Of a DNA stretch of 64,000 bases, positions 1 to 64,000 are shown in pieces. The position numbers and the translations under genes are program-made. The notes below the pieces were generated by a model. The model had not been told where the DNA came from and did no database searches. It was given only the letters and a program-made list of their open reading frames with translations. Every line of letters begins with the position of its first letter. Within the stretch, counting starts at the first letter, position 1. Source of the stretch: Patescibacteria group bacterium (GTDB taxonomy: Bacteria; Patescibacteriota; Microgenomatia; UBA10105; UBA927); the NCBI GenBank assembly GCA_035510735.1, contig DATKGN010000003.1, forward strand, positions 14,208 through 78,207. The letters run 5' to 3'.

Positions 1-2
1 TC

Positions 3-1040
3 GGTCCTCCCCGGCCAAGAAATCTGCATTTTTTTACAAAAAATTCCGGTTACCCGACGTATTTCGGGCCAAAACCGAAAAATTACCGTGAACTTTGCCG
101 TATCAATCAAACGTATGCAGATATAGCCGCTTCTATTCAGGCAGTTACTGAGGAATTACTCATTGGTATGGCCAATACGGTGTATAAGGAAACGAGGCTT
201 GAAAACCTCGTTATTGGCGGCGGGGTTGCGCTAAATAGTGTCGCAAACACCATAATACTGCAAAGAACTCCCTTTAAACGGCTGTTTATCCAACCCGCAG
301 CCGGTGATGATGGCGGAGCCCTCGGTGCCGCGCTCTATGTATATCATGCGGTATTGGGGGGTAAACGCACGTGGTCGCAGGATACATCATATTTCGGCCG
401 CGGATATACCGACCGTGACATTATGACCTATCTCAAGGCGCACCGAATCCGGTTTACCAACATTGACAGTGAAAGTCGGCTTGCTGCGATCATTGCTAAT
501 GAACTCATCGCAAACAAGGTTGTGGGTTTTTTCCATGGCCGCGCCGAGTGGGGGCCCAGGGCGCTTGGGGCCCGTTCAATTCTCGCAAGTCCGCTGGATA
601 AAAAAATGAAGGATATCGTGAACGTCCGAATCAAATTCCGCGAACCGTACCGTCCGTTTGCGCCTGTTGTCATGGCAGAAAAAGTAAAAAACTATTTTGA
701 TGTCGGTGAGAAGGATTATAGGAATCTTGCTCATTTCATGCTCGGCGTTTTTCCGGTAAAAAAGGAAATGAGACATGTTATTCCTGCAGTAACTCATGTA
801 GACGGATCCGCACGGCCGCAGATTATTACCCGAAAGCAAAATTCCCTCTATTACGATATTGTGAAACGATTCGGTGATAAAACCGGTGTCTACGTACTCC
901 TCAACACGTCATTTAATCTGAAGGGCGAACCGATTGTTAATTCGCCCGAAGATGCACTGAAAACATTCAAAACATCAGGAATGGATGTATTGATTCTTGA
1001 ACATTGTATAGTGAGGAAACAGGATATTTCGTCTCTCTGA
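3..1040 (+). CDS. Carbamoyltransferase (NodU/CmcH/HypF family), C-terminal part. The frame stays open to the window edge, so the gene is 5'-truncated.
   Basis: Frame 3 has no stop from nt 3 to the ATG at 168. The 290 aa tail resembles carbamoyltransferase C-terminal domains by sequence recollection. Confidence 0.7.
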   Translation, partial: GPPRPRNLHFFTKNSGYPTYFGPKPKNYRELCRINQTYADIAASIQAVTEELLIGMANTVYKETRLENLVIGGGVALNSVANTIILQRTPFKRLFIQPAAGDDGGALGAALYVYHAVLGGKRTWSQDTSYFGRGYTDRDIMTYLKAHRIRFTNIDSESRLAAIIANELIANKVVGFFHGRAEWGPRALGARSILASPLDKKMKDIVNVRIKFREPYRPFAPVVMAEKVKNYFDVGEKDYRNLAHFMLGVFPVKKEMRHVIPAVTHVDGSARPQIITRKQNSLYYDIVKRFGDKTGVYVLLNTSFNLKGEPIVNSPEDALKTFKTSGMDVLILEHCIVRKQDISSL

Positions 1041-1099
1041 TGAGTGCACGTTCGTTCTTTGATATTGACGTAAGGTCTTTTTTCCCTTATTGTGAAAAT

Positions 1100-1561
1100 A
1101 TGGGGGACTTGTATAAGCGGACGGCACGTGGTTTTACCCTTATTGAGTTATTGGTAGTCATGGGTATTATTATCGTTCTCGTCGCTATTGTTCTTGTTGC
1201 CGTAAGTCCCGGGCGGCAATTCTCTCAGGCAAACAACACCAAACGCAGAAGCGATGTCGTTGCTATATTAAATGCAGTACAGCAATATGTGGTAGATAAT
1301 CATGGGGTGTTGCCCGCTGGCATAACGGCATCCGCCAAAACTATAGAAAAAGCCGGTGGTATTGATCTTTGTGCGTCGCTCGTAACGACCTACCTCGCCG
1401 CACTGCCTGTTGACCCGTTGACAAACAGCGGCACACTTGTTTCCGACTGTACATCTTCATACAACACAAATTATACAATCCTCAAGAGTGCGGCTGACAG
1501 CCGGATTACGGTCGCCGCCCCCGCCGCGGAGTTGAGCGCTACCATCAGTGCGACGCAGTAA
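1100..1561 (+). CDS. Type IV pilin / pseudopilin-like protein with a prepilin N-terminal cleavage and methylation motif
   Basis: Leader MGDLYKRTARG, then FTLIELLVVMGIIIVLVAIVL; this is the class III signal G|FTLIELL followed by a hydrophobic helix. The internal ATG at 1100 was chosen over the ORF-track start at 1004. Confidence 0.7.
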   Translation: MGDLYKRTARGFTLIELLVVMGIIIVLVAIVLVAVSPGRQFSQANNTKRRSDVVAILNAVQQYVVDNHGVLPAGITASAKTIEKAGGIDLCASLVTTYLAALPVDPLTNSGTLVSDCTSSYNTNYTILKSAADSRITVAAPAAELSATISATQ

Positions 1562-3017
1562 ACGAGATTTGGTAAAGGCCGATTGCATCTTCATTGTAGG
1601 GCTTGTTAAATATAATAATAGGCGTGAGATACGGCTGTGTCTCCGGTGTAATTAATGATAGCCGCGTCGCTAAATAGAGAGAACCCTTTTCCGTTATGGG
1701 TTCTAATTTTCTAAAATCGTGAATGTTTGTCATGGTCGCAAATATGATGCGTACGTACGGTTTAAAGTAATAGTATGTTAAAAGATAATCGCTTGGGTTT
1801 CCCGGGGAATCGGCAACAGCTAAAAGGAGTATTTTATCGTGCGGCACATGCGTGTCGATCCATGACACGAGCTCCGGAATGCCATACCCCGACGTCCAGG
1901 AAATCGCATAGTTTTGCTCGTGGACTGCGTTGGGGAAAAGATGGAAATAACCTGCAGGATTTACTATAAAGAAAAGTCCCCAGATTGAGAATAGACAAAA
2001 CGCTACAACGGGTGCGAACTTCCATTTGACTCTGTTAAAAAATATTGCCGTCATGACGGCCAAGAGCGGCAGGATCCCTATCATGCCGATAATGTAGTAC
2101 CTGGCGAGAATATTTTTTCCAATGAATATCGTGATCGCGATCGGTATAAAAAGCCAGATCATGAAGAGCACCGTACGGTCTTTGAGTTTGGGAAATCGAA
2201 TAGGATATGCCAAAAATATAATGAGCGGATTGAGGTAAAGTAAAAGGACGACCGGTGTCACGAGGAAATTCCGAAACCATACTGCAACGGGAAACTGAAA
2301 GAGCTCCTTTGCCGTGAACACAAAAAAGTCCGGTTCATGCAGAATGTTGGAAAAATTAGGTTGTAAAACCAGTGGGAGTATTATAAGCGCAGGGCCGAGG
2401 CACCACATCGCAATTCCAATAGTCACTTGAGTCGTACTAATATCGCCACGTAGCCTTTTCCATAAAAGTCCGAGCGTCGCAAGGAGAACGATAAGGAAAG
2501 CAGTCGTTTTTATCCAGAGGGCAATCCCGAGGAACACGGCGATAACTGGAATCTGCACCGGAATCTTCTTCTTCCATGGCTGGAGTATTAACCAGAGCGT
2601 GTAACAACTGACGGCAAAGAGAAGTCCGTCCATGAGTGCGAGGGTTTGGGTCAGGATAAAAAGGGGGCTTACGGCAAGCAATGCTAATGCGATATGTCGA
2701 ACCCGTTCGGGATATGAACGCTTCATAACATCGCTGAGAATAAAAAATACCGGAATGTTGACGAGAAATACCATAAGTCTTGCTCCGTATAACGGGTGAT
2801 GAAATATGAATGATCCGATCCCGAAGAGCCACATGGCAAGCGGTTGTCGGCTTACAAATGTGAGCGATGCCCATCGGAAATTTGGGTTATAGATCATGAG
2901 CTGCCCCCAGCGGATATAGAGTGACTCATCGGTAAACGGCGGGAAGGTGAAGAGAAAGTACAGACGATACGCAATAAATACGATGAATAATAAGACAAGC
3001 GTATATGATTTCTTCAT
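1545..3017 (-). CDS. Polytopic membrane glycosyltransferase, family GT39 (ArnT/PMT-like)
   Basis: 490 aa with more than 10 predicted transmembrane helices and GT39-like N-terminal loops. Its 3' end overlaps the convergent pilin gene by 17 bp. Confidence 0.55.
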   Translation of the reverse strand: MKKSYTLVLLFIVFIAYRLYFLFTFPPFTDESLYIRWGQLMIYNPNFRWASLTFVSRQPLAMWLFGIGSFIFHHPLYGARLMVFLVNIPVFFILSDVMKRSYPERVRHIALALLAVSPLFILTQTLALMDGLLFAVSCYTLWLILQPWKKKIPVQIPVIAVFLGIALWIKTTAFLIVLLATLGLLWKRLRGDISTTQVTIGIAMWCLGPALIILPLVLQPNFSNILHEPDFFVFTAKELFQFPVAVWFRNFLVTPVVLLLYLNPLIIFLAYPIRFPKLKDRTVLFMIWLFIPIAITIFIGKNILARYYIIGMIGILPLLAVMTAIFFNRVKWKFAPVVAFCLFSIWGLFFIVNPAGYFHLFPNAVHEQNYAISWTSGYGIPELVSWIDTHVPHDKILLLAVADSPGNPSDYLLTYYYFKPYVRIIFATMTNIHDFRKLEPITEKGSLYLATRLSLITPETQPYLTPIIIFNKPYNEDAIGLYQISFTASH

Positions 3018-3074
3018 GGTTTTCCTAAGAATATCACATTATATCAACATGCACGTGCTATAATCCGACGTACT

Positions 3075-3395
3075 ATGGTGGAGACATTAGATGCTAACGA
3101 ACAACCCGGGTTAACATTCATTGATTTTATTCAAGCGTGTGTTGACGGGGAGATGTGGAGTAAAACGTTAACGTATGATCAGTGGAAGAGAGAAAAGTTT
3201 GCAGAGACACTTTTACCCAAATACAACACCTTCGTTCTGAACGATCTCGAAGCGGCAAACGGTGATATAACCAAACTTCACGGTGGGAATTTTTATGACT
3301 GGATGGCTGAAGTCAAAGGCTTGGCATTAACTCCCGATGAAGAAGAAATGCGTTCGCATAAAGCACCTTTTGATCAAGCAGGTCAGGAGTTGTGA
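3075..3395 (+). CDS. Hypothetical protein
   Basis: 106 aa ORF, acidic, with no recognisable motif. Confidence 0.4.
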   Translation: MVETLDANEQPGLTFIDFIQACVDGEMWSKTLTYDQWKREKFAETLLPKYNTFVLNDLEAANGDITKLHGGNFYDWMAEVKGLALTPDEEEMRSHKAPFDQAGQEL

Positions 3396-4190
3396 CTATC
3401 CTATTCGATTTTGAATAAATCGGTACGTAAGATAGCTCGTGATGAGCGACACGGAAAATGCTGCGGCGGTTCCCACATATAGACCGAGTGATGGATACAA
3501 TAACTCAACCGCCAGCGCGTAAATGACCACATTCAACCCCCCGCTAATCATGAGCACTTTCATAATGGCGCTGGAAAAATCTTTTCCATGACTTAGACGT
3601 GTGATGATCATGGTTGATAACATAATAGCCGGGAATGATGCGAAAACACCTCCTAAAATAGGCCCTCCGAGCCTTGACGCAACGACAGCTCCCGCGATTA
3701 TCGACCCGCTAAGACACGCTCTAAATAGGATCTGCCCGAATGAGTAGGTCATTTTACGGCTGCCCTGGGAGCGGACGTCCGTACGCTTTCCGACAACGAA
3801 AATTGACGAAGCGTAGAGTACACCGAAAAGGATTAATGAGAGCCCAAGATTACTCAATTCAGACAGAACAACGAAAAATGAAAGAATAAACCAGATAACG
3901 AGAGGAATTGCAATGGAAGTAACAAATGAACGCTTAGATAAGAGGATATATACAGCACTAAACAGTGCATCTACGCCTAAAACAACCGGAATTGCGACGA
4001 CGGACTTTACCGCGAATGCGGGTGATTGCGTGAGTCCGATGAAAAACAGAGAAAGGACTGTTGTTGAGGGGATTCCTGTAATCACCCCTCCGATTTTCGA
4101 ACCATATTTTTCAGCGAGAATCGTTGCAGTCGTTATCCAAGTGGCACCAACAATAAAAGACAACATGAGGCGAACATAAAAAATATCCAT
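3396..4190 (-). CDS. Hypothetical integral membrane protein
   Basis: 264 aa, mostly hydrophobic with multiple transmembrane segments. It looks like two similar halves. Confidence 0.5.
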   Translation of the reverse strand: MDIFYVRLMLSFIVGATWITTATILAEKYGSKIGGVITGIPSTTVLSLFFIGLTQSPAFAVKSVVAIPVVLGVDALFSAVYILLSKRSFVTSIAIPLVIWFILSFFVVLSELSNLGLSLILFGVLYASSIFVVGKRTDVRSQGSRKMTYSFGQILFRACLSGSIIAGAVVASRLGGPILGGVFASFPAIMLSTMIITRLSHGKDFSSAIMKVLMISGGLNVVIYALAVELLYPSLGLYVGTAAAFSVSLITSYLTYRFIQNRIG

Positions 4191-4236
4191 ATGTCTATGA
4201 GCATTATACTCATTATGTCCATCCGGGGATGATATC

Positions 4237-4551
4237 TTAAATGACGTGCAATACCGCGAGTACTAATCCAATGATGATGACGACTACAATGAGGTGAGAA
4301 AATCCGACGATGGCGATAAGTCCGAGCGTCGATAACAACCACAATACAAGAAGAACCCCGGCGATAACACGAAGTGGCCCCGGCAACGATTCAATTGCCC
4401 AAAGGATTACCAAGAATATAAGTAAGTCCCAGAGGCTGATGGAATGGCCATTGAGCACAAACAGCGGGAAATTTGGGATCGATATCCCTTGGATATGTAT
4501 ATATCCAAAAAACCATAATACGACAAGAATAAGGAGTATGGCACCCAACAT
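4237..4551 (-). CDS. Small hypothetical membrane protein with internally duplicated transmembrane hairpins
   Basis: 104 aa with repeated LLIxLVxLW helices. Confidence 0.4.
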   Translation of the reverse strand: MLGAILLILVVLWFFGYIHIQGISIPNFPLFVLNGHSISLWDLLIFLVILWAIESLPGPLRVIAGVLLVLWLLSTLGLIAIVGFSHLIVVVIIIGLVLAVLHVI

Positions 4552-4668
4552 AACGAATTATTTTCATTATAACACGGTGAACAAACGTTGAAGCAACAGT
4601 ATATATATTGTAGCTGAGGTATTTTCCAATTATTATGAAACATCCCGTTCATACGATATAATCCCCCT

Positions 4669-5187
4669 ATGAATATAGAAGCAGTCCGTCATCGGTATCC
4701 GTTGCCCCAAGGAAGTTTTGAAGCATATTTACGACCGCGCATATCTCCGCCGTTGGATATTACCCGGCTGGAAGTCGGGTTCATGGCGGGGTCGGAGAGG
4801 TCGGAGTTGGTGACGCCTACGATTGGCAATATATCGCATATATTACAATACAAAGGAAAAGAAGGTGCGGTGAGCAGTTTTGAAATACGGCATGATGTTG
4901 ATCTCGTATTAGTTCAGCTTCAAGGCGCGAGATCTAGAGTCTCGTGGCGGGTGGCTACAGCGGTACGGTGGGATACGTTGCTACTGGACGAGGCCGTACA
5001 AATTGCAACTATTGAAGAAAGCGGAATTCAGCGCATCGGCATGCCAAATCCTCTCTTGATTCGTGGGATTGAAGACGCTGAATCTGAAGATGCGTTTAAT
5101 AGATATGAGGCATTTATAATTATCGCGGCGTTACAATGGTCAGCAGAAGATCAGCTTTACATACGGGATATTAAACCTGGCGTGTGA
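4669..5187 (+). CDS. Hypothetical protein
   Basis: 172 aa ORF with coding-like composition. Confidence 0.4.
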   Translation: MNIEAVRHRYPLPQGSFEAYLRPRISPPLDITRLEVGFMAGSERSELVTPTIGNISHILQYKGKEGAVSSFEIRHDVDLVLVQLQGARSRVSWRVATAVRWDTLLLDEAVQIATIEESGIQRIGMPNPLLIRGIEDAESEDAFNRYEAFIIIAALQWSAEDQLYIRDIKPGV

Positions 5188-5382
5188 GGAATTATATGAT
5201 ATGTCAATTCGTACATGTCGAACGTGGTATGGGCGGAAGTGCCATTGATGTTCGGATAAAAAACAGTACGACCCGTTCCGGGAAATACAATAAACTTGGA
5301 ATAATTTTCTAGCTACGATTTTCCCGTCCTGCATTGCTTATGAACGTATGACCTATTATTTGACGATATAGTGTTACCAAAT

Positions 5383-6600
5383 CTACACCGTTTTATGCTT
5401 CTTTCGAAGAAACGGTGATTCAATAAGCGTATACGAAGCAATTGCTGTAATTATCGTAATACTAAGCACTACAAAAAACCGACTAAAAGACGGTGTGCTG
5501 GAGTTTACAAATCCTGGTTTCAAATACAGAAGATCAAAGAAAACATAATGGTACAGATACAAACCATACGAGATAAACCCAATACCATAGAAAAAGGTTC
5601 TGGGGTGGATAAGAAGCTTGACAATACGGGAGACAGAATACTGTATTCTCCTGTACGTAAACACAACACTCCTGGAAATGATGTACCATCCGATTAAAAT
5701 GCAAAGTGAAGGCGGCAGAATAAACATACGATTTATAACATCCTTCGACCATGGGATAAACATAGCAAAGTGAATGTTATAGTTTATCCAAAGGTACAAA
5801 CTTATTAGCAGAATAACGTAACCTGCGTTTGGAATCCGCTTTTTAAGAGCTATTACGTCTGCTTTACGTTCACATATGATGTAGCTTAAAAACATCCCAA
5901 AAAGGAAATAATCGATCATCCCCCATACAGTCACGTAGACATTGAGCCGGAACATGTCAAAGCTAGCGACAAGACCCAGCGTCAACAACAGATACCGCAC
6001 GGCACAACCAAAACACAATATATACATCCCAACTACCAGCGGGTGAATTTTATGTACTATACGGGAGAGTGCTGCAAAAAGAAGCGGCGCAATGAGGTAA
6101 AATTGCATCTCGGTTGAAAGTATTGCTAAAAGTTGTTGAATGGGTAACGTGAGGTAGTCAAAATTAGCGGTAAAGGTAAAAAAACGCACGATGTAGTGTA
6201 GAGAAACAGCCGTCTGGCGATAAAAAATGAATATACAGGCCAACATACATACATAATATGCAGGAGCAATCCGAAGCCATCGATTAATATAATATGAGCG
6301 TAGTGATTTTATCGATAATGTATATTTTTTAGAAAAAAATCCGTATCCCACACTAAAACCGGATATAAGATAGAAGATGGGTACAGCAATCCCTCCGTCG
6401 GGGGCGACAATAAAGGAGAGATCGATTCCGTGAATCATGATCCAGCCGTTTATACGTTGGAGATGATCCCAAATAACAACAAGACATGCCAGCCCGCGTA
6501 GTCCCAAGACGGGGTCCAGACGCTCGGAATAGAAAATATATGATCGGATAGTACGCAAACAAGTTCTAATAATATTTGATTTTAACATACCATACATCAT
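5383..6600 (-). CDS. Acyltransferase family 3 (OafA/YrhL-like) membrane protein
   Basis: 405 aa with 10 or more transmembrane helices. The N-terminal LGLRGLACLVVIWDH motif is typical of acyltransferase-3. Confidence 0.6.
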   Translation of the reverse strand: MMYGMLKSNIIRTCLRTIRSYIFYSERLDPVLGLRGLACLVVIWDHLQRINGWIMIHGIDLSFIVAPDGGIAVPIFYLISGFSVGYGFFSKKYTLSIKSLRSYYINRWLRIAPAYYVCMLACIFIFYRQTAVSLHYIVRFFTFTANFDYLTLPIQQLLAILSTEMQFYLIAPLLFAALSRIVHKIHPLVVGMYILCFGCAVRYLLLTLGLVASFDMFRLNVYVTVWGMIDYFLFGMFLSYIICERKADVIALKKRIPNAGYVILLISLYLWINYNIHFAMFIPWSKDVINRMFILPPSLCILIGWYIISRSVVFTYRRIQYSVSRIVKLLIHPRTFFYGIGFISYGLYLYHYVFFDLLYLKPGFVNSSTPSFSRFFVVLSITIITAIASYTLIESPFLRKKHKTV

Positions 6601-6752
6601 TTCATAAACGTATTACACAGGACTCCGGTGCTACCCAATTTCCGGTAGATAGTCATTGATTACGAGGCTATTTTTAACCAAATTTTCGTTCGAAGTTGGT
6701 GAAGATAACAAATTATTTGTATAATCGTCGAGAGGCCCTACCTCGTCAAACT

Positions 6753-6797
6753 GCGCGCGGGAGCGCGCTGGAACCATTGGCGGCGCTTCGCGCCGCC
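6753..6797. other. Two perfect GC-rich stem-loops immediately upstream of the first array repeat
   Basis: The first is GCGCGC-ggga-GCGCGC at 6753-6768. The second is GGCGGCGC-ttc-GCGCCGCC at 6779-6797. Both sit in an AT-rich context. Confidence 0.5.
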
Positions 6798-6818
6798 CCG
6801 ACAAGCCGGAATTTGGTG

Positions 6819-6906
6819 CCCCTAGGAGACCATATACGAACCTGGTTTGGTTCAAATCAACAGCAAGCGGAGATATTGAAGGTAGTATATAAGTACTTAG
6901 CTATTT
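6819..6906 (+). repeat. Array repeat copy 1 (variant CCCCTAGGAGACC...)
   Basis: This copy starts with cccctaggagaccatatacgaacctggttt and ends with tatataagtacttagctatttag. It was aligned by eye to the other five copies. Confidence 0.75.
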
Positions 6907-7020
6907 AGGTGCCTCCAAATTACAGAATAAGTTTATTCATGCTCTTTGGATTTGACAGCTCACCGATTGCGACGTACTATCGGACCAAAATAAGGTATCG
7001 AGGTATATTTCACGAAATAT

Positions 7021-7503
7021 ATGGTCAATCTGGAAAACGATAGCGCTGCCCAAGAGGGTTCAGTGACCTCAGAGCCGCTACACCAGCTTTCTAATGAGGC
7101 AACACAACTTATTGATCTGGCGATGAGCAAGGTGAGAAAAGGGTCGATAGGCACAGATGGGAGCCAAACGGTTTTTCTTAGGCATGGGCGCCATCTCTAT
7201 AGAATTACTGACGAACAGGTAGAAGTGGAAAAGGTAGGACCAATTGTCACAGCTGTTCATTCCAAAGGATCGTTACGTTCTGGATTACATGTGGTGATAA
7301 TTGCTGACGAACCAGGCGGTTATTTTTTTAGCGTGGATCTACCTCGAAGTAGTAAAGAGAATTTCGATGAACAGGAGCTTCATCAACTCGGAGAAAAATT
7401 ATATCCCCATAGTACGGTTCATCTCACCGCAGCGCAGATAAAAGAAACTAAAAGAACAACAAAGGCAAATTGGGAAAGAGTGCTCCGATCCCCTTGGTAT
7501 TAG
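7021..7503 (+). CDS. Hypothetical protein (array gene 1)
   Basis: 160 aa ORF, followed by repeat copy 2. Confidence 0.45.
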   Translation: MVNLENDSAAQEGSVTSEPLHQLSNEATQLIDLAMSKVRKGSIGTDGSQTVFLRHGRHLYRITDEQVEVEKVGPIVTAVHSKGSLRSGLHVVIIADEPGGYFFSVDLPRSSKENFDEQELHQLGEKLYPHSTVHLTAAQIKETKRTTKANWERVLRSPWY

Positions 7504-7555
7504 CATTGGTGATCTGTGCGATAAAAGCTTTGCTTTTTGAAGCTAATTCAAGTAA

Positions 7556-7645
7556 CCCCTACGAGACCATATACGAACCTGGTTGAGGGAAAATCCTAGA
7601 GATGGTGAGTTGTTACAAGTGTCATATAGGTTTTTAGCTTTTTAA
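7556..7645 (+). repeat. Array repeat copy 2
   Basis: cccctacgagaccatatacgaacctggtt, then atataggtttttagctttttaa at the 3' end. Confidence 0.75.
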
Positions 7646-7826
7646 CAAATATTTTCTCGTTGGAACCAGCTTCTAGCCTCAATAAGAACATGGAAAGCAC
7701 TATTTGAACCTAGCCTCAACCCAACATGGTGTATAACTACCAATTAGGATTAGAATTATGACTATTTTTTAAAATATGCTTAAATAATATTATGGTTGGA
7801 TCTAAAATGCGAAGGATATAGAATAT

Positions 7827-8273
7827 ATGGTAATGAAAAACATTGTGTTCGCTGTAATTCTTAGTTTAATATACTTTCTTCCTGAGTTATTAACGTTGCA
7901 GCTAGGAAGTGTCATCACTGCGTTTACAAACCCTGCAATATTAGCTCCTCAAGCTGTCACGCAAATATATACGGAAGCCACATTTTTTCTAATTTCTATA
8001 GTCTTAATATTGGTAAATATATATCTTGCGAAAAGCAAGAAAGAAATTGCTCGCTATATGACGTATATTTTTGCTGCTCCACTCGTTGTAATGAGTCTTA
8101 TCGGGATTTACTTAGTCATTACGTTGATGCAGTTATTGTTGCAAAATAGACTCAGTGAAGGAATACTTACCTTTATGATGTTGATTTCATTCGACTTTTT
8201 TGGCCTTTTGGGAAGCTATGTGTATTTCTTTTTGATTCACCACAAAGTAAATAATGAACTAAAAAGAAAGTAA
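7827..8273 (+). CDS. Hypothetical membrane protein (array gene 2)
   Basis: 148 aa with about four transmembrane helices. A TATAGAAT -10-like box lies 3 nt upstream of the ATG, which suggests a leaderless transcript. Confidence 0.5.
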   Translation: MVMKNIVFAVILSLIYFLPELLTLQLGSVITAFTNPAILAPQAVTQIYTEATFFLISIVLILVNIYLAKSKKEIARYMTYIFAAPLVVMSLIGIYLVITLMQLLLQNRLSEGILTFMMLISFDFFGLLGSYVYFFLIHHKVNNELKRK

Positions 8274-8300
8274 GACCGCGCCAAATTGAGGCTGAACGAC

Positions 8301-8390
8301 CCCCTACGAGACCATATACGAACCTGGTTTGCTGAAAATAGACAAGAAGCGGAGATTTTGAGGGTGGTGTATAGATTATTGGTTATATAA
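8301..8390 (+). repeat. Array repeat copy 3
   Basis: cccctacgagaccatatacgaacctggtttgctgaaaat, then gtgtatagattattggttatataaa at the 3' end. Confidence 0.75.
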
Positions 8391-8443
8391 AATACCCCAA
8401 ATTTTACTTTGAGTGCTATAATTAGCCTGTCAATATAACCCAT

Positions 8444-9154
8444 ATGCTAAAACCGGAAGATTTTGAAAGAATGTTACGTAATCGACCTCAACAAGTAGGC
8501 GTGGAGAGGACTGAGCTTGAGTCTTATAGTAAACAACAAGAAGTTACGTACAATCAAAATGTTTTGTCAAAACAATTACAAGAGGCACAGGCAAAGGCGG
8601 ATTTGTTGAAATGCCAGACGGATTTAATTAAAAAATTTTATCAGGAAGCAGGAATCCAACAACGCATAATAACAATAGCATCATTAATTTCAGGAGGAAA
8701 AATCATTACAGATCGGTCACTTGATGATTCAAATATAACTTTGAATATTCCTTATCACTCGTTTACGGGTCGAATGATTATTCATGACCCATCTATGGAT
8801 AAGTCATACTCTTCATTCGGCACTATGCAAAGTGGCTCAAGTTCTTTACGTGAGGAAGGACAAAAGTTAAGCGCCCCAACTACCTTACATGATAGAATCT
8901 ATGTGAATATTGACTGCTCTATTCAACCGAATCCACTTCGTTTATACTTTAAAGTATGGCACATGCAGTGGCAACAAGAGAAAATGACTAACACAGGAGC
9001 AATTTTTCATCGTACTGGGTGGGTTGAACATGGAATCGGAGGTAGGGATTGGGTTTTTTCGGAAAACGAATGGCTTGGACCAGATGGATGTCTTGTTGAC
9101 GCAGCTTTTACTGACGCTTATGACAGTTATTTAGCTATAACTGGGCAAATTTGA
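8444..9154 (+). CDS. Hypothetical protein (array gene 3)
   Basis: 236 aa ORF. An extended -10 box TGCTATAAT lies at 8414-8422. Confidence 0.5.
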   Translation: MLKPEDFERMLRNRPQQVGVERTELESYSKQQEVTYNQNVLSKQLQEAQAKADLLKCQTDLIKKFYQEAGIQQRIITIASLISGGKIITDRSLDDSNITLNIPYHSFTGRMIIHDPSMDKSYSSFGTMQSGSSSLREEGQKLSAPTTLHDRIYVNIDCSIQPNPLRLYFKVWHMQWQQEKMTNTGAIFHRTGWVEHGIGGRDWVFSENEWLGPDGCLVDAAFTDAYDSYLAITGQI

Positions 9155-9176
9155 TTCCCTATTTAGCCTCAAGTAT

Positions 9177-9265
9177 CCCCTACGAGACCATATACGAACC
9201 TGGATGAGCCTCAATAGATCAGAAGGGGAGTTGTTGAGTGCCTCGTATAGATTGTTAGCACTTTA
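9177..9265 (+). repeat. Array repeat copy 4
   Basis: cccctacgagaccatatacgaacctggatgag, then cgtatagattgttagcactttag at the 3' end. Confidence 0.75.
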
Positions 9266-9428
9266 GCAACTTTTTCACAATTTTACACCGTTTAGGCTAC
9301 TACATAAGTTTAATTGTAACTAGAATTACCGTGTTAGGGTCTTCAGCTTGATAATATTGGGAACATGTATAGAAACGAGTTATGGTCTGTAATTTGAATG
9401 TCATATAGACTTATAGTATAATTAACTT

Positions 9429-10106
9429 ATGCAGAATAAAGAAATAAACGAATTTGATAAATCTGATAGGTTGTATGTTGCGGTACCAGAGAGATTCCAT
9501 ACACCAAAAATAGGACAAAAGGCCGTTGCCAGTCTTGAACTTATACCTCTAGCGACGTCTCAGGGAGATTTTGACGCTTTTTGTTATGGATTCTATAGTG
9601 ATGAAGCTGGCGATTTGGCAAGGCAGGCTGTTTTTCAAATGATAGCGCAGCTTATTGGAGAATTGGAATACGCTAAGACGAAAGGCATAAACAATTCATT
9701 AAGTACTCAAATGGCGCCATCGTTATTAGAACACTTTTCTAAACCGTTTGAAGCCGTGTCAATTGAAACATTACTGAATGGCTCTATTAATATTGTAAAT
9801 CCAAGAATGAGAACAAGCAAAGAGATCATGACATATAAGGATGGTAAATTAATAAACTATATGCCTATCATAAAACCTCCAATAGGACTTCCTGGGCTTG
9901 GCGGTGGGAATTACCAGGCAAGGACATTGCAACCTGAAGTATATAACTTAGGATTAATGTCAGTATGTACTACAAGAAGAGACAGTCATATGATTATTGA
10001 CAATCTTTTTGGAGCTCTTAGTTTGTTTATCGCTCAACCAGGATCAGTATTAAATCAGATGTCTGCGGACATTCGAAGAATTCAGGTAGCAAGAGCTTTT
10101 GAATGA
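9429..10106 (+). CDS. Hypothetical protein (array gene 4)
   Basis: 225 aa ORF. The -10 box TAGTATAAT at 9414-9422 ends 6 nt before the ATG, which suggests a leaderless transcript. Confidence 0.5.
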   Translation: MQNKEINEFDKSDRLYVAVPERFHTPKIGQKAVASLELIPLATSQGDFDAFCYGFYSDEAGDLARQAVFQMIAQLIGELEYAKTKGINNSLSTQMAPSLLEHFSKPFEAVSIETLLNGSINIVNPRMRTSKEIMTYKDGKLINYMPIIKPPIGLPGLGGGNYQARTLQPEVYNLGLMSVCTTRRDSHMIIDNLFGALSLFIAQPGSVLNQMSADIRRIQVARAFE

Positions 10107-10212
10107 GTAGAACGCTACTTTTGACTTCCCTAGGGTTCCTCGCAGGGTCATGTTTCAGCTACTGAACAGGCTGATACAAAGCGCCAAATGCAATATATCG
10201 GTTATGCAAGTA

Positions 10213-10308
10213 CCCCTAGGGGACCATATACGAACCTGGTTTAGGAAAAACCAACAAGATGTTGTGATGCTGCAGTCAATATACAGCTGGTTGGTTATTT
10301 AAGTCCCA
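10213..10308 (+). repeat. Array repeat copy 5 (variant CCCCTAGGGGACC...)
   Basis: cccctaggggaccatatacgaacctggtttagg, then atatacagctggttggttatttaag at the 3' end. Confidence 0.7.
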
Positions 10309-10338
10309 TGTGGGAAAAAGCTTAAATAGCAATCATAT

Positions 10339-11034
10339 TTGAGCTTAAATGATATAATGCTGTTGTATGGTTACGCTAACAGGGCGTATTGCCGCTCTAA
10401 GAGTACAAAGGAAAAGATAAAATCGAGTAAAACTATGGGATTAAACGAAAAACTTCGATTATTACAAGAGCACGATGGGGATATTCAAAAATATTCCTCA
10501 ATCGTAGACATTTTGAAAAGCCCGGAATTACAACATCTTGCAGATGAAGGGAAAATTACCGTTGCGATGGTGCGCCCTCATGCGAGTGATAGTAAGCTTG
10601 GGGGAACGGATGTAGATGCAACCGCAAAAATTATACAGGAAATTAAATCTCGACAGCAGATCCTGTTTGGTTTTTCATGCGTCTTCACCAAAGAGATGTG
10701 CCTCGATTTTTATCAAGGCAGTCCCGTAGAAAATCAGAGCAGGATACCTCCAATCCGCACCTCAAACGCAAAAAACCGTTGGGAGGAATTTATGGATCTT
10801 CTCACTTCGGCTCCCTCGACAGTCCTCATTTTGTATTCCCCTAATGGTGATGCCGTCAAACGGTGGCGCGATCAGATAGGTGTTCGGTATAATTCCGAAA
10901 GCGATCCTACTAAAACTATTCGTGGCAAATTTGGTTTGCCTGACAACCATAATAATCTAGTTCATGGAAGCGATAGCACTAAAGCAGTTAAACGAGAAAT
11001 CAACTTTTTTTTACACTATGGCGGCATTTCATGA
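10339..11034 (+). CDS. Divergent nucleoside-diphosphate-kinase-like protein (array gene 5a)
   Basis: NDK-family motifs are present: ITVAMVRPHA (compare the canonical IKPDG region), TIRGKFG, and NLVHGSDS carrying the catalytic His. The N-terminal extension is unrelated to NDK. Confidence 0.5.
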   Translation: MSLNDIMLLYGYANRAYCRSKSTKEKIKSSKTMGLNEKLRLLQEHDGDIQKYSSIVDILKSPELQHLADEGKITVAMVRPHASDSKLGGTDVDATAKIIQEIKSRQQILFGFSCVFTKEMCLDFYQGSPVENQSRIPPIRTSNAKNRWEEFMDLLTSAPSTVLILYSPNGDAVKRWRDQIGVRYNSESDPTKTIRGKFGLPDNHNNLVHGSDSTKAVKREINFFLHYGGIS

Positions 11035-11584
11035 ATTTTTAGCAGAAAACGAACTCTTTCGCGTTCTTGGTGACCATGGATTCGATATCGGTCCCGAGCC
11101 TCACCATCAAAGTCAACCACGTCCACTACTTATACGTGGAGATAACCACCTAAATTTCATAATGGGTAAAGAGTCCAATTTTTCTCCTCATTCCGGACAA
11201 ATGGGCAGTTGGGGAGTTTTTTTAGCAGACACAATCTCGGCAGTTATGTTTGGGGACGTCTATTATGTCTTTCATAGTTCCAGGTTGCTTTCAGCTACTG
11301 GTGAAGCTTCATGGTTAAACCCTCAATCGACAAAATGGAACGATCTTTTTGATTCTATTGCTGCAAAAAAACGATTAAATACCCGTACATTAAGCGGAGG
11401 TCTTGAGGCGGAAACCGAAATATATAAACATTATCCAATCTATGAGCCAAACCTTGGCATTGCTACGATCCCGACTTCCGTCTCAATAGCGATGGCAGAC
11501 AAAATAATGATAAAAAAACAAACATATGAAACTGTGCAAAATCGTATTCCCTCCTACCTTCTACCAAAAGTGGTAATATTTTAG
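11018..11584 (+). CDS. Hypothetical protein (array gene 5b); its start overlaps the stop of the NDK-like gene
   Basis: The ORF 10964..11584 was trimmed to the ATG at 11018, which overlaps the upstream stop by 17 bp. No recognisable motif. Confidence 0.4.
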   Translation: MAAFHEFLAENELFRVLGDHGFDIGPEPHHQSQPRPLLIRGDNHLNFIMGKESNFSPHSGQMGSWGVFLADTISAVMFGDVYYVFHSSRLLSATGEASWLNPQSTKWNDLFDSIAAKKRLNTRTLSGGLEAETEIYKHYPIYEPNLGIATIPTSVSIAMADKIMIKKQTYETVQNRIPSYLLPKVVIF

Positions 11585-11726
11585 CTATGGAGATAGCATT
11601 TATTATTGAGTGCAACCTCGATATTGATCCTTTAAAACGTAAGGAAATTCGAGTTCAACGTAAAACGTCTTGTACAAAATTTGGCGATATCGTTTATAGT
11701 CTTTTTTCAAAAATTAGCTTCGTGTA

Positions 11727-11820
11727 CCCCTACGAGACCATATACGAACCTGGTTTGCTTCAAATACACAGGAAGCGAACTTGCTACATGCGGTGTATAG
11801 ATGTTTAGCTATATAAAATA
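11727..11820 (+). repeat. Array repeat copy 6 (last)
   Basis: cccctacgagaccatatacgaacctggtttgcttcaaat, then gtgtatagatgtttagctatataaaata at the 3' end. Confidence 0.75.
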
Positions 11821-11838
11821 TGCTGGTTGACCGATAAA

Positions 11839-12414
11839 TTATCTTTCCACTTTCCAATCAAATTTTGATGTACCGTTGGCCTCAATAAGTACGAATGGTT
11901 TAGGTGTACCTTGATCTTGTACTACATGAAGTGTGAACAAAGTATTAATTGACTTTGTTTGTAATCCAGGGTAACTTCGTGCTCCCGTGTTTTCTTCCCA
12001 CTCTCTTTCAAAGTCAAGGCTAGAATTACTTAACGATAAACCGGAATTGTGAAATGAGGGTTCAATTTCTTCTTCGTATGTTCTTCTAATTGCGGCATCC
12101 ATAGATTCATTCGCATGCCGTTTTTCCGCATACGTCCCAGGGAGATCTCTGTGTTTACCCTTTTTATTTTCAGCCTCAAAACATTTAAAATGCACACCCC
12201 GATTATGATAAGAAACATCAATGAAGATAGGCCACGTAAGTCTTAGCAACCCATGTTCCATTCTTACAAGTCCGCTATCACCTTCCAATATTTCTTGATA
12301 CAATTCAGTGGGACTTTTTGCTCCGTTCGCACCCCAGGGCCCAATATCAACATAACTCCGTAAATAATCTCTGAATTGATCTAAAGATTTAAAGCCCAAA
12401 AAGTCTTCTGGCAT
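11839..12414 (-). CDS. Hypothetical protein
   Basis: 191 aa ORF in the opposite orientation, between the array and tRNA-Glu. Confidence 0.45.
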   Translation of the reverse strand: MPEDFLGFKSLDQFRDYLRSYVDIGPWGANGAKSPTELYQEILEGDSGLVRMEHGLLRLTWPIFIDVSYHNRGVHFKCFEAENKKGKHRDLPGTYAEKRHANESMDAAIRRTYEEEIEPSFHNSGLSLSNSSLDFEREWEENTGARSYPGLQTKSINTLFTLHVVQDQGTPKPFVLIEANGTSKFDWKVER

Positions 12415-12467
12415 GGGGTAATTGTACTATAGGTTTAAGTAGACTTCAACTTCGAACTTTCATCGAG

Positions 12468-12541
12468 TACCCCCTGCCGGATTCGAACCGGCGGTTCACG
12501 GGCTGAAAACCCGTTGTCCTAGGCCGCTAGACGAAGGGGGC
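12468..12541 (-). tRNA. tRNA-Glu (anticodon UUC)
   Basis: Hand-folded cloverleaf: acceptor GCCCCCT/AGGGGGT, D-arm GTCTAGCGGCCTAGGAC, anticodon loop TTTTCAG, T-arm GCCGG-TTCGAAT-CCGGC. Confidence 0.85.
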
Positions 12542-12644
12542 CAACATTAATAAACCAATAATCCAATAAACAAATAAGCAATAAACAATGCTGCAAATTG
12601 GATTTTATCAAAAAATCAATACAAAAGGAAATGAATGAGCTAAA

Positions 12645-13244
12645 TTACGGCTTCTTGGAAAAGCAGTTGCGGCAGCGGGCCTCGTAAGAATCCAACCGGC
12701 CGACTAATGAGGGGTCCGCTTTCAGAGGGTCAATTTTTTTCCCATCGGTGATGCGTTTGTGGAATACCGCCTCGGCTCCGCAAATACTGCAGATCGCGGA
12801 CAATTTCGTCGACTTGTCAGCCATGCTCATAAGCGTCGGGATGGGAGGGAACGGTTGGCGGTCGTAGGTCATAGCAAGGCCCGCAACGATAACATGTTTT
12901 CCCTCATCAAGAAATTTCTGGATGACGGGGATAAGCTCACCGCCGAACCACTGGGCCTCATCAATGGCGATAAGATCCGTATTTTTACGTGTGTTTTTGA
13001 GGATTTGGGATGCTTTGGTGACAAGCTCTGACTCAAAACTTAGCCCGGCGTGGGAAAACACCTTGCGGTCGTTGCCGTAGCGCGTATCGATAGCGTGTTT
13101 AAAAACCTGGACATGCTTTTTGGCAATCGCTGCACGCTTCACCTGGCGTATGAGTTCTTCCGTTTTTCCGCAGTACATGGGGCCGGCGATGACTTCCAGA
13201 TATCCTATGCGTTTTGATACATTTTTCACAAGGATAGTATACAC
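12645..13244 (-). CDS. tdk: Thymidine kinase
   Basis: P-loop GPMYCGKTEEL, an IDEAQWF motif, and a C-terminal zinc ribbon CSICGAEA...CRNC. Confidence 0.85.
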   Translation of the reverse strand: MYTILVKNVSKRIGYLEVIAGPMYCGKTEELIRQVKRAAIAKKHVQVFKHAIDTRYGNDRKVFSHAGLSFESELVTKASQILKNTRKNTDLIAIDEAQWFGGELIPVIQKFLDEGKHVIVAGLAMTYDRQPFPPIPTLMSMADKSTKLSAICSICGAEAVFHKRITDGKKIDPLKADPSLVGRLDSYEARCRNCFSKKP

Positions 13245-13355
13245 CTTTGTATTATTTTTGTGTTTTGCTACTATGTTCCGTTACATGATAGCAAATGGAC
13301 AAATTGATCTATTTCGTATTATTTTAGACCTATTGACGCCTGTAGCAGTTCGTTT

Positions 13356-13682
13356 ATGATGAGTATGTTCGGGTATATTTCGGCTTTGTCCGCCATAGCT
13401 TTAGCGACGGCGGAGTATATTTCGGTTAAACCTATGAGCGAACCTATTGACGAATCCGTGTCGGTTGACCTTCTCTCCAATCATCTTAAGCGCTCTGCGT
13501 ATCCGTGGATTATCCATTGGCGCGGCAACCGCTATATGATGACAAAAGTTGGTCTCCACCATACGCTTCGTGACGGACGGATTCTTTATCACGTATTTAG
13601 CGTGACGGACGGAAATACGTTTTTTAAGCTCCGGTTTAACACGGAAACACTGGCATGGAAACTCATGGAAATTGACAGTTAA
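13356..13682 (+). CDS. Hypothetical small protein with a signal-peptide-like N-terminus (uncertain)
   Basis: 108 aa ORF. It is overlapped by an antisense ORF of similar length, so the coding strand is ambiguous. Confidence 0.25.
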   Translation: MMSMFGYISALSAIALATAEYISVKPMSEPIDESVSVDLLSNHLKRSAYPWIIHWRGNRYMMTKVGLHHTLRDGRILYHVFSVTDGNTFFKLRFNTETLAWKLMEIDS

Positions 13683-13769
13683 ATCAGGTGTCATTGCGAG
13701 GATCCGTCGGCTGACGGAGACAAAGCAATCTAAAAAAAAGATTGCCGCGTCTCGCGGACTCGACTCTCA

Positions 13770-15200
13770 ATGACAAACAAAATGCAATTTACCTTAAAAG
13801 CACCAACAGTGATGCATGTTGATATCAATTCCTGTTTTGCAACTGTTGAGCAGCAGGCAAACCCGCTTATTCGTGGTAAACCCGTGGTGGTTGCAGCATA
13901 TGTGGAGGATCACGGATGTATTCTTGCGGCTTCGCGGGAAGCAAAACAGTTAGGGATCAAAACCGGCATGCGGGTGCGTGAGGCAAAGTGGCTCTACTCC
14001 CGCCTGGTCGTACTTGCGCCGGACCCTGACAAGTATCGCTATGTAAATAGACAGCTTCTGGCAGTCCTTGAGGAATATTCTGCGGAGGTAAGCATTGAAT
14101 CGATTGATGAGATGGTCTTAACCCTTGCAGATTCACCCGCGCTTGAGAGGAAAGTGCAGGAAGTTCGGACGTTGATGTCTAATAATACAGAAAATTGTTC
14201 TATTGTTACATTGTTAGATTGTTGGGGAAACCAAAATAACCCTGAAAGAAAAAATAGCAATATAGCAATAGAACAATGTAACAATTTGGAGAATCACGCA
14301 ATAGTCACTGGGGCGATGGTAGAAATCGGGAAAGAGATAAAACAGAGGATTAAAACGGAAATCGGTGATTGGATGACAGTATCGATCGGCATCGCACCCA
14401 ACCGGTATCTTGCGAAAGTCGCGTCAGGACTTCATAAACCCGACGGGCTGGACATCATTACCCGCGAGAATATTGAGAAGATCTTTACAGGACTTCGGCT
14501 CGAAGACTTGTGCGGCATCAAAGCGGGGAATGCGAACCGTTTACGGTATGCCGGTATCATGAATCCCGGTATCATGTATAGGACGGATGCAGCAGCGCTC
14601 GTGCGGGCGTTTCATTCGATTGTCGGCTATCATTGGTGGAACAGGCTCCACGGGTATGAAGATGGGTCGCTCTATAAAGCGTTTGGCGCCCCGCAGGATG
14701 AGCAAAAAACATTCGGTCAGTCCTACGCCTTCGGGAAGCCGTATATGCCGCAGGATCCGAAAATTCACCAGGTATTAACCCAATTGGTGATCAAAATGGG
14801 TAGACGCGTGCGGCACGCCGGGGCTGTCGCTCACGGGATTGGGGTATCCGCCTTATTTACCGACTATTCTCATTGGGGCGCGCGTGAGACGCATGCGCTA
14901 CCGCTTTTTGCCGACAATGATTTTTTTCACCGGACAAAAACACTCCTTTGTGCTGCTCCGGCCCGGCCTGTTCGGATTCTTGCGGTGTATTGCTTTAAGC
15001 TTGATAGAACACTCTATGCGCAGGAAAGCCTCCTACCGGAAGAGACAAAAAAGAAGCAACTGACCCAGGCGATAGATGCTATCGGTGACCGGTGGGGAGA
15101 ATTTGTCCTCACGAGCGGCCGGATGCTTCATATGGATGAACAGGTTCTCGACCGGATTGCGTTTGGGAAAGTACGGGATCTGACGAAAACAACCGTTTAA
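13770..15200 (+). CDS. Y-family DNA polymerase (DinB/UmuC-like) carrying a roughly 45 aa low-complexity insertion
   Basis: MHVDINSCFATVEQ in the palm domain; SIGIAPNRYLAKVASGLHKPDGL. The extra Asn/Cys-rich segment lies at aa 135-180. Confidence 0.8.
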   Translation: MTNKMQFTLKAPTVMHVDINSCFATVEQQANPLIRGKPVVVAAYVEDHGCILAASREAKQLGIKTGMRVREAKWLYSRLVVLAPDPDKYRYVNRQLLAVLEEYSAEVSIESIDEMVLTLADSPALERKVQEVRTLMSNNTENCSIVTLLDCWGNQNNPERKNSNIAIEQCNNLENHAIVTGAMVEIGKEIKQRIKTEIGDWMTVSIGIAPNRYLAKVASGLHKPDGLDIITRENIEKIFTGLRLEDLCGIKAGNANRLRYAGIMNPGIMYRTDAAALVRAFHSIVGYHWWNRLHGYEDGSLYKAFGAPQDEQKTFGQSYAFGKPYMPQDPKIHQVLTQLVIKMGRRVRHAGAVAHGIGVSALFTDYSHWGARETHALPLFADNDFFHRTKTLLCAAPARPVRILAVYCFKLDRTLYAQESLLPEETKKKQLTQAIDAIGDRWGEFVLTSGRMLHMDEQVLDRIAFGKVRDLTKTTV

Positions 15201-15345
15201 CAAAGTAACGAAAACAACAAAACGACCAAGTAACTAAGTAACCAATTAACAAAACAACGAGAATAACAAATTAACGAAAACAACAAAACGACAAGACGAC
15301 GAAATAACCAAGTAACAAAATGACAAATAAACAGGAAGGTGTAAA

Positions 15346-16533
15346 ATGGCAGGGATGAACGATACACGGCCACTTGCCGAAATATTACGACCGAAAACAC
15401 TTGATGATGTTGTCGGTCAAGATCATCTTGTCGGCGCTAACGGCATTATACGAAAATTGCTGGCGGCGGAGTTTTTGCCGTCTATGATCTTTTGGGGCCC
15501 TCCCGGATGCGGCAAGACAACGCTCGCCCAACTTCTTGCAACCCTTACGGACGCACATTTTGAGTCACGATCGGCAGTTACGTCTGCGCTTGCCGATGTC
15601 CGAAAAATTATTAAAGAATCTGAAGAACGGTTAACGCGCGGGCAAAAGACGGTTTTTTTCCTGGATGAAATTCACCGGTTTAATAAGGCCCAGCAGGATG
15701 CACTCCTCCCTCACGTTGAGCGGGGAACAGTTATATTTATCGGTGCGACGACCGAAAATCCCTCGTTTGAAGTTATCTCGCCGCTCCTTTCGCGGTGCCG
15801 CGTCCTTGTGGTGAAACCGCTTGAAACGGAAAGTCTGCGGATTATTACCGATAAAGCATTAGCCTATGTGAAAGGGAAAATAGACGCTGAGGCGAGGACG
15901 TTTTTATTGGAGGTTGCAAACGGTGACGCCAGGAGTCTTCTTAATATTATTGAAATTGCCTCCCAACTTTCTAAAAAAAAGACCATGACAACTGCGATTA
16001 TCGAAGAGGCGGCACAGAGAAAAATGCTTCAATATGACCGGGTCGGCGAGGAACATTACAACACAATTTCTGCCTTCATTAAATCGATGCGGGCGAGTGA
16101 CCCTGATGCTGCACTTTACTATTTGGCCCGGATGGTTGCAGCAGGTGAAGACCCACTCTTCATTGCACGGCGGATGGTGGTATTCGCATCTGAAGACATT
16201 GGAATGGCTCAACCGACGGCTTTGGTGGTCGCTAATGCCGTGTTTGAGGCGTGCAATAAAATAGGCTATCCCGAGTGCCAGGAAAATTTAGCCCACGGTG
16301 TCGTCTATCTGTGTCTTGCAAAAAAAGACAGAAGTGCGTATAACGCCTATATGGCGGCGCTCGCGGATGCCAAGAAGTTCGGAAATCTTCCTATACCTTT
16401 GAATATCCGAAACGCACCAACGAATCTTATGAAATCCCTGGGGTACGGCGCTGGCTACGATAAATATACAAAAGAAAGTTTATTACCCGATAAATTAAAA
16501 GGTAAAACATATTATAATAGGAGCTCATCATGA
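15346..16533 (+). CDS. rarA: Replication-associated recombination protein A (AAA+ ATPase, MgsA/WRNIP1 family)
   Basis: Walker A box GPPGCGKTT, a DEIHRFNKAQQD box, and conserved C-terminal MgsA helices. Confidence 0.85.
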   Translation: MAGMNDTRPLAEILRPKTLDDVVGQDHLVGANGIIRKLLAAEFLPSMIFWGPPGCGKTTLAQLLATLTDAHFESRSAVTSALADVRKIIKESEERLTRGQKTVFFLDEIHRFNKAQQDALLPHVERGTVIFIGATTENPSFEVISPLLSRCRVLVVKPLETESLRIITDKALAYVKGKIDAEARTFLLEVANGDARSLLNIIEIASQLSKKKTMTTAIIEEAAQRKMLQYDRVGEEHYNTISAFIKSMRASDPDAALYYLARMVAAGEDPLFIARRMVVFASEDIGMAQPTALVVANAVFEACNKIGYPECQENLAHGVVYLCLAKKDRSAYNAYMAALADAKKFGNLPIPLNIRNAPTNLMKSLGYGAGYDKYTKESLLPDKLKGKTYYNRSSS

Positions 16534-16952
16534 AAACAGAGATATCAGCGGGAGGCGTTGTGGTCAGGAAAAAGAAGGGTGAGTGGCAGGTTCTTCTTAT
16601 CCGCGATATGAATGATACCTGGACGTTCCCGAAGGGGAAAATTGAAAAAGGCGAAACGAGGAAGAGTGCTGCCACCCGTGAAATTAAAGAGGAAGTGGGA
16701 CTCACGGCCATCCGCTATATCGCTCCCGCGAAGGTGATTCACTACTTCTATAAACGCGGCAGTTTGGTTGACAAAACGGTTTATTATTATATGTTTGAGT
16801 CACAGAAGCATGAGCGGTTGATGTGTCAAAAAGAAGAGGGTATTCGTGATGCCAGATGGCTTTCATTCAGTACGGCATATAAACGATTGGGCTATCCTCA
16901 AAGCAACGGGCCGGTATTAAAAAACGCTGAAAAATTGCTTTCATCCGTATGA
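16530..16952 (+). CDS. NUDIX hydrolase
   Basis: Nudix box GKIEKGETRKSAATREIKEEVGL. Its start overlaps the rarA stop (ATGA). Confidence 0.75.
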   Translation: MKTEISAGGVVVRKKKGEWQVLLIRDMNDTWTFPKGKIEKGETRKSAATREIKEEVGLTAIRYIAPAKVIHYFYKRGSLVDKTVYYYMFESQKHERLMCQKEEGIRDARWLSFSTAYKRLGYPQSNGPVLKNAEKLLSSV

Positions 16953-17635
16953 TTACCCTTCTTCACGGTGATTTTATAGAAGCATCACGGAGTGAACTGA
17001 ACCGCCTAAAACAGGCCGCCATAGGACGCGAATTACGGGAATTAGACGGACGGACGGTCGTTGAATCCGATCTCACTCAATCTCTTGAGTCGTCTTCATT
17101 ATTTGGAGAGGACACGGTCGTTATCATCGAACGGTTATTTTCAAAAATCGGGCGTCAGCCGAAACGCATTGAGAAGCTTTGTGCCCTTTTAGCAGGCGAC
17201 TGGTCAACAGATATTATTCTCTGGGAGGACAAAGAATTAGGTGCGACGGTCGTAAAACAGCTCGGGAGCAAAGCACAGGTGCGTCTGTTTAAATTGCCGG
17301 TGTTAATTTTTCAATTCCTCGATTCCATACGTCCGAATAACGCATCGCAAGTACTTGGTATTTATGAAAAACTTATGGCGGATGTGGCGCCGGAACTTGC
17401 ATTTTCGATGCTTGTGAAACGGGTGAGACAGCTCATCCAGCTCTCTGATGGCGGAAGTCCTGCGGGTCTCGCAGGATGGCAAATAAGTCGATTGACAACA
17501 CAGACAAAGTCTTTTACGATGGAACAACTCGTGCGTTTTTACCGGCAGACGCGTGATAGCGAAGTAGCAATGAAAACCGGAACGTCGGCATTTAGGGCGC
17601 GGGAACATGTTGAATATTTGCTCAGCTCACTCTAA
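16949..17635 (+). CDS. holA: Putative DNA polymerase III delta subunit, short form
   Basis: Delta-like N-terminus MITLLHGD...; a C-terminal AMKTG motif as in Firmicute HolA. The start overlaps the upstream stop. Confidence 0.45.
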   Translation: MITLLHGDFIEASRSELNRLKQAAIGRELRELDGRTVVESDLTQSLESSSLFGEDTVVIIERLFSKIGRQPKRIEKLCALLAGDWSTDIILWEDKELGATVVKQLGSKAQVRLFKLPVLIFQFLDSIRPNNASQVLGIYEKLMADVAPELAFSMLVKRVRQLIQLSDGGSPAGLAGWQISRLTTQTKSFTMEQLVRFYRQTRDSEVAMKTGTSAFRAREHVEYLLSSL

Positions 17636-17638
17636 GTC

Positions 17639-19000
17639 ATGACATACGATACCAGCGTTTTTAAAGATTACGATGTACGGGGCATGTATCCCGACCAACT
17701 TAACGGTGATGTTGCGCGCGCCATCGGCTACGCGATTGTCCGAAAGTTTCACCCCAAAACGGTCGCTATTTGCCGTGATATGCGCCTCTCGGGCGTTGAA
17801 ATACGGGACGGGCTCACCGATGCGTTTACGAAATGCGGCGTTAACGTGTTTGACGCGGGACTTACCGGTACGGAAATCTCATATTTTATTTCAGGGAGCC
17901 GGCCGTATGACATGTCGATTATGATTTCAGCCTCCCATAATCCTCCGCAATATAACGGACTTAAAATTGTTCTCAAGGGCCCGGTTGCTGTATCCGGCGA
18001 CTCGGGACTCAAAGATATTAGGGATATGTTATCGATGGATCCGCCGGAACCTGCGGCAGTACCCGGCAAGGTGACAGCGATTGATGTGTTTCCACAGTGG
18101 AAAAAGAAAGTATTGTCATTCTTCAAGCCTTCCGATTTCAAGCCCCTTAAGGTCGTTGTAGATGCCGGAAACGGAATGGCAGGGAAATTGGTACCGATGA
18201 TTTTTGACGGATTGCCATTTCATGTCACACCATTATATTTCGATCTGGACGGCAGGTTCCCGCATCATGTACCCAACCCTCTTGTTGAGACGAACAATAA
18301 AGATTTAATCGCGAAAATGAAAGAAGTCGGGGCCGATGTTGGCCTGACGTTTGACGGAGATGCCGACCGCGTTTTTTTCGTTGATGAGACCGGACGGTTC
18401 GTTTCAGGAACGCTCGTGACGGCCCTTCTTGCGCGGCAAATTCTCGCGACCCATAAAGGGGAGTACGTTTTGTATAGCGCCGTGTGCGGACGCGTGGTTC
18501 CTCAAATTATTGACAAAAATGGCGGGAAATCCATGCGGGTCCGCGTCGGCCACAGCTTCATGAAAAATTTTATGCGGCAGTATCATGCGATTTTTGCAGG
18601 CGAACACTCCGGCCATTATTATCACCGCGATTTTTACAATTCCGAATCGGGCGTCTTGACTGCCCTCATGGTGTTGTCGCTTATTTCTCATGACGGACGC
18701 AAATTTTCAGAACTTGTTCATGAAGTAGATTTGTATCCTGCAAGCGGGGAAATTAATTTTCAGGTGCCTAATATTCCCGACGTCGTTGAGATGATGCGGA
18801 AAACCCATGCGGACGCCAAAACGATCGACGATCTTGACGGGTTGAGTGTTTGGTACCAAACGTATTGGTTTAATATTCGTGCAAGTAAGACTGAACCACT
18901 CATCCGTCTCAACGTTGAGGCCGATACCAAAGAGATTTTGGATGTTCAAACGAAAGCATTAATAAGTAAAATTGCATCAATGGGAGGAGTGATCAAATGA
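17639..19000 (+). CDS. Phosphomannomutase / phosphoglucomutase (alpha-D-phosphohexomutase)
   Basis: Active-site loop SASHNPPQYNGLK; metal-binding FDGDADR. Confidence 0.85.
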   Translation: MTYDTSVFKDYDVRGMYPDQLNGDVARAIGYAIVRKFHPKTVAICRDMRLSGVEIRDGLTDAFTKCGVNVFDAGLTGTEISYFISGSRPYDMSIMISASHNPPQYNGLKIVLKGPVAVSGDSGLKDIRDMLSMDPPEPAAVPGKVTAIDVFPQWKKKVLSFFKPSDFKPLKVVVDAGNGMAGKLVPMIFDGLPFHVTPLYFDLDGRFPHHVPNPLVETNNKDLIAKMKEVGADVGLTFDGDADRVFFVDETGRFVSGTLVTALLARQILATHKGEYVLYSAVCGRVVPQIIDKNGGKSMRVRVGHSFMKNFMRQYHAIFAGEHSGHYYHRDFYNSESGVLTALMVLSLISHDGRKFSELVHEVDLYPASGEINFQVPNIPDVVEMMRKTHADAKTIDDLDGLSVWYQTYWFNIRASKTEPLIRLNVEADTKEILDVQTKALISKIASMGGVIK

Positions 19001-20067
19001 CGTCGCTTGATGATGCAGCCGCGATGGCAAAACTCGATCCTTCAAACGTCGTTGGGTCGACAGGGATGTTTCCCGAGCAGTGTAAACAGGCGTGGGAAGA
19101 AAGTTCTTCGATCGTATTTCCCAAGGCGTATGACAATATCTACAACATCGTTGTATGCGGTATGGGGGGCTCACGGTTTACTCCAAAGACGATTAAAGAA
19201 TTGTTCCGCGACCGCATCCATGAGCCGTACGAAATAGTCGAAGACTACACACTCCCTGATTATGTCGACCACGATACACTCGTTATTTTGTCCTCATTTT
19301 CAGGAACGACGGAAGAGGTGATTGCGTGCTCCAAAGACGCAATCAAGCGCGGCGCTCGGTTGACGGCGGTCGTTCAAGGCGGTCCGATAGGGCAAATGAT
19401 GCGCGACATGAAATTGCCGGCGTATATCTTTGATCCGAAGTTCAATCCGTGCGGCCAGCCGAGGATTGGTGGGGGATATCTCCTGATGGGGCATTTGGGA
19501 ATATTGAAGGCGCTTTCATTGATAGACATTACGAATGAAGAGGTCGCTGAGGCAATCGAATGGGCGCGTTTAATCGGAAAACCATACGGAGCGGAAGTAC
19601 CAACGGACAAAAATCCAGCCAAACTTCTTGCCTTGAAATTAAAAGACCAGCACCCGTTTATCATCACTGCAGAATTCTTAAAAGGCTTTGGCAATGCGTT
19701 TGCGAACCAAATCAACGAAACGGCGAAAATGATCTCAGATTACCGTTATATTTCGGAACTCAACCATCATCTGATGGAAGGACTGAAGCGGCCTGAAACA
19801 CTACACAAAAACGGTTTATTTGTTTTTGTAAAATCAGATCTTTACAGTGAGCCGATCAAAAAACGTTTTGCGATTACCGCCGAAGTGGTTGGCAAACAGC
19901 AGGTAAAAACGCTGGATATTACGCTTACCGGCAAAACAAAACTTGCCACAACGCTTGAAGCATTCACTCTTTCGGGTTTTACGACATTTTATATGGCAAT
20001 GCTTTATGACACGGATCCGGTCGCTATCCCCTGGGTCACCTACTTTAAAGAACAATTGGCAAAATAA
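18997..20067 (+). CDS. Bifunctional phosphoglucose/phosphomannose isomerase (SIS domain)
   Basis: SIS motifs VVCGMGGS and LVILSSFSGTTEE. The start overlaps the upstream gene. Confidence 0.65.
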   Translation: MTSLDDAAAMAKLDPSNVVGSTGMFPEQCKQAWEESSSIVFPKAYDNIYNIVVCGMGGSRFTPKTIKELFRDRIHEPYEIVEDYTLPDYVDHDTLVILSSFSGTTEEVIACSKDAIKRGARLTAVVQGGPIGQMMRDMKLPAYIFDPKFNPCGQPRIGGGYLLMGHLGILKALSLIDITNEEVAEAIEWARLIGKPYGAEVPTDKNPAKLLALKLKDQHPFIITAEFLKGFGNAFANQINETAKMISDYRYISELNHHLMEGLKRPETLHKNGLFVFVKSDLYSEPIKKRFAITAEVVGKQQVKTLDITLTGKTKLATTLEAFTLSGFTTFYMAMLYDTDPVAIPWVTYFKEQLAK

Positions 20068-20073
20068 CAGATA

Positions 20074-21642
20074 CTACATTTGGTCAGCGATTTTTATCGC
20101 TTCATTGATACGTTGTTCCATATGTCGTAAAGTCATGTTGTAAGGCATTGATTCTTCGAGCATCGTATAAAACCTTCTATTTATCCAATCTCTCTGGAAC
20201 GAGCTTGAAGGCCAACTAAATTCAGCGACCTCTAATTCAAGAATTTTTCTGTATAATTTCATACAAAAAGATTGGAGTTTGCTAGGTGCTAAAAGTGGAG
20301 CAATGATAGACAACGCCATTTTGTCGTCCAGGGTATGTGGATTTAGCTGGAGTATTCGCATAATATATTTCTTGGCTTCTACAGGGTTAATTTGGCTGTT
20401 TTTTAATTCAGAAAGCGTATCCGACTGATCAGCCAATGAAAACCAAGTAGTTATGTGACGGAGGCCTTTTGTAATAGTCGGCGATTCTCTGAAACCAACG
20501 ATTTTCATCGCATGATCAAGTCTCTGATTTAGTTGCTCATTTGTGATTCCTGAAGGAGCCGTAGCTATTATTTTCTGCTGAAAAATTTTCTTTGTTTCCT
20601 CTAATCGAAAATTTCCGGGTTGTGTATATTCAGCCATTTCAAGCTCAGTTACTAAGCGTGAAAGTATTGCACCCTGAGCAAATTTATACCCGGTGTGTCG
20701 ACGCACTGAAAGGAGCTTTTGTGTCATTACATCATATTTACCCAATTCACTGGATATGTTTGATAAAGAATCAGAAAGTCTTAATGCATCTATCATTTCG
20801 TGGACTTTATAGTCATCTTTTATATTTTTTATACCCTCGGTGATGGCAGCAGCACTTAACGCAACAGCAGCTGCCAATGCAGTATTTGATGCTATTTGAG
20901 CATATTCGGGGTAATGTTTAGATGCTAATTCCATTGTCATATATAAACCAATTACAGTAGAATTCCATAATGAATGGGATAGAATAGAGCGTTTAATTCC
21001 ACCCTCAGCTGCAAGCTTCGTTTGGAACGATGCCCATAGAAATTTTGAGAGAAACGGGGCATTCACAAACTGGTATGACTTCCAGGTTAAGTCAGAAATT
21101 GAAGACACAACTTTATCACTTATAGGTAGAATTTTACCGAATGGTTCGGCATCTTTAGGATTATGCCCAGAAGCAAACAGCGTGTTTACATAGTATCTCC
21201 CGTATGCAGGGTATAGTTCTTTTTCAGAACCTAATGTTTTAACAAGAAAGTCAGCGGGTAGTCCACGAAACACAAACTCCTCTATTAAAGGCGCGGTAAC
21301 GATAGCTTGTAAAATTATAGTGTATTGTTGGGCAGTGAGATTCAGGTCGATAGCGGAGGCCGTTATTGCAGTTAAGCCTAATCCGATGGTGAGCCCAGCT
21401 ATTCGTCCATATGTATCCATACTTGATGTATTTTGTTTAAATTCAGAAGGCGCCGCGAGAGTCAGCTCTCTGGCCATATCTCGTGCTCTGTCCATAAATT
21501 TGTCAATCACATCGGCGGGTATTTGATTTGTTAATCTATCTCGTTTGGAATGTAATAGGTCTTCGAATTCTATGAGCGCATTCGGTTCAGGATTTATGGC
21601 ATTTTGAGGTTCTCGTAGCGTACTTTTATCGAGATTGTTCAT
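20074..21642 (-). CDS. Hypothetical protein: N-terminal CPBP-type (CAAX protease-like) membrane domain fused to a roughly 300 aa unknown domain
   Basis: Motif 1 LIEEFVFRG, plus a HSLWNS motif and transmembrane segments. The C-terminal two thirds have no match I recognise. Confidence 0.45.
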   Translation of the reverse strand: MNNLDKSTLREPQNAINPEPNALIEFEDLLHSKRDRLTNQIPADVIDKFMDRARDMARELTLAAPSEFKQNTSSMDTYGRIAGLTIGLGLTAITASAIDLNLTAQQYTIILQAIVTAPLIEEFVFRGLPADFLVKTLGSEKELYPAYGRYYVNTLFASGHNPKDAEPFGKILPISDKVVSSISDLTWKSYQFVNAPFLSKFLWASFQTKLAAEGGIKRSILSHSLWNSTVIGLYMTMELASKHYPEYAQIASNTALAAAVALSAAAITEGIKNIKDDYKVHEMIDALRLSDSLSNISSELGKYDVMTQKLLSVRRHTGYKFAQGAILSRLVTELEMAEYTQPGNFRLEETKKIFQQKIIATAPSGITNEQLNQRLDHAMKIVGFRESPTITKGLRHITTWFSLADQSDTLSELKNSQINPVEAKKYIMRILQLNPHTLDDKMALSIIAPLLAPSKLQSFCMKLYRKILELEVAEFSWPSSSFQRDWINRRFYTMLEESMPYNMTLRHMEQRINEAIKIADQM

Positions 21643-21903
21643 GAAAGTATATTAATATTATCTCTGTTGGCGACGGACTTACGATATACATCTTAAGCAT
21701 ACCCGATTTGTTGAGAATTCTATTTAGACATATTGGTTTAATAATACTTATGTAATAATACTTATGTCAAACTTAGCACTTGCACAATCGATAAAATTTA
21801 TCCATACTGGTTATATGAGAGGGTATAACTTCAAACGGGTCTTCTTACATCAATCAACAGACATATATAGTATTCACAATAGTTTTAGAAGGGAGATATC
21901 TCT

Positions 21904-24156
21904 ATGACAGCGCCATTTGTTGTTTGGTTTAAGGATATTGATAAAGGAGACGGAGCAACTGTCGGTGGAAAAGGCGCTAATCTGGGTGAAATGACCAGAG
22001 CCGGATTTCCGGTGCCTCCCGGGTTTGTCGTGACTGTCCACGCCTATCAGGCATTTTTAGACGCAACCCATATCAAAAGTAAAATGGAGGAAGCGCTTCA
22101 TGGTTTGGATGTTTCAGACAGTAAAGCACTGGAGGAAGCGGCCAAAAAAGCGGAGCACATTATCACTCGCAGTGAATTTCCGAAAGAAATAGCGACAGAA
22201 ATTATTAATGCTTATTTTAAGTTAAGCGGCGGAAGTTTGAAGCACGCGCTTGTGGCCGTACGATCATCAGCTACCGCTGAAGATCTTGCCGGCGCGTCAT
22301 TTGCCGGTCAACAGGCGACATTTTTAAATGTCAGCGGAGAAGCAAATCTTATTGAAAAAGTCAAAGAAGCGTGGGCTTCGCTTTTTACCGCGAGGGCCAT
22401 ATTTTACCGCCAGACGAACAAATTTGATCATTTTAAGGTTGGCATCGCCGTTCCGGTTCAAAAAATGGTTGAATCGGAAAAATCAGGAATTATGTTTACA
22501 CTTAATCCTGTCACGAATGATAAAAGCCGTGTGACCATTGAGGCAATATTCGGTTTAGGTGAAATGATCGTTCAGGGCGCAGTGACCCCGGATCATTACG
22601 AAGTGGATAAAGCAACCGATAAGATTATTGTCAATGAGCCCCATGTTCAGGAAAAGCAGATGATTCGAAAAGGCGGAGCCAACCACATCCTTCCTTTGAC
22701 GAAGGCTGAGGGCGGAAAAACGAAGCTGACCGACGAGGAAATCGTGGCAATTGCCAATCTCGGAAAAAGGTTGGAAAAACATTATTACTTTCCGCAGGAC
22801 AGTGAATGGGCTGTTGAGGGCGGCAAGATTTACCTTGTTCAGACAAGGCCGATTACGACGATCGGTAAGGAAGCGGTTAAACAATCTGTTGTCCAGGCCG
22901 AAGTTTTTGCCAAAGGCGACCCAGCAAGTCCCGGTATGGCATCAGGCCCGGTGAAAATATTATTGTCAGCCAAAGAAATCGGCAAAATTGTAACCGGCGA
23001 CGTACTTGTTGCCGAGCAGACGAATCCTGATTTCGTTCCTGCCATGCGCAAAGCCGTCGCAATTGTGACGGAGCGCGGCGGTCGTACATCTCATGCAGCA
23101 ATTGTGTCGCGGGAGCTTGGTATTCCTGCGGTTGTCGGAGCCAAGGACGTCCGTAAATTACTGAAAGACGGTATGGTGATCACGGTGAACGGAACGACGG
23201 GAGAAGTGTATAAAGGGTCTGTACATCAGGCTACACCAACTCAAATTAAGGTTGCCCATCAGGAACACATGAAAACGGCGACCAAAGTATATGTGAATTT
23301 GGCAGAGCCAAGCCGTGCGGAGGTGGTGTCAAAAATGAATGCAGACGGCGTCGGATTACTGCGCGCTGAATTCATGATCGCCGATATTGGCACCCATCCT
23401 AAGAAATTGATTGCGGATCATAAAGAACATGTGTTTATCGATACGCTTGCGGAAAAAATATCAATATTCTGTTCTACATTTTCACCGCGGCCGGTTGTCT
23501 ATAGAGCCACGGATTTTAAAACCAATGAGTACAGAAATCTCAAGGGCGGGCAGGCATTTGAACCGGAAGAGCCCAATCCGATGCTGGGATTCAGAGGCGC
23601 CGCCCGGTATGTCGCTGATTCACGGGTTTTTGAGATGGAACTTGAGGCGATAAAAAAAGTAAGACATCACCATGAAAACCTGCATCTCATGATTCCGTTT
23701 GTGAGGAATCCCAAAGAACTCATGGATGTCAAAAAGCTTATGGAGGCCAGCGGATTGTCAAGGTCGTCTAAGTTTAAGTTATGGCTCATGTGTGAGATAC
23801 CGACTAATGTCATACGTCTTAATGATTTTCTTGATGTTGGCATTGACGGAGTTTCCATTGGTTCTAATGATCTGACGATGCTTGTATTGGGTACGGACCG
23901 CGATAATAGCGAGGTCGCTCATGATTTTTCGGAAATGGATCCTGCGGTTCTGTGGGCTTTTGAACACGTGGTGAAGACATGTGTCAAACGCGGTGTGACC
24001 TGCTCGATGTGCGGGCAGGCGCCGTCCGATTATCCCGATCTTGTGGAAAAGCTGGTCTCATGGGGCATTACAAGCGTATCGGTGAATCCCGACGCTATTG
24101 ACCACGTGCGGGAGACGATTTACGAATCTGAGAAGAAATTAGTTCATCATAAATAA
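21904..24156 (+). CDS. ppsA: Phosphoenolpyruvate synthase (pyruvate, water dikinase)
   Basis: N-terminal GGKGANLGEM; phosphohistidine region TERGGRTSHAAIVSRELGIPAVVG; a C-terminal PEP-utilising TIM-barrel region. Confidence 0.85.
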   Translation: MTAPFVVWFKDIDKGDGATVGGKGANLGEMTRAGFPVPPGFVVTVHAYQAFLDATHIKSKMEEALHGLDVSDSKALEEAAKKAEHIITRSEFPKEIATEIINAYFKLSGGSLKHALVAVRSSATAEDLAGASFAGQQATFLNVSGEANLIEKVKEAWASLFTARAIFYRQTNKFDHFKVGIAVPVQKMVESEKSGIMFTLNPVTNDKSRVTIEAIFGLGEMIVQGAVTPDHYEVDKATDKIIVNEPHVQEKQMIRKGGANHILPLTKAEGGKTKLTDEEIVAIANLGKRLEKHYYFPQDSEWAVEGGKIYLVQTRPITTIGKEAVKQSVVQAEVFAKGDPASPGMASGPVKILLSAKEIGKIVTGDVLVAEQTNPDFVPAMRKAVAIVTERGGRTSHAAIVSRELGIPAVVGAKDVRKLLKDGMVITVNGTTGEVYKGSVHQATPTQIKVAHQEHMKTATKVYVNLAEPSRAEVVSKMNADGVGLLRAEFMIADIGTHPKKLIADHKEHVFIDTLAEKISIFCSTFSPRPVVYRATDFKTNEYRNLKGGQAFEPEEPNPMLGFRGAARYVADSRVFEMELEAIKKVRHHHENLHLMIPFVRNPKELMDVKKLMEASGLSRSSKFKLWLMCEIPTNVIRLNDFLDVGIDGVSIGSNDLTMLVLGTDRDNSEVAHDFSEMDPAVLWAFEHVVKTCVKRGVTCSMCGQAPSDYPDLVEKLVSWGITSVSVNPDAIDHVRETIYESEKKLVHHK

Positions 24157-24159
24157 TAT

Positions 24160-25428
24160 ATGGATGGCTCAAAAATTTATTCCGTCACAGCGCGGGAAAT
24201 TCTTGATTCCCGTGGCAACCCGACGCTCGAAACAACGGTGATTTTAGAGAGCGGTTACCGCGCGACTTCGGGTGTTCCTTCTGGCGCGTCAGTCGGGAAA
24301 TACGAGGCGGTAGAGCTCCGCGATGGAGATAACAAACGGTATAACGGAAAAGGCGTGCTTAAAGCAGTAGAAAATGTTAATACTGTCATCGCCCCTAAAT
24401 TAAAAGGCTTGGATGCAACGGATCAGGGAGCAATCGATAAACTTATGATTGACCTTGACGGTACGCCGAATAAGGCAAAATTGGGCGCCAACAGTATTTT
24501 GGGTGTCTCTCTGGCCGCAGCTGCTGCATCGGCGAATCTGGAGCGTGTGCCCTTGTATCAATATCTTAATATCCTCGCAAACAACGGTAAACCATCGCGA
24601 ATGGTCAAAATCCCTACACCGACGTTTAACGTGATAAACGGCGGTAAACATGGTGGCGGCAACCTGGATTTTCAGGAATACCATATAGTACCGGCGACAA
24701 ACAAGCCGTTTCGCGACGCGCTCCGCATGGGAGTCGAGTTGTATCATGCCGTAAAACAATTACTCATTAATAGAGGAGCAGCACACTCAACCGGCGACGA
24801 AGGCGGATTCGCACCGAATTTGTCAACAAATATGGATCCACTGGAAGTGTTAAATGAAGCGATCAGGACAAGTACATACCGTTTTGGGGTGGATGTTTTT
24901 TTCGGTCTTGATATCGCTGCAACGTCATTTAAAAGTGACCGAGGGTATCAGATCAAAGACCGGCCCGTTGCCTACCGGACCCAGGAATTTATTTCCTATA
25001 TCAAAGAATTACATAAAATTTATCGGTTGCTTATTCTTGAGGATCCGCTCGGCGAAGATGATTGGGACGGTTGGATAGAAATTAACAGTGATTTAGGCCG
25101 AGAGATGCTGATTGTGGGAGATGACCTTTTAACCACAAATCCTGAACGGCTGAAACACGCGATTGAAAAACATGCATGTTCTGCCATTCTTTTAAAACCT
25201 AATCAAATCGGAACACTGACGGAATTTTTATCGGTCGTTGCTCTTGCAAAGAAGAATGATATTAAATGCATTGTTTCCCATAGAAGCGGTGAAACGAATG
25301 ATACCTTCATATCAGATCTTGCCGTTGCCATACAATCAGACTATGTAAAGTTCGGCGCACCGGCTCGTGGTGAACGCGTAGCGAAATATAACAGGCTACT
25401 TCAAATTGAGTCTGAATTATCTCTGTAA
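24160..25428 (+). CDS. eno: Enolase
   Basis: KIYSVTAREILDSRGNPTLE; SHRSGETNDTFISDLAVA. Confidence 0.95.
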   Translation: MDGSKIYSVTAREILDSRGNPTLETTVILESGYRATSGVPSGASVGKYEAVELRDGDNKRYNGKGVLKAVENVNTVIAPKLKGLDATDQGAIDKLMIDLDGTPNKAKLGANSILGVSLAAAAASANLERVPLYQYLNILANNGKPSRMVKIPTPTFNVINGGKHGGGNLDFQEYHIVPATNKPFRDALRMGVELYHAVKQLLINRGAAHSTGDEGGFAPNLSTNMDPLEVLNEAIRTSTYRFGVDVFFGLDIAATSFKSDRGYQIKDRPVAYRTQEFISYIKELHKIYRLLILEDPLGEDDWDGWIEINSDLGREMLIVGDDLLTTNPERLKHAIEKHACSAILLKPNQIGTLTEFLSVVALAKKNDIKCIVSHRSGETNDTFISDLAVAIQSDYVKFGAPARGERVAKYNRLLQIESELSL

Positions 25429-25574
25429 GAGTTAATTTCTGGTACTTGCGTTAGATAAATGAGCATGATACGGTAGATATGTTACGAGGATTCCTGCCCA
25501 CCACTAATCCGCGAGCGGGTTTCTTCATCTGTAAAGAAAAAAACGTAATAGGTTTTCTATAAAGGAGGAGCGCT

Positions 25575-26681
25575 ATGAAGGTTACTATTTCAGTTATCAA
25601 AGCAGACACGGGTTCTGTGGGCGGTCATAATAAACCCAGTGAGCCGATGGTTGCAAAAGCCAAGGAACGAGTGGCCGAAGGACTAAAAAGCGGTCTATTG
25701 ACGGATGGAAGAGTGACATACACCGGCGATGATATCGCGCTCCTTATGATTCACGCACGGGGTATTGATAATCCGGATATTCATAAATTTGCATGGGATA
25801 CGTTCGTTGAAACGACAAAAATAGCCAAAAGCCAGGGGCTTTATGGTGCCGGTCAGGATCTTCTCAAAGATGCATTTTCGGGAAACGTTCGGGGTATGGG
25901 CCCGGGTTCTGCCGAAATGGAAATCGATGAGCGTCCCGCTGAGCCTTTTATCGTATTTGCCGGGGATAAATGCGGACCGGGTGTGTTTAATTACCCGCTT
26001 TTTGAATGTTTCGCCAATCCGTATCATAACGCAGGATTGCTCCTCGCGCCTGAGATGAACGCGGGATTTACGTATAACATCATGGATGTTAATTACACGG
26101 AAGCAGATAAAGTAGTCACACTCAAAGTTCCGGTCGATTATTATGACATCTGCACACTCTTACGTGATCCAAACCACTACGTTATAGAGAGCGTAATCGA
26201 GAATGCAACCGGGCTTACGGCTGCCGTTGCATCGACAAGCAGGCTCCATAATATAGCGGGTAAATATGTTGGCAAAGACGATCCGGTCGCTATTGTCCGA
26301 ACGCAAAAGCAGTTTCCGTCAACTGGCGAGATATTATCGCCATGGGCGCTTGCTCACTACACACTCGGTGACAACCGGGGTAGTCATCATGTCGCCGTTA
26401 TGCCGGTCAAGCAAAATACGATTATTTCATATTTTGACGGTCCGACCATTATGTCGGCAGCAGGATACTGTGTTCATGAAGGAAAACTGACCGAGGCGGT
26501 AGATTATTTCGATCAGCCATTTTGGGATCTTATCCGCGAAAAGGCGTCCAAAAAGACGCTCGAAATTCGGGCACAGGGTTTCTATGGACCGTCAATGGCG
26601 GCTATGGATGAGCTTGAGTATACGGGAGTTATGGAAAACCTCAAGCGTTTAGGCCAAAAATTCACAGTTCGTGCAAAATAA
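25575..26681 (+). CDS. fbp: Bifunctional fructose-1,6-bisphosphate aldolase/phosphatase (archaeal class V type)
   Basis: MKVTISVIKADTGSVGGH...YGAGQDLLKDAFSGNVRGMGPG matches my recollection of archaeal FBPA/P. A strong RBS AAAGGAGGAG precedes it. Confidence 0.75.
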   Translation: MKVTISVIKADTGSVGGHNKPSEPMVAKAKERVAEGLKSGLLTDGRVTYTGDDIALLMIHARGIDNPDIHKFAWDTFVETTKIAKSQGLYGAGQDLLKDAFSGNVRGMGPGSAEMEIDERPAEPFIVFAGDKCGPGVFNYPLFECFANPYHNAGLLLAPEMNAGFTYNIMDVNYTEADKVVTLKVPVDYYDICTLLRDPNHYVIESVIENATGLTAAVASTSRLHNIAGKYVGKDDPVAIVRTQKQFPSTGEILSPWALAHYTLGDNRGSHHVAVMPVKQNTIISYFDGPTIMSAAGYCVHEGKLTEAVDYFDQPFWDLIREKASKKTLEIRAQGFYGPSMAAMDELEYTGVMENLKRLGQKFTVRAK

Positions 26682-26683
26682 CG

Positions 26684-28426
26684 TTGCTTATGGATACACC
26701 TCCAGCCGAATTTATTCGGAAAGATAAAGCGTCCTTTCGGGTGGCCCCGAATCTGCCTGATTACGAGGTGGCCACGAAGTCGAATCCATGGGATGCAATC
26801 AAAGGAGAGTTAACGTATTTTGACGATGGTGGAGTGAACCTTGCATATAACGCCATCGACCGGCATGTCGGAACTCCTATTGAAGGGAAAATGGCACTTC
26901 TCTGGGAGGGAGATAACGGGGCTACGGCGCACTACACATTCGGTGAGATGGCGCGACTATCCAATCAATATGCTAATTTCCTGACCGGTCTCGGAGTTGT
27001 GAAAGGGGACCGTGTGTTTATGTTTCTCCCCAGGATTCCGGTGTTATATGCGGCGTTTTTAGGCATATTGAAGACGGGCGCGATCGCGGGAAGTCTATTC
27101 AGCGCATTTCAGGAACAGGCGCTCGTTGACCGGCTTGCAAACAGTGAAGCGAAGGTCTTATTTACCACAAAGGAACTCTCTTCACGATTAGCCAATGCAA
27201 AGGAAAAGCTCCCGAAATTGGAACATATTGTTATCGTTGACAGCCCGGAGTTTTTAGGCGGGATTGCCAAACAGAAAGATACCTTTTCCTGCGTCCACAC
27301 AAAGCCTGAAGATTATTCGTTCATGCTCTATACCTCAGGAACGACCGGTAAACCCAAAGGTGTTGTACATGTGCACAAAGGGATTCTCCATGAGTATGTG
27401 ACGGCAAAATGGGTTTTGGACCTTCATCCTGACGATATCTATTGGTGCACAGCTGACCCGGGCTGGGTCACGGGCATCGTATATGGCATATTGGCCCCCT
27501 GGATGCTCGGAGTGACGATGGTTGTCCATGCGGGACGGTTTGATCCGGATGTGTGGTACTCGCTCCTTGAAAAATATAAAGTAACCGTCTGGTATACAGC
27601 GCCCACAGCGATCCGGATGCTTATGGCAAAAGGTGAAGAACCCGTGAAAGCACATAACCTTACCTCACTTCGTCATTTGTGCAGCGTTGGCGAACCTCTT
27701 AATCCCGAAGCGATACGTTGGGGAGTTAAAGTATTTGGCCTTGCCTTTCACGATACCTGGTGGCAGACCGAAACCGGTGGGCAGATGATGGTCAATTTCC
27801 CGTGCACCGATATAAAAGTGGGTTCGATGGGGCGGCCGTTTCCCGGCATTGAGGCGGCAATTGTGGATGACAAGGGAAACGTGCTCGCTGATAAAACCGA
27901 AGGGAATCTGGCGTTTAGGCCCGGCTGGCCGTCCATGATGGTCACGGTTTGGCAAAATGAGGAAAAGTATAAGTCGTATTTCGTAAACGGCTGGTACATA
28001 TCCGGCGACCACGCATGGAGGGATGAGGGCGGGTATTATTGGTTTATCGGACGGGCCGATGATGTCATCAAAACCTCGGGCGAGCGGGTTGGTCCGTTTG
28101 AGGTGGAGTCAGCGCTTGTTGAGCACCCGGCAGTTGCAGAGGCCGGTGTTATCGGTAAACCTGATGAACTCCGCGGTGAGATCGTCAAAGCATTCGTCGT
28201 TCTTAAAGATCCGAAAAAATATAGCGATACCGCTTCCCAGGAAGCGCTCAAAAAAGAACTCGCAGATTTTGTAAAAAAGCACCTTGCAGGACACGCATAT
28301 CCGAGGGAAATATCATTTATCGATAAATTGCCAAAAACGAGAAGCGGGAAAATCATGCGCCGGATCCTCAAAGCCCAGGAATTAGGGCAGCCCATCGGCG
28401 ACACCTCAACACTTGAAGAATATTAA
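26684..28426 (+). CDS. AMP-forming acyl-CoA synthetase (acetyl-CoA synthetase family)
   Basis: AMP-binding motif YTSGTTGKPKGV; a C-terminal PKTRSGKIMRR segment. Confidence 0.8.
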   Translation: MLMDTPPAEFIRKDKASFRVAPNLPDYEVATKSNPWDAIKGELTYFDDGGVNLAYNAIDRHVGTPIEGKMALLWEGDNGATAHYTFGEMARLSNQYANFLTGLGVVKGDRVFMFLPRIPVLYAAFLGILKTGAIAGSLFSAFQEQALVDRLANSEAKVLFTTKELSSRLANAKEKLPKLEHIVIVDSPEFLGGIAKQKDTFSCVHTKPEDYSFMLYTSGTTGKPKGVVHVHKGILHEYVTAKWVLDLHPDDIYWCTADPGWVTGIVYGILAPWMLGVTMVVHAGRFDPDVWYSLLEKYKVTVWYTAPTAIRMLMAKGEEPVKAHNLTSLRHLCSVGEPLNPEAIRWGVKVFGLAFHDTWWQTETGGQMMVNFPCTDIKVGSMGRPFPGIEAAIVDDKGNVLADKTEGNLAFRPGWPSMMVTVWQNEEKYKSYFVNGWYISGDHAWRDEGGYYWFIGRADDVIKTSGERVGPFEVESALVEHPAVAEAGVIGKPDELRGEIVKAFVVLKDPKKYSDTASQEALKKELADFVKKHLAGHAYPREISFIDKLPKTRSGKIMRRILKAQELGQPIGDTSTLEEY

Positions 28427-28463
28427 TGACTCTCTTATAATCCCCTCATGACAATCGAGTATA

Positions 28464-28493
28464 AGGAGGTTGACAATTTAGATCCTCCTTTTT
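28464..28493 (+). terminator. Rho-independent-terminator-like hairpin after the acyl-CoA synthetase gene
   Basis: AGGAGG, then a 14 nt loop, then CCTCCT, followed by TTTTT. Confidence 0.4.
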
Positions 28494-28680
28494 GGGAATG
28501 CGTAACCTGTACATCAGCGGGAAGGTCTGGTGGTTATTCGGATGGAACACTTGAAAAGGTATTAGAAGATGCAGGAACCCATAACGTAGTTTTCGGTTTC
28601 CATAACATAACGGTTTACCTACGTACGGGTACAAAACCATCAGATGCAAGTGAGAATATCATCACAGACCAGCCGATGAA

Positions 28681-29385
28681 TTAATGAAACAGAAGAACAA
28701 GTTCACCCTTCGGCTCTGCGAAATGAATTATGGCTTCGGAAAGTGTTCCTCTCCACGTTTCTTCGTGAATTTTTGTTAGCTCGCGGGCAAGGACGATCTC
28801 AATATCTCCGAATGTTTGTTGAAGATCATGAAGGGTTTGCACTAACTTATGGGGCGCGCAGTAAAAAATAATGGTAGGGGAGAGGTGCTTATTGGTAAAA
28901 GAGGTTTTCAGGAGCTCAAAAAGATTTACACGTTGCCCCTCTTTTTCCGGCGGGTAGCCTAAGAAGAGGAATTTATCAGCGGGAAGTCCGGAGCTTGTTA
29001 GCGCAGCAATAACTGCAGACGGCCCCGGGATGCTTTCAACTTGAATGTTGCGCCTGAGGCATTCCCGAACAATTCTGAATCCCGGATCTGAGATCAGGGG
29101 CGTACCGGCATCGCTAACGAGCGCCAGGTGTTTCCCTTCTTCCAACAATCCGATAACTTCAGGGAGCTTCTTTTCCTCGATCTCATCATAATAGGGGATA
29201 AATGCCGGTTTCCAATCAGATGCTAGGTTAAATTGACTCCCCCACCTGCGGACAAGCTCCTGCATGAAAAGTCCTGTGTGCCGCGTATCCTCGGCCATAA
29301 TGGCATCGGCTGCAAAGAGCGTTTTAATAGCTCTGATAGTAATATCATCCTGATTGCCGATTGGCGTTGCGACTATTGAAAGCAT
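28681..29385 (-). CDS. rsmI: 16S rRNA (cytidine1402-2'-O)-methyltransferase
   Basis: MLSIVATPIGNQDDITIRAIKTL...AEDTRHT, a tetrapyrrole-methylase-fold N-terminus. Confidence 0.85.
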   Translation of the reverse strand: MLSIVATPIGNQDDITIRAIKTLFAADAIMAEDTRHTGLFMQELVRRWGSQFNLASDWKPAFIPYYDEIEEKKLPEVIGLLEEGKHLALVSDAGTPLISDPGFRIVRECLRRNIQVESIPGPSAVIAALTSSGLPADKFLFLGYPPEKEGQRVNLFELLKTSFTNKHLSPTIIFYCAPHKLVQTLHDLQQTFGDIEIVLARELTKIHEETWRGTLSEAIIHFAEPKGELVLLFH

Positions 29386-29394
29386 ATAAATCGA

Positions 29395-30708
29395 TTACTT
29401 TTTGAACGTGATCCAAGAGTCGTTGGTTTCGATAGCTGATGGAACAGACCGGTTAATTACATTTTGAATACGGGAAACACTTGACTGCACTGAATTTTCC
29501 CTCACTCGATTTAGAATGAGAGAAAGTTCTTGAACGAGTGGGACCTCCGGGCCAGTATAATCTCCTATATGGTTAGTCAATAGAATAGCTATAGCGTCTT
29601 TCACATCTCTCTCACGGGTATCAAAGTTCACTGCTCTCAATAAATTTGAATTATGTTTTGACATAAGTTCCAAGAGGCTTTTAAGTTGACCCGTGGAGGT
29701 GCGGAGAGTATTGTCATTGGGCGTCTCGCCGGGCATGCAGGTTAAATATCTAATGATTGGCAACTTCCTGGCTTCCCGAATTTCCTCTAATACCCTTTCA
29801 CCGTTATTTCTTCGGTAGTCCTGAAAAGTCCCGTTTTGTTTCAAATAATCTATTAAATCTCTCTCTACCGCGTCGGCCTGTGATATTTCTTGATTTGTCA
29901 TGGATGCAACGACTGAGGCTCGATACAATTCAGTTAATTGAGTAAATTGTTGTTCATCAAAAATGGGGATTGCTTCAAAATCCATAAACGTTAACCCATC
30001 GATTTGCCTGGTAGATCCGGTATCAACAAAACGTACTTTATCGTTAAACTGCCAATCCTTATATATAAATCCGTTTGCCAATACGTGCGTAAAGGAAAAA
30101 AATCTTAGAGCTAATAGGCGCATATAATTTTCAGCTGATAAATCATCTACGTTGACAATTTCAGAGGGTTCTTCCCAGTCATCTTTAAGCATAAGGATAT
30201 TTCTGCCGTCGGCAAGACGCCCGAATTTTATGAATTCAGGAACTCCCGGCATTCCTTGATTTGATAAAATTGACCGCGCCTCTCTTTCTATCTTTTCATT
30301 CATTTCATGATTAACTGACCCCCGCTCGGTTGCAACACGAATTATAGAAGTTTCGTCGCTATTTGCACGCTGCGCGCGCCATATCTGCTTTTCTCGTGTA
30401 TTAGATAATGGTACTGGACCTGTCACCCAGTCGTTTCCTTCTAGATTAAAAATTTGACCCGCCAATACTCCGCTATCCTTGCCTGTGAGCTCAGCTGCAA
30501 GATTCTGTGGTAATAAAAAATCTGCGAGTCCCCCCTGAGGTTGAGATAGGTACATCCGATTTCCTACTACACTCGCAAATTGTATAGGTAAAGTGCCTTT
30601 CGACTGAATAGACCAATCAGTCTCAGTTGAAGTCTGTGGCCCGACGAGATATAGCCTGTGTTGGCTTTTGAGATTATCTGTCGTGATTGCTAAACCTGCT
30701 TCGTTCAT
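29395..30708 (-). CDS. Hypothetical protein with a possible protein-kinase-like catalytic motif
   Basis: 437 aa. The segment HVLANGFIYKDWQFNDKVRFVDTG resembles an HxD...N...DxG catalytic loop, but the match is weak. Confidence 0.45.
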   Translation of the reverse strand: MNEAGLAITTDNLKSQHRLYLVGPQTSTETDWSIQSKGTLPIQFASVVGNRMYLSQPQGGLADFLLPQNLAAELTGKDSGVLAGQIFNLEGNDWVTGPVPLSNTREKQIWRAQRANSDETSIIRVATERGSVNHEMNEKIEREARSILSNQGMPGVPEFIKFGRLADGRNILMLKDDWEEPSEIVNVDDLSAENYMRLLALRFFSFTHVLANGFIYKDWQFNDKVRFVDTGSTRQIDGLTFMDFEAIPIFDEQQFTQLTELYRASVVASMTNQEISQADAVERDLIDYLKQNGTFQDYRRNNGERVLEEIREARKLPIIRYLTCMPGETPNDNTLRTSTGQLKSLLELMSKHNSNLLRAVNFDTRERDVKDAIAILLTNHIGDYTGPEVPLVQELSLILNRVRENSVQSSVSRIQNVINRSVPSAIETNDSWITFKK

Positions 30709-30802
30709 AACCTATATTCTATCCTTGTCAATTTCTATATGCAAACTACATCAACAGGTTTTATTACTTGAAAATCGAGCTGTGGAATGTCAGAATGTAC
30801 AA

Positions 30803-31432
30803 ATGTTGGAACTTATTGGCTCGTGGATTATCCATTTTATCTCCTCTTTGGGCTACCTTGGTATATTCCTTCTCATGACGCTTGAATCAGCGCTTATCCC
30901 CATCCCGTCTGAAGTCACCATGCCGTTCTCGGGGTCGCTGGTTGCCCTCGGACAGTTTAATATTTGGTTCGTTGTGGTCGCTGGGACACTCGGAAATTTG
31001 TTTGGGTCGCTTCTTGCGTATTTCTTAGGGTATTGGGGGGAAGAATCGGTTGTGCGGCGCTTAATCGTCAAATACGGAAAATATCTTCTTATCAGTGAGC
31101 ATGAGTACGATCAGTCTGAGCGATGGTTTCGGGTTCACGGCGAACTCATTGTCTTACTTTCCCGCGTATTGCCGGTACTCCGCACATTCATTTCGCTTCC
31201 AGCCGGTGTTGCCAAAATGAAGCTTCCGAAATTCATCGCATATACCGTGATAGGGTCCTTCATCTGGTCATACGTTCTCACGGAATTAGGAGTTGTACTC
31301 GGAAATCACTGGAATTCCATTGGTGGGTATTTTCACAAATTTGATATCGTTATTGTAATCGCTGGTGTATGCGTTGTTGCTTGGTATATCTGGCACAAAC
31401 TCAAACACTTCAAAAAACCCTCAGTTTCGTAA
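30803..31432 (+). CDS. DedA family (SNARE-associated) membrane protein
   Basis: LGYLGIFLLMTLESALIPIPSEV...VLPVLRTFISLPAGV. The internal start MLELIG was preferred to avoid an antisense overlap. Confidence 0.75.
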   Translation: MLELIGSWIIHFISSLGYLGIFLLMTLESALIPIPSEVTMPFSGSLVALGQFNIWFVVVAGTLGNLFGSLLAYFLGYWGEESVVRRLIVKYGKYLLISEHEYDQSERWFRVHGELIVLLSRVLPVLRTFISLPAGVAKMKLPKFIAYTVIGSFIWSYVLTELGVVLGNHWNSIGGYFHKFDIVIVIAGVCVVAWYIWHKLKHFKKPSVS

Positions 31433-31529
31433 AGCAATCCATAAATCCATCGTTAAGTGCCATCCGCTGATATTTGGTGACATGAGCTTTTTAATAATTA
31501 ATTAGAAAGAGAGTGTTATAATTCGAGAA

Positions 31530-31880
31530 ATGAAAGTGCCTTATGCCAAATTGGCTTATGTTCCCCGTGAAAAACCTAAAGACAAAATTGAAAATTACCT
31601 ATTGAGTCTGGCAAATCCTCACTCAAGACCAAGAGCACTATTTTTTCGTTCTAAGGGTTTTAGCGAGGCGAACATGAATCTTTTTGAGCGTCGCTTGTTA
31701 CAAATAATTCAAAGAAATGATGTAACAAATACAGAACATTCACAATATGGTGAAAAATATATCGTCGATGGTGTTATAGAGACACCTATAGAGAACTCTA
31801 TTTCGCTAAGAACGATGTGGATTGTGGACAATAGGAAGCGCAAGCCCAAATTCGTCACCGCCTTCCCACATCGTGTATAA
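31530..31880 (+). CDS. DUF6883-like protein
   Basis: The pattern IENYLLS..PHS..RALFFRSKGF ... LRTMWIVD....PKFVTAFP matches my recollection of DUF6883 proteins. The local region is AT-rich. Confidence 0.55.
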   Translation: MKVPYAKLAYVPREKPKDKIENYLLSLANPHSRPRALFFRSKGFSEANMNLFERRLLQIIQRNDVTNTEHSQYGEKYIVDGVIETPIENSISLRTMWIVDNRKRKPKFVTAFPHRV

Positions 31881-31903
31881 TATGTAAAAGGAAGAGGATA
31901 TTT

Positions 31904-32206
31904 ATGTTTGAAGAGCTTAGTTCAGTTACGCTTACACATGATATACCTACGCATAACCTTTCTAAGGGAGATGCGGGTACTGTTGTGCATGTATATGCTA
32001 ATGGAGAAGGGTATGAAGTTGAATTTTTTAACTCAATGGGCGAAACTATCGCTGTTTTAACTTTAAGCCCAACTGATCTACTTGCTGTGCAGACTAATTC
32101 TGTGGTTAAGTGGATCGAGCCAATATGGGATGGAATGACGTCACCGCCATCTATAGCAAACAATGCTGATAAAGTGGTGACGAGAATGTTTTATAGTCAA
32201 TTATGA
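31904..32206 (+). CDS. DUF4926-like small protein
   Basis: VTLTHDIPTHNLSKGDAGTVVHVYANGEGYEVEFFNSMGETIAVLTL matches the DUF4926 signature. An RBS GGAAGAGGA precedes it. Confidence 0.6.
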   Translation: MFEELSSVTLTHDIPTHNLSKGDAGTVVHVYANGEGYEVEFFNSMGETIAVLTLSPTDLLAVQTNSVVKWIEPIWDGMTSPPSIANNADKVVTRMFYSQL

Positions 32207-32667
32207 AAATTCAACATATTTGGTCAGTATTATGTAAAGAAAGCATTATTAATCAAGACGATAATGTTATTTCGCTAATTGGTATTCTTGAGGATATTAA
32301 TTCCACAATAACTCCTTTAAAAGCGGATACTCCTAGACCAGAAAAGGTTACTATCCCTTTTAATTTTGAGGTGGTAAGTTATTGGACCAAAGATTCAACA
32401 GAAGAAGTAAAGATACTGATAAAGACTACAATGATTGATCCTGAAGGTAAAGAATTGGCAAACGATATTAAAGAATTAGTATTCCCAGCTAACACTAAAA
32501 GATTGCGAAGCAGGTTAAAAGTTCAAGGCTTATCTGTGACTAATAGTGGAGACTACTCAGTTAGAATCAGGTTGAAAATTGCTGAAGAAAAAGAATTTAA
32601 ATCTGTTACCGAATTGCCTATAAGTGTCAAAATACAATTTGCTGAGTTGAAGGCTCCGTCTAACTAA
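32203..32667 (+). CDS. Hypothetical protein, translationally coupled to the DUF4926 gene (ATGA overlap)
   Basis: 154 aa ORF in the AT-rich islet. Confidence 0.45.
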   Translation: MKIQHIWSVLCKESIINQDDNVISLIGILEDINSTITPLKADTPRPEKVTIPFNFEVVSYWTKDSTEEVKILIKTTMIDPEGKELANDIKELVFPANTKRLRSRLKVQGLSVTNSGDYSVRIRLKIAEEKEFKSVTELPISVKIQFAELKAPSN

Positions 32668-32836
32668 ATTATCTTCTTAAGCATAATTTGCTTCATATTT
32701 TATACAGTTAGTTAATTGGTTGTAGAATACTTTTTGTTACATTGCACTTGAAAACTTAGATATTCATTATTCACTATTGGAGTAAGTAAAAAGATTGAAA
32801 CTACAAGATAGTCCTAACTTATGAATCCAGTACCTT

Positions 32837-33460
32837 CTAGACAAACTTCCTAATTAACCCTACTACTTTTCCCTGTATCTTTACGTGTGTGGTGAAGATG
32901 GGAGACATGGTGGCGTTTGCGGGCATGAGTTTGATGCGGTCCTTCTCGAAATAAATGCGCTTGAGGGTGGCGAGACCGTTCGGGAGGAGTGCTACGACGA
33001 TATCGCCGTTTTGAGCATCCTGCTGATGCTGGATGACCACATAATCTCCGTCCATGATGCCGTCATCGATCATGGATGTGCCTTTGACCTGGAGAATATA
33101 GCTTGGCTTATTGGATGAAATCATGCCGGGAGCGACAGACATATAGAAATTCGGATCTGTATACGGTTCAAGAGGGCTTCCGGCTGCAATAAATCCGAGT
33201 ACCGGCAGTTCGACAGCCGTTGTGCCTTTCCCTGTACGGTAATTTGCCTCAACGATTTCAAGGCCGCGTGCCGTGCCATCAAGTTTGTTAATGAATCCCT
33301 TTTGGCGGAGGCGGTCGATGTGTTCGTGAACCGTTGCCGGAGAATTCATACCAAGCGCAGTGCCTATCTCTTTGAGCGTCGGGGCGTATCCGTAGCGCTG
33401 AATAAATTGTGTGATAAACTCTAGAAGTTGTCGTTCTTTATTGTAAAGTGTAGCAGGCAT
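32837..33460 (-). CDS. lexA: LexA repressor (S24 peptidase)
   Basis: N-terminal winged HTH LTQRQ-like segment ...LKEIGTALGMNSPATVHEHIDRLRQKG; catalytic Ser in KGTSMID; Lys in LKR. Confidence 0.85.
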   Translation of the reverse strand: MPATLYNKERQLLEFITQFIQRYGYAPTLKEIGTALGMNSPATVHEHIDRLRQKGFINKLDGTARGLEIVEANYRTGKGTTAVELPVLGFIAAGSPLEPYTDPNFYMSVAPGMISSNKPSYILQVKGTSMIDDGIMDGDYVVIQHQQDAQNGDIVVALLPNGLATLKRIYFEKDRIKLMPANATMSPIFTTHVKIQGKVVGLIRKFV

Positions 33461-33575
33461 AGGTTTACCGAAAATATGATATGATTATTCTTAGTATTCC
33501 AAAATATACCCGAACTGTCAAGAGTATCTATCGGAATATATCTATATCAAACTGAAATAAAACCGAAAGACCTTT

Positions 33576-35603
33576 ATGAAATTTTCTTTGAAATCATCGT
33601 TTCAGCCAACCGGAGATCAACCTGAGGCTATTACTGCCCTCACTGAGAATTTTAAGAAGAAGGTTGATGAGCAGGTGCTTTTGGGTGTAACAGGAAGCGG
33701 AAAAACATTCACGATCGCCAACGTTATTCAAAAACTTCAGCGTCCGACACTTGTGATATCGCATAACAAGACGCTAGCGGCCCAATTGTATCAGGAATTT
33801 CGCGATTTTTTTCCTGCTAACGCCGTTTCTTATTTTGTTTCCTATTATGATTACTACCAGCCGGAAGCGTATCTGCCTCAGACGGACACGTATATCGAAA
33901 AAGAGACACAGATAAATGAAGAAATCGATAAATTGCGGCTTGCTGCAACAACAAATTTATTAACCCGGAAGGACGTCATCGTCGTTGCATCAGTATCGTG
34001 TATTTACAATATCGGCTCTCCCAAAGAATACGGCAGTTTTATTTTGGAGCTCAAACGCGGAGTGAAAGTGACGAGGGAAAGTATTTTTGAACGTCTTATC
34101 CAGCTTCAATATGAGCGGAGCGACTTCGGGTTTACACGAGGGACCTTTCGAGTAAGAGGCGATACTATTGATCTTTATCCTGCGTATCTTGATACATCAA
34201 TACGGATTATCCTTGACGGCATGTACGTCACCGCATTGGAGGAACTTGACCCCTTAACCGGGGAAAAGCTCAAAGAGCTTGATGGAACGGTTATTTATCC
34301 GGCGAAGCACTATATGATGGACCCCAAGAGCCATAAGGAGGTATTTAAGGATATTCAGGATGATCTGGTGCTGCAGCTTACAAAGTTTAAACAGCAAGGC
34401 AAGATTTTAGAAGCGCACCGGCTTGAACAGCGGGTACATTATGACCTTGAGATGATACAGGAGATGGGGTATGTGAACGGTATAGAAAATTATTCACGCT
34501 ATTTCGACGGACGTAAATCAGGAGATCCACCCTATACACTCCTTGACTACTTTGATGCTGCGGCCGGTGACGATTGGCTGTTGGTTATTGATGAATCCCA
34601 TATGACCGTGCCGCAGATACGGGGTATGTATAATGGCGATAGGAGCCGGAAACAGACGCTCATTGATTACGGATTCAGGCTCCCCGCGGCTTTGGATAAC
34701 CGCCCGTTACGGTTTGAGGAGTTTACCCGCCTTATGCCCCAAACCATCTATGTATCCGCAACACCTGATGAATACGAGATAAGTCGTGCGAACGAGGCAG
34801 CTTCCCGCCAAGGCGTTGGCAGTGGCATTGTGGAGCAGCTCGTTCGTCCTACAGGGCTTATTGATCCCAAGGTTTCAGTACGGCCGGTTGAGAGTCAAAT
34901 ACTCGATTTATTCGCTGAAATTCAAAAACGGGTTAGTCGTCATGAACGGACACTTGTGACGACGCTTACGAAGCAAATGGCAGAGGATTTGTCCGATTTT
35001 CTCAAGGAGAAAGGAATTCTCGTCCAGTATTTGCATTCGGATGTGCAGACGCTTGACAGGTCGGACATTCTGGACGATCTCCGGAAGGGTACGTTTGACG
35101 TCATCGTTGGCGTTAACCTTTTGAGGGAAGGTCTTGATCTTCCAGAGGTTTCCCTTGTTGCGATTCTTGATGCGGATAAGGAGGGTTTCTTACGCAGCCG
35201 GACGAGCCTCGTCCAGACCATGGGACGGGCATCACGGCACGTTGCAGGCGAAGTGATTCTCTATGCAGGCCATATGACGGATTCTATGACCTATGCGATT
35301 GAGGAAGTGGGCCGTCGCCGGAAGGTACAGCTGGAATTTAATAAAATACATCACATAACACCCGTATCTATCCAAAAACCTATACGCGATCAGCTTGTTG
35401 AGCGGGGGCAAGAAGATAAAAAGCATGCGCAAACTGTGGAATCAATGCTCGGGATGGAAGAGAAGGATATTGAGTCCCTCACTCCGATGGATAAGAAGCA
35501 ATTGGTTATTAAACTCACCAAAGAGATGCGGGGAGCAAGCCGTGAGCTTAATTTTGAACTGGCAGCGAAGTTGAGGGATTTCATCGCAACACTTACTGAC
35601 TAA
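33576..35603 (+). CDS. uvrB: Excinuclease ABC subunit B
   Basis: FQPTGDQPEAI; GVTGSGKTFT; helicase motifs; a C-terminal UvrB/UvrC interaction helix. Confidence 0.95.
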   Translation: MKFSLKSSFQPTGDQPEAITALTENFKKKVDEQVLLGVTGSGKTFTIANVIQKLQRPTLVISHNKTLAAQLYQEFRDFFPANAVSYFVSYYDYYQPEAYLPQTDTYIEKETQINEEIDKLRLAATTNLLTRKDVIVVASVSCIYNIGSPKEYGSFILELKRGVKVTRESIFERLIQLQYERSDFGFTRGTFRVRGDTIDLYPAYLDTSIRIILDGMYVTALEELDPLTGEKLKELDGTVIYPAKHYMMDPKSHKEVFKDIQDDLVLQLTKFKQQGKILEAHRLEQRVHYDLEMIQEMGYVNGIENYSRYFDGRKSGDPPYTLLDYFDAAAGDDWLLVIDESHMTVPQIRGMYNGDRSRKQTLIDYGFRLPAALDNRPLRFEEFTRLMPQTIYVSATPDEYEISRANEAASRQGVGSGIVEQLVRPTGLIDPKVSVRPVESQILDLFAEIQKRVSRHERTLVTTLTKQMAEDLSDFLKEKGILVQYLHSDVQTLDRSDILDDLRKGTFDVIVGVNLLREGLDLPEVSLVAILDADKEGFLRSRTSLVQTMGRASRHVAGEVILYAGHMTDSMTYAIEEVGRRRKVQLEFNKIHHITPVSIQKPIRDQLVERGQEDKKHAQTVESMLGMEEKDIESLTPMDKKQLVIKLTKEMRGASRELNFELAAKLRDFIATLTD

Positions 35604-35612
35604 TGGTATAAT
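35604..35612 (+). promoter_or_regulatory. Extended -10 box TGGTATAAT upstream of uvrA
   Basis: A perfect TGnTATAAT immediately after the uvrB stop codon, 90 nt before the uvrA ATG. Confidence 0.4.
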
Positions 35613-35702
35613 CTACAGGCCCCGGAACCATCCGAGGGCACTTTTGCGTCGCAAAAGAATAAACCAATAATCCAATAAGCAAATATTCAAATAAGGAATT
35701 CT

Positions 35703-38636
35703 ATGGACAAACTTATAATCCGCGGTGCGCGGCAACATAACCTCAAGAATGTCAATCTGGAGCTTCCGAAAAATAAGCTCATCGTTTTTACGGGACTTTC
35801 AGGCTCCGGCAAATCCTCTCTTGCGTTTGACACGATTTACGCCGAGGGGCAACGACGATATGTTGAGTCGCTCTCCTCCTACGCGCGGCAATTTTTGGGT
35901 ATCATGGATAAGCCCGACGTTGATGTGATTGAGGGGTTGTCTCCTTCCATATCAATTGACCAAAAATCAACCTCGCATAACCCGCGCTCGACGGTTGGTA
36001 CCGTCACCGAAATTTATGATTACATGCGGCTTCTTTTTGCGAGAATCGGTCACCCGCACTGTCCGAATTGTGGCCGCGAGATCAGTAAACTATCCATCGC
36101 CCAGATCGTTACGCTCGTGGGCCAGTTAACAAAAGACGAGTTTGAGAAGTCACCTAAAAAGCATATCCGACTCATGGTTCTGGCCCCCATTATCCGGGAC
36201 CGTAAAGGCGAATTCCTTCAGCTTTTTGATAACCTGAGGTCAAAGGGATACCGTCAGGTGCGCGTTGACGGATATTTCTTTGGGATCAATGAGGATATCG
36301 CCCTCATTAAAACAAATAAACACACCATTGAGGCTGTGGTTGACCGCATCACCATCGAAAAACATGAGATTAGCGGTCAAATAGATGTAAAACTGCGCTC
36401 CAGACTTAATCAGGCCATTGAGCAGAGTCTTTCGTTATCCGACGGCATGGTCACCGTGGGATTTGTCGAAGACAGCGGCTTTACGTTTCCTGAGAAGCCG
36501 AAAAAAATGAGCACCCATATTTATTCGGAGAAATTTGCCTGCCCGGTGTGTAACCTTTCGCTACCGGAGATAGAGCCCAGGTCATTTTCTTTTAACACGC
36601 CGCACGGTGCGTGTCCTGAGTGTAGCGGGATCGGAACAATATTGACTGTTGAGCCGACGCTTGTGTTAAGTCCTGGGCTCTCTATCACCGAGGGTGGAAT
36701 TCTTCCATTTGCGAGAATGTTTTTCCACGATACGTGGTATTCACGCGTCATTGGCACGGTTGCAAAAGAATGCGGTATTGATCCCCGCGCACCTCTTTCC
36801 AATATGACGGCCAAACAAAAGGATATATTGCTGGGCGGCACGGGCGATAAACTGTATCGTGTGAGCGGCACCAACCGGTTCGGCGAAGCGACGACCATTG
36901 AAGAAAGCTTCCGCGGTATTCTTCCGGAACTTAAAAAACGGTTTCTTGAAACGGAATCAGAATTTGTGCGGGTAGAAATTGAAAAGTACATGCGTCAGGA
37001 AATTTGTCCGACCTGCGGCGGAAAACGCCTGAAAAAAGAAGCCTTGACCATAACCATCGATAAGTTTTCGATTGCCGATGTGACTGCGCTGTCGGTAACT
37101 GATGCATACAACTGGATTGAAACACTTAAAGGCGGCAAGAAAGATCTGTTAAGCGGGCAGGAATTGACGATTGCTACACCGGTGATAAAAGAAATTCTTG
37201 TCCGTCTGCAGTTTTTAACACGTGTCGGATTGGAATACCTCACGCTCGGGCGAAGCGCGACGACGCTTGCAGGTGGCGAGGCACAGCGCATACGTCTTGC
37301 TTCCCAAATTGGGTCTGGTTTATCGGGTGTCCTATACGTGCTTGATGAGCCATCCATCGGGTTGCATCCGCGGGACAACAGCAAACTCATTGATACACTG
37401 AAGGCGCTTCGGGATTTGGGTAATACGGTGATCGTTGTTGAGCACGACCGCGAAATGATGGAAGCATCTGATTATCTCGTGGATTTCGGGCCCGGTGCGG
37501 GCGAGCATGGCGGATATGTGATTGCACAAGGGACTGTTTCGGAAGTAAAAAAGAACCCTCGATCAATTACGGCAAAGTATCTCAACGATGAGCGTTCTAT
37601 TCACCGTCCGACACAGACTATCAAGTCAGGCGACGTGACCTCATCATTCGTGCTTCGAGGAGCTGCGGAAAATAATCTAAAATCTATTGATGTTTCGTTC
37701 CCGGTAGGAAAATTTATCTCCGTGACCGGCGTGTCAGGTTCCGGTAAATCAACGCTCATCGTCGAAACGCTCTATCGGGCTTTAGCCCGGCATTTCAATT
37801 CGCTCTCAAAAGAAAATCCCGGGAAATTTGGCACAATCGATAACATTGATCTTGTCGATAAAGCAATTCTTATTGATCAATCCCCGATCGGCCGAACACC
37901 AAGGAGCAATCCTGCGACCTATACGGGAATTTTTTCTCATATTCGGGAAATTTTCGCGATGCTACCCGACTCAAGAATGCGGGGATATACACCTGGTCGG
38001 TTCTCTTTTAATGTGCGCGGCGGGCGGTGCGAATCCTGCGAAGGAGAAGGTCAGATAAAAATAGAGATGCAGTTTCTCTCTGATGTCTATGTAACATGCG
38101 AAGTTTGCCGTGGCACTCGGTACAATTCCGAGACCTTAGAGGCGCAGTATCACGGAAAAAATATTTCACAGGTTTTAAATATGACCATTGAGGAGGCGGT
38201 CGTATTTTTTGCGAATCACCCGATATTGTCAGATAAACTGCATGTTATAGAAGATGTAGGTTTGGGTTATATGCGTCTGGGACAGTCTGCAACGACACTC
38301 TCAGGCGGCGAAGCCCAGCGGGTAAAATTGGCATCAGAATTACACCGACGTTCAACCGGAAAAACCGTTTACATTCTCGATGAGCCGACGACAGGGCTTC
38401 ATTTCGCGGATCTTGAAAAGTTGCTCGGGGTGCTGCATAAACTTACCGAACTCGGGAACACCGTGATTGTTATCGAACACAACCTCGATATCATTAAAAA
38501 TGCCGATTATATTATTGATTTAGGGCCCGAAGGCGGAGACGGCGGCGGCAGAATTGTCGCAACCGGTTCACCACGCCAGCTTGCAGCGAACAAAAATTCT
38601 TATACAGGACAGTTTCTCAAAAAAATACTAGAATAA
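35703..38636 (+). CDS. uvrA: Excinuclease ABC subunit A
   Basis: Two ABC modules ([10 protein letters not shown] and [10 protein letters not shown]), zinc-finger Cys clusters, 977 aa. Confidence 0.95.
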
Positions 38637-38642
38637 AACAAC

Positions 38643-40463
38643 ATGCATAAACGGGTATGGGGTTTTCTTGTAACGCTTGGTCTACTGGCTGCTTTGTTCA
38701 TCGTCAATCCATCTAAAGCTTTCGCTTCAGGGGAATTCCAAGCTGATTATGCTGTTGAATATGCCGTCGCCCCAAGCGGTATCACCATCGTCACACAGAA
38801 TGTAACGCTAACGAACAAAGAATCCAACCTTTACCCGCAGAAATATTCCATTATTATAGATTCGCAAAAAATTAAAAATGTTCTTGCGTATGATAATGGC
38901 GGACTGGTGACACCCCAGATAACTCAAACGAACGGAAAAACCGATATTATCCTCGCGTTTAACCAGCAAATCGTTGGTTTAGGTAAACAGCTCCATTTTA
39001 CTCTTCGATATGAAGATGATGAGATAGCACAAAGGTTGGGGACTATTTGGGAAATAAACATTCCCGGAGTTGCAAACGATCCTGATCTCGCGACCTATAC
39101 GGTCACGCTCCGCGTGCCACCGGTTTTCGGAACGAATGCATATATGACGCCGCCTCCCGCCTCGGGAACAGAGTGGACGAAAGATCAGATGGTTTCAGGC
39201 GGTATCAGTGCCGCCTATGGAACACAGCAGGGTTTTGATTTAGGGCTCTCATATTATCTATCCAATCCGGGAGGGTCTCCGAAATCTATGGAAATTGCAC
39301 TTCCGCCCGATACGGCGTTTCAGAAAATTCTCATTAAATCAATTGATCCCAAACCGGAAACGGTTCTTAAGGATGAGGATGGGAACTGGCTAGCCCAGTA
39401 CAATCTTTTGCCCGGCCAATCGATAGAGGTGCATACCGATATTACTGCGGCAATCCACCTCTCTCCGTTCTCAGGATCAGCAGAGCCTCTCGCTGACCGC
39501 AACGTATACCTCCGACCACAAAAATATTGGGAAACACAGAGTCAACAAATAATTGATTTAGCAAAAACCTATAAAACTCCCCGTGATATCTATAATTATG
39601 TGACCCATACCCTTTCATATGATTATACACGCGTTAATGGATTAGCCGTCCGTAAGGGTGCTGTTGCCGCTCTCGCGGACCCGGCGCATTCGATCTGCAT
39701 GGAATTTACGGACTTATTTGTTGCGATGGCCCGTGCTGCAGGTATTCCTGCCCGTGAAGTGATCGGGTACGCGTATACGACAAACTCTAAACTCAGACCG
39801 CTTTCGTTGGTTTCCGATGTGCTTCATGCATGGCCTGAATTTTATGATGATGCTCAGAAAATTTGGATTCCGGTTGACCCGACGTGGGCAAATACCACCG
39901 GTGGTATTGATTATTTTGATAAACTAGATTTCAATCACATTGCTTTTTCCTTCGATGGCGTTTCAAGTGAATATCCATACCCAGCTGGTTTTTATAAAAA
40001 GCCGGGGGCAACAACAAAGGATGTTCAAGTACAATTTGCCGATACGCCCCCTAATTTGCAGGAAGGGAAGCTTACTGTATCGTATGTCTTTTCACCCTCA
40101 GCTACATCAGGCTTGCCGGTTAAAGGGACAGTGATCGTGCAAAACGACAACGGATCGGCTGTCCATACGGCGACGATTGGCATACAGACACTCCCTTTTG
40201 ATGTTGCGATGACGAAAACGTTTATTGATATTCCGCCTTTAGCCCGGCTTAGTATTCCCGTTACCATGCCGCTACCTGGCTATTTTCTCAAAGGCACCGG
40301 GGTGATTGCGGTCAATGTGAACGGAGAAACAACACAATTTAATTTTGATATAAAACCGTTTGTTTATACATTTATCATTCCGCTGTTTATACTCTCTCTT
40401 ATATTGGTAGTTGCCGGTTGGCTTCTGGCAAAAAGATCAAATATATGGAAACATCGCGCATAG
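38643..40463 (+). CDS. Secreted, membrane-anchored transglutaminase-like cysteine-protease-fold protein
   Basis: N-terminal signal peptide; a Cys-His-Asp core (HSICMEFTDLFVAMARAAGIPAR ... HAWPEFY ... IPVDPTW); a C-terminal transmembrane anchor. Confidence 0.55.
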   Translation: MHKRVWGFLVTLGLLAALFIVNPSKAFASGEFQADYAVEYAVAPSGITIVTQNVTLTNKESNLYPQKYSIIIDSQKIKNVLAYDNGGLVTPQITQTNGKTDIILAFNQQIVGLGKQLHFTLRYEDDEIAQRLGTIWEINIPGVANDPDLATYTVTLRVPPVFGTNAYMTPPPASGTEWTKDQMVSGGISAAYGTQQGFDLGLSYYLSNPGGSPKSMEIALPPDTAFQKILIKSIDPKPETVLKDEDGNWLAQYNLLPGQSIEVHTDITAAIHLSPFSGSAEPLADRNVYLRPQKYWETQSQQIIDLAKTYKTPRDIYNYVTHTLSYDYTRVNGLAVRKGAVAALADPAHSICMEFTDLFVAMARAAGIPAREVIGYAYTTNSKLRPLSLVSDVLHAWPEFYDDAQKIWIPVDPTWANTTGGIDYFDKLDFNHIAFSFDGVSSEYPYPAGFYKKPGATTKDVQVQFADTPPNLQEGKLTVSYVFSPSATSGLPVKGTVIVQNDNGSAVHTATIGIQTLPFDVAMTKTFIDIPPLARLSIPVTMPLPGYFLKGTGVIAVNVNGETTQFNFDIKPFVYTFIIPLFILSLILVVAGWLLAKRSNIWKHRA

Positions 40464-41785
40464 TCGCTGCATTACCCCATACGCCCGGTGTGTATATCTA
40501 TCGGGATAAACACAATGAGGTCATTTATGTCGGTAAGGCAAAGGATCTTAAGCGGCGCGTATCCCAGTATTTCGCACGCGACGATGCCGTTGGGCCGAAA
40601 ACTCCTCTTCTTGTCAGTAAGATTGCCAGGATCCGCGTCATTAAAACGTCAAGCGAATTTGATGCACTTCTTCTTGAAGCAAAACTGATTCGTGAATATA
40701 AACCGAAATATAACGTAGTCCTGAAAGACGATAAAAGTCCGCTTTATATTGTTATTACTCTATCAGAAATTCTACCACATGTGATTTTTATCAGAAGGTC
40801 GGATATTGAGCATACAGTTCATGATCAGGATGTGCTTTTCGGTCCGTTCCAGTCAGGAAGAATTGTGCGGTCAATGCTCAGGCACTTACGGCACACCATC
40901 CCATTCTGTACACAGAACAGGAGAACCGGTACCGCGTGTTTTTATACGCATATCGGGTTATGCGCCCCCTGTCCATCAGTTGTCGAAAAACTTGAAGAGG
41001 GTCAAGAAAGAAGTACATTGACTCATCTTTACCGTCAAAATATATTCCGTTTACGGGATATATTGTCCGGAGAGGCAAAACAAGTGCTCTTTGACATGGA
41101 AAAGGAAATGAAAGCACAGGCGGGAGCCGAACAATTTGAAGAAGCGGCAATTACACGGACGCATATCGAAAACCTTTATCAGATGATAAAAAAAAGCTAT
41201 GACCCTTCTGTCTACATTACCCACGCAGGTGCGATGGAGCAGTTGTACAAAAATGAACTTACATCACTTAGGGACGTATTATTGCCGTATTATCCAACGC
41301 TCAGAAATCCTGACCGGATAGAATGTGTTGATATTTCAAATACGGGTGGTGCGTTTGCAACAGGATCGCTCGTCGTGCTTTCTGACGGCGTCGTAGATCG
41401 AAGTCAGTATCGTCGGTTCAAAATTCGGGGTAAGGATGCGCCCAATGATTTCGCAATGGTCGCTGAAGTTATTACCAGACGTTTTAATCACCCTGAATGG
41501 CAGTTTCCTGATCTTTTAGTGATTGATGGGGGAAAAGGCCAATTACACGCGGCACAAACAGTACTTCAGGCGAAATCTATGACGATTCCCGTCATTGGCC
41601 TTGCGAAACGATATGAAGAAATTGTTGTATATGTCAGGGATACGTGGAAAATTATCCGTCTGCCTCTCACGAGTCCGGCTCTCCACGTTCTTGAACGCCT
41701 GCGTGATGAATCGCACCGGTTTGCCCTCACCTATCACCGGAAGCTGCGGAGTATGTCTTTCCTACCCGAGGCCGGAGCCAAATAG
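40445..41785 (+). CDS. uvrC: Excinuclease ABC subunit C, short form lacking the C-terminal HhH region
   Basis: GIY-YIG motif (GVYIY...VIYVGKAKDLKRR); a Cys-rich region FCTQNRRTGTACFYTHIGLCAPC; a UvrBC-like helix. The start could be 40418 or 40445; either overlaps the upstream gene. Confidence 0.75.
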   Translation: METSRIVAALPHTPGVYIYRDKHNEVIYVGKAKDLKRRVSQYFARDDAVGPKTPLLVSKIARIRVIKTSSEFDALLLEAKLIREYKPKYNVVLKDDKSPLYIVITLSEILPHVIFIRRSDIEHTVHDQDVLFGPFQSGRIVRSMLRHLRHTIPFCTQNRRTGTACFYTHIGLCAPCPSVVEKLEEGQERSTLTHLYRQNIFRLRDILSGEAKQVLFDMEKEMKAQAGAEQFEEAAITRTHIENLYQMIKKSYDPSVYITHAGAMEQLYKNELTSLRDVLLPYYPTLRNPDRIECVDISNTGGAFATGSLVVLSDGVVDRSQYRRFKIRGKDAPNDFAMVAEVITRRFNHPEWQFPDLLVIDGGKGQLHAAQTVLQAKSMTIPVIGLAKRYEEIVVYVRDTWKIIRLPLTSPALHVLERLRDESHRFALTYHRKLRSMSFLPEAGAK

Positions 41786-41828
41786 CTTCGTTTGACCATG
41801 TTTCTATGATCTGATACCATTACACCAC

Positions 41829-42233
41829 ATGAAGCATGTCGTTCGTGTGTTCCTGTTTAACGTGTTTGCTCTCTGGATAACAAGCCAATTTTTCCCGACG
41901 CTCGTTATCCCGCACGGCTGGCAGGTCACATTGTTTGCAGGGCTTATGTTAAGTATTCTTATGCTTATCGTTGCACCGCTGCTTAGAATTTTATTCATCC
42001 CGATAAATATTTTGACCTTCGGGCTTTTGTCCTGGTTTATCAATGTTATTGTTATATTTTTATTAACGATTTTCGTTCCTGAGATACGGATTATGCCATG
42101 GACGTTTCCGGGTAGCACGTGGTCCGGCTTCAGCATTCCTGCCGTACATTTATCCTATTTCCTTGCGCTCATTCTCACCTCTCTAAGCATTACTACCATT
42201 GCTGATTTTCTGCATTACGTAAGTGAGGATTAA
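41829..42233 (+). CDS. DUF360 / phage-holin-family-like small membrane protein (YvlD-like)
   Basis: 134 aa with four transmembrane helices. The ALWITSQFFP...LLRILFIPINILTFGLL pattern is typical of DUF360. Confidence 0.5.
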   Translation: MKHVVRVFLFNVFALWITSQFFPTLVIPHGWQVTLFAGLMLSILMLIVAPLLRILFIPINILTFGLLSWFINVIVIFLLTIFVPEIRIMPWTFPGSTWSGFSIPAVHLSYFLALILTSLSITTIADFLHYVSED

Positions 42234-42235
42234 GT

Positions 42236-43225
42236 ATGAATAAACTTCCGAATATTGTTTGTATTGGCGGTGGGACGGGAACATTTGTCGCGCTTAAGGG
42301 ACTGAAGCATTTCCCGAGCCGACTAAGCGCAATTGTAACGATGAGTGATAGCGGCGGGAGCAATCAGCGGATTCGTGATGAATTCGGACTTCTGCCGACC
42401 TCTGATATCCGCCAATGCCTCGTCGCCTTATCTGATGAAAACGGAGGTGTCGGCCTTTTGCGAAAACTTTTTATGTATCGGTTTGAAAAAGGACGGGGGA
42501 TCAGAGGCATGACATTCGGCAACCTATTTATGGCTGCTCTGTCTGATATTCTGGGTTCACAGGAAGAAGCTATTCGGCAGACGGGTAAAGTGCTTCGTAT
42601 TCAGGGAACCGTTATCCCCGTATCATTAACCGATACGAATTTATTTGCAGTTTATGAAGACGGACATATTCTCACGGAAGAGCATTTAATTGATGAACCG
42701 CCGCATGACGGCAAAATGGCGATTACCGATGTGTATCTGAAACCGAAAGCAAAAGCAAATCCGGAAGCGCTCCAGGCTATCGCAAAAGCAGATCTCATTG
42801 TTTTGGGACCGGGAGACTTATATACGAGCCTCTTACCCAATTTACTTATACGTGACGTCTCTCAGGCCATTAGCGCTTCAAAAGCGAAAAAAATATATAT
42901 TGTCAATCTTATGACGAAATACGGTCAGACATATAACTATACCGCCGGCGACCACGTGAACGTTATAGAAAAATATATTGGTAAAACACTTAATTATGTC
43001 ATTCTCAATAACGGTAAAATCCCAGAGTCAGCCTTAACTATTTATGAGAAGGGACATGAAGTGCCGGTTGTCGACAATTTAAAAGACAGCGGCCGACTGA
43101 AAATTATACGGGCCGATTTAGTCAGCAAGCAGTTTACCAATCTCTCAAAAAGCGATACACTAGTACGAAGTCTTATCCGGCATGATAGTGATAAGCTTGC
43201 TAGCGAGCTTATTCGGTTAACCTAA
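42236..43225 (+). CDS. yvcK: Gluconeogenesis factor YvcK (UPF0052 / CofD-like)
   Basis: IVCIGGGTGTFVALKGLK...AIVTMSDSGGSNQRIR. Confidence 0.8.
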   Translation: MNKLPNIVCIGGGTGTFVALKGLKHFPSRLSAIVTMSDSGGSNQRIRDEFGLLPTSDIRQCLVALSDENGGVGLLRKLFMYRFEKGRGIRGMTFGNLFMAALSDILGSQEEAIRQTGKVLRIQGTVIPVSLTDTNLFAVYEDGHILTEEHLIDEPPHDGKMAITDVYLKPKAKANPEALQAIAKADLIVLGPGDLYTSLLPNLLIRDVSQAISASKAKKIYIVNLMTKYGQTYNYTAGDHVNVIEKYIGKTLNYVILNNGKIPESALTIYEKGHEVPVVDNLKDSGRLKIIRADLVSKQFTNLSKSDTLVRSLIRHDSDKLASELIRLT

Positions 43226-43238
43226 CATTGGTTCGCGT

Positions 43239-43454
43239 ATGAAAATAGTCATCTTATCAGTGCATATCATAATCGCGGTTGGTCTTATTACGCTTATTCT
43301 TCTTCAAAACGGTAAGGGGGGACTGGGCGGCGCGTTCGGAGGCGGAGAATTTTACCGGAGCAAACGGGGCGCGGAGCGCGTTGTTTTTGTCGCTACGATC
43401 GTATTTAGTACCGCTTTTTTCATCACGTCGGTCCTAAACTTATTAATTCATTAA
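43239..43454 (+). CDS. secG: Preprotein translocase subunit SecG
   Basis: 71 aa; LLQNGKGGLGGAFGGG between two transmembrane helices. Confidence 0.7.
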   Translation: MKIVILSVHIIIAVGLITLILLQNGKGGLGGAFGGGEFYRSKRGAERVVFVATIVFSTAFFITSVLNLLIH

Positions 43455-43464
43455 TCGATTCTTT

Positions 43465-44814
43465 ATGACGGCATTTCGTAGATGGCGGATCTTCTATCTT
43501 GTGGTGATTGAGCTTGCCCAGAAATATACGAAAGCACTCTTGGGTGGATTCGTCGCAGGGTTCCTGTTAAGCATGTTATTTTCCCGCGTATATCCTTTTA
43601 TTGCTCAGCAATGGTTAACTCAAACCGACCGTATTGGTATCGTCGGAGAGTTTACACCGAATCTGCTTCCCTTGGCCATACAAAATCAAATCAGCTATGG
43701 CTTAACCCGCTTAAACGAAGACGGGTCTGTTTCACCCGGACTTGCGACATCGTGGGTGGCGACAGACAGTGGGAAAATATTTACGTTTTATTTACGTAAG
43801 GACGTAAATTGGCATGACGGTAAACCAGTGACTGCCCAAGACATAAATTATAATATTAAAAATGTGACGTTCACCGTTGTCAACAATTCAACGATTCACG
43901 TTATATTAGACAATCCATACAGCCCGTTTCCTGTTTTATTATCAAAACCGCTTTTTAAGCCGGGGCTCGATGGATTCGGATTATATAAAGTTGTAAGCAT
44001 TCAATTAAACGGTGATAAAGTCAGTTATATAAAACTCGGCCCCGTTACCTCAAAAATCAATCACGGTAAGGTGCTTGAGTACCGTTTCTACCCGACTGAG
44101 GCAGCTGCTATTCTCGCATATAAACTTGGAGAGATAGATACGATTAACGACTTATCCGCTCCTAATGATTTATCGCATTGGGGCAAGACAACAGTTGATG
44201 AGGTAACAAGATATAACAGAATAGTGACCCTGTTTTTCAACCTGTCAGATCAGCTATTGGCGGATAAATCATTGCGGCAAACACTCGCGATCTCACTTCC
44301 TGATTTTCCGGGCGAGCGTGCGGATTCTCCTATTTCAAAAAAATCATGGGCGTATACCGATAAGATAAAGACATTTGTGACGAATATGGGCCTCGCGAAA
44401 AAGGATCTTGCGTCTGAAAAAATATCATCAGAGTCCGCTAACCTTACGATTACGACATTTTCACAATATATTGATGTCGCTCAGTCCATTGCAGATAATT
44501 GGACATCTATCGGTATTCCGACAAGCGTGAAAGTTGTTAATGTATTGCCATCTGACTATCAAATCCTTTTAAGTGCTCAGGAATTACCTCCTGACCCTGA
44601 TCAATATCCGTTCTGGCACTCAACGCAGACCCAGACCAATATTACCGGCTATTCTAATGTAAAAATTGACAAGCTCTTAGAGGATGGACGACAGGAACTC
44701 GACACAACAAAACGGATAGCAATTTATGCAGACTTCCAGCGTCGTCTTGTTGACGAAGCCCCGGCGCTCTTTCTTTACTACGCCAAGTCCTATACGGTGA
44801 GGAGAGCTTTGTGA
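43465..44814 (+). CDS. ABC transporter substrate-binding protein (family 5 / peptide-type)
   Basis: N-terminal transmembrane anchor; an SBP family 5-like core. The gene is shorter than typical Opp/Dpp binding proteins. Confidence 0.5.
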   Translation: MTAFRRWRIFYLVVIELAQKYTKALLGGFVAGFLLSMLFSRVYPFIAQQWLTQTDRIGIVGEFTPNLLPLAIQNQISYGLTRLNEDGSVSPGLATSWVATDSGKIFTFYLRKDVNWHDGKPVTAQDINYNIKNVTFTVVNNSTIHVILDNPYSPFPVLLSKPLFKPGLDGFGLYKVVSIQLNGDKVSYIKLGPVTSKINHGKVLEYRFYPTEAAAILAYKLGEIDTINDLSAPNDLSHWGKTTVDEVTRYNRIVTLFFNLSDQLLADKSLRQTLAISLPDFPGERADSPISKKSWAYTDKIKTFVTNMGLAKKDLASEKISSESANLTITTFSQYIDVAQSIADNWTSIGIPTSVKVVNVLPSDYQILLSAQELPPDPDQYPFWHSTQTQTNITGYSNVKIDKLLEDGRQELDTTKRIAIYADFQRRLVDEAPALFLYYAKSYTVRRAL

Positions 44815-44835
44815 TTTCCTCTCCAAAGATCTGAA

Positions 44836-46014
44836 TTATTCGTAATGCAGGGCGTCGATAGGGGAAAGCTTCGAAGCACTGTAAGCAGGATAGCTGCCGA
44901 AAATTATGCCGATGATAACCGACACGCTCACCGAGGCGATAACCGGTATAATTGGCAATCCAAACGGAACTTTAACGAGCTGCGCTATAATATAACCAAT
45001 TCCAATCCCAAGGATTATACCGATAGCACCTCCAGTTACCGTAAGAATAATCGACTCTATGAGAAACTGGGTCAGTATATCCCGCCTGGTTGCGCCAATG
45101 GCTTTAAGAAGGCCGATTTCCTTTGTTCGTTCAGTTACGGTGACTAACATGATATTCATGATGCCTATCCCGCCGACGAGAAGTGATATGCCCGCGATGC
45201 CCGACAGGATCACGGTCAATATACCAAGAACGTTATTTATCGTTGAGAGTATATCGCGTGAGTTTGTTGCTACAAAGTTATCTTTTACGGACTGATCTGT
45301 GATCGAGTGACGCTCAAAAATGAGCGCTTTCGCATCCGCTTCAGTCTGGTCCAAAAACCGTGCGTCTTTTACATTGACATATGCCGCTTGTACATACGCT
45401 ACACCAAAAATTGTGCGCATTGCGGTTGAAACGGGAATAATGACCAGACCGTCCTCTTGACTATTTTTCGATGCGGTAACGCCGATGACCCGGAACGGAC
45501 GTGTGCCGACTTCTATGTTTTGCCCTATGGGGTCAGCACCCTCACCAAACAGGTCTTTCACGACGGTAGGTCCCAGTACGGCGACGCGTGAGATATTTGC
45601 GTTATCATCATCACCCACAAAGCTACCGCTCTGCATCACAATACCCAAAATATCCTGCATTGACGCACTGGCGCCAAATACGACTTCGGATTTATTTTGC
45701 CCGTTAGCAGAGACTGTTTCGTTACCCGCAAACCGTGAACCAACTTCGGCAACATTGGAAATTTCTCCCGGATCCCCGAGGGCCTTCACGTCGCCCGTTG
45801 TAATATTTATAATGCCCGTCGATGCGAATATAAGTAAGTTGGATCCAAGCGATGAAAACTGGCCGTTGATGTAGGCCGTAGCACCCTGAGAAATAATAAG
45901 AATAAGAATTACCGCCATTATACCGATAATAATGCCCAGCATGGTAAGGCCTGTGCGCAGCAGACTGCTTCGGAGTGCTGTTATTGCGGTCCTGAAAATT
46001 TCCTTTAAGTTCAT
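44836..46014 (-). CDS. ABC transporter permease (FtsX/MacB-like)
   Basis: An N-terminal transmembrane segment, a large periplasmic domain, and a C-terminal FtsX four-helix bundle. Confidence 0.8.
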   Translation of the reverse strand: MNLKEIFRTAITALRSSLLRTGLTMLGIIIGIMAVILILIISQGATAYINGQFSSLGSNLLIFASTGIINITTGDVKALGDPGEISNVAEVGSRFAGNETVSANGQNKSEVVFGASASMQDILGIVMQSGSFVGDDDNANISRVAVLGPTVVKDLFGEGADPIGQNIEVGTRPFRVIGVTASKNSQEDGLVIIPVSTAMRTIFGVAYVQAAYVNVKDARFLDQTEADAKALIFERHSITDQSVKDNFVATNSRDILSTINNVLGILTVILSGIAGISLLVGGIGIMNIMLVTVTERTKEIGLLKAIGATRRDILTQFLIESIILTVTGGAIGIILGIGIGYIIAQLVKVPFGLPIIPVIASVSVSVIIGIIFGSYPAYSASKLSPIDALHYE

Positions 46015-46020
46015 AGCGTG

Positions 46021-46725
46021 TTACTTTGTTCGCTTACCGTTCGTTTCATCTGAAATAATAAGCCCGTCCCGAATATGGATAATGCGCTTCGCATAGTCCG
46101 CGATGTCTTTTTCGTGCGTAATAACGACAATCGTATGCCCCTGGCTGTTAAGTTCCCTGAAAAATTCCATTATTTCGTGCGATGTTGCGCTATCCAGATT
46201 ACCCGTTGGCTCATCAGCGAGAATAAGAGCTGGATTCATGACCAGTGCGCGTGCGATCGCTACACGTTGAATTTGTCCTCCTGATATATTATTGGATAGG
46301 TTTTCCGCTTTATCTGCGATATGAACGAGGGAAAGGGCTTCCATAACACGCTTTTTGCGTTCCGGTTCGGGAATATTTGCGTACATCATCGGCCGTTCGA
46401 CATTTTTAAATACAGTTGTCCGAGGAAGCAGGTTAAATGACTGAAACACAAATCCGATTTCCCGGTTTCGTATATGCGCCAGTTGGTCTTCGGTGTATTT
46501 ACTTATATCCGTATCTTTCAGTATATAGGAGCCGGTTGTTGGCGTATCCAATGCTCCCATGATATGCATCGTTGTCGACTTACCGCTCCCGGACGGGCCC
46601 ATGATAGCAACGAATTCCCCCTTATAAATAGTGAATGATATACCTTTCAGTGCAAGATAGAATGTGTCACCGGTTTTATAACTTTTGGTGATCTTCGTAA
46701 ACGTAATAAGTGGTTCGTGTTTCAT
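46021..46725 (-). CDS. ABC transporter ATP-binding protein (MacB/LolD-like)
   Basis: Walker [10 protein letters not shown], signature LSGGQIQR, Walker B LILADEPT. Confidence 0.9.
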
Positions 46726-46738
46726 GCATACGTCTCCG

Positions 46739-48004
46739 TTAGTTGCCCGTTAGTGAAGCTGTCTGCAACGTTGTTGTCCCTCCGATGATGACCTTTTCAC
46801 CGGCTGTGGCTCCGGTGACAAGCTCCGTGCGGTCAGCTCCTTTTATTCCTGTCGTCACCTTCACGAAGATCGCCTTGCCATTTTTATCGAGCGTTTGGAT
46901 AGCTTTGGTTCCTTTATACGGACGTATTGCGGCATTGACGACCGTAAGTACATTTTCATGCTTATTCGTGTCTATGGATAGGTTTACCGTCATACCCGGT
47001 TTGATAAGTTCTGTTCCGTCATCCACCGAAGCAAATATGTTGTAGTTAATGACGCCCGCCACATTAGTCCCATATTCATCGGCCTGGATAATTTTTCCGG
47101 TAAACGTTTTATCCAAAATTGCATCAAATGTGATGGTAGCTGTGTCGCCGACTTTAATTTTATTAATGTCAACTTCATTGACAGACGCCTTTACAGTCAA
47201 CGCTTTGCCCGTTGAAATGATCAGGACAGGTATGGCGGAACCGCCTGTCACCTGTAGGGTTGCACTGACAAGTGTGCCTACAACACCATCTAAATTATGA
47301 ACAGAGCCAGAAACCGGAGCGGCTACTACAGAGTCTTGGGTAGCCTGGTAGGCAAGATATGTATTTGTGGCTGCGGCCTGCGCGCTTGCGATCATGCTTT
47401 GCTGATTCTTATAATTTGCTTCAGCCAAAAGCCAGTTATCCTGAACCGTCGTAAATTGGGTAAGTGTGCGATTTGTTGTATTCGGGCTGGTGTCTGAGTT
47501 TTGAAACGTTGAATTTTCAGCAATGTCTGTGTATACCTTCCACGCGCTGTACATAACTGATTGTAGTCCATAGAGCTGTGCGTTGGCTGCGTCAAGCGAG
47601 CTTTTTGCTGCGGCGTATGCCGCCCACGCTGCATCCTTTTGTTGCGGTGTTGCCGTACTTGTGATTTTAAATAATTTTTGACCTAATAGAACAGTATCGC
47701 CGTTTTTTACATAAATATCCGTAAGTATGCCGTTCGTTGGGGAGGGGATATCGTATTCTCCGGCCACGGCCACATTTCCCGTTTCCGTTACCACTTCGGT
47801 TATCGTGCCTCTGGTCACGCTGTCGAATGTATAGCTAGGCTTATTCCCTTTAATGATTTTAACGACGATGAGCAAAATGACGAAGAGTATAATGCCGTAA
47901 ACAACCTTTCTTTTCCAGGAAAGTTTGGCGACCCATTGACCTATGCCTGATATTTTACGTTTCATATTGAGCACAATTTTGTTTAATATATCCCCTAATA
48001 ACAT
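46739..48004 (-). CDS. Efflux transporter periplasmic adaptor subunit (HlyD/MacA-like)
   Basis: Transmembrane anchor, a coiled-coil region, and beta-barrel / lipoyl-like domains. I placed the start at MLLGDI (AAGGAAG RBS) rather than the upstream extension of the ORF track. Confidence 0.65.
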   Translation of the reverse strand: MLLGDILNKIVLNMKRKISGIGQWVAKLSWKRKVVYGIILFVILLIVVKIIKGNKPSYTFDSVTRGTITEVVTETGNVAVAGEYDIPSPTNGILTDIYVKNGDTVLLGQKLFKITSTATPQQKDAAWAAYAAAKSSLDAANAQLYGLQSVMYSAWKVYTDIAENSTFQNSDTSPNTTNRTLTQFTTVQDNWLLAEANYKNQQSMIASAQAAATNTYLAYQATQDSVVAAPVSGSVHNLDGVVGTLVSATLQVTGGSAIPVLIISTGKALTVKASVNEVDINKIKVGDTATITFDAILDKTFTGKIIQADEYGTNVAGVINYNIFASVDDGTELIKPGMTVNLSIDTNKHENVLTVVNAAIRPYKGTKAIQTLDKNGKAIFVKVTTGIKGADRTELVTGATAGEKVIIGGTTTLQTASLTGN

Positions 48005-48182
48005 AACTTCCTTATCAGAAAGGCTACTAAATATACGATCGCACTTTTCACTCTTGAGTGCAAGGAGGCGTTTTATTCTCGTTATTCTGTAACTTGCAAA
48101 AAACAGATAGTTAACTTGTGTTTGCTTTGCTATAATAGACAACAATACCAAGTGCGGTTTCGCGACTTGGCATTTATATTTT

Positions 48183-49094
48183 ATGGTAAAGACCGTCAGA
48201 TTACCCCGTAAAACAAACAAGCAAAAAAACGTAAAGGCGCCGCAATCGAAGCTCATGGTTTACGTGATTGCTTTGACCGTTATATCGGTCCTGTTGTTTA
48301 CAGGGGCATTTGCCATTTTCGAGCTACGTCCGACAAAAGAAACGGTCCGTTCTGAACGTAAAGTGATCCCAAGGGAGGTTCATGTCGCGCCACCTAAAAC
48401 GAATGTTCGGATTCCAATCCTCATGTACCACTATGTGGAGTATGTGAAGGATAAAAGAGATACGATCCGCCAAACTCTGGATGTGGTGCCCTTTACGTTT
48501 GAACAGCAGATTAAGACGTTAACTGAAGCTGGGTATACCTTCCTCACGGCGTCCGAGCTTGCAGATATTCTTGACGGAAAAATGGCTGTACCTCCGAAGC
48601 CCATACTCCTCACCTTTGATGACGGCCATTGGGATTTGTTTACCGATGTATTGCCAATTTTGGAAAAATATCATGTAAAAGCCACCGCGTATATTATTTC
48701 AGGATTTATCGGCGGCGCTGATTTCATGAACAAAGACCAACTTGAGGCTGTTATCCGGAGCGGCCTTATTGAAATCGGTGCCCATACCGTTCATCATATT
48801 TCACTTGCCCATAAAATACAGCCGGTCGTACAATTTGAAGTAGCGCATAGTAAAGAAGACTTAGAATCGCAATATCACGTGCACGTAGTATCATTTGCCT
48901 ATCCCAACGGTTCGTTTGACCAACAGGCGATAGATGCGGTAACGTTGGCCGGATTCAGAACTGCTGTATCGACAGTGCCAGGGATAGAGCAAAGTGATTC
49001 CAACCGCTTTTTTCTGTTCCGGCTTCGACCTGGAGGCAGAACCGGAGATACACTTCTTCATTATCTGGAACAAACTGTCTTTAAACCGTGGTAA
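48183..49094 (+). CDS. Polysaccharide deacetylase (NodB homology domain)
   Basis: LLTFDDGHWDLFTDVLPILEKYHVKAT plus His motifs. Confidence 0.75.
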   Translation: MVKTVRLPRKTNKQKNVKAPQSKLMVYVIALTVISVLLFTGAFAIFELRPTKETVRSERKVIPREVHVAPPKTNVRIPILMYHYVEYVKDKRDTIRQTLDVVPFTFEQQIKTLTEAGYTFLTASELADILDGKMAVPPKPILLTFDDGHWDLFTDVLPILEKYHVKATAYIISGFIGGADFMNKDQLEAVIRSGLIEIGAHTVHHISLAHKIQPVVQFEVAHSKEDLESQYHVHVVSFAYPNGSFDQQAIDAVTLAGFRTAVSTVPGIEQSDSNRFFLFRLRPGGRTGDTLLHYLEQTVFKPW

Positions 49095-49104
49095 AAATAC
49101 ATTT

Positions 49105-50541
49105 ATGGTAAAACGCATCGTCGCCTTCGCTATTCTTTTTATCATCGTATGTATGCTTATTGGGAGTTATTCCTGGATTCGCGGGTTAACGACAAAAACG
49201 TTCATTTCACGGCCAAAAAATGAGAAACCTCTCGCATTAACTTCAATTCAACAATATTTTGATCAAAAAGTTCCTCTTGATATCGCATTTTTGGGCTATG
49301 GCGGCGCAGATCATGACGGGCCGTATCTCACAGATTCAATGATGCTCGTCCATATCGATATTGCAACTCGTAAAATTTATCTCATTTCGATACCACGCGA
49401 TACATGGGTGAAGCTTCCGATCAATTCTACGGGAAGTGCATACGGCAAAATAAACTCAGCGTATGCCATTGGGCTTGATAACACCGGTTATCCCAACAAG
49501 CCCTCAGAATTTTCGGGTGATGACAGCGGAGGAAAATTAGCTGAATACGCAATCAATGAGGTGAGCGGATTACCGGTCCAATACTTTGTCGGTTTGGATT
49601 TTGCCGGGTTTACAAAATCTATTGATACGCTTGGAGGCGTCGATATTGATGTGGAGCCGGGTTTTGATGATTACGCATATCCCATCGAAGATATCAAAGA
49701 TACGTCGTGCGGCCATTCGCCCGACGATATTAAAGCATTTACAGCTACCGTATCGGCGGAGCAGCAATTGTGGGATTATTTCCCCTGCAGATATCGTGAT
49801 CTTCACTTTAATGCAGGATTGCAGCATATGGATGGTGCAACGGCCCTTGCGTACGTTCGCTCCCGCCATTCGCTTCAGGATGGCACAGATTTCGGGCGGT
49901 CAAAGCGACAAAGAAACCTCTTAGTCGCAATGAAACAAAAGATTATGTCCGTCGGATTCATTTCAAAAATAATTCCATTTGTAAGCAGCTTGGGAAATGA
50001 CTCGAGCACGGATATGAAGATATCCGATCTTCAAACCCTTATCGCTCATGCAAACGAGCTTTCAGACTATCAGGTCGAAAGCTTGGCATTGACCGACCAG
50101 AATTATCTGAGTGATACGTTTACCTCCGATGGTCAGTTCGCGCTTATGCCGAAAAGCGGTCAGGATAGTTGGAATCAGATACACACGTGGCTTTCTGACA
50201 CGTTCAAAGGCATTGTGGAGCCCGTGCCAGCAATGGTACTTATCGAAAACGGCACACACACGACAGGTCTTGCACTCCAGGCATACGATAGTCTGCAGAA
50301 TCAGCATATCGGCGTCGCCATTCCTCAAAACGCTGTTGATCGGAATAATCTAAAAACAAGTATCGTAGTGTTTGATAAAAATACTAATACCAATGACCTA
50401 TCCGTCATGAAAAATGAATTCCCGGGAGCATCATTTACGTATCAAGAGGCGACTCCAAGCGGCTATAATGTGCTCGTGACCGTAGGAAGCGATTATGTAA
50501 AAAAAACGACACCAACGCCCTCACCCACGACTTCAAATTAA
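49105..50541 (+). CDS. LytR-CpsA-Psr (LCP) family cell-envelope phosphotransferase
   Basis: LGYGGADHDGPYLTDSMMLVHID...ISIPRDTWV. The start was trimmed to MVKRIV, giving an N-terminal transmembrane segment. Confidence 0.75.
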   Translation: MVKRIVAFAILFIIVCMLIGSYSWIRGLTTKTFISRPKNEKPLALTSIQQYFDQKVPLDIAFLGYGGADHDGPYLTDSMMLVHIDIATRKIYLISIPRDTWVKLPINSTGSAYGKINSAYAIGLDNTGYPNKPSEFSGDDSGGKLAEYAINEVSGLPVQYFVGLDFAGFTKSIDTLGGVDIDVEPGFDDYAYPIEDIKDTSCGHSPDDIKAFTATVSAEQQLWDYFPCRYRDLHFNAGLQHMDGATALAYVRSRHSLQDGTDFGRSKRQRNLLVAMKQKIMSVGFISKIIPFVSSLGNDSSTDMKISDLQTLIAHANELSDYQVESLALTDQNYLSDTFTSDGQFALMPKSGQDSWNQIHTWLSDTFKGIVEPVPAMVLIENGTHTTGLALQAYDSLQNQHIGVAIPQNAVDRNNLKTSIVVFDKNTNTNDLSVMKNEFPGASFTYQEATPSGYNVLVTVGSDYVKKTTPTPSPTTSN

Positions 50542-50574
50542 TATTAAATCAACTGGCGCACATAGACGCTATTC

Positions 50575-51402
50575 GTGATTATTGGCAGACTAGATAGGAA
50601 CAATCTTATATTCTTAGCTTCAGTAATCATGGCAAATGATACAATATACGTGATGATAAATAGCAATCTATTGCACCAATGGAAAATTGATGAGAAAGCA
50701 CACTTTGAGGGGTGGGATTTTTCATACTTGAAAAGTCGTTTTAAGGAAAAAAAACCAAATTGGGATTATATCTCGCTTGCCAAACCATTAGTACAGCAGG
50801 CCACATCTCTTTTAGATATGGCAACAGGTGGTGGAGAAGTATTCTCTCAACTTGCTCCTTTTCCCAAGCATACATACGCCATTGAAGGTTGGCATCCAAA
50901 TGTAGCACTAGCAAAGAAACGTCTAGCACAGTTAGGAGTAACAGTTATAGAAGCAGACGGTGCACATCGACTTCCCTTTAAGGACAGCGAGTTTGACTTA
51001 GTTGTGAATCGCCATGGGGGGTACAACGTTGATCAACTAAAAAGAATTATTAGAAGTCAGGGACAGTTTTTTACACAACAGGTTGGAGGAGATAATCTCA
51101 AGGATTTAGAAGAGTTTTTCGATAATAGACCAAAATGGCCGTTCAATACATTAGAACACAGAATTCCTGAATTTGAAAAGCATGGATTTACAATTATTAA
51201 TTCTAAAAAATGGTCAGGAATAGTTACATTTTTTGATGTAGGAGCAATTATATATTTTCTCAAAGCAATCCCATGGATTGTAAATGACTTCAGTGTTAAT
51301 ACACATTTACCTTATCTGGAGAAGATGCAAAAAAAACTTGATAAAGGTGAAAAGCTCCAATTCATATATACACGTCACCTAATCCATGCAAAAAGGAACT
51401 AA
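50575..51402 (+). CDS. Class I SAM-dependent methyltransferase
   Basis: Motif I LDMATGGGE; an acidic post-I residue. The start is uncertain (MANDT at 50629 is possible). Confidence 0.5.
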   Translation: MIIGRLDRNNLIFLASVIMANDTIYVMINSNLLHQWKIDEKAHFEGWDFSYLKSRFKEKKPNWDYISLAKPLVQQATSLLDMATGGGEVFSQLAPFPKHTYAIEGWHPNVALAKKRLAQLGVTVIEADGAHRLPFKDSEFDLVVNRHGGYNVDQLKRIIRSQGQFFTQQVGGDNLKDLEEFFDNRPKWPFNTLEHRIPEFEKHGFTIINSKKWSGIVTFFDVGAIIYFLKAIPWIVNDFSVNTHLPYLEKMQKKLDKGEKLQFIYTRHLIHAKRN

Positions 51403-51540
51403 TTTATAAATGATAGGTCGACCGTTCAAACTAGCAAGACTTCAACAATCTTAATGGCAAGCACTGAACTTCTCGAAGAACTGCCAAGCTAGGATTCCAT
51501 TCCTCGCGTCGCACAGATCCCCTCCTGCGAGGGGCCTGAG

Positions 51541-51611
51541 CTGGGAGACTAGGATTCGGACCTAGATACCAAGATCCAAAGTCTTGTGTCCTACCCTTGG
51601 ACGATCTCCCA
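51541..51611 (-). tRNA. tRNA-Gln (anticodon UUG) with an unusual T-loop UCCGAAU
   Basis: Hand fold: acceptor TGGGAGA/TCTCCCA with discriminator G, D-arm GTCC-AAGGGTA-GGAC, anticodon arm CAAGA-CTTTGGA-TCTTG, T-arm CTAGG-TCCGAAT-CCTAG. Confidence 0.65.
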
Positions 51612-51740
51612 GCTCAAACCCCAGCTCTGGCGGGCGGGCAAAGTCTGGCGTGTTACTCCACCCAAGCTGGATTAACTGACGGTAATCCTCTCATTCAGCC
51701 AACTGATCGCAAACTGTCAGTTGAACGTTACACCACCCGG

Positions 51741-51792
51741 CAATAAAAAAGCTATCAGACTTCAGTCACCAACGATCAGTTATCTGATAGCT
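51741..51792 (-). terminator. Hairpin plus U-tract terminator downstream of tRNA-Gly(GCC) on the minus strand
   Basis: The inverted repeat AGCTATCAGA (51750-51759) pairs with TCTGATAGCT (51783-51792). On the minus strand the hairpin is followed by TTTTTTATT. Confidence 0.45.
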
Positions 51793-51819
51793 GAAAGCTA
51801 ATAGCTGATAGCTTCTTAG

Positions 51820-51891
51820 AGCGGGCGACGAGAATTGGACTCGCTACCTTCTCCTTGGCAAGGAGACATTCTACCGGTGAACTACGCCCGC
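51820..51891 (-). tRNA. tRNA-Gly (anticodon GCC) with T-loop UCCAAUU
   Basis: Acceptor GCGGGCG/CGCCCGC with discriminator U, anticodon arm TCTCC-TTGCCAA-GGAGA, T-arm GCGAG-TCCAATT-CTCGT. Confidence 0.65.
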
Positions 51892-52458
51892 AAAATAATT
51901 TTCTACGAAAATTTTCTGCGTAAACGCTGATATTATACCAGTGTTTACACCGAAAAAATCGAGAGATTTTATTCGGTGCCGAGACTAGGAATTGCACCCA
52001 GATAACGTGTTTTTCAGACACGCACCTTGACTACCTCGGTCATCTCGGCTAACTTGACTATCCCTCGAAAACTCGGGACTTCTGAAACCTCAGCCTCGGT
52101 CATCTCGGTCCATCAACGCGCTTCTTTTCCTCAGGGCAAGCAAAATGCTCAAATCCTAATTCGACTAAACCTAATGGCAATTATACGGTAAATGGTGGCT
52201 TTTTGTCATCAGGCTTCATGCGCAGTGACAAAGATTGAATATAGTTCCGCCTTTTGAGTTTTTCCATCAACTTATTCCTGTTGTTTGGAATTACTCAAAT
52301 AATAAATTCATACAGGGAATTATTGTTAAAATAGAAGTGTTATGCCCATGGATCAAATCTCAAAAATAATTATTCTTATCACATTCATTCAAGGTTTAAA
52401 TATACATATATACGGTAGCCGTCGCACATAAATTTGTTGTATACTGAATTTTTCTGCC

Positions 52459-52689
52459 ATGAAACATTCAACAACGAGCCGATCTGTCGTAAAAACCATC
52501 GTTTATCGCTTTCTTATCATTTGTTCTGACGGTATTATCATTTACGCCTTAACACATAAAGTAGTACTAACCCTCAGCGTTATTGGTTTGTCGAATATTG
52601 CAAGTACGCTTCTGTATTTCTTGCATGAGCGCGCATGGTCAAGGATTACCTGGGGGCTCTCCAAAAAGAGATTAAACGTAACAAAGTGA
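52459..52689 (+). CDS. DUF2061-like small membrane protein
   Basis: 76 aa with two transmembrane helices; the C-terminal LLYFLHERAWSRITWG matches the DUF2061 signature. Confidence 0.5.
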   Translation: MKHSTTSRSVVKTIVYRFLIICSDGIIIYALTHKVVLTLSVIGLSNIASTLLYFLHERAWSRITWGLSKKRLNVTK

Positions 52690-52694
52690 TTTTG

Positions 52695-52767
52695 TGGACG
52701 ATGAGGGACTCGGACCCCCGACATCTTCAGTGTAAATGAAGCGCTCTACCAGCTGAGCTAATCGTCC
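52695..52767 (-). tRNA. tRNA-Val (anticodon UAC) with T-loop UCCGAGU
   Basis: Acceptor GGACGAT/ATCGTCC with discriminator A, D-arm GCTC-AGCTGGTA-GAGC, anticodon loop TTTACAC, T-arm GGGGG-TCCGAGT-CCCTC. Confidence 0.65.
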
Positions 52768-52864
52768 TTTCGATATCGCTATATCTCTGAATATGCGATA
52801 ATGAGCACACTCTATTGTATTCGAAATTGTTATTTTGAACAATATTTATTACAATAGGCAGCAC

Positions 52865-52946
52865 GCGGACGTGGCGGAATTGGTATACGCGCAGTCTTGA
52901 GGAGGCTGTGCCGCAAGGCATGGAGGTTCAAGTCCTCTCGTCCGCA
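52865..52946 (+). tRNA. tRNA-Leu (anticodon GAG)
   Basis: Long variable arm TGCCGCAAGGCA, anticodon loop TTGAGGA, T-arm GGAGG-TTCAAGT-CCTCT, acceptor GCGGACG/CGTCCGC. Confidence 0.8.
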
Positions 52947-53034
52947 CAAGAGGAGATGGCACCATTGTCAAAGGTGCAAATTGATTGATATAACGGGCTA
53001 ATTTGATGGTTCAAACGAGAAGAAATACCCAAAT

Positions 53035-54153
53035 ATGCTAGAACGATTGGTTTGGGCGGAAATTAACGTCAGAAACTTTCTCTACAACATCTCCTGTGTG
53101 AAAAAGATTGTAGGCTCCCATGTAAAAATAATGGCCGTCGTCAAAGCAAATGCATACGGACATGGTGCCGTCGAGCTAGCAAAAGTGGCGGAAAAATTTG
53201 GCGTTGATTATTTTGGGATTGTTTGCTTGTATGAAGCGAGACAACTTCGCGAAGCGGGAATACATACACCGATTCTCGTCCTCAATTACATTGATGAAGA
53301 AAGCGTGGAAGCGTGCGTTGATTTAAATGTTACGCTCAATGTCATGGACGAAAAGCTCCTTTCGCGACTAGACAAGGTTGCGCGAAAGAAAGGTAAGCGA
53401 GTCCCCATCCATGTCAAAGTAGACACTGGGATGCACCGATTAGGGCTGCAACCCGAGGAAGCACTACGCTATATTCCAAAAATAGAACAGTACAAAAATA
53501 TCAAATTAGAGGGCGTGTTTACTCATTTTGCAACGTCAGATGAAAAGAACCTGTCTTTTACCTATTCACAGCTTAAGACGTTTAACACTCTTCTATCAGC
53601 CTTAGCAAAAAACGGTGTGCGTGTACCGATCGTTCACGCCGCGAACAGCGCAGCGACTCTTCGCGTGCCGAGTGCTCATTATGATTTAGTCCGCCCCGGC
53701 GTTATTTTATACGGACTGGCGCCATCTGGTGATTTTCCTCTGCCATTTATACCAAAACCTGTCATGGCTCTCAAAACAAAAATTGTTCAACTTCGTCAAA
53801 TCGCTAAAGGCGAAACGGTAGGTTACGGTCGAACATTTACTGCAGTCAAACCAACGCGCGTCGCTTCCCTCCCGGTGGGCTATGCCGATGGCTTTCGCCG
53901 TGCACCGAATAACTGGGGAAGTGTTTTAGTAAACGGTCAATTTGCACCGTTAATCGGCAGAGTTTCAATGGATCAATCATCAATTGATGTCACAGCCATT
54001 CGCGCCGCTCGCGTAGGGGATGAAGTCGTATTAATCGGGATACAAGGAAAACACCTATTGACGGCGGAACTGGTTGCCAAAACGCTCGGTACCATTAATT
54101 ATGAAGTTACCAGCGCAATTGCTTCCCGTGTCTCGCGCGTGTACTTTTTGTGA
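53035..54153 (+). CDS. alr: Alanine racemase
   Basis: PLP-Lys motif AVVKANAYGHGAVE; a C-terminal beta domain. Confidence 0.9.
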   Translation: MLERLVWAEINVRNFLYNISCVKKIVGSHVKIMAVVKANAYGHGAVELAKVAEKFGVDYFGIVCLYEARQLREAGIHTPILVLNYIDEESVEACVDLNVTLNVMDEKLLSRLDKVARKKGKRVPIHVKVDTGMHRLGLQPEEALRYIPKIEQYKNIKLEGVFTHFATSDEKNLSFTYSQLKTFNTLLSALAKNGVRVPIVHAANSAATLRVPSAHYDLVRPGVILYGLAPSGDFPLPFIPKPVMALKTKIVQLRQIAKGETVGYGRTFTAVKPTRVASLPVGYADGFRRAPNNWGSVLVNGQFAPLIGRVSMDQSSIDVTAIRAARVGDEVVLIGIQGKHLLTAELVAKTLGTINYEVTSAIASRVSRVYFL

Positions 54154-54292
54154 ACGTTACTATGCGTTTGTGCCCGGAGGGAGACTCGTCCCAGAAGTAT
54201 CTTTCCGCCTTTGGCGGATTAGAACTTCGGGATCCCGCATTCTACGCCCAGTTTACTGGGCAAGAATTGCGGGAAACTCCAAAACGACTCTG

Positions 54293-54378
54293 TGCCCAGA
54301 AGAGGATTCGAACCTCCAAGGGATTTTACTCCCACTAGCTCCTGAAGCTAGCGCGTCTACCAATTTCGCCATCCGGGC
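54293..54378 (-). tRNA. tRNA-Leu (anticodon CAG)
   Basis: Acceptor GCCCGGA/TCTGGGC, anticodon arm CTAGC-TTCAGGA-GCTAG, long variable arm, T-arm GGAGG-TTCGAAT-CCTCT. Confidence 0.8.
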
Positions 54379-54431
54379 ATGAGGCTATTATACCATTACC
54401 GCTTTGCAGAACGAGATGTTAACTATAGGTC

Positions 54432-55097
54432 TTGTTTCACAAAACCCTGCGAGGTAGAATAGCCAGTACCAATAAGCCGTTATCAATTTCTCCTATGGGT
54501 AGAACAAAAATAAATACGATTCTTCAACCGGATGAACAATCGTGCGGCCCGGTTTCCTTAAAACATGCACTTGAAATTTTGGGCAAACGAAAATCGATTT
54601 CAACACTCTCAAAACTCTGTAAAACTTCACGGAACGGGACAGCGACGAAAAATATGATTAAAGCGCTCAACGGTTTGGGGTATTCAGTACTCGCCGTCGA
54701 GCGGGCAACACTTCGCCATCTTATCTCTTCGCTCCGCTATCAACCAAATAAGCCAAGGGCCGTCATTGTCGATTATCTATACAATCTGGAAAATACCCAT
54801 GATGAACCGTCATGGGAATCCGGCCACTGGGCAACTGTGTCGTCGTTTAGTGCCAGTAACAGTAAGATTGTGTTATTTGACGGATATTCAGGGACTAAGA
54901 AATCCTATCACTGGCAGGATTTCCGTAAACGTTGGGTAGATTACGACGTCATGAAAAAGAAAGTGTCACCACGGTCAAAAAAATTCAAATCCTTCCGCAG
55001 GTGGAGAAAGCAACTCTTGCTTGTTATATCTTCGGATCCAAAACATCTACCGAGGTTCCGCTATTCCTCATCGGCGATATATCCTGGTGTTAATTAA
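54432..55097 (+). CDS. Papain-like C39-family-type cysteine peptidase domain protein
   Basis: QPDEQSCGPVSLKHAL carries the Cys; GHWATVSSF...IVLFDGYSG carries the His. The N-terminus is basic. The real start may be the internal MGRTK. Confidence 0.45.
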   Translation: MFHKTLRGRIASTNKPLSISPMGRTKINTILQPDEQSCGPVSLKHALEILGKRKSISTLSKLCKTSRNGTATKNMIKALNGLGYSVLAVERATLRHLISSLRYQPNKPRAVIVDYLYNLENTHDEPSWESGHWATVSSFSASNSKIVLFDGYSGTKKSYHWQDFRKRWVDYDVMKKKVSPRSKKFKSFRRWRKQLLLVISSDPKHLPRFRYSSSAIYPGVN

Positions 55098-56118
55098 TGG
55101 AGTTTTGGACAATCTGAAGAACGAAATCCTCAAGTGTCATGCCGTGTGCCCGTATTGACGCAGTCATGGCATCCCGCGGGTCCGGATCAAAACCGGCGTT
55201 TGCGTTGCCCTCGAGGAAAAACCATGAGTGGATGTCCGGATTATACCGGAGATCAAACCGGCCGTAATCACGCATCCCGAGGGCGTAGAATGCCCGTATG
55301 GCGTCACGTTTTATCTGAACGTCGATATCCGTATTTAAACGCTTAGGAGGGGCCTTAAAATAACAACTTTTATAGACTGGCAGGTGTTTACTCCATTTTT
55401 CATCAAACCCGTAAATGTTCCATTTATTTTTCACGTGACCCTTGAATGCAATTTCTGCAATAGGCAATGCGACCGTTTTATTGGGAGTCTCCAATATGGT
55501 TACCTGCAGTTCCTTACCGGGAATAAATTCCTCGGCGATGAGCGTTTGTTTGTGTTGCTTCCGCAGCCGAGTGACGATTGATTTAAACTGACGGTAGTTT
55601 TGTGCGATGGATCCGTTCGTTATACCGATACTGCAATGTTCATATGCGGGCTTAATAATAACAGGATATTTACTAGGCAGTAAGGATTTTCTAATTCGGT
55701 CTCTTAATTTAATAATTGAATATCGCGGGGTCGGTAATAAATTTTTTTCAAATAGTTTTTTTGATTTAATTTTGTTATTTGATGCTTTAATGCCGTCAAG
55801 ATCAGTACCTGAATGCGGGATGTGAAGACGTTTGAGGATTTTTGCAATCTGAATTTCCATCGCTTTGCTGTCCACGAGGTTAAACACAAAATTGGCTTTT
55901 AATTTCTTGAGTTCTGACAAGTCTTCCGGGCTCACTTTTATAATCTGAACGTTATATCCTTCCTGCAAAAACAATTTACGCATGTAGTGCACTATTTCAT
56001 CCGTCTGGTTGTCTACAAGCGTATGTTCTTCACTGAAGTATTTTGCGGCAATATTCTTTGGTACGTAATGATATAAAAGCGCAATGGTTTTTTTTCTTTT
56101 GTGGGCAATTTTTTTCAT
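55090..56118 (-). CDS. ATP-grasp ligase of the D-alanine--D-alanine ligase family (divergent paralogue)
   Basis: Ddl-like architecture; an ATP-grasp core with EEFIPGKELQVTIL; a C-terminal YGRFDLRY...FFLEGNANAGF segment. Confidence 0.6.
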   Translation of the reverse strand: MKKIAHKRKKTIALLYHYVPKNIAAKYFSEEHTLVDNQTDEIVHYMRKLFLQEGYNVQIIKVSPEDLSELKKLKANFVFNLVDSKAMEIQIAKILKRLHIPHSGTDLDGIKASNNKIKSKKLFEKNLLPTPRYSIIKLRDRIRKSLLPSKYPVIIKPAYEHCSIGITNGSIAQNYRQFKSIVTRLRKQHKQTLIAEEFIPGKELQVTILETPNKTVALPIAEIAFKGHVKNKWNIYGFDEKWSKHLPVYKSCYFKAPPKRLNTDIDVQIKRDAIRAFYALGMRDYGRFDLRYNPDIHSWFFLEGNANAGFDPDPRDAMTASIRAHGMTLEDFVLQIVQNSIN

Positions 56119-56192
56119 TGATATCTCATAAGAGAATTATTTCGGGTACATGTTCATTAATGATGATTTTGAAACATTTGTCAAGTATTCGA

Positions 56193-57230
56193 TTATAATT
56201 GCGTATGATATCGGACAAGTGCTTCCTTGAGAATACGCTCAATAATATCCGTGTAGGACATGGACAATGTCTTTGCAATGGTCCCGAAGGCATCCTGTTT
56301 TGATAGTGCAGGAAGTGGGTTAATCTCCAGAACATATGGTTTGTTATTTTTATCCACTCGAAAATCTATACGCCCGAAATCCCTGCTGCCCACCGCTGTA
56401 TATGTTTTTATCGCGAAGTCCCTAATCAAATCGGCAAGAGCCGGCCGCAGGTCTGCGGGACAGCAGTAGTGTACGTCACTTGAATAGACGTAACGGCCTA
56501 CATAAATTTTATCGTTCACCGGTTTATTTCTGATAAGGATTTCAACAATAGGGTAGGCTTGTATGGTGTCTCCGTTGCCGATAACTGCGACTGTGCACTC
56601 ACGTCCCTCAATAAACTCCTCAACAAGCGCAGGTTGATCGTACAGTGAGGTGATATGATTAATCTGATCATTTAACTCATTGAAATTCTTTACTTTTGAT
56701 TTTGCGGTCATTCCCTTTGATGATCCCTCCCATTGGGGCTTCACAATGAGTGGAAATGGTAAGTCCGGCATATCATCACGTTTCATCGGTTTTGTTGCAA
56801 CGAAAAATTTGGGAGTAGGGATACCATGAGCTGCGAGGATTTCTTTCGTGATAACTTTATCAAGTGTCAGACTCATGGTTAATGCGTCAGATCCGACATA
56901 CGGAATTCCGAAATACTCAAGAACGAGCGGTATTTGTGCTTCACGATTCCTTCCTTGTAAACCTTCTGCGGTGTTAAAAATGATGTTCACATGTTGCTTT
57001 ACTGCGTCCACATGTTTGAGAAGGTTGCTAAAGTTGCCTATGTCGTAAACGGTATAGCCGCAGCGCTCAAGACTTTTTTTAATCCCTCGGACGATGGTCA
57101 CATTATCGAATTCGCTGTATTTATCCGGAGGATCACCGGCCGTTAGCGTATAATCACTTGCAATATCGTACGTAAGTCCTACCGTTATTGAAGAACTTTT
57201 CGCTTTCGTTAGTTTCGTTTTCATATCCAT
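56193..57230 (-). CDS. ddl: D-alanine--D-alanine ligase
   Basis: Ddl motifs FPLIVKPQWEGSSKG, EEFIEGRECTVAVIG and GRIDFRVD...YVLEINPLP. Confidence 0.75.
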   Translation of the reverse strand: MDMKTKLTKAKSSSITVGLTYDIASDYTLTAGDPPDKYSEFDNVTIVRGIKKSLERCGYTVYDIGNFSNLLKHVDAVKQHVNIIFNTAEGLQGRNREAQIPLVLEYFGIPYVGSDALTMSLTLDKVITKEILAAHGIPTPKFFVATKPMKRDDMPDLPFPLIVKPQWEGSSKGMTAKSKVKNFNELNDQINHITSLYDQPALVEEFIEGRECTVAVIGNGDTIQAYPIVEILIRNKPVNDKIYVGRYVYSSDVHYCCPADLRPALADLIRDFAIKTYTAVGSRDFGRIDFRVDKNNKPYVLEINPLPALSKQDAFGTIAKTLSMSYTDIIERILKEALVRYHTQL

Positions 57231-57418
57231 AGTTCACCATATCATATGCACGATATACCGTACAGATGATACAATATGCATAGAGAATCTTGACCGGGGT
57301 GACGAAATGCTCAAGCCGACAGTTAACGATCCGTCGACTGACGGAGAGTCTTAGTGTTGCTTAGTCCCGCCAAGCGGGAGTATACGGTCTTACGATGATA
57401 AAATAGGTTGACAATAAA

Positions 57419-57503
57419 GCCGGGGTGGCGAAATGGTATACGCGCAGGACTTAAAATCCTGTGGTGATTAAACACCGTGTGGGTTCGAGTCCCACTCTCG
57501 GCA
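57419..57503 (+). tRNA. tRNA-Leu (anticodon UAA)
   Basis: Acceptor GCCGGGG/TCTCGGC, anticodon arm CAGGA-CTTAAAA-TCCTG, long variable arm GGTGATTAAACACC, T-arm GTGGG-TTCGAGT-CCCAC. Confidence 0.8.
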
Positions 57504-57504
57504 C

Positions 57505-58512
57505 ATGAAGAAGAAACAATTCCCATATCTTGAAATCAATGGAACACACAGGGATATTGGGCGGGCTATTGGTGAAACATTTCGTAATCAGATTACTTCA
57601 CGTATCGACAAGCGAAAGCAATTCATACAAAATTACAATACATATATTCAATCAACGTACCCGTACTTTATCGCGACACTCAAAGCATTTCCTCAGTATA
57701 TTGATGAGATTACCGGGGTTGCACAGGGCGCACGAATTTCAGTTACAGATTATTTTTTCTTAAATAATCCCGAAGTTTATCCTGATATTGATGATATAGA
57801 CGGAGGCGTCATTCATGAACATTGCACAACAGTCGTAAGCCGTAACGAATCCGGACTTACCATCGGTCATACGGAGGACTGGTTCTCACAGGGAATCGAT
57901 GACCTTTTTGTGTTAAAGGCTACGGTCTGCGGAACAACTTTTCTCTGTCTTGATTATGCGTCATTCATATCCGGTTCTTCCGCTTCCTTGAATTCCTTCG
58001 GTATTGCTCAATGCATAAACGATCTTCATAGCCATTCCGGAGTCGGAATACCCGTGTATTTTGCTGCCCGTGGTGTGCTCGAATGTCGCACACTTAAAGA
58101 TGCCGAGAATTTACTTCGCCGCAATCGTTGGGCATCGGGATTCAATCACGTTCTCGGACAGGGGCGTACGATCTCTGATATTGAGTGCACAGCTCAGGCA
58201 GTTGATGCGAGCTATATTCAATCAGATATATACGCACATACAAATCATTTTTTATCTCCCCGCATGCGGCAATATGAATCCATGCGGTCTGAAAGTTCAG
58301 TCGCGCGGTATATGCGTGCTTCAAGTCTCGTTACGTCGGGCATGCGGTTTTCTGATATTCAAACCATAGTATCTGATACATCAAATAAACAATTTCCCAT
58401 CAATAAACCTGACGAAACAATAGCTGCGGTTATCATTGAACCCACTAAACGAACACTTTCCGTATGCCGTGGCCGCCCGAGTGAAGGCACATTTGTTTCG
58501 TATACCCTTTAG
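57505..58512 (+). CDS. Peptidase C45 family Ntn-hydrolase (acyl-CoA:6-APA acyltransferase-like)
   Basis: HEHCTTVV (putative N-terminal nucleophile Cys after autoprocessing) ... HTNHFL; the overall pattern is similar to isopenicillin-N acyltransferase-like proteins. Confidence 0.55.
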   Translation: MKKKQFPYLEINGTHRDIGRAIGETFRNQITSRIDKRKQFIQNYNTYIQSTYPYFIATLKAFPQYIDEITGVAQGARISVTDYFFLNNPEVYPDIDDIDGGVIHEHCTTVVSRNESGLTIGHTEDWFSQGIDDLFVLKATVCGTTFLCLDYASFISGSSASLNSFGIAQCINDLHSHSGVGIPVYFAARGVLECRTLKDAENLLRRNRWASGFNHVLGQGRTISDIECTAQAVDASYIQSDIYAHTNHFLSPRMRQYESMRSESSVARYMRASSLVTSGMRFSDIQTIVSDTSNKQFPINKPDETIAAVIIEPTKRTLSVCRGRPSEGTFVSYTL

Positions 58513-58566
58513 TTTCTGCTACAATAAGTAGGCTCGGGTCGCCTCATAGGGGACCCACAGAAGAGG

Positions 58567-58640
58567 CGGGACGTAGTTCAGTTGGCTAGAACGCACGCTT
58601 TGGGAGCGTGAGGTCGGCAGTTCAAGTCTGCCCGTCCCGA
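58567..58640 (+). tRNA. tRNA-Pro (anticodon UGG)
   Basis: Acceptor CGGGACG/CGTCCCG with discriminator A, anticodon loop TTTGGGA, T-arm GGCAG-TTCAAGT-CTGCC. Confidence 0.85.
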
Positions 58641-58671
58641 CATATTTTCTAGAATAATTGGTTATCAATTC

Positions 58672-59715
58672 ATGGCATCCGACATTTTCATTTACAAAAA
58701 AGAAATAAACCGAACAATGGCACATTTTTTGGACGAAAAGTGTGTATCGTTGTCGCGTACTAATCCTTGGGCCAAAGACAGTATTAATAGACTCCGACTA
58801 TTTGCAACTGGCGGCAAAAGCGTCAGAGGTAATCTTCTTATCCATATTGCTCACTCATATGGAGCGCCTGTGACAGAGGATCTTTTTTCCTGTGCTGCAG
58901 CAGTTGAGCTTTTTCACAGCGGATTTCTTATTCACGATGACATTATGGATAATGATCGGTTGCGTCGGGGGCAAGACACTCTATTTGTTCAATATGAAAA
59001 AGAAGCAAGTTCAACAATTGCAAAAATCTCCCAATTTGGACAATCAATGGCCATATGTATCGCGGATGCATCGTTTTTCCTCGCCAATGAGCTTCTATCA
59101 CAACTCAAAGATACTGAGTTCACCCCGCGCTTACTCGGTAAAATGTCTCAGGAGTTTACCCGCGTTTGCCTAGCGCAAATGCAGGATGTTTCATTTGGAT
59201 TATCGACTCGTGTTCCCGAAGAGGAGGAAATTCTCTCGATGTATCGATGTAAAACAGCACGATATACGTTCTCTCTCCCTTTTACTATTGGCGCCATAAT
59301 TGCTCACGTAACCGAGCCTGAACAGTCAATTCTTGAACATCTTGGTGAAGAATTAGGCATCCTTTTCCAAATTCATGATGATATGCTTAACTTGTTCGGC
59401 GATACAAAACAAACAGGTAAACCGGTTGGCTCTGATTTACGGGAACAGAAGAAAACGCTCGCGTACGTAAGTCTCTATGCTGCCATCACAAAAGAAGAGC
59501 GGCTCCAATTCCAACGACTAGGACAGAAACCCGATGATTTTATGGCATATGTCTATGGACTTTTGGCAAAATATCATATAAAAGAACTAATGCAGGAAAA
59601 AGAAAACCGGTACGCTGAAAACGCAGGAAGATTGATTACGGAACTATCACTTCCGCAAAGGGAAAAAAATATAATGCACGATCTCATTGAATTTGTTCGA
59701 CAACGATCTAATTGA
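58672..59715 (+). CDS. Polyprenyl (isoprenyl) diphosphate synthase
   Basis: FARM motif LIHDDIMDNDRLRRGQ; SARM motif FQIHDDMLNLFGD. Confidence 0.85.
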   Translation: MASDIFIYKKEINRTMAHFLDEKCVSLSRTNPWAKDSINRLRLFATGGKSVRGNLLIHIAHSYGAPVTEDLFSCAAAVELFHSGFLIHDDIMDNDRLRRGQDTLFVQYEKEASSTIAKISQFGQSMAICIADASFFLANELLSQLKDTEFTPRLLGKMSQEFTRVCLAQMQDVSFGLSTRVPEEEEILSMYRCKTARYTFSLPFTIGAIIAHVTEPEQSILEHLGEELGILFQIHDDMLNLFGDTKQTGKPVGSDLREQKKTLAYVSLYAAITKEERLQFQRLGQKPDDFMAYVYGLLAKYHIKELMQEKENRYAENAGRLITELSLPQREKNIMHDLIEFVRQRSN

Positions 59716-60154
59716 TTATATGAAATACAAATTCCTTTGGATTAGCGCAGCTTTACTCTTAGTCGTTGCCATCTATTATATAAAGCATCCGCTTGCGGTC
59801 CGTGTGCAGATTGACGGTCACGTGTTCGTCGTCGATGTTGCCGTCACTAATCAGGAAAAAGAACTTGGGTTAGGGAACCGCGATTATATGCCGCCCGATC
59901 ACGGCATGCTGTTTGTGTACGATCACGTCGAAGCGTATTCCTACTGGATGAAAGGGATGCGGTTTCCGCTTGATATGGTGTGGATTAAAGATAAAACGAT
60001 CGTGGATATTACGAAAAATATCCCAGTTTCCGTTAACGGAAGTTTACCTATTTACACCCCAAAAGTTCCGGTTGATAAGGTGTTGGAGCTTAATGCAGGA
60101 ACGAGCGATACATACCAGATCAAACCAGGGGACACACTCCTCATTACGTTTTGA
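59687..60154 (+). CDS. DUF192 domain protein
   Basis: N-terminal transmembrane segment; ...DHGMLFVYDH...MKGMRFPLDMVWI is typical of DUF192. Confidence 0.65.
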   Translation: MNLFDNDLIDYMKYKFLWISAALLLVVAIYYIKHPLAVRVQIDGHVFVVDVAVTNQEKELGLGNRDYMPPDHGMLFVYDHVEAYSYWMKGMRFPLDMVWIKDKTIVDITKNIPVSVNGSLPIYTPKVPVDKVLELNAGTSDTYQIKPGDTLLITF

Positions 60155-60158
60155 CTCC

Positions 60159-61190
60159 CTAATGAGGCAATAAAGACATTTGCTGCAGATTCATGATTAT
60201 GTACTGGGCCATTTGATGTAAGCCCTCAGGATTTAAATGAGTGGGGTCATTAAATAGTGCGCTCGTAGTGGCAAAGTGGCCCTCAATATCAATAAGTGGA
60301 ATAGACTGCTGTAATGCTACCTCCTGAGTTAGTTTATTATATGATTTGGCATTAAATTGCGTTGTATGATCATCCAAATACGGACGCGTGAGAAATACGA
60401 GATGTATATGATTCGCGCGTGCCTCACGTATAATGTCCGATAAAATTTTCGCATATTCTGTAAGCGATACTCTTGGAACGAGAGGGTAATTTTTCGCCGA
60501 TTTACGCGCAAAAACATGCTTATCAATAATCGATTGCAATAATCGGGCAATCCGCGTGTGAAGAAGCAGTTGGATTTTCTCGATCTGAATAAATGAATAC
60601 TGTTCATCGGAGATCGTGACTTCATGCCCGTCGTTGCCTGAAGGACCGAAAAGTATCATTGACGGCTTATATGGTAATACTGATAAAAATCGGTGGTAAC
60701 TCTGGTATGAAGAATAGCCCCACGCACCGGCGTTTATAACCTGGTAATGTACCCCCAGTATATATTCCAAATATCCGGGCCAACTCACTTCACGACCGGT
60801 TACACGGTCATAATCACGCATACCCAGTGTGTTTGAGTCACCGATTGCGGCAATCCTGTACGTATTATCTTTGTTTGTTTCGGGAATTTCATGGCCTGGA
60901 AAACCCAAAGGGTTAAAAAATTTAATTGATTTTCCGTTTTCCTTAATGGTGTATGCGGGATTTGGCCTCCATATAAGATACGGGTCATACTCGAACGCCT
61001 GGTCCTCGAACATATGATAAAACCGCCAGTCATTTTTCAAATTTGGATCATCTCCATAGGGCGATGTTGCCAGCACCTGAATATGCATGGGATAGTAGTT
61101 ATAGTTAATAGCACGAAGAAACAGCTCGATGAGAACGAGTGCAATAATGACAGAGCCGAGAACAAGCAAACTCCGGCGAATGACGTTCAT
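60159..61190 (-). CDS. SGNH/GDSL hydrolase family protein, membrane-anchored
   Basis: GDSL block AAIGDSNTLGM; a block III/V DPTHLNPEG (DxxH); an N-terminal transmembrane segment. Confidence 0.7.
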   Translation of the reverse strand: MNVIRRSLLVLGSVIIALVLIELFLRAINYNYYPMHIQVLATSPYGDDPNLKNDWRFYHMFEDQAFEYDPYLIWRPNPAYTIKENGKSIKFFNPLGFPGHEIPETNKDNTYRIAAIGDSNTLGMRDYDRVTGREVSWPGYLEYILGVHYQVINAGAWGYSSYQSYHRFLSVLPYKPSMILFGPSGNDGHEVTISDEQYSFIQIEKIQLLLHTRIARLLQSIIDKHVFARKSAKNYPLVPRVSLTEYAKILSDIIREARANHIHLVFLTRPYLDDHTTQFNAKSYNKLTQEVALQQSIPLIDIEGHFATTSALFNDPTHLNPEGLHQMAQYIIMNLQQMSLLPH

Positions 61191-61274
61191 AGGGTGTAGT
61201 ATATCCTCTTTCTTGTTCCATTCAAAAATGATTGTTATAATCCGGTAAGCAGAAGATTAAAATATTCTGCTTGC

Positions 61275-61350
61275 GCGGTAGTAGCTCAGCTGGTAGAGCA
61301 TCAGTTTTCCAAACTGAGGGTCGCGAGTTCAAATCTCGTCTACCGCTCCA
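61275..61350 (+). tRNA. tRNA-Gly (anticodon UCC) with encoded CCA
   Basis: Acceptor GCGGTAG/CTACCGC with discriminator U then CCA, anticodon arm TCAGT-TTTCCAA-ACTGA, T-arm GCGAG-TTCAAAT-CTCGT. Confidence 0.8.
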
Positions 61351-61357
61351 ATCAATT

Positions 61358-61828
61358 TTAGAAATAAGTTCGAAGAATCAATGGAGTTAACTCGACGTCG
61401 CAAGGGATATCGGCTCCAGTTTCCTTGTCCTTCCAGCCATCCCCATCAGGAATCCACACATGTCCGCCTGCTTCCGCAAGCTTAACAAAACCTTGTTTTA
61501 TCCACGGAGTCAGTTCAATTATTTTGCCGGACGGCTCCCTAGAAGGATCCTTAAGGAACGTTATTAACAATTCATCAATATATTTATCTAAAATTACACC
61601 TCCACTCTCATTTTCATATGATCCGGTTTCGGCAACATGAAAGTCAAGTCCGGTTAACAGTCCAAAAGCCTCAACAACTCCCCTTCGGGCATCGAGACTA
61701 ATATTTACAAAAATAGATTTATCAGGCTGTTGATCTCCTGATTTGTCTGTTTCTTGTGGTAATCCTGCCATATTTTCCTTTCTTGAGCAGTAAGAAGCCA
61801 TGCTACATAATGGACGAGGAAAAATCAA
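61358..61828 (-). CDS. Hypothetical protein
   Basis: 156 aa ORF, acidic. The start is possibly the internal MAGLPQ. Confidence 0.4.
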   Translation of the reverse strand: MIFPRPLCSMASYCSRKENMAGLPQETDKSGDQQPDKSIFVNISLDARRGVVEAFGLLTGLDFHVAETGSYENESGGVILDKYIDELLITFLKDPSREPSGKIIELTPWIKQGFVKLAEAGGHVWIPDGDGWKDKETGADIPCDVELTPLILRTYF

Positions 61829-61878
61829 GTTTAGACTAATATTACTGCCTATGTTCCAACCTGATATAATATTTATGT

Positions 61879-61950
61879 GCTCCCATAGTTCAACGGATAG
61901 AACGCGTCCCTTCTAAGGATGTGATGCAAGTTCGATTCTTGCTGGGAGCG
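61879..61950 (+). tRNA. tRNA-Arg (anticodon UCU)
   Basis: Acceptor GCTCCCA/TGGGAGC with discriminator G, anticodon arm CGTCC-CTTCTAA-GGATG, T-arm GCAAG-TTCGATT-CTTGC. Confidence 0.8.
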
Positions 61951-61972
61951 CTCACTAAATGAAGTAACTTGT

Positions 61973-63703
61973 ATGGTAAAAGCCTATATTTCCAAGATCG
62001 TCACGTTCCTTCTCCTGTTGTTCGTTTTTGCATACGCACGACCGGTCTTTGCAATTTCTGACCCTGCGGGCGTACCCAATAACAAATACGGCATTCATAT
62101 CGCCGATTTTAACGATATTCCTGATGTACCCGCTCTTGTAAACAGTTCAGGGGGCGATTGGGGTTACATAACGCTTGTATCGACAGACAGCGACCGCGAT
62201 CGGGGAGTCTGGCAGCGATTATTTGACGAAATGCGCAGGCTTCATGTTATCCCGATCGTGCGCTTAGCAACACATGTAGAAAATGCCGCATGGGTGAAGC
62301 CGAATCCCGGACAGTTTGACGAAATCGTCTCGTTTTTTAATTCACTGAATTGGCCCGTCCAAAACCGCTATATCATCCTTTACAATGAACCGAATCATGC
62401 GAACGAATGGGGAGGGACAATAGATCCAGAGGGATATGCTGATGATCTGGTCACCTTAGGAGGTAAATTTAAACACACATCAAACGATTTTTTTGTACTA
62501 CCCGCCGGCCTTGATGCCTCGGCAGGAACCAATAGCGAATCGCTCGATTCTTTTGCATATCTAAAAAGAATGGTTACTGCGAAACCTGAACTTTTGTCGG
62601 TTATTGATGGATGGACGTCGCATTCATACCCAAATCCGGGCTTCTCAGGGTCGCCATACGCAAGCGGCCGAGGGAGTTTAGGGACGTATAGTGTCGAACT
62701 ATCGCTCCTTCAAACACTCGGGCTTACCAAACAATTGCCTGTTTTTATAACGGAAACGGGTTGGACGCATAGCCAAGGAAAAACGTTACATACGAATTAT
62801 TTATCGCCCGAAGCCGTCGGCCAAAATCTAGTCATCGCCTCACAATCTGTGTGGACCGATAGTCGAATTGTGGCCATAACCCCATTTGTATTCAATTACC
62901 AGGATACTCCGTTTGACAATTTTTCCTGGAAGCAGCTTGGCAGCAACACGTTTTACGCTCAGTATGATGCGTATAGGAATATTCCAAAAACGGCCGGGCA
63001 TCCAATGCAGACGGAATCGTATAAACTATCCTCCGCATTACTTCCTAAATCCCTTGTTGCAAATTCAACCTATACGCTATCAACGGTCATCACCAACCAA
63101 GGTGAAGGCATTCTCAATCCATCGGACGATTACTCTCTTTTGTTTTATGACGAAAAGCAGGGTTTTTCTGTTATCGCCGATCCGCTGCCAACGCTCGAGC
63201 CCGGAGAAAAGGGGATAGTGACCCTTCATATAAAAACGCCCTACGTCGCAGGCGAATATCCAGTAAAACTCTCTTTTGTTCATGATGGACGACAGATTCC
63301 GCTTGAGAGCCGTACAATAAGTATTGTGCCGCCTCCGTCAATCCGCGTATATACCCAATTAGGCTGGCGAAGGTCGAGTAACGCAGAGGATGTCTCGGTC
63401 ATTGTCTATGACGGGGCGACGATCATTCATAAGTTAACGGGTTTATCCATTCAAAACGGTGAGGTGACCGCAAACGGTCTTGCGAACATTATTCCTGACA
63501 AAGAATACCGTGTTGTTGTGTTGGTTCCGTATTATCTGCCCAGGCAAATGGTCATCGCACTAGGTCCACAGGAGACGACAATCCACATGAAGCGATTTTA
63601 CCCGCTTGATATCGATGGCGACGGCAAATTCACCTTATCGGATGTATGGAGCTTGTTAACGAGCCCTCCGAAAAATATGCTTCAGTTGTTTGTCGGATCC
63701 TGA
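61973..63703 (+). CDS. Secreted glycoside-hydrolase-like (clan GH-A-like) protein with a C-terminal dockerin-like Ca-binding motif
   Basis: Signal peptide; YNEPNH (the acid/base NEP motif) and FITETGWT (nucleophile-like); a C-terminal DIDGDGKFTLSDVWSLL resembling a dockerin repeat. Confidence 0.5.
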   Translation: MVKAYISKIVTFLLLLFVFAYARPVFAISDPAGVPNNKYGIHIADFNDIPDVPALVNSSGGDWGYITLVSTDSDRDRGVWQRLFDEMRRLHVIPIVRLATHVENAAWVKPNPGQFDEIVSFFNSLNWPVQNRYIILYNEPNHANEWGGTIDPEGYADDLVTLGGKFKHTSNDFFVLPAGLDASAGTNSESLDSFAYLKRMVTAKPELLSVIDGWTSHSYPNPGFSGSPYASGRGSLGTYSVELSLLQTLGLTKQLPVFITETGWTHSQGKTLHTNYLSPEAVGQNLVIASQSVWTDSRIVAITPFVFNYQDTPFDNFSWKQLGSNTFYAQYDAYRNIPKTAGHPMQTESYKLSSALLPKSLVANSTYTLSTVITNQGEGILNPSDDYSLLFYDEKQGFSVIADPLPTLEPGEKGIVTLHIKTPYVAGEYPVKLSFVHDGRQIPLESRTISIVPPPSIRVYTQLGWRRSSNAEDVSVIVYDGATIIHKLTGLSIQNGEVTANGLANIIPDKEYRVVVLVPYYLPRQMVIALGPQETTIHMKRFYPLDIDGDGKFTLSDVWSLLTSPPKNMLQLFVGS

Positions 63704-63754
63704 GCTTCCGAAATCACGTTTTTTACGCTATACTATAGACATTGGTGAAGGATT

Positions 63755-63830
63755 GGTGACGTGTGCCGGACGGTTAGGCACCTCCCTGTGGAGGAGGCCA
63801 TAACGGGTTCAACTCCCGTACGTCACCCCA
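63755..63830 (+). tRNA. tRNA-His (anticodon GUG) with an encoded G-1 and CCA
   Basis: An extra 5' G pairs with discriminator C; anticodon arm CCTCC-CTGTGGA-GGAGG; T-arm ACGGG-TTCAACT-CCCGT; a 3' CCA. Confidence 0.85.
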
Positions 63831-64000
63831 ATTTATATTTTGAGGCTGCAATTCACCTGTTTGGATTGTTGTATTGCTCTTTTGTTAAGTTCGAACTGCG
63901 TCCATTAAACCGACCATTTGGTATTGAGTTAGCCTGTTGATACTTGACAATTACTACAATTGAGAGCAGTATGCTAAACACACTAACTTATAAAATGAAG

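Follow-up and report, generated by a model that had tools for sequence, protein, structure and literature searches.

A Patescibacteria chromosome was found to carry a stack of six small gene units whose joints are six repeats. The stack looks like a foreign, gene-collecting array, and it is not an integron. Each 90-nt repeat consists of a DNA-invariant 27-nt core (CCCCTASGRGACCATATACGAACCTGG) followed by 20 codons and a stop, and this tail is under purifying selection at the protein level. In two strains of another lineage the sequences part company precisely at the last base of the core.

Layout of the array and its cargo

The window, i.e. the whole stretch of DNA that was analysed, is 64,000 nucleotides long. 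An initial annotation of its sequence had described six direct repeats on one strand, adjoining a tRNA-Glu gene and bounded upstream by two GC-rich hairpins; all three features were borne out (Table 1), the hairpins being the sole such pair in the window. The block has a GC content of 35–43%, compared with 45–49% in its flanks. In keeping with the earlier observation that no integrase was visible, neither a recombinase nor a transposase was found from −9 kb to +64 kb (∼73 kb searched). The order of the array was identical in every contig recovered from ∼10 assemblies of the window's own lineage, and mobility was thus not seen within that lineage.

Each unit holds one or two cargo genes, which may lie on either strand, with a promoter-like region upstream, and spans only 0.7–1.5 kb. 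The makeup of the cargo was as originally described: four ORFs without a family match, one membrane protein, and one NDK-like protein with a partner ORF. These genes are orphans, confined to this species' 90% clusters; cargo 3 has only ∼11 relatives, all distant, among 1.84 billion representatives, and its predicted model (pLDDT 79) had no match in the PDB. The −10 boxes reported close to the start codons correspond to putative promoter sites upstream of the cargo, and the cargo 4 transcript may be leaderless, since its TTGAAT-17-TATAAT ends so close to the ATG. The minus-strand ORF between the last repeat and tRNA-Glu probably represents the sixth unit's cargo, reversed; reversed cargo also follows the copy on contig L016 and, as a toxin-antitoxin pair, a decayed copy on contig L031.

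Table 1. Coordinates of the array and its boundaries within the window.
Feature	Position	Strand	Description
acyltransferase-3 gene	5383–6600	−	left flank; transcription directed away from array
two all-GC hairpins	6753–6797		6753–6768 and 6779–6797; GGGA and (C)TTCG(G) loops; left array edge
repeat r1	6819–6908	+	core 6819–6845; tail; TAG; peptide PLGDHIRTWFGSNQQQAEILKVVYKYLAI*
cargo 1	7021–7503	+	160-aa orphan ORF; promoter-like TTGACA-17-TACTAT at 6952–6980
repeat r2	7556–7645	+	core, tail, TAA; in-frame TAA immediately 5'; peptide PLRDHIRTWLRENPRDGELLQVSYRFLAF*
cargo 2	7827–8273	+	148-aa multi-pass membrane ORF; TAA stop in frame with r3
repeat r3	8301–8390	+	core, tail, TAA; peptide PLRDHIRTWFAENRQEAEILRVVYRLLVI*
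cargo 3	8444–9154	+	236-aa ORF
repeat r4	9177–9266	+	core, tail, TAG; peptide PLRDHIRTWMSLNRSEGELLSASYRLLAL*
cargo 4	9429–10106	+	225-aa orphan ORF; TTGAAT-17-TATAAT ending 6 nt 5' of ATG
repeat r5	10213–10302	+	core, tail, TAA; peptide PLGDHIRTWFRKNQQDVVMLQSIYSWLVI*
cargo 5a	10435–11034	+	divergent NDK-like protein, 199 aa (Pfam E=4e-15)
cargo 5b	11018–11584	+	188-aa orphan partner ORF; overlaps end of NDK-like gene
repeat r6	11727–11816	+	core, tail, TAA; peptide PLRDHIRTWFASNTQEANLLHAVYRCLAI*
orphan ORF, 191 aa	11839–12414	−	between r6 and tRNA-Glu
tRNA-Glu(UUC)	12467–12541	−	right boundary; 3' end toward array

An invariant core and a protein-coding tail

The core sequence GACCATATACGAACCTGG was exact in all six copies, six occurrences of the exact 18-mer standing against 0.06 expected by chance, and an nhmmer search returned no further occurrence of GACCATATACGAACCTGG in the 64 kb. 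Coding character was assessed on a set of ten copies, comprising the six from the window and four from three other metagenome contigs (L016, L017 and L018a/b). The frame was kept without indels in 10/10 copies and the stop (TAA, TAG or TGA) fell at the identical codon in nine, L018b being one codon longer. Among the six window copies a single frame out of six is open throughout; codons 1–9 vary at codon 3 only, 41% of positions differ across codons 10–29, and 71–73% of positions differ in the flanks of the repeats. Pairwise differences peak at third codon positions (161 versus 105 and 106), and pN/pS is 0.51 in the tail frame versus 0.95 and 1.11 in the other two, with pS in the tail frame (0.72) near saturation. 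The protein pattern can be written PL[RG]DHIRTW-F..N..E..LL..VY..L.I*. The semi-conserved 3' end noted previously consists of the last codons and stop of a reading frame, a coding nature that had been missed.

A peptide profile scored genuine copies at 60–72 bits, and no called protein bearing the tail was found among 5.8 billion clusters. Neither a start codon nor a Shine-Dalgarno motif is conserved among the copies. At none of the three loci does a gene body read into the first copy, and no candidate main gene adjoins any of the three arrays.

The joint and how units may have been added

The contigs L016 and L018, from the two strains mentioned above, share 96.2% identity over positions 1–367, ending ...GAACCTGG; beyond that last core base the tails differ and so does the cargo. 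The tail thus goes with the cargo that follows it, and the units join at the core. This strain polymorphism, breaking exactly at the core end, supports a cassette architecture. The initial proposal of a cassette array accordingly holds as regards its oriented one- to two-gene units, conserved site, low GC and lack of a nearby recombinase, but not in its analogy to attC sites; among the alternatives then offered, recombination sites of an undescribed cassette system fit best.

Tails within the array are no closer to one another than tails from different genomes. The tail of r3 is nearest to that of L017, a copy in another genome, at 75% amino-acid identity, and r5 shares 65% nucleotide identity with the L016 copy versus 47% between r4 and r5. 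In these comparisons the tail relationships are star-like, in support of an independent origin of the units. The contexts of the arrays are unrelated: acyltransferase and tRNA-Glu in the window, adh_short and an ABC transporter in L031 (where one unit is a BrnT/CopG toxin-antitoxin pair), and a position after a receiver gene in L017. On a separate Patescibacteria-like contig, L045, the conserved intergenic repeats between toxin-antitoxin cassettes are a repeated promoter.

With slightly less than even confidence, we infer that recombination took place serially at the core and that every unit brought a new 3' gene end as a replacement. The six units would have been acquired independently, the repeats marking their joints. 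A unit would begin inside the 27-nt core and continue through the tail and a promoter-like region to one or two cargo genes, and recombination at the core would add or exchange units. The agent could be a sequence-specific recombinase whose gene lies elsewhere; alternatively, DNA uptake could be followed by homologous recombination on the 27–33 nt of identity. Each incoming unit would supply the final 20 codons of the frame crossing the joint in a version of its own, and such a replacement gene end would account for a frame without a start codon. A gene body or expression site reading into the core should then exist somewhere. Several results weigh against serial recombination: no gene body enters the first copies, no called protein has the tail, the ∼73 kb searched hold no recombinase, and the order is constant within the lineage. 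Sites of tyrosine and serine recombinases usually have dyad symmetry, and the core has none (best 7/11 versus a null mean of 6.9). The relative without the L031 array has diverged too far to offer a clean empty site.

An unlikely alternative is a silent bank of C-terminal cassettes, i.e. start-less 3' modules of a gene expressed elsewhere, from which core recombination would swap the 20-residue tail and its linked partner gene into the expression site. Such a bank would explain start-less fragments with a DNA-identical 5' edge, a downstream part that is variable yet selected, the small unrelated ORF with its own promoter-like site after each fragment, and the joint inheritance of tail and downstream ORF; tpsC cassettes interspersed with immunity ORFs have been documented (PMC3848433). 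However, 20 variable residues fall far below the size of a toxin domain, no full-length gene with the tail occurs among called proteins of the MAG or elsewhere, a candidate main gene adjoins none of the three arrays, and the cargo lies in either orientation and in one L031 case is a toxin-antitoxin pair.

It is rather improbable that the repeats are an intergenic family that acts locally and does not move as cassettes. Each copy would then be either a tiny protein gene with a non-canonical start (e.g. an ATA lying in frame within the core) or a site that accessory genes have in common for regulation or binding, and L016 and L018 would differ through ordinary homologous exchange between repeats. 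Selection on the tail at the protein level, yet with no larger protein containing it, would suit this reading, as would an ATG, GTG or TTG a few codons upstream in 6/10 copies and the L045 repeats, which are a mere repeated promoter. Those upstream starts occur near the chance rate, however; there is no conserved start or Shine-Dalgarno motif, a TAA directly precedes r2, a promoter scan placed a sigma-70-like site at none of the repeats, and the cargo ATG lies anywhere from 143 to 271 nt from the core. The abrupt change at the core edge, where 96% identity gives way to unrelated sequence, and the star-like tails fit acquisition better.

Tandem accretion of islands at tRNA-Glu appears improbable. 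Here the tRNA 3' end would be the source of the core's left edge, the intact tRNA-Glu being the seventh and last junction, with six units between seven junctions. The array does adjoin the tRNA-Glu 3' end in the expected orientation, TCRAGTACCCC(C)T occurs both at the left edge of several repeats and in the tRNA (3' end plus trailer), and CGAACC.GG is found again further along. The similarity is nevertheless not significant (p 0.06–0.4 per copy), other tRNAs match at least as well, and Rfam and ARAGORN find no tRNA-like element in the repeats. Moreover, contigs L016, L017 and L018 contain no tRNA, the L031 array is not beside tRNA-Glu, and the coding tail is left unexplained.

A chromosomal integron remnant (CALIN), in which the repeats would be species-specific attC sites, folded as single strands and recombined by an IntI whose gene lies elsewhere, is very improbable, although oriented orphan cassettes of one or two genes, ∼90-nt sites, no nearby integrase and a toxin-antitoxin cassette in a related array resemble one. 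The centre of the repeat had been said always to form an imperfect hairpin and its ends to pair; single-strand DNA folds of both strands gave z values of −1.5 to +1.0, unimproved by 35- or 60-nt flanks except for r5, and the ten-copy consensus fold consists solely of a 6-bp stem within the invariant core, with no covarying base pair. The RYYYAAC and GTTRRRY boxes are missing from 5/6 copies, primary sequence and protein frame are conserved and structure is not, and the cassettes have their own promoter-like sites. The fold, box and conservation evidence already contradicts the CALIN reading. Ordinary terminators or insulators, or a repeated small-RNA gene, are scarcely probable either, even though every repeat is intergenic and follows a same-strand ORF: no repeat has a hairpin with a T tract (the block holds 2 terminator-like sites versus 5.1 expected, neither of them at a repeat), Rfam gave no match at E≤10, folding is no more stable than in shuffled sequence, and the 3-nt substitution period, conservative amino-acid changes and constant stop position are protein-like.

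Comparison with known systems

Integron cassette arrays are built by attC × attC/attI recombination catalysed by IntI. They and CALINs share with the present array oriented one- to two-gene units, mostly orphans, a recurring ∼90-nt site and toxin-antitoxin cassettes, and CALINs also occur without a nearby recombinase. In attC sites, however, an imperfect palindrome, R''/L''/L'/R' boxes and extrahelical bases are conserved rather than sequence, whereas here there is neither palindrome nor box but a 27-nt invariant sequence with a protein-coding tail, and the units have promoter-like sites of their own.

In shufflons and tail-fibre switches (R64 Rci/sfx in pilV, the sfx site being asymmetric; Mu Gin with S/U), the site likewise lies within coding sequence and alternative C-terminal segments are exchanged, sometimes with an accessory gene. 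Those systems rely on a dedicated recombinase and on inversion between inverted sites beside a 5' gene part that stays constant; here the sites are all direct, and constant part and recombinase are absent.

Orphan cdiA-CT/cdiI and rhs-CT modules, meningococcal tpsC/IORF arrays and pilS copies are silent cassettes that recombine into an expression site. The first three resemble the present units in their 5'-truncated, start-less fragments and in a DNA-conserved 5' stretch for recombination, and the toxin-immunity modules in the small, unrelated, co-inherited ORF after each fragment, as in the meningococcal tpsC cassettes with intervening ORFs (PMC3848433). They differ in having a toxin domain of at least 100 residues rather than 20 variable ones; here no full-length gene is adjacent or detectable, and the cargo may be reversed, with an NDK-like enzyme and a toxin-antitoxin pair among it.

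Integrative elements that insert at the 3' ends of genes, and bring a substitute for the end they displace, include phage 21 and e14 at icd and streptococcal ICE/IME at rpsI, rpmG and fda, among which tandem accretion with integrase-less CIMEs occurs. The ssrA-specific islands of Dehalococcoides are another example (PMC3146451). Unlike these, the array has no target gene body 5' of the first copy and no unit-encoded integrase, its units span just 0.7–1.5 kb, and its target 'gene' was found in no database. What the two have in common is a block of identity (the att core) and, after it, a copy of the gene end that has diverged yet still functions, tandem direct repeats from serial insertion, and low-GC accessory cargo.

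Repeats and their reading frame

The six plus-strand repeats, the tRNA-Glu gene and the two all-GC hairpins reported in the initial annotation were all recovered at the positions listed in the table, and the AT-rich character of the block was likewise confirmed (GC 35-43%, vs 45-49% on both sides). An 18-mer, GACCATATACGAACCTGG, is exact in all six repeats (0.06 matches expected by chance) and was found nowhere else in the 64 kb, either by exact match or by nhmmer with a ten-copy model. In the window lineage, the order of the array was identical in every contig recovered. The two hairpins (6753-6797) have perfect stems and loops of GGGA (GNRA-type) and C(TTCG)G, are the sole hairpins of this kind in 64 kb, and lie between a TATAAT box and the first repeat, r1; they could be a 5' stabiliser or barrier element. 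Further along the window, eleven tRNA genes spread across 12 kb (Gln, Gly, Phe, Val, three Leu, Pro, Gly, Arg and His) are interspersed with cell-wall genes, namely an alanine racemase and two D-Ala-D-Ala ligase paralogues.

Positions of the features discussed in the window and in related metagenome contigs
Sequence	Feature	Position (nt)	Strand
Window	TATAAT box	6721-6726	
Window	First all-GC hairpin	6753-6768	
Window	Second all-GC hairpin	6779-6797	
Window	Repeats r1 to r6	6819, 7556, 8301, 9177, 10213, 11727	+
Window	9-mer TAGCCTCAA within the array	7537-7545(-), 7674-7682, 7711-7719, 8286-8294(-), 9164-9172, 9206-9214, 9291-9299(-), 11877-11885, 12171-12179	both
Window	Stretch from the cargo 2 stop codon through r3	8271-8390	
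Window	Cargo 5a	10435-11034	
Window	Cargo 5b	11018-11584	
Window	tRNA-Glu	12467-12541	-
Window	Eleven tRNA genes	51540-63830	both
L031	Decayed repeat	1189-1213	
L018	ABC transporter	1842-3680	
L018	Motif TATAGCTTCGTAAATAC	1768-1782, ~12446-12489	
L017	Motif TATAGCTTCGTAAATAC	3824-3838	
L045 (Logan SRR22387758_171624)	Repeat GTATCCCGCCGGATTTGGGGTTGCAAG, six copies	6778, 7010, 7553, 8949, 9729, 10338	

All six copies are open in one shared frame only, contain no indels and carry a stop codon in the same column, with the consensus peptide PL[RG]DHIRTW[FLM]xxNxx[EDQ]xx[LIM]Lxx[VSI]Y[RKS]xL[AV][IFL]*. Codons 1-9 (CCCCTASGRGACCATATACGAACCTGG; hereafter the core, 27 nt) are invariant as DNA, the 15 copy pairs showing differences in codon 3 only; in codons 10-29 (the tail), 41% of positions differ among the window copies. 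Pairwise differences in the tail number 161 at third codon positions vs 105 and 106 at the other two, replacements are conservative, an invariant Leu20 is encoded by TTG, TTA, CTG and CTA, and the stop keeps its position while its codon varies (TAA, TAG, TGA). Across the six window copies and four related copies (described below), pN/pS was 0.51 in the repeat frame, at a pS of 0.72 that is near saturation, vs 0.95 and 1.11 in two control frames. Together, the frame, pN/pS and fixed stop position are the signature of a translated protein ending. The semi-conserved 3' end of the repeat described in the initial annotation consists of the last codons and stop of a reading frame. A reading of the tail as an amphipathic helix found no support in the hydrophobic moment.

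No conserved start codon for this frame was found among the copies. The second repeat is directly preceded by TAA and r6 has a TAG three codons upstream, and ahead of the first copy at each locus (r1, and its counterparts in contigs L018 and L017) the frame is short, unrelated between loci and devoid of a conserved start. At the semi-conserved AAGTA left of the core, copies differ by a 1-nt indel; this stretch is thus a non-coding DNA motif. The ORFs between the repeats (the cargo) are out of frame with the next repeat, with the exception of cargo 2, a membrane protein. Its TAA is in frame with r3, nine sense codons away, so that read-through would append the conserved tail to the membrane protein.

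A parent protein for the tail was sought with a doubled peptide profile among 5.8 billion protein clusters, and nothing was returned at E<=10. As genuine repeat copies score 60-72 bits with this profile (~E 1e-8 in a search of that size), the tail does not occur at the end of any called protein, those of this MAG included. Nothing meaningful was found with the peptide in the PDB, Pfam, phage and plasmid records (tblastn) or IMG/VR (back-translated scan). When 185,579 species genomes were scanned for the exact core, six matches came up, each of them out of frame and compatible with chance; that collection evidently lacks the source genome.

Related loci and the cargo genes

Scanning JGI metagenome contigs for the core returned six matches, of which three were genuine loci: L018 (two repeat copies; extended by contig L031), L016 (one copy) and L017 (a solo copy, 60 nt downstream of a gene with a receiver domain, homology starting only at GACCAT). 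The frame and stop are kept in all four of these copies. Only four independent loci are known; as they were found by exact core match, core conservation between lineages is ascertained rather than measured. Contigs L016 and L018 come from the same metagenome and their first 367 nt are 96.2% identical, up to the last base of the core, beyond which they differ in both tail and gene (a 180-aa reverse-strand ORF in L016 vs a 167-aa forward ORF in L018). The tail therefore goes together with the cargo downstream of it, with the core as the joint. Furthermore, two tails from a single array resemble each other no more than they resemble tails of other genomes; local duplication therefore did not make the arrays.

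The L031 array consists of an adh_short gene, a decayed repeat (GTACCCCTAGTGCAT...; GTACCCCTAGTGCATTTTATTTCGG) 35 nt after it, a BrnT/CopG toxin-antitoxin pair on the reverse strand, two successive units of repeat plus cargo, and an ABC transporter. The frame of the decayed repeat is broken after 17 codons; old joints evidently erode. A relative with an 82%-identical ABC transporter has no array; however, its upstream gene is not orthologous (29% identity), and it thus provides no clean empty site. Relatives at 76-77% have different neighbouring genes. Beyond the 76-100%-identical relatives of this transporter, the next homologues (~70%) include Ktedonobacteraceae (Chloroflexota) proteins, which suggests either horizontal transfer or an uncertain taxonomic origin of the AT-rich L018.

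In sequence, the cargo proteins match HUD19077 and HUD19079-HUD19083 of an uncultured Patescibacteria bacterium exactly, except that cargo 2 only falls into the 90% cluster of HUD19078; every one of them shares its 90% cluster with no or hardly any other members. The locus tags of HUD19077-HUD19083 are VMR81_01360-01390. Searches of Pfam, PADLOC and PHROGs gave no functional match except for cargo 5a, a divergent NDK-like protein (Pfam E=4e-15) in which the match covers the C-terminal two thirds of the ORF only. This ORF overlaps that of its 188-aa orphan partner, 5b, by 17 nt, and both form a single cargo unit. By analogy, the cargo of the sixth unit is probably a 191-aa ORF on the reverse strand, situated between r6 and tRNA-Glu. 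Among 1.84 billion representatives, about 11 are distantly related to cargo 3, whose AlphaFold model had no fold match in the PDB. L045, a contig with a distant cargo 3 homologue, encodes T4SS pilins and a TraG-like ATPase as well as five toxin-antitoxin pairs. Between these pairs stand six copies of another repeat of 27-30 nt, GTATCCCGCCGGATTTGGGGTTGCAAG, whose reverse complement, TTGCAA-17 nt-TACAAT, has the appearance of a promoter repeated along the gene strand.

Promoter-like sites or -10 boxes occur just upstream of the first four cargo starts (e.g. TTGACA-17-TACTAT before ORF1, and TTGAAT-17-TATAAT ending 6 nt ahead of the ORF4 ATG), with no enrichment of such sites as a class; the repeat itself was rejected as a promoter. 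Motif TATAGCTTCGTAAATAC, together with ~40 nt of flanking similarity, is common to the unrelated L017 and L018 and recurs in L018 upstream of genes. As a right-end element of the cassette joint it was rejected because it also occurs elsewhere in L018, and it probably has a promoter or regulatory role specific to the lineage, outside the joint. The 9-mer TAGCCTCAA (<=1 mismatch) has 22 matches in the window vs 11 expected for the whole window, nine of them, including all three exact ones, inside the array; it occurs in both orientations, with inverted pairs around r2, r3 and r4 and two further occurrences in the L018 left flank, and is used in none of the predicted folds. A MITE or IS end remnant was rejected, as the repeat unit has no inverted termini and these 9-mers bracket only some copies.

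Possible origins of the joint

We tentatively favour serial recombination at the core, by units that carry replacement frame ends as in integrative elements that target the 3' ends of genes. This reading draws on the block of identity, the selected and diverged tail that travels with the downstream DNA, the unrelated chromosomal settings, the low GC and the breakpoint at the core. Under such a model, repeated recombination at a fixed joint would build the stack, each incoming unit would bring a replacement end of the reading frame, and the exchange might be performed by a site-specific enzyme encoded elsewhere, or by RecA acting on 27-33 nt of identity after DNA uptake. Against it stands, above all, that none of the three loci has anything that reads into the core. 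Between a point ~9 kb left of the window and the window's right end (-9 kb to +64 kb), there is no gene for a recombinase, transposase or reverse transcriptase, nor one for an IntI-type tyrosine recombinase. Dyad symmetry in the core does not exceed chance, and the asymmetry of the core argues weakly against a classical tyrosine or serine recombinase site. It is conceivable, if rather doubtful, that the locus represents an undescribed gene-capture or exchange system of Patescibacteria, with its site inside a translated C-terminal module, in which a captured unit would replace the 20 C-terminal residues of some protein, encoded or assembled elsewhere, and would add linked cargo, using a recombinase or pathway unrelated to integron integrases.

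The closest alternative is a bank of silent C-terminal cassettes serving an expression site elsewhere, which would parallel the tpsC/IORF arrays (PMC3848433). It likewise faces loci at which nothing reads into the core and must accept a 'variable domain' of 20 residues, and we consider it unlikely. A purely local repeat, with the conserved element acting as a small protein or a regulatory site, seems distinctly improbable. An origin targeted to tRNA-Glu is very improbable, as the similarity between the core and that gene is not significant; derivation of the core from the tRNA was rejected on the same ground. A diversity-generating retroelement (DGR VR/TR) was also rejected, since mismatches show no A bias (A share 0.22-0.37, near base composition); the window encodes no reverse transcriptase.

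An attC site is an imperfect inverted repeat (R''-L''...L'-R') that forms a single-strand hairpin with extrahelical bases, and the recombinase acting on a CALIN array may be distant. The initial annotation had likened the repeats to the attC sites of such arrays and described a hairpin in every repeat, neither of which withstood the structural tests. Folds of both DNA strands were no more stable than those of shuffled sequence (z -1.5 to +1.0), adding 35/60-nt flanks revealed no enclosing stem, and RNAalifold on ten copies in both orientations gave only a 6-bp stem within the invariant core, with no covarying pairs. Neither R box (RYYYAAC / GTTRRRY) occurs on either strand in five of the six repeats, and r4 has one GTTRRRY with no partner. 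These tests and the dyad scan were negative for attC-like folding, and an integron remnant is scarcely credible. The same holds for a terminator or small RNA, also proposed initially: no repeat has a G+C-rich hairpin followed by a T run, terminator-like sites in the block number two vs 5.1 expected, only tRNA-Glu matches Rfam at E<=10 over the block, and ARAGORN found no tmRNA or tRNA in the repeats.

In the Patescibacteria (CPR), genomes are tiny and recognised mobile elements few. The routes by which accessory genes are acquired are poorly understood in this phylum, and, to our knowledge, integration has hardly been described there. The locus is a compact, ordered stack of foreign single-gene units that IntegronFinder, Rfam, island finders and repeat finders would leave unclassified. 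Its two-layer joint, DNA-invariant and then a start-less protein ending, offers a precise searchable signature, i.e. the degenerate core pattern GAYCAYATHMGNACNTGG followed by the tail profile, and raises the sharp question of what reads into the core. Should a recombinase or an expression site be found, this would be a new cassette system; should neither be found, it would still illustrate cleanly how serial integration leaves repeated 3' gene ends behind.

Comparison with known systems

Unlike integrons and CALIN arrays, the repeat has no attC inverted repeat, hairpin or R-box pair. Elements that integrate into the 3' end of a gene are known to form tandem arrays with integrase-less partners, and those that accrete in this way (ICE/IME/CIME; phage 21 at icd) share with the locus direct repeats, an identical core and a diverged in-frame 3' end; here, however, no intact target gene body reads into the first repeat, and no recombinase domain lies in the array or the ~73 kb around it. 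Orphan CT/immunity modules of polymorphic toxins are similar in having start-less, 5'-truncated fragments with a common 5' homology block and a small ORF after each, but the variable part here is 20 residues rather than a toxin-size domain, and there is no full-length protein with the tail, nor one adjoining at any of three loci. By their defining tests, the locus qualifies neither as an integron nor as a known 3'-end integrative element or an orphan toxin module. Its architecture is of a known kind, a stack of cassettes or islands joined at a repeated site; what is unusual is the joint itself, where a core invariant as DNA is fused to a coding tail that is under selection and has no start.

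Follow-up and report, generated by a model that had tools for sequence, protein, structure and literature searches.

What is encoded by the AT-rich islet wedged between dedA and lexA in this 64,000-nucleotide stretch of Patescibacteria DNA (hereafter the window), and do its three genes form a functional unit? The ORF coordinates place gene A (116 aa; positions 31530-31880), gene B (100 aa; 31904-32206) and gene C (154 aa; 32203-32667) on the plus strand, with the VTT/DedA gene dedA (30668-31432, plus strand) on one flank and lexA (32837-33460, minus strand) on the other, confirming the three co-directional genes outlined in an earlier note made from the letters alone. The insert is compositionally distinct, as that note had also proposed: the GC content of 31433-32836 is 0.348, the minimum among all 1.4-kb segments of the 64 kb (mean 0.441, sd 0.031), and GC3 is 0.26-0.34 in the islet versus 0.47-0.54 in dedA, lexA and uvrB. 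By composition, the block of three genes is foreign. The islet had further been described as lying directly upstream of lexA, a position judged suggestive of a mobile or addiction module. The coordinates do not place it upstream in the transcriptional sense: it follows the 3′ end of lexA, the two converge and the lexA promoter faces uvrB. A search for a LexA-box-like palindrome present both between lexA and uvrB and in the promoter of the cassette found none, and, because the genes converge, the adjacency has no visible meaning.

The domain assignments proposed for the first two genes hold in a Pfam HMM search, with both proteins passing the respective gathering thresholds. Gene A matches DUF6883 (PF21814) with an E-value of 3.4e-22 and 79.2 bits (cutoff 27) over profile positions 12-109 of 110, and gene B matches DUF4926 (PF16277) with an E-value of 7.7e-22 and 76.9 bits (cutoff 29.1) over positions 1-55 of 57, the domain being limited to residues 4-59 of the protein. 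The good ribosome-binding site attributed to B can be read from the sequence as a strong Shine-Dalgarno element, GGAAGAGGA (31890-31898, plus strand), and the suggested translational coupling of the 154-aa gene is apparent in the ATGA overlap of B and C at 32203-32206. This third protein had been considered unknown, and its own score against DUF6941 (PF22091; E 1.3e-4, 22.8 bits) does fall under the cutoff of 27. Nevertheless, 48 of the 52 members of the C family match that profile at E ≤ 0.01 (best E 9.5e-8), and for this reason C is, as judged by profile matching, a probable divergent DUF6941 member and not a wholly unknown protein.

Upstream of A, an extended -10 promoter-like element, TGTTATAAT (31514-31522, plus strand), lies 7 nt 5′ of the ATG, and an ATGnTATAATT block is identical in four diverged cassettes, with sequence farther upstream not being conserved. 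A generic promoter scan missed TGTTATAAT owing to the lack of a -35 element. The start of A has no Shine-Dalgarno sequence in front of it, and the position of the promoter-like element would imply a leaderless or near-leaderless toxin mRNA.

The promoter and the three genes recur together in other genomes. A segment spanning 31493-32667 (plus strand) shows nucleotide-level matches to cassettes in other contigs, where it is found in unrelated contexts with protein identities of 62-82%. In blastn comparisons with the window, locus L009 matched 31493-32667 at 72.7%, L008 matched from 31490 up to the end of its contig at 80.3%, and L010 matched 31506-32635; the flanks of matching cassettes are unrelated, with nucleotide homology ending at 31493 and at the stop codon of C. 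The sizes of the three products (116/100/154 aa) and their spacing are kept in L008, L009, L010 and L025, again in unrelated contexts, and in L009 the cassette is surrounded by Zeta_toxin, Fic and SNase genes. Estimates of dN/dS (0.08-0.28 overall) indicate purifying selection on A (0.09-0.28) and B (0.10-0.28), and strong purifying selection on C (0.08-0.09). Recurrence in unrelated contexts and purifying selection on all three genes together identify the promoter and A-B-C block as a horizontally mobile unit, in agreement with the mobile module envisaged earlier. A search for direct or inverted repeats at the flanks, att-like sites and nearby tRNA genes found none. Comparison of flanks in relatives, suggested as a check for islet presence or absence, revealed no empty dedA-lexA site, as every sufficiently long contig with an identical LexA carries the cassette.

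The recurrence of DUF6883/DUF4926 pairs side by side, which had been stated in the initial reading, is documented by two-gene pairs without C in loci L026-L028 and on plasmids pNHAL01 and Cy782202. Such modules occur on chromosomes and plasmids of Ignavibacteriae, Gammaproteobacteria and Cyanobacteria; one pair adjoins a RelE/ParE toxin gene and another an IS701 transposase gene. They share with the cassette the protein families, their order and their close spacing, and are described in RefSeq as DUF proteins only; they differ from it in their tail-less DUF4926 proteins of 74-80 aa, in having no third gene and in belonging to other phyla. In the cassette as in these modules, the layout of the pair is that of a type II toxin-antitoxin (TA) system, comprising two small, adjacent and co-directional genes that are recurrent and patchy or mobile.

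Far from being incidental to the islet, as its first description implied, C turned out to be its most informative part, constituting a third component in at least three TA families. Counting loci with a full-length homologue, C is the last of three genes in 57 loci, mostly from Patescibacteria. The gene directly 5′ of it encodes a DUF4926 protein in 26 of these, an HTH_3/XRE protein in 21 and a DUF2283 protein in 8, such that an antitoxin gene precedes C in 55 of the 57 loci; in L021 the preceding gene is unclassified, and L062 contains too little upstream sequence to tell. The second gene 5′ of C encodes DUF6883 (20 loci), Gp49 (PF05973; 19 loci) or a protein of about 95 aa with no Pfam match (6 loci). 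Three pairings hence precede C: DUF6883 with DUF4926, Gp49 (a HigB/RelE-type toxin) with an HTH antitoxin, and the ~95-aa protein with DUF2283. Gp49 is an established BECR toxin family of the RelE/ParE superfamily with toxin-first gene order, and includes HigB1 of Mycobacterium tuberculosis (PMC11980606). Between cassette types, toxins and antitoxins alike are unrelated in sequence, given that hhalign detected no similarity of DUF6883 to either the Gp49 cluster or the ~95-aa toxin cluster, nor of DUF4926 to DUF2283. The antitoxin stop and the C start share a 4-nt ATGA overlap in 35 of 43 unique cassettes, including 20/20 of the DUF4926 type, and in these genomes C is strictly coupled to antitoxins from three families.

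Antitoxins linked to C carry a C-terminal extension of 35-90 aa that their two-gene homologues do not have. DUF4926 proteins measure 98-139 aa next to C and 72-80 aa in two-gene modules; HTH antitoxins measure 139-179 aa next to C (excluding a 5′-truncated ORF at a contig end, L016), compared with 97 aa in a pair without C from the same contig (L017); and DUF2283 antitoxins next to C measure 95-135 aa for a domain of 49 positions. In each of the three families, an extended antitoxin goes together with the presence of C. In the window, alignment places the extension of B at residues 61-100, approximately (32084-32203, plus strand; ending in ...TRMFYSQL), and we propose that it serves as a docking tail for C. 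Tails of DUF4926 and HTH antitoxins, which have unrelated folds, share a motif, ...[ST]ESKxSKAE...[FY]x[YF][QPS]x[ILV]-COOH. HMMs built on the tails of one antitoxin family retrieved those of the other at sub-significant levels only (E 0.4-9), at the extreme C-terminus, and a regular-expression and PSSM enrichment test was used in their place. The expression matched 10/20 DUF4926-type and 6/16 HTH-type tails, versus 0/27 stand-alone DUF4926 proteins and 5/1111 background ORF ends, an enrichment of about 80-fold over background with a Fisher p of 1.3e-9 that overstates independence, since the motif-bearing HTH sequences are mutually related. With a PSSM derived from DUF4926 tails, 9/16 HTH tails scored beyond the 99th percentile of the background, and across TA types the identity of C correlated with tail similarity (Spearman 0.26, permutation p 0.005). 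DUF2283-type tails, and roughly half of the HTH ones, have a weak motif or none.

These observations bear on the reading of the islet as an ordinary DUF6883/DUF4926 pair, with C an unrelated hitch-hiker downstream of TA operons and the tails a coincidental linker. Modules devoid of C do exist in other phyla, and C can be swapped precisely and independently of its neighbours: the C protein of a Gp49-HTH cassette (L053) is 89% identical to that of a DUF6883-DUF4926 cassette (L051), and nucleotide homology between the two loci is confined to the C ORF. On these alignments C moves as a discrete gene. Tails are variable, and the near-identical C proteins of this pair are accompanied by rather different ones. 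A hitch-hiker would not, however, be expected to reside directly behind the antitoxin gene in nearly every locus, mostly with a 4-nt overlap, to be matched by antitoxin extensions in three families with a common, enriched motif, or to be under strong purifying selection, and we regard this reading as improbable.

The preferred assignment of roles, with A as a putative toxin and B as a putative antitoxin, draws on the sister cassettes, in which the slot of A is taken by Gp49/HigB-type toxins and that of B by HTH and DUF2283 antitoxins. Gene A resembles BECR-fold RNase toxins (RelE/ParE superfamily, CdiA-CT tRNases) in its small size and toxin-first order, and its AF2 model, of low confidence (pLDDT 60.6), likewise predicts helices followed by a 4-stranded antiparallel sheet. 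The best Foldseek match of this model in the PDB is a CdiA-CT toxin/immunity complex (6cp9), with marginal values (E 4e-3, TM 0.46); its chains A/C/E/G, which may be those of the toxin or of the immunity protein, make up the top four matches. A BECR-like RNase fold is hence a possibility for A. A shows no detectable sequence or profile similarity to the BECR toxins and lacks the conserved His of its own family. No toxin that is known or has a solved structure emerged as a relative of DUF6883 from profile searches, the sequences in the PDB gave nothing meaningful for A, B or C at sequence or profile level, and no relatives of A or C were found by sequence in viral contigs or phage genomes. The same CdiA-CT match could be taken to indicate an orphan polymorphic-toxin/immunity cassette, in which DUF6883 would be the C-terminal remnant of a secreted toxin and DUF4926 its immunity protein. 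Among the best 150 DUF6883 representatives, however, almost every protein stands alone at about 104-125 aa, no further Pfam domain is present in the small number of longer members (up to 272 aa), N-terminal extensions included, and no secretion or delivery genes were found nearby, making this origin very improbable.

Several near-invariant family residues are replaced in the A protein of the window, with His29 changed to Asn, Gly32 to Ser and Lys35 to Arg (each at least 90% conserved), and Tyr112 (81% conserved in DUF6883) changed to Phe. Because of these replacements, A could be attenuated. Together with the missing sequence link to characterised toxins, the changes at His29 and Tyr112 would also suit a cassette that is not a TA system at all, in which DUF6883, DUF4926 and DUF6941 form a small, non-toxic accessory complex, for instance in RNA or stress metabolism, and A is catalytically inert. 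A scan of A, B and C against PADLOC-DB 2.0 yielded no match at E ≤ 1, which is compatible with such a complex and lends nothing to the phage-defence role that had been among the initial proposals; scans against NCBIfam and PHROGs gave no match either. Against a non-toxic complex, the DUF6883/DUF4926 pair is interchangeable in position with established Gp49-HTH TA pairs before the same C family, it occurs on plasmids near other TA genes and an insertion sequence and within the island bearing Zeta and Fic genes, its distribution is patchy and mobile and its composition foreign, and one homologue of B is a CopG_antitoxin-DUF4926 fusion. His-lacking DUF6883 subclades (N/D-x-[DE]-G) are, moreover, themselves conserved. 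We hold this alternative to be slightly less probable than that of a hitch-hiking C, and the comparative evidence fits the toxin-antitoxin-like role suggested at the outset.

[quoted passage not shown] The TAC module is the paradigm for a third protein that gates a TA switch and senses phage. It consists of a three-gene operon, its antitoxin carries a variable C-terminal ChAD that is missing in two-gene homologues, and several TA families are served by one chaperone family (PMC5105189). When compared with HigB1-HigA1-SecB(TA) of M. tuberculosis, HigBAC, MqsRAC, HicAB-SecB and CmdTAC, the cassette shows the same order of toxin, antitoxin and third gene, a similar antitoxin extension absent from two-gene homologues, and a similar association of one third-protein family with several unrelated TA families, one of which (Gp49/HigB with HTH) uses the toxin family of HigB1. 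It differs in that its third member, unrelated to SecB, is predicted to be an all-beta, Ig-like sandwich and is assigned to DUF6941, in that its tails end in [FY]x[YF][QPS]x[ILV]-COOH, unlike TAC tails with their Trp/basic SecB-binding motifs, and in that its hosts are mostly Patescibacteria. The occurrence of one tail motif on two unrelated antitoxin folds gives only indirect support to a transferable tail and a putative chaperone dependence.

It is, in our estimate, an even call whether this horizontally mobile islet represents a tripartite TA-type cassette that works like a TAC module. Under this model, A would be a toxin, with a small BECR-like ribonuclease the likeliest identity, poorly translated from a leaderless message originating at the conserved extended -10 promoter, and B, equipped with a strong ribosome-binding site, would be the antitoxin that binds and neutralises it. 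The additional tail of about 40 aa, missing in plain two-gene DUF4926 antitoxins, would be bound by C, produced by coupling to B translation, and this binding would control how the antitoxin folds or how stable it is, so that titration or loss of C would inactivate B and release A. We infer the toxicity and RNase chemistry of A, its neutralisation by B, the binding of the tail by C and the stabilising direction of C action.

Other modes of action can be conceived for C. Instead of simply chaperoning folding, it could be an adaptor or trigger-binding module that sets the activation threshold, either by reading the tail as a degron-like tag and delivering the antitoxin to a protease or by keeping hold of the tail up to the point at which C is competed for by a phage protein. 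All genomic observations in favour of a partnership between C and the tail apply equally to this possibility, and the hydrophobic or aromatic ends of several tails (...ENYAI, ...IAAL, ...YYQTL) resemble protease or adaptor tags, for which ssrA/SspB provides the model. In known TAC systems, the chaperone acts as a phage sensor, as described in a preprint (bioRxiv 10.1101/2024.02.24.581848) and in PMC11980606, and the viral proteins closest to C in fold are uncharacterised phage proteins. Set against this, neither SspB, ClpS nor other adaptors are among the top PDB matches of C by sequence or fold, no defence-system model matched, and tight 1:1 translational coupling to the antitoxin speaks for a stoichiometric partner more than for a catalytic adaptor. 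We deem an adaptor or sensor function unlikely, if less so than the other alternatives.

A SecB-like identity for C was ruled out, as its predicted structure is all-beta, and neither C nor its family has a SecB Pfam match. The AF2 model of C (pLDDT 88) contains nine strands and is free of helices, its PDB fold matches do not go beyond generic Ig-like folds (Wzt CBD, UNC119, RhoGDI) at TM of about 0.5, and no relatives of C were found by sequence in plasmids. H5, W7, R102, R104 and K106 make up a conserved surface of the protein, where the end of the tail might dock. Proteins such as RhoGDI, PDE6-delta and UNC119, which rank among its best fold matches (TM 0.45-0.52), work by capturing the terminal peptide of a client; they differ from C in being eukaryotic and lipid-dependent and in having no sequence similarity to it, and the likeness of the models may reflect only the generic Ig-like fold.

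More tentatively, and with somewhat less than even confidence, we suggest that DUF6941-like sandwiches represent a second class of antitoxin partners (chaperone or sensor) unrelated to SecB, that chaperone addiction arose independently in Patescibacteria, that a portable tail ([FY]x[YF][QPS]x[ILV]-COOH) ties antitoxins with three or more mutually unrelated folds (DUF4926, HTH-XRE and DUF2283) to one exchangeable gene, and that DUF6883/DUF4926 constitutes a new TA family. If so, the addiction of an antitoxin to a helper protein would be a convergent design principle and not a peculiarity of SecB, DUF6883, DUF4926 and DUF6941 would acquire working hypotheses, and a compact, testable system would become available from uncultivated Patescibacteria, whose conflict systems are poorly known. 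Phrase searches of the literature returned nothing, and the sole relevant mention of DUF6883 and DUF4926 found was in a 2026 preprint on BECR RNases, which names the former six times and the latter twice (bioRxiv 10.64898/2026.08.28.747851).

The islet of three genes that the earlier note had seen as an AT-rich insert between dedA and lexA is confirmed by its open reading frames (ORF), Pfam matches and base composition. Flanked by a VTT/DedA-family gene (30668-31432, plus strand) and lexA (32837-33460, minus strand), it comprises three co-directional ORFs on the plus strand: A (31530-31880, 116 aa; DUF6883, Pfam E 3.4e-22), B (31904-32206, 100 aa; DUF4926, Pfam E 7.7e-22, with the domain on residues 4-59 only) and C (32203-32667, 154 aa), which scores 22.8 bits against Pfam DUF6941, under the cutoff of 27; 48 of 52 C homologues match DUF6941 in Pfam at E<=0.01. 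The GC content of the 1.4-kb islet stretch (0.348) is the minimum among same-size windows across the whole 64 kb, for which the mean is 0.441 (sd 0.031), and its GC3 is 0.26-0.34, versus 0.47-0.54 in the flanking genes. The description of the islet as lying upstream of lexA has to be corrected, as lexA is on the opposite strand and convergent with C, and a search for a regulatory link between islet and lexA found none.

The window comes from a metagenome-assembled genome of Patescibacteria (CPR), and the three-gene cassette was found again in other metagenomic contigs, with 62-82% identity for the A protein, identical lengths (116/100/154 aa) and gene spacing, and surroundings unrelated to each other. 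In one such contig (L009) the cassette neighbors Zeta_toxin, Fic and SNase genes; nucleotide homology between L009 and the window begins at 31493, 37 nt 5′ of the A ATG, and stops at the C stop codon (32667). A, B and C are all under purifying selection (dN/dS 0.08-0.28). On sequence comparison, the cassette is a mobile unit; searches around it detected no flanking repeats or tRNA, and no empty site was present among contigs with identical LexA. Region 79-5219 of L009 is a conflict-gene island in which SNase comes first, followed by Zeta_toxin and the small gene upstream of it, then by the cassette (A 66% identity) and finally by a Fic-domain protein.

An extended -10 element (TGTTATAAT, 31514-31522) located 7 nt 5′ of the A start is invariant in four diverged cassettes, among which the sequence further 5′ varies. 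Because this element is close to the start and A has no Shine-Dalgarno sequence, A would be leaderless and weakly translated, and B, preceded by a strong Shine-Dalgarno (GGAAGAGGA), well translated, which suggests the usual layout of a toxin-first toxin-antitoxin (TA) operon. The start of C lies within the stop codon of B (ATGA).

The C-family alignment was searched against GTDB genomes and JGI metagenomes and the results were pooled with earlier look-ups, yielding a full-length C homologue at 57 loci, mostly in Patescibacteria (Daviesbacteria, Shapirobacteria, Saccharimonadales); many of these loci are non-independent, originating from a small number of groundwater and lake metagenomes. The two genes upstream of C were clustered, and cluster representatives were confirmed with Pfam. 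The adjacent gene encodes DUF4926 at 26 of the 57 loci, HTH_3/XRE at 21, DUF2283 at 8 and a singleton at 1, and the gene preceding it encodes DUF6883 (20 loci), Gp49 (PF05973; 19 loci) or a ~95-aa protein without Pfam family (6 loci; one weak PBECR3 hint, E 0.024). The Gp49 toxins, an established family of the RelE/ParE superfamily, have the BECR fold and a toxin-then-antitoxin gene order, and include HigB1 of the M. tuberculosis toxin-antitoxin-chaperone (TAC) system (PMC11980606). The toxins and antitoxins of the three C-linked pair types are mutually unrelated in sequence. Given the clusters found at both upstream positions, C is a third component common to at least three TA-type pairs, and by position A would be the toxin and B the antitoxin. 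Of 43 unique cassettes, 35 show a 4-nt overlap of the antitoxin stop with the C start, among them 20/20 of the DUF4926 type.

C proteins of a Gp49-HTH cassette (L053) and a DUF6883-DUF4926 cassette (L051) are 89% identical, and nucleotide homology between the two contigs (L051 1775-2255, L053 2997-3477; 88.8%) extends from 4 nt before the C start to the C stop, which implies precise exchange of a single ORF, with C moving by itself. A Chloroflexota locus (L021, 3837-5450) may hold a fourth partner type, its C homologue being preceded by two overlapping genes (172 and 213 aa) for which Pfam gave no match. Downstream of another Gp49-HTH-C cassette (L022, 5450-8712) lie several genes that could represent a defense-island context, one of them (375 aa) with a cytosine-methyltransferase-like N-terminal motif by eye. 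ORF-identical cassettes occur in contigs labeled Saccharibacteria and Cyanobacteria UBA9579 (L015, L016, L063, L064), and several metagenome-assembled genomes with CPR-type cassettes are labeled "uncultured Gammaproteobacteria"; these odd Cyanobacteria and Gammaproteobacteria labels are probably binning or labeling errors.

All C-linked antitoxins exceed their own domain in length. DUF4926 antitoxins have 98-139 aa with C versus 72-80 aa in two-gene modules without it, and DUF2283 antitoxins with C have 95-135 aa for a Pfam domain model of 49 positions. HTH antitoxins have 139-179 aa with C (leaving out a 110-aa HTH in L016, an ORF cut at the contig 5′ end) versus 97 aa in a pair on contig L017 that lacks C. 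This pair (98-aa toxin-like and 97-aa HTH proteins; 7094-7680, minus strand) serves as a natural within-contig control for antitoxin extension, since L017 also has a Gp49 (124 aa)-HTH (145 aa)-C cassette.

The tails of DUF4926-type and many HTH-type antitoxins have a common motif, ...[IV]x[TS]ESKxSKAE..[FY]x[YF][QPS]x[ILV]-COOH, exemplified by KSKAKTEEYNYQSI and LKSKADTEEFRYPTAII in the former and by ESKESRAEANRFYYQTL and SKKSEIKTNNFYYQSI in the latter; the window B protein ends in ...KVVTRMFYSQL. A regular expression for the terminal part matched 10/20 DUF4926-type, 6/16 HTH-type and 0/6 DUF2283-type tails, compared with 0/27 DUF4926 proteins that stand alone and 5/1111 ORF ends from the background; the enrichment of HTH versus background (Fisher p 1.3e-9) overstates independence, the motif-bearing HTH proteins being mutually related. 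A PSSM whose training set was restricted to DUF4926 tails places 9 of the 16 HTH tails above the background 99th percentile. The motif is not universal, being missing from DUF2283-type and some HTH-type tails. The identity of C proteins and the similarity of the tails are correlated across TA types (Spearman 0.26, permutation p 0.005), and different tails occur alongside near-identical C proteins.

Two-gene DUF6883-DUF4926 pairs without a third gene are present in an Ignavibacteriae genome (L026), another genome (L028), Nitrosococcus plasmid pNHAL01, near a RelE/ParE toxin gene, and Gloeothece plasmid Cy782202, adjoining an IS701 transposase gene; their DUF4926 proteins have 74-80 aa. In a single case (P0068, a B homologue), the N-terminal half of CopG_antitoxin (PF12441, E 4.8e-8) is fused to DUF4926. 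The DUF6883 family is large (1165 cluster representatives at E<=1e-3), and the idea that it is a polymorphic-toxin tip is argued against by its nearly all stand-alone members (~110 aa) and by the rare longer ones, in which a Pfam scan found no further domain.

The structural model of A, built from 7 sequences only (pLDDT 60.6), has helices followed by a four-stranded sheet, and the top four hits in the PDB are all chains of one entry, 6cp9 (E 4e-3, TM 0.46), which is a CdiA-CT toxin/immunity complex from Klebsiella. This match agrees with A being a BECR-type RNase but is no proof, and the predicted toxin fold is a weak assignment. In a 2026 preprint on BECR ribonucleases, DUF6883 is named six times and DUF4926 twice. 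Residues K19, Y23, H29, G32, K35, W97, T110 and P113 are near-invariant in the broad DUF6883 family. H29 is replaced by Asn or Ser in window A and close relatives, window A carrying H29N, G32S and K35R (positions each >=90% conserved), R107K (74%) and Y112F (81%); the remaining C-linked members of DUF6883 keep the His or have an N/D-x-[DE]-G variant.

C is confidently modeled (pLDDT 88) as an all-beta sandwich of nine strands without any helix, a prediction that rules out a SecB-like identity. In the PDB it matches generic Ig-like sandwiches (Wzt carbohydrate-binding domain, UNC119, RhoGDI, PDE6-delta; TM ~0.5), and among viral proteins its best matches are phage proteins of comparable length (TM up to 0.69/0.79) that are uncharacterized. 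The closest in BFVD are A0A2P1JU14 (Anoxybacillus phage A403), A0A2H4JCJ7 and A0A8S5TTK3 (134-165 aa; E 6e-8 to 8e-7), so DUF6941-like proteins may also be phage-encoded. Invariant residues of C include H5, W7, C11, D20, N21, E30, E56, R102, R104 and Y118.

The best-supported reading is a tripartite TA type of putative DUF6883 toxin, putative DUF4926 antitoxin and a DUF6941-like C that would partner the C-terminal tail of antitoxin B. The cassette resembles TAC systems (PMC5105189) in gene order, in translational coupling, in antitoxin tails found only where C is present and in a single helper family shared by several TA families, Gp49/HigB with HTH among them; however, C lacks the SecB homology that defines the third TAC protein, and the cassette is therefore a TAC analogue rather than a member. 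C might destabilize the antitoxin as an adaptor or sense phage proteins, but the TAC analogy and 1:1 coupled expression lead us to favor stabilization of the antitoxin, as by a chaperone. No papers came up in literature searches on DUF6941, PF22091, PF21814 and PF16277.

Elsewhere in the window, a 437-aa ORF upstream of dedA (29395-30708, minus strand) belongs to no family in Pfam, NCBIfam or PHROG and has only a weak PADLOC match to PD-T4-6 (E 6e-4, residues 108-173), its context being the same in all contigs of this population. More low-GC stretches (0.35-0.385), at 6850-9300 and about 20400-20600, hold ORFs of 148-236 aa and one of 522 aa (20074-21642, minus strand), which are candidates for further foreign or orphan genes. 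Eleven of the 12 tRNA genes in the window lie within its last 12.5 kb (51540-63830), with no relation to the islet.
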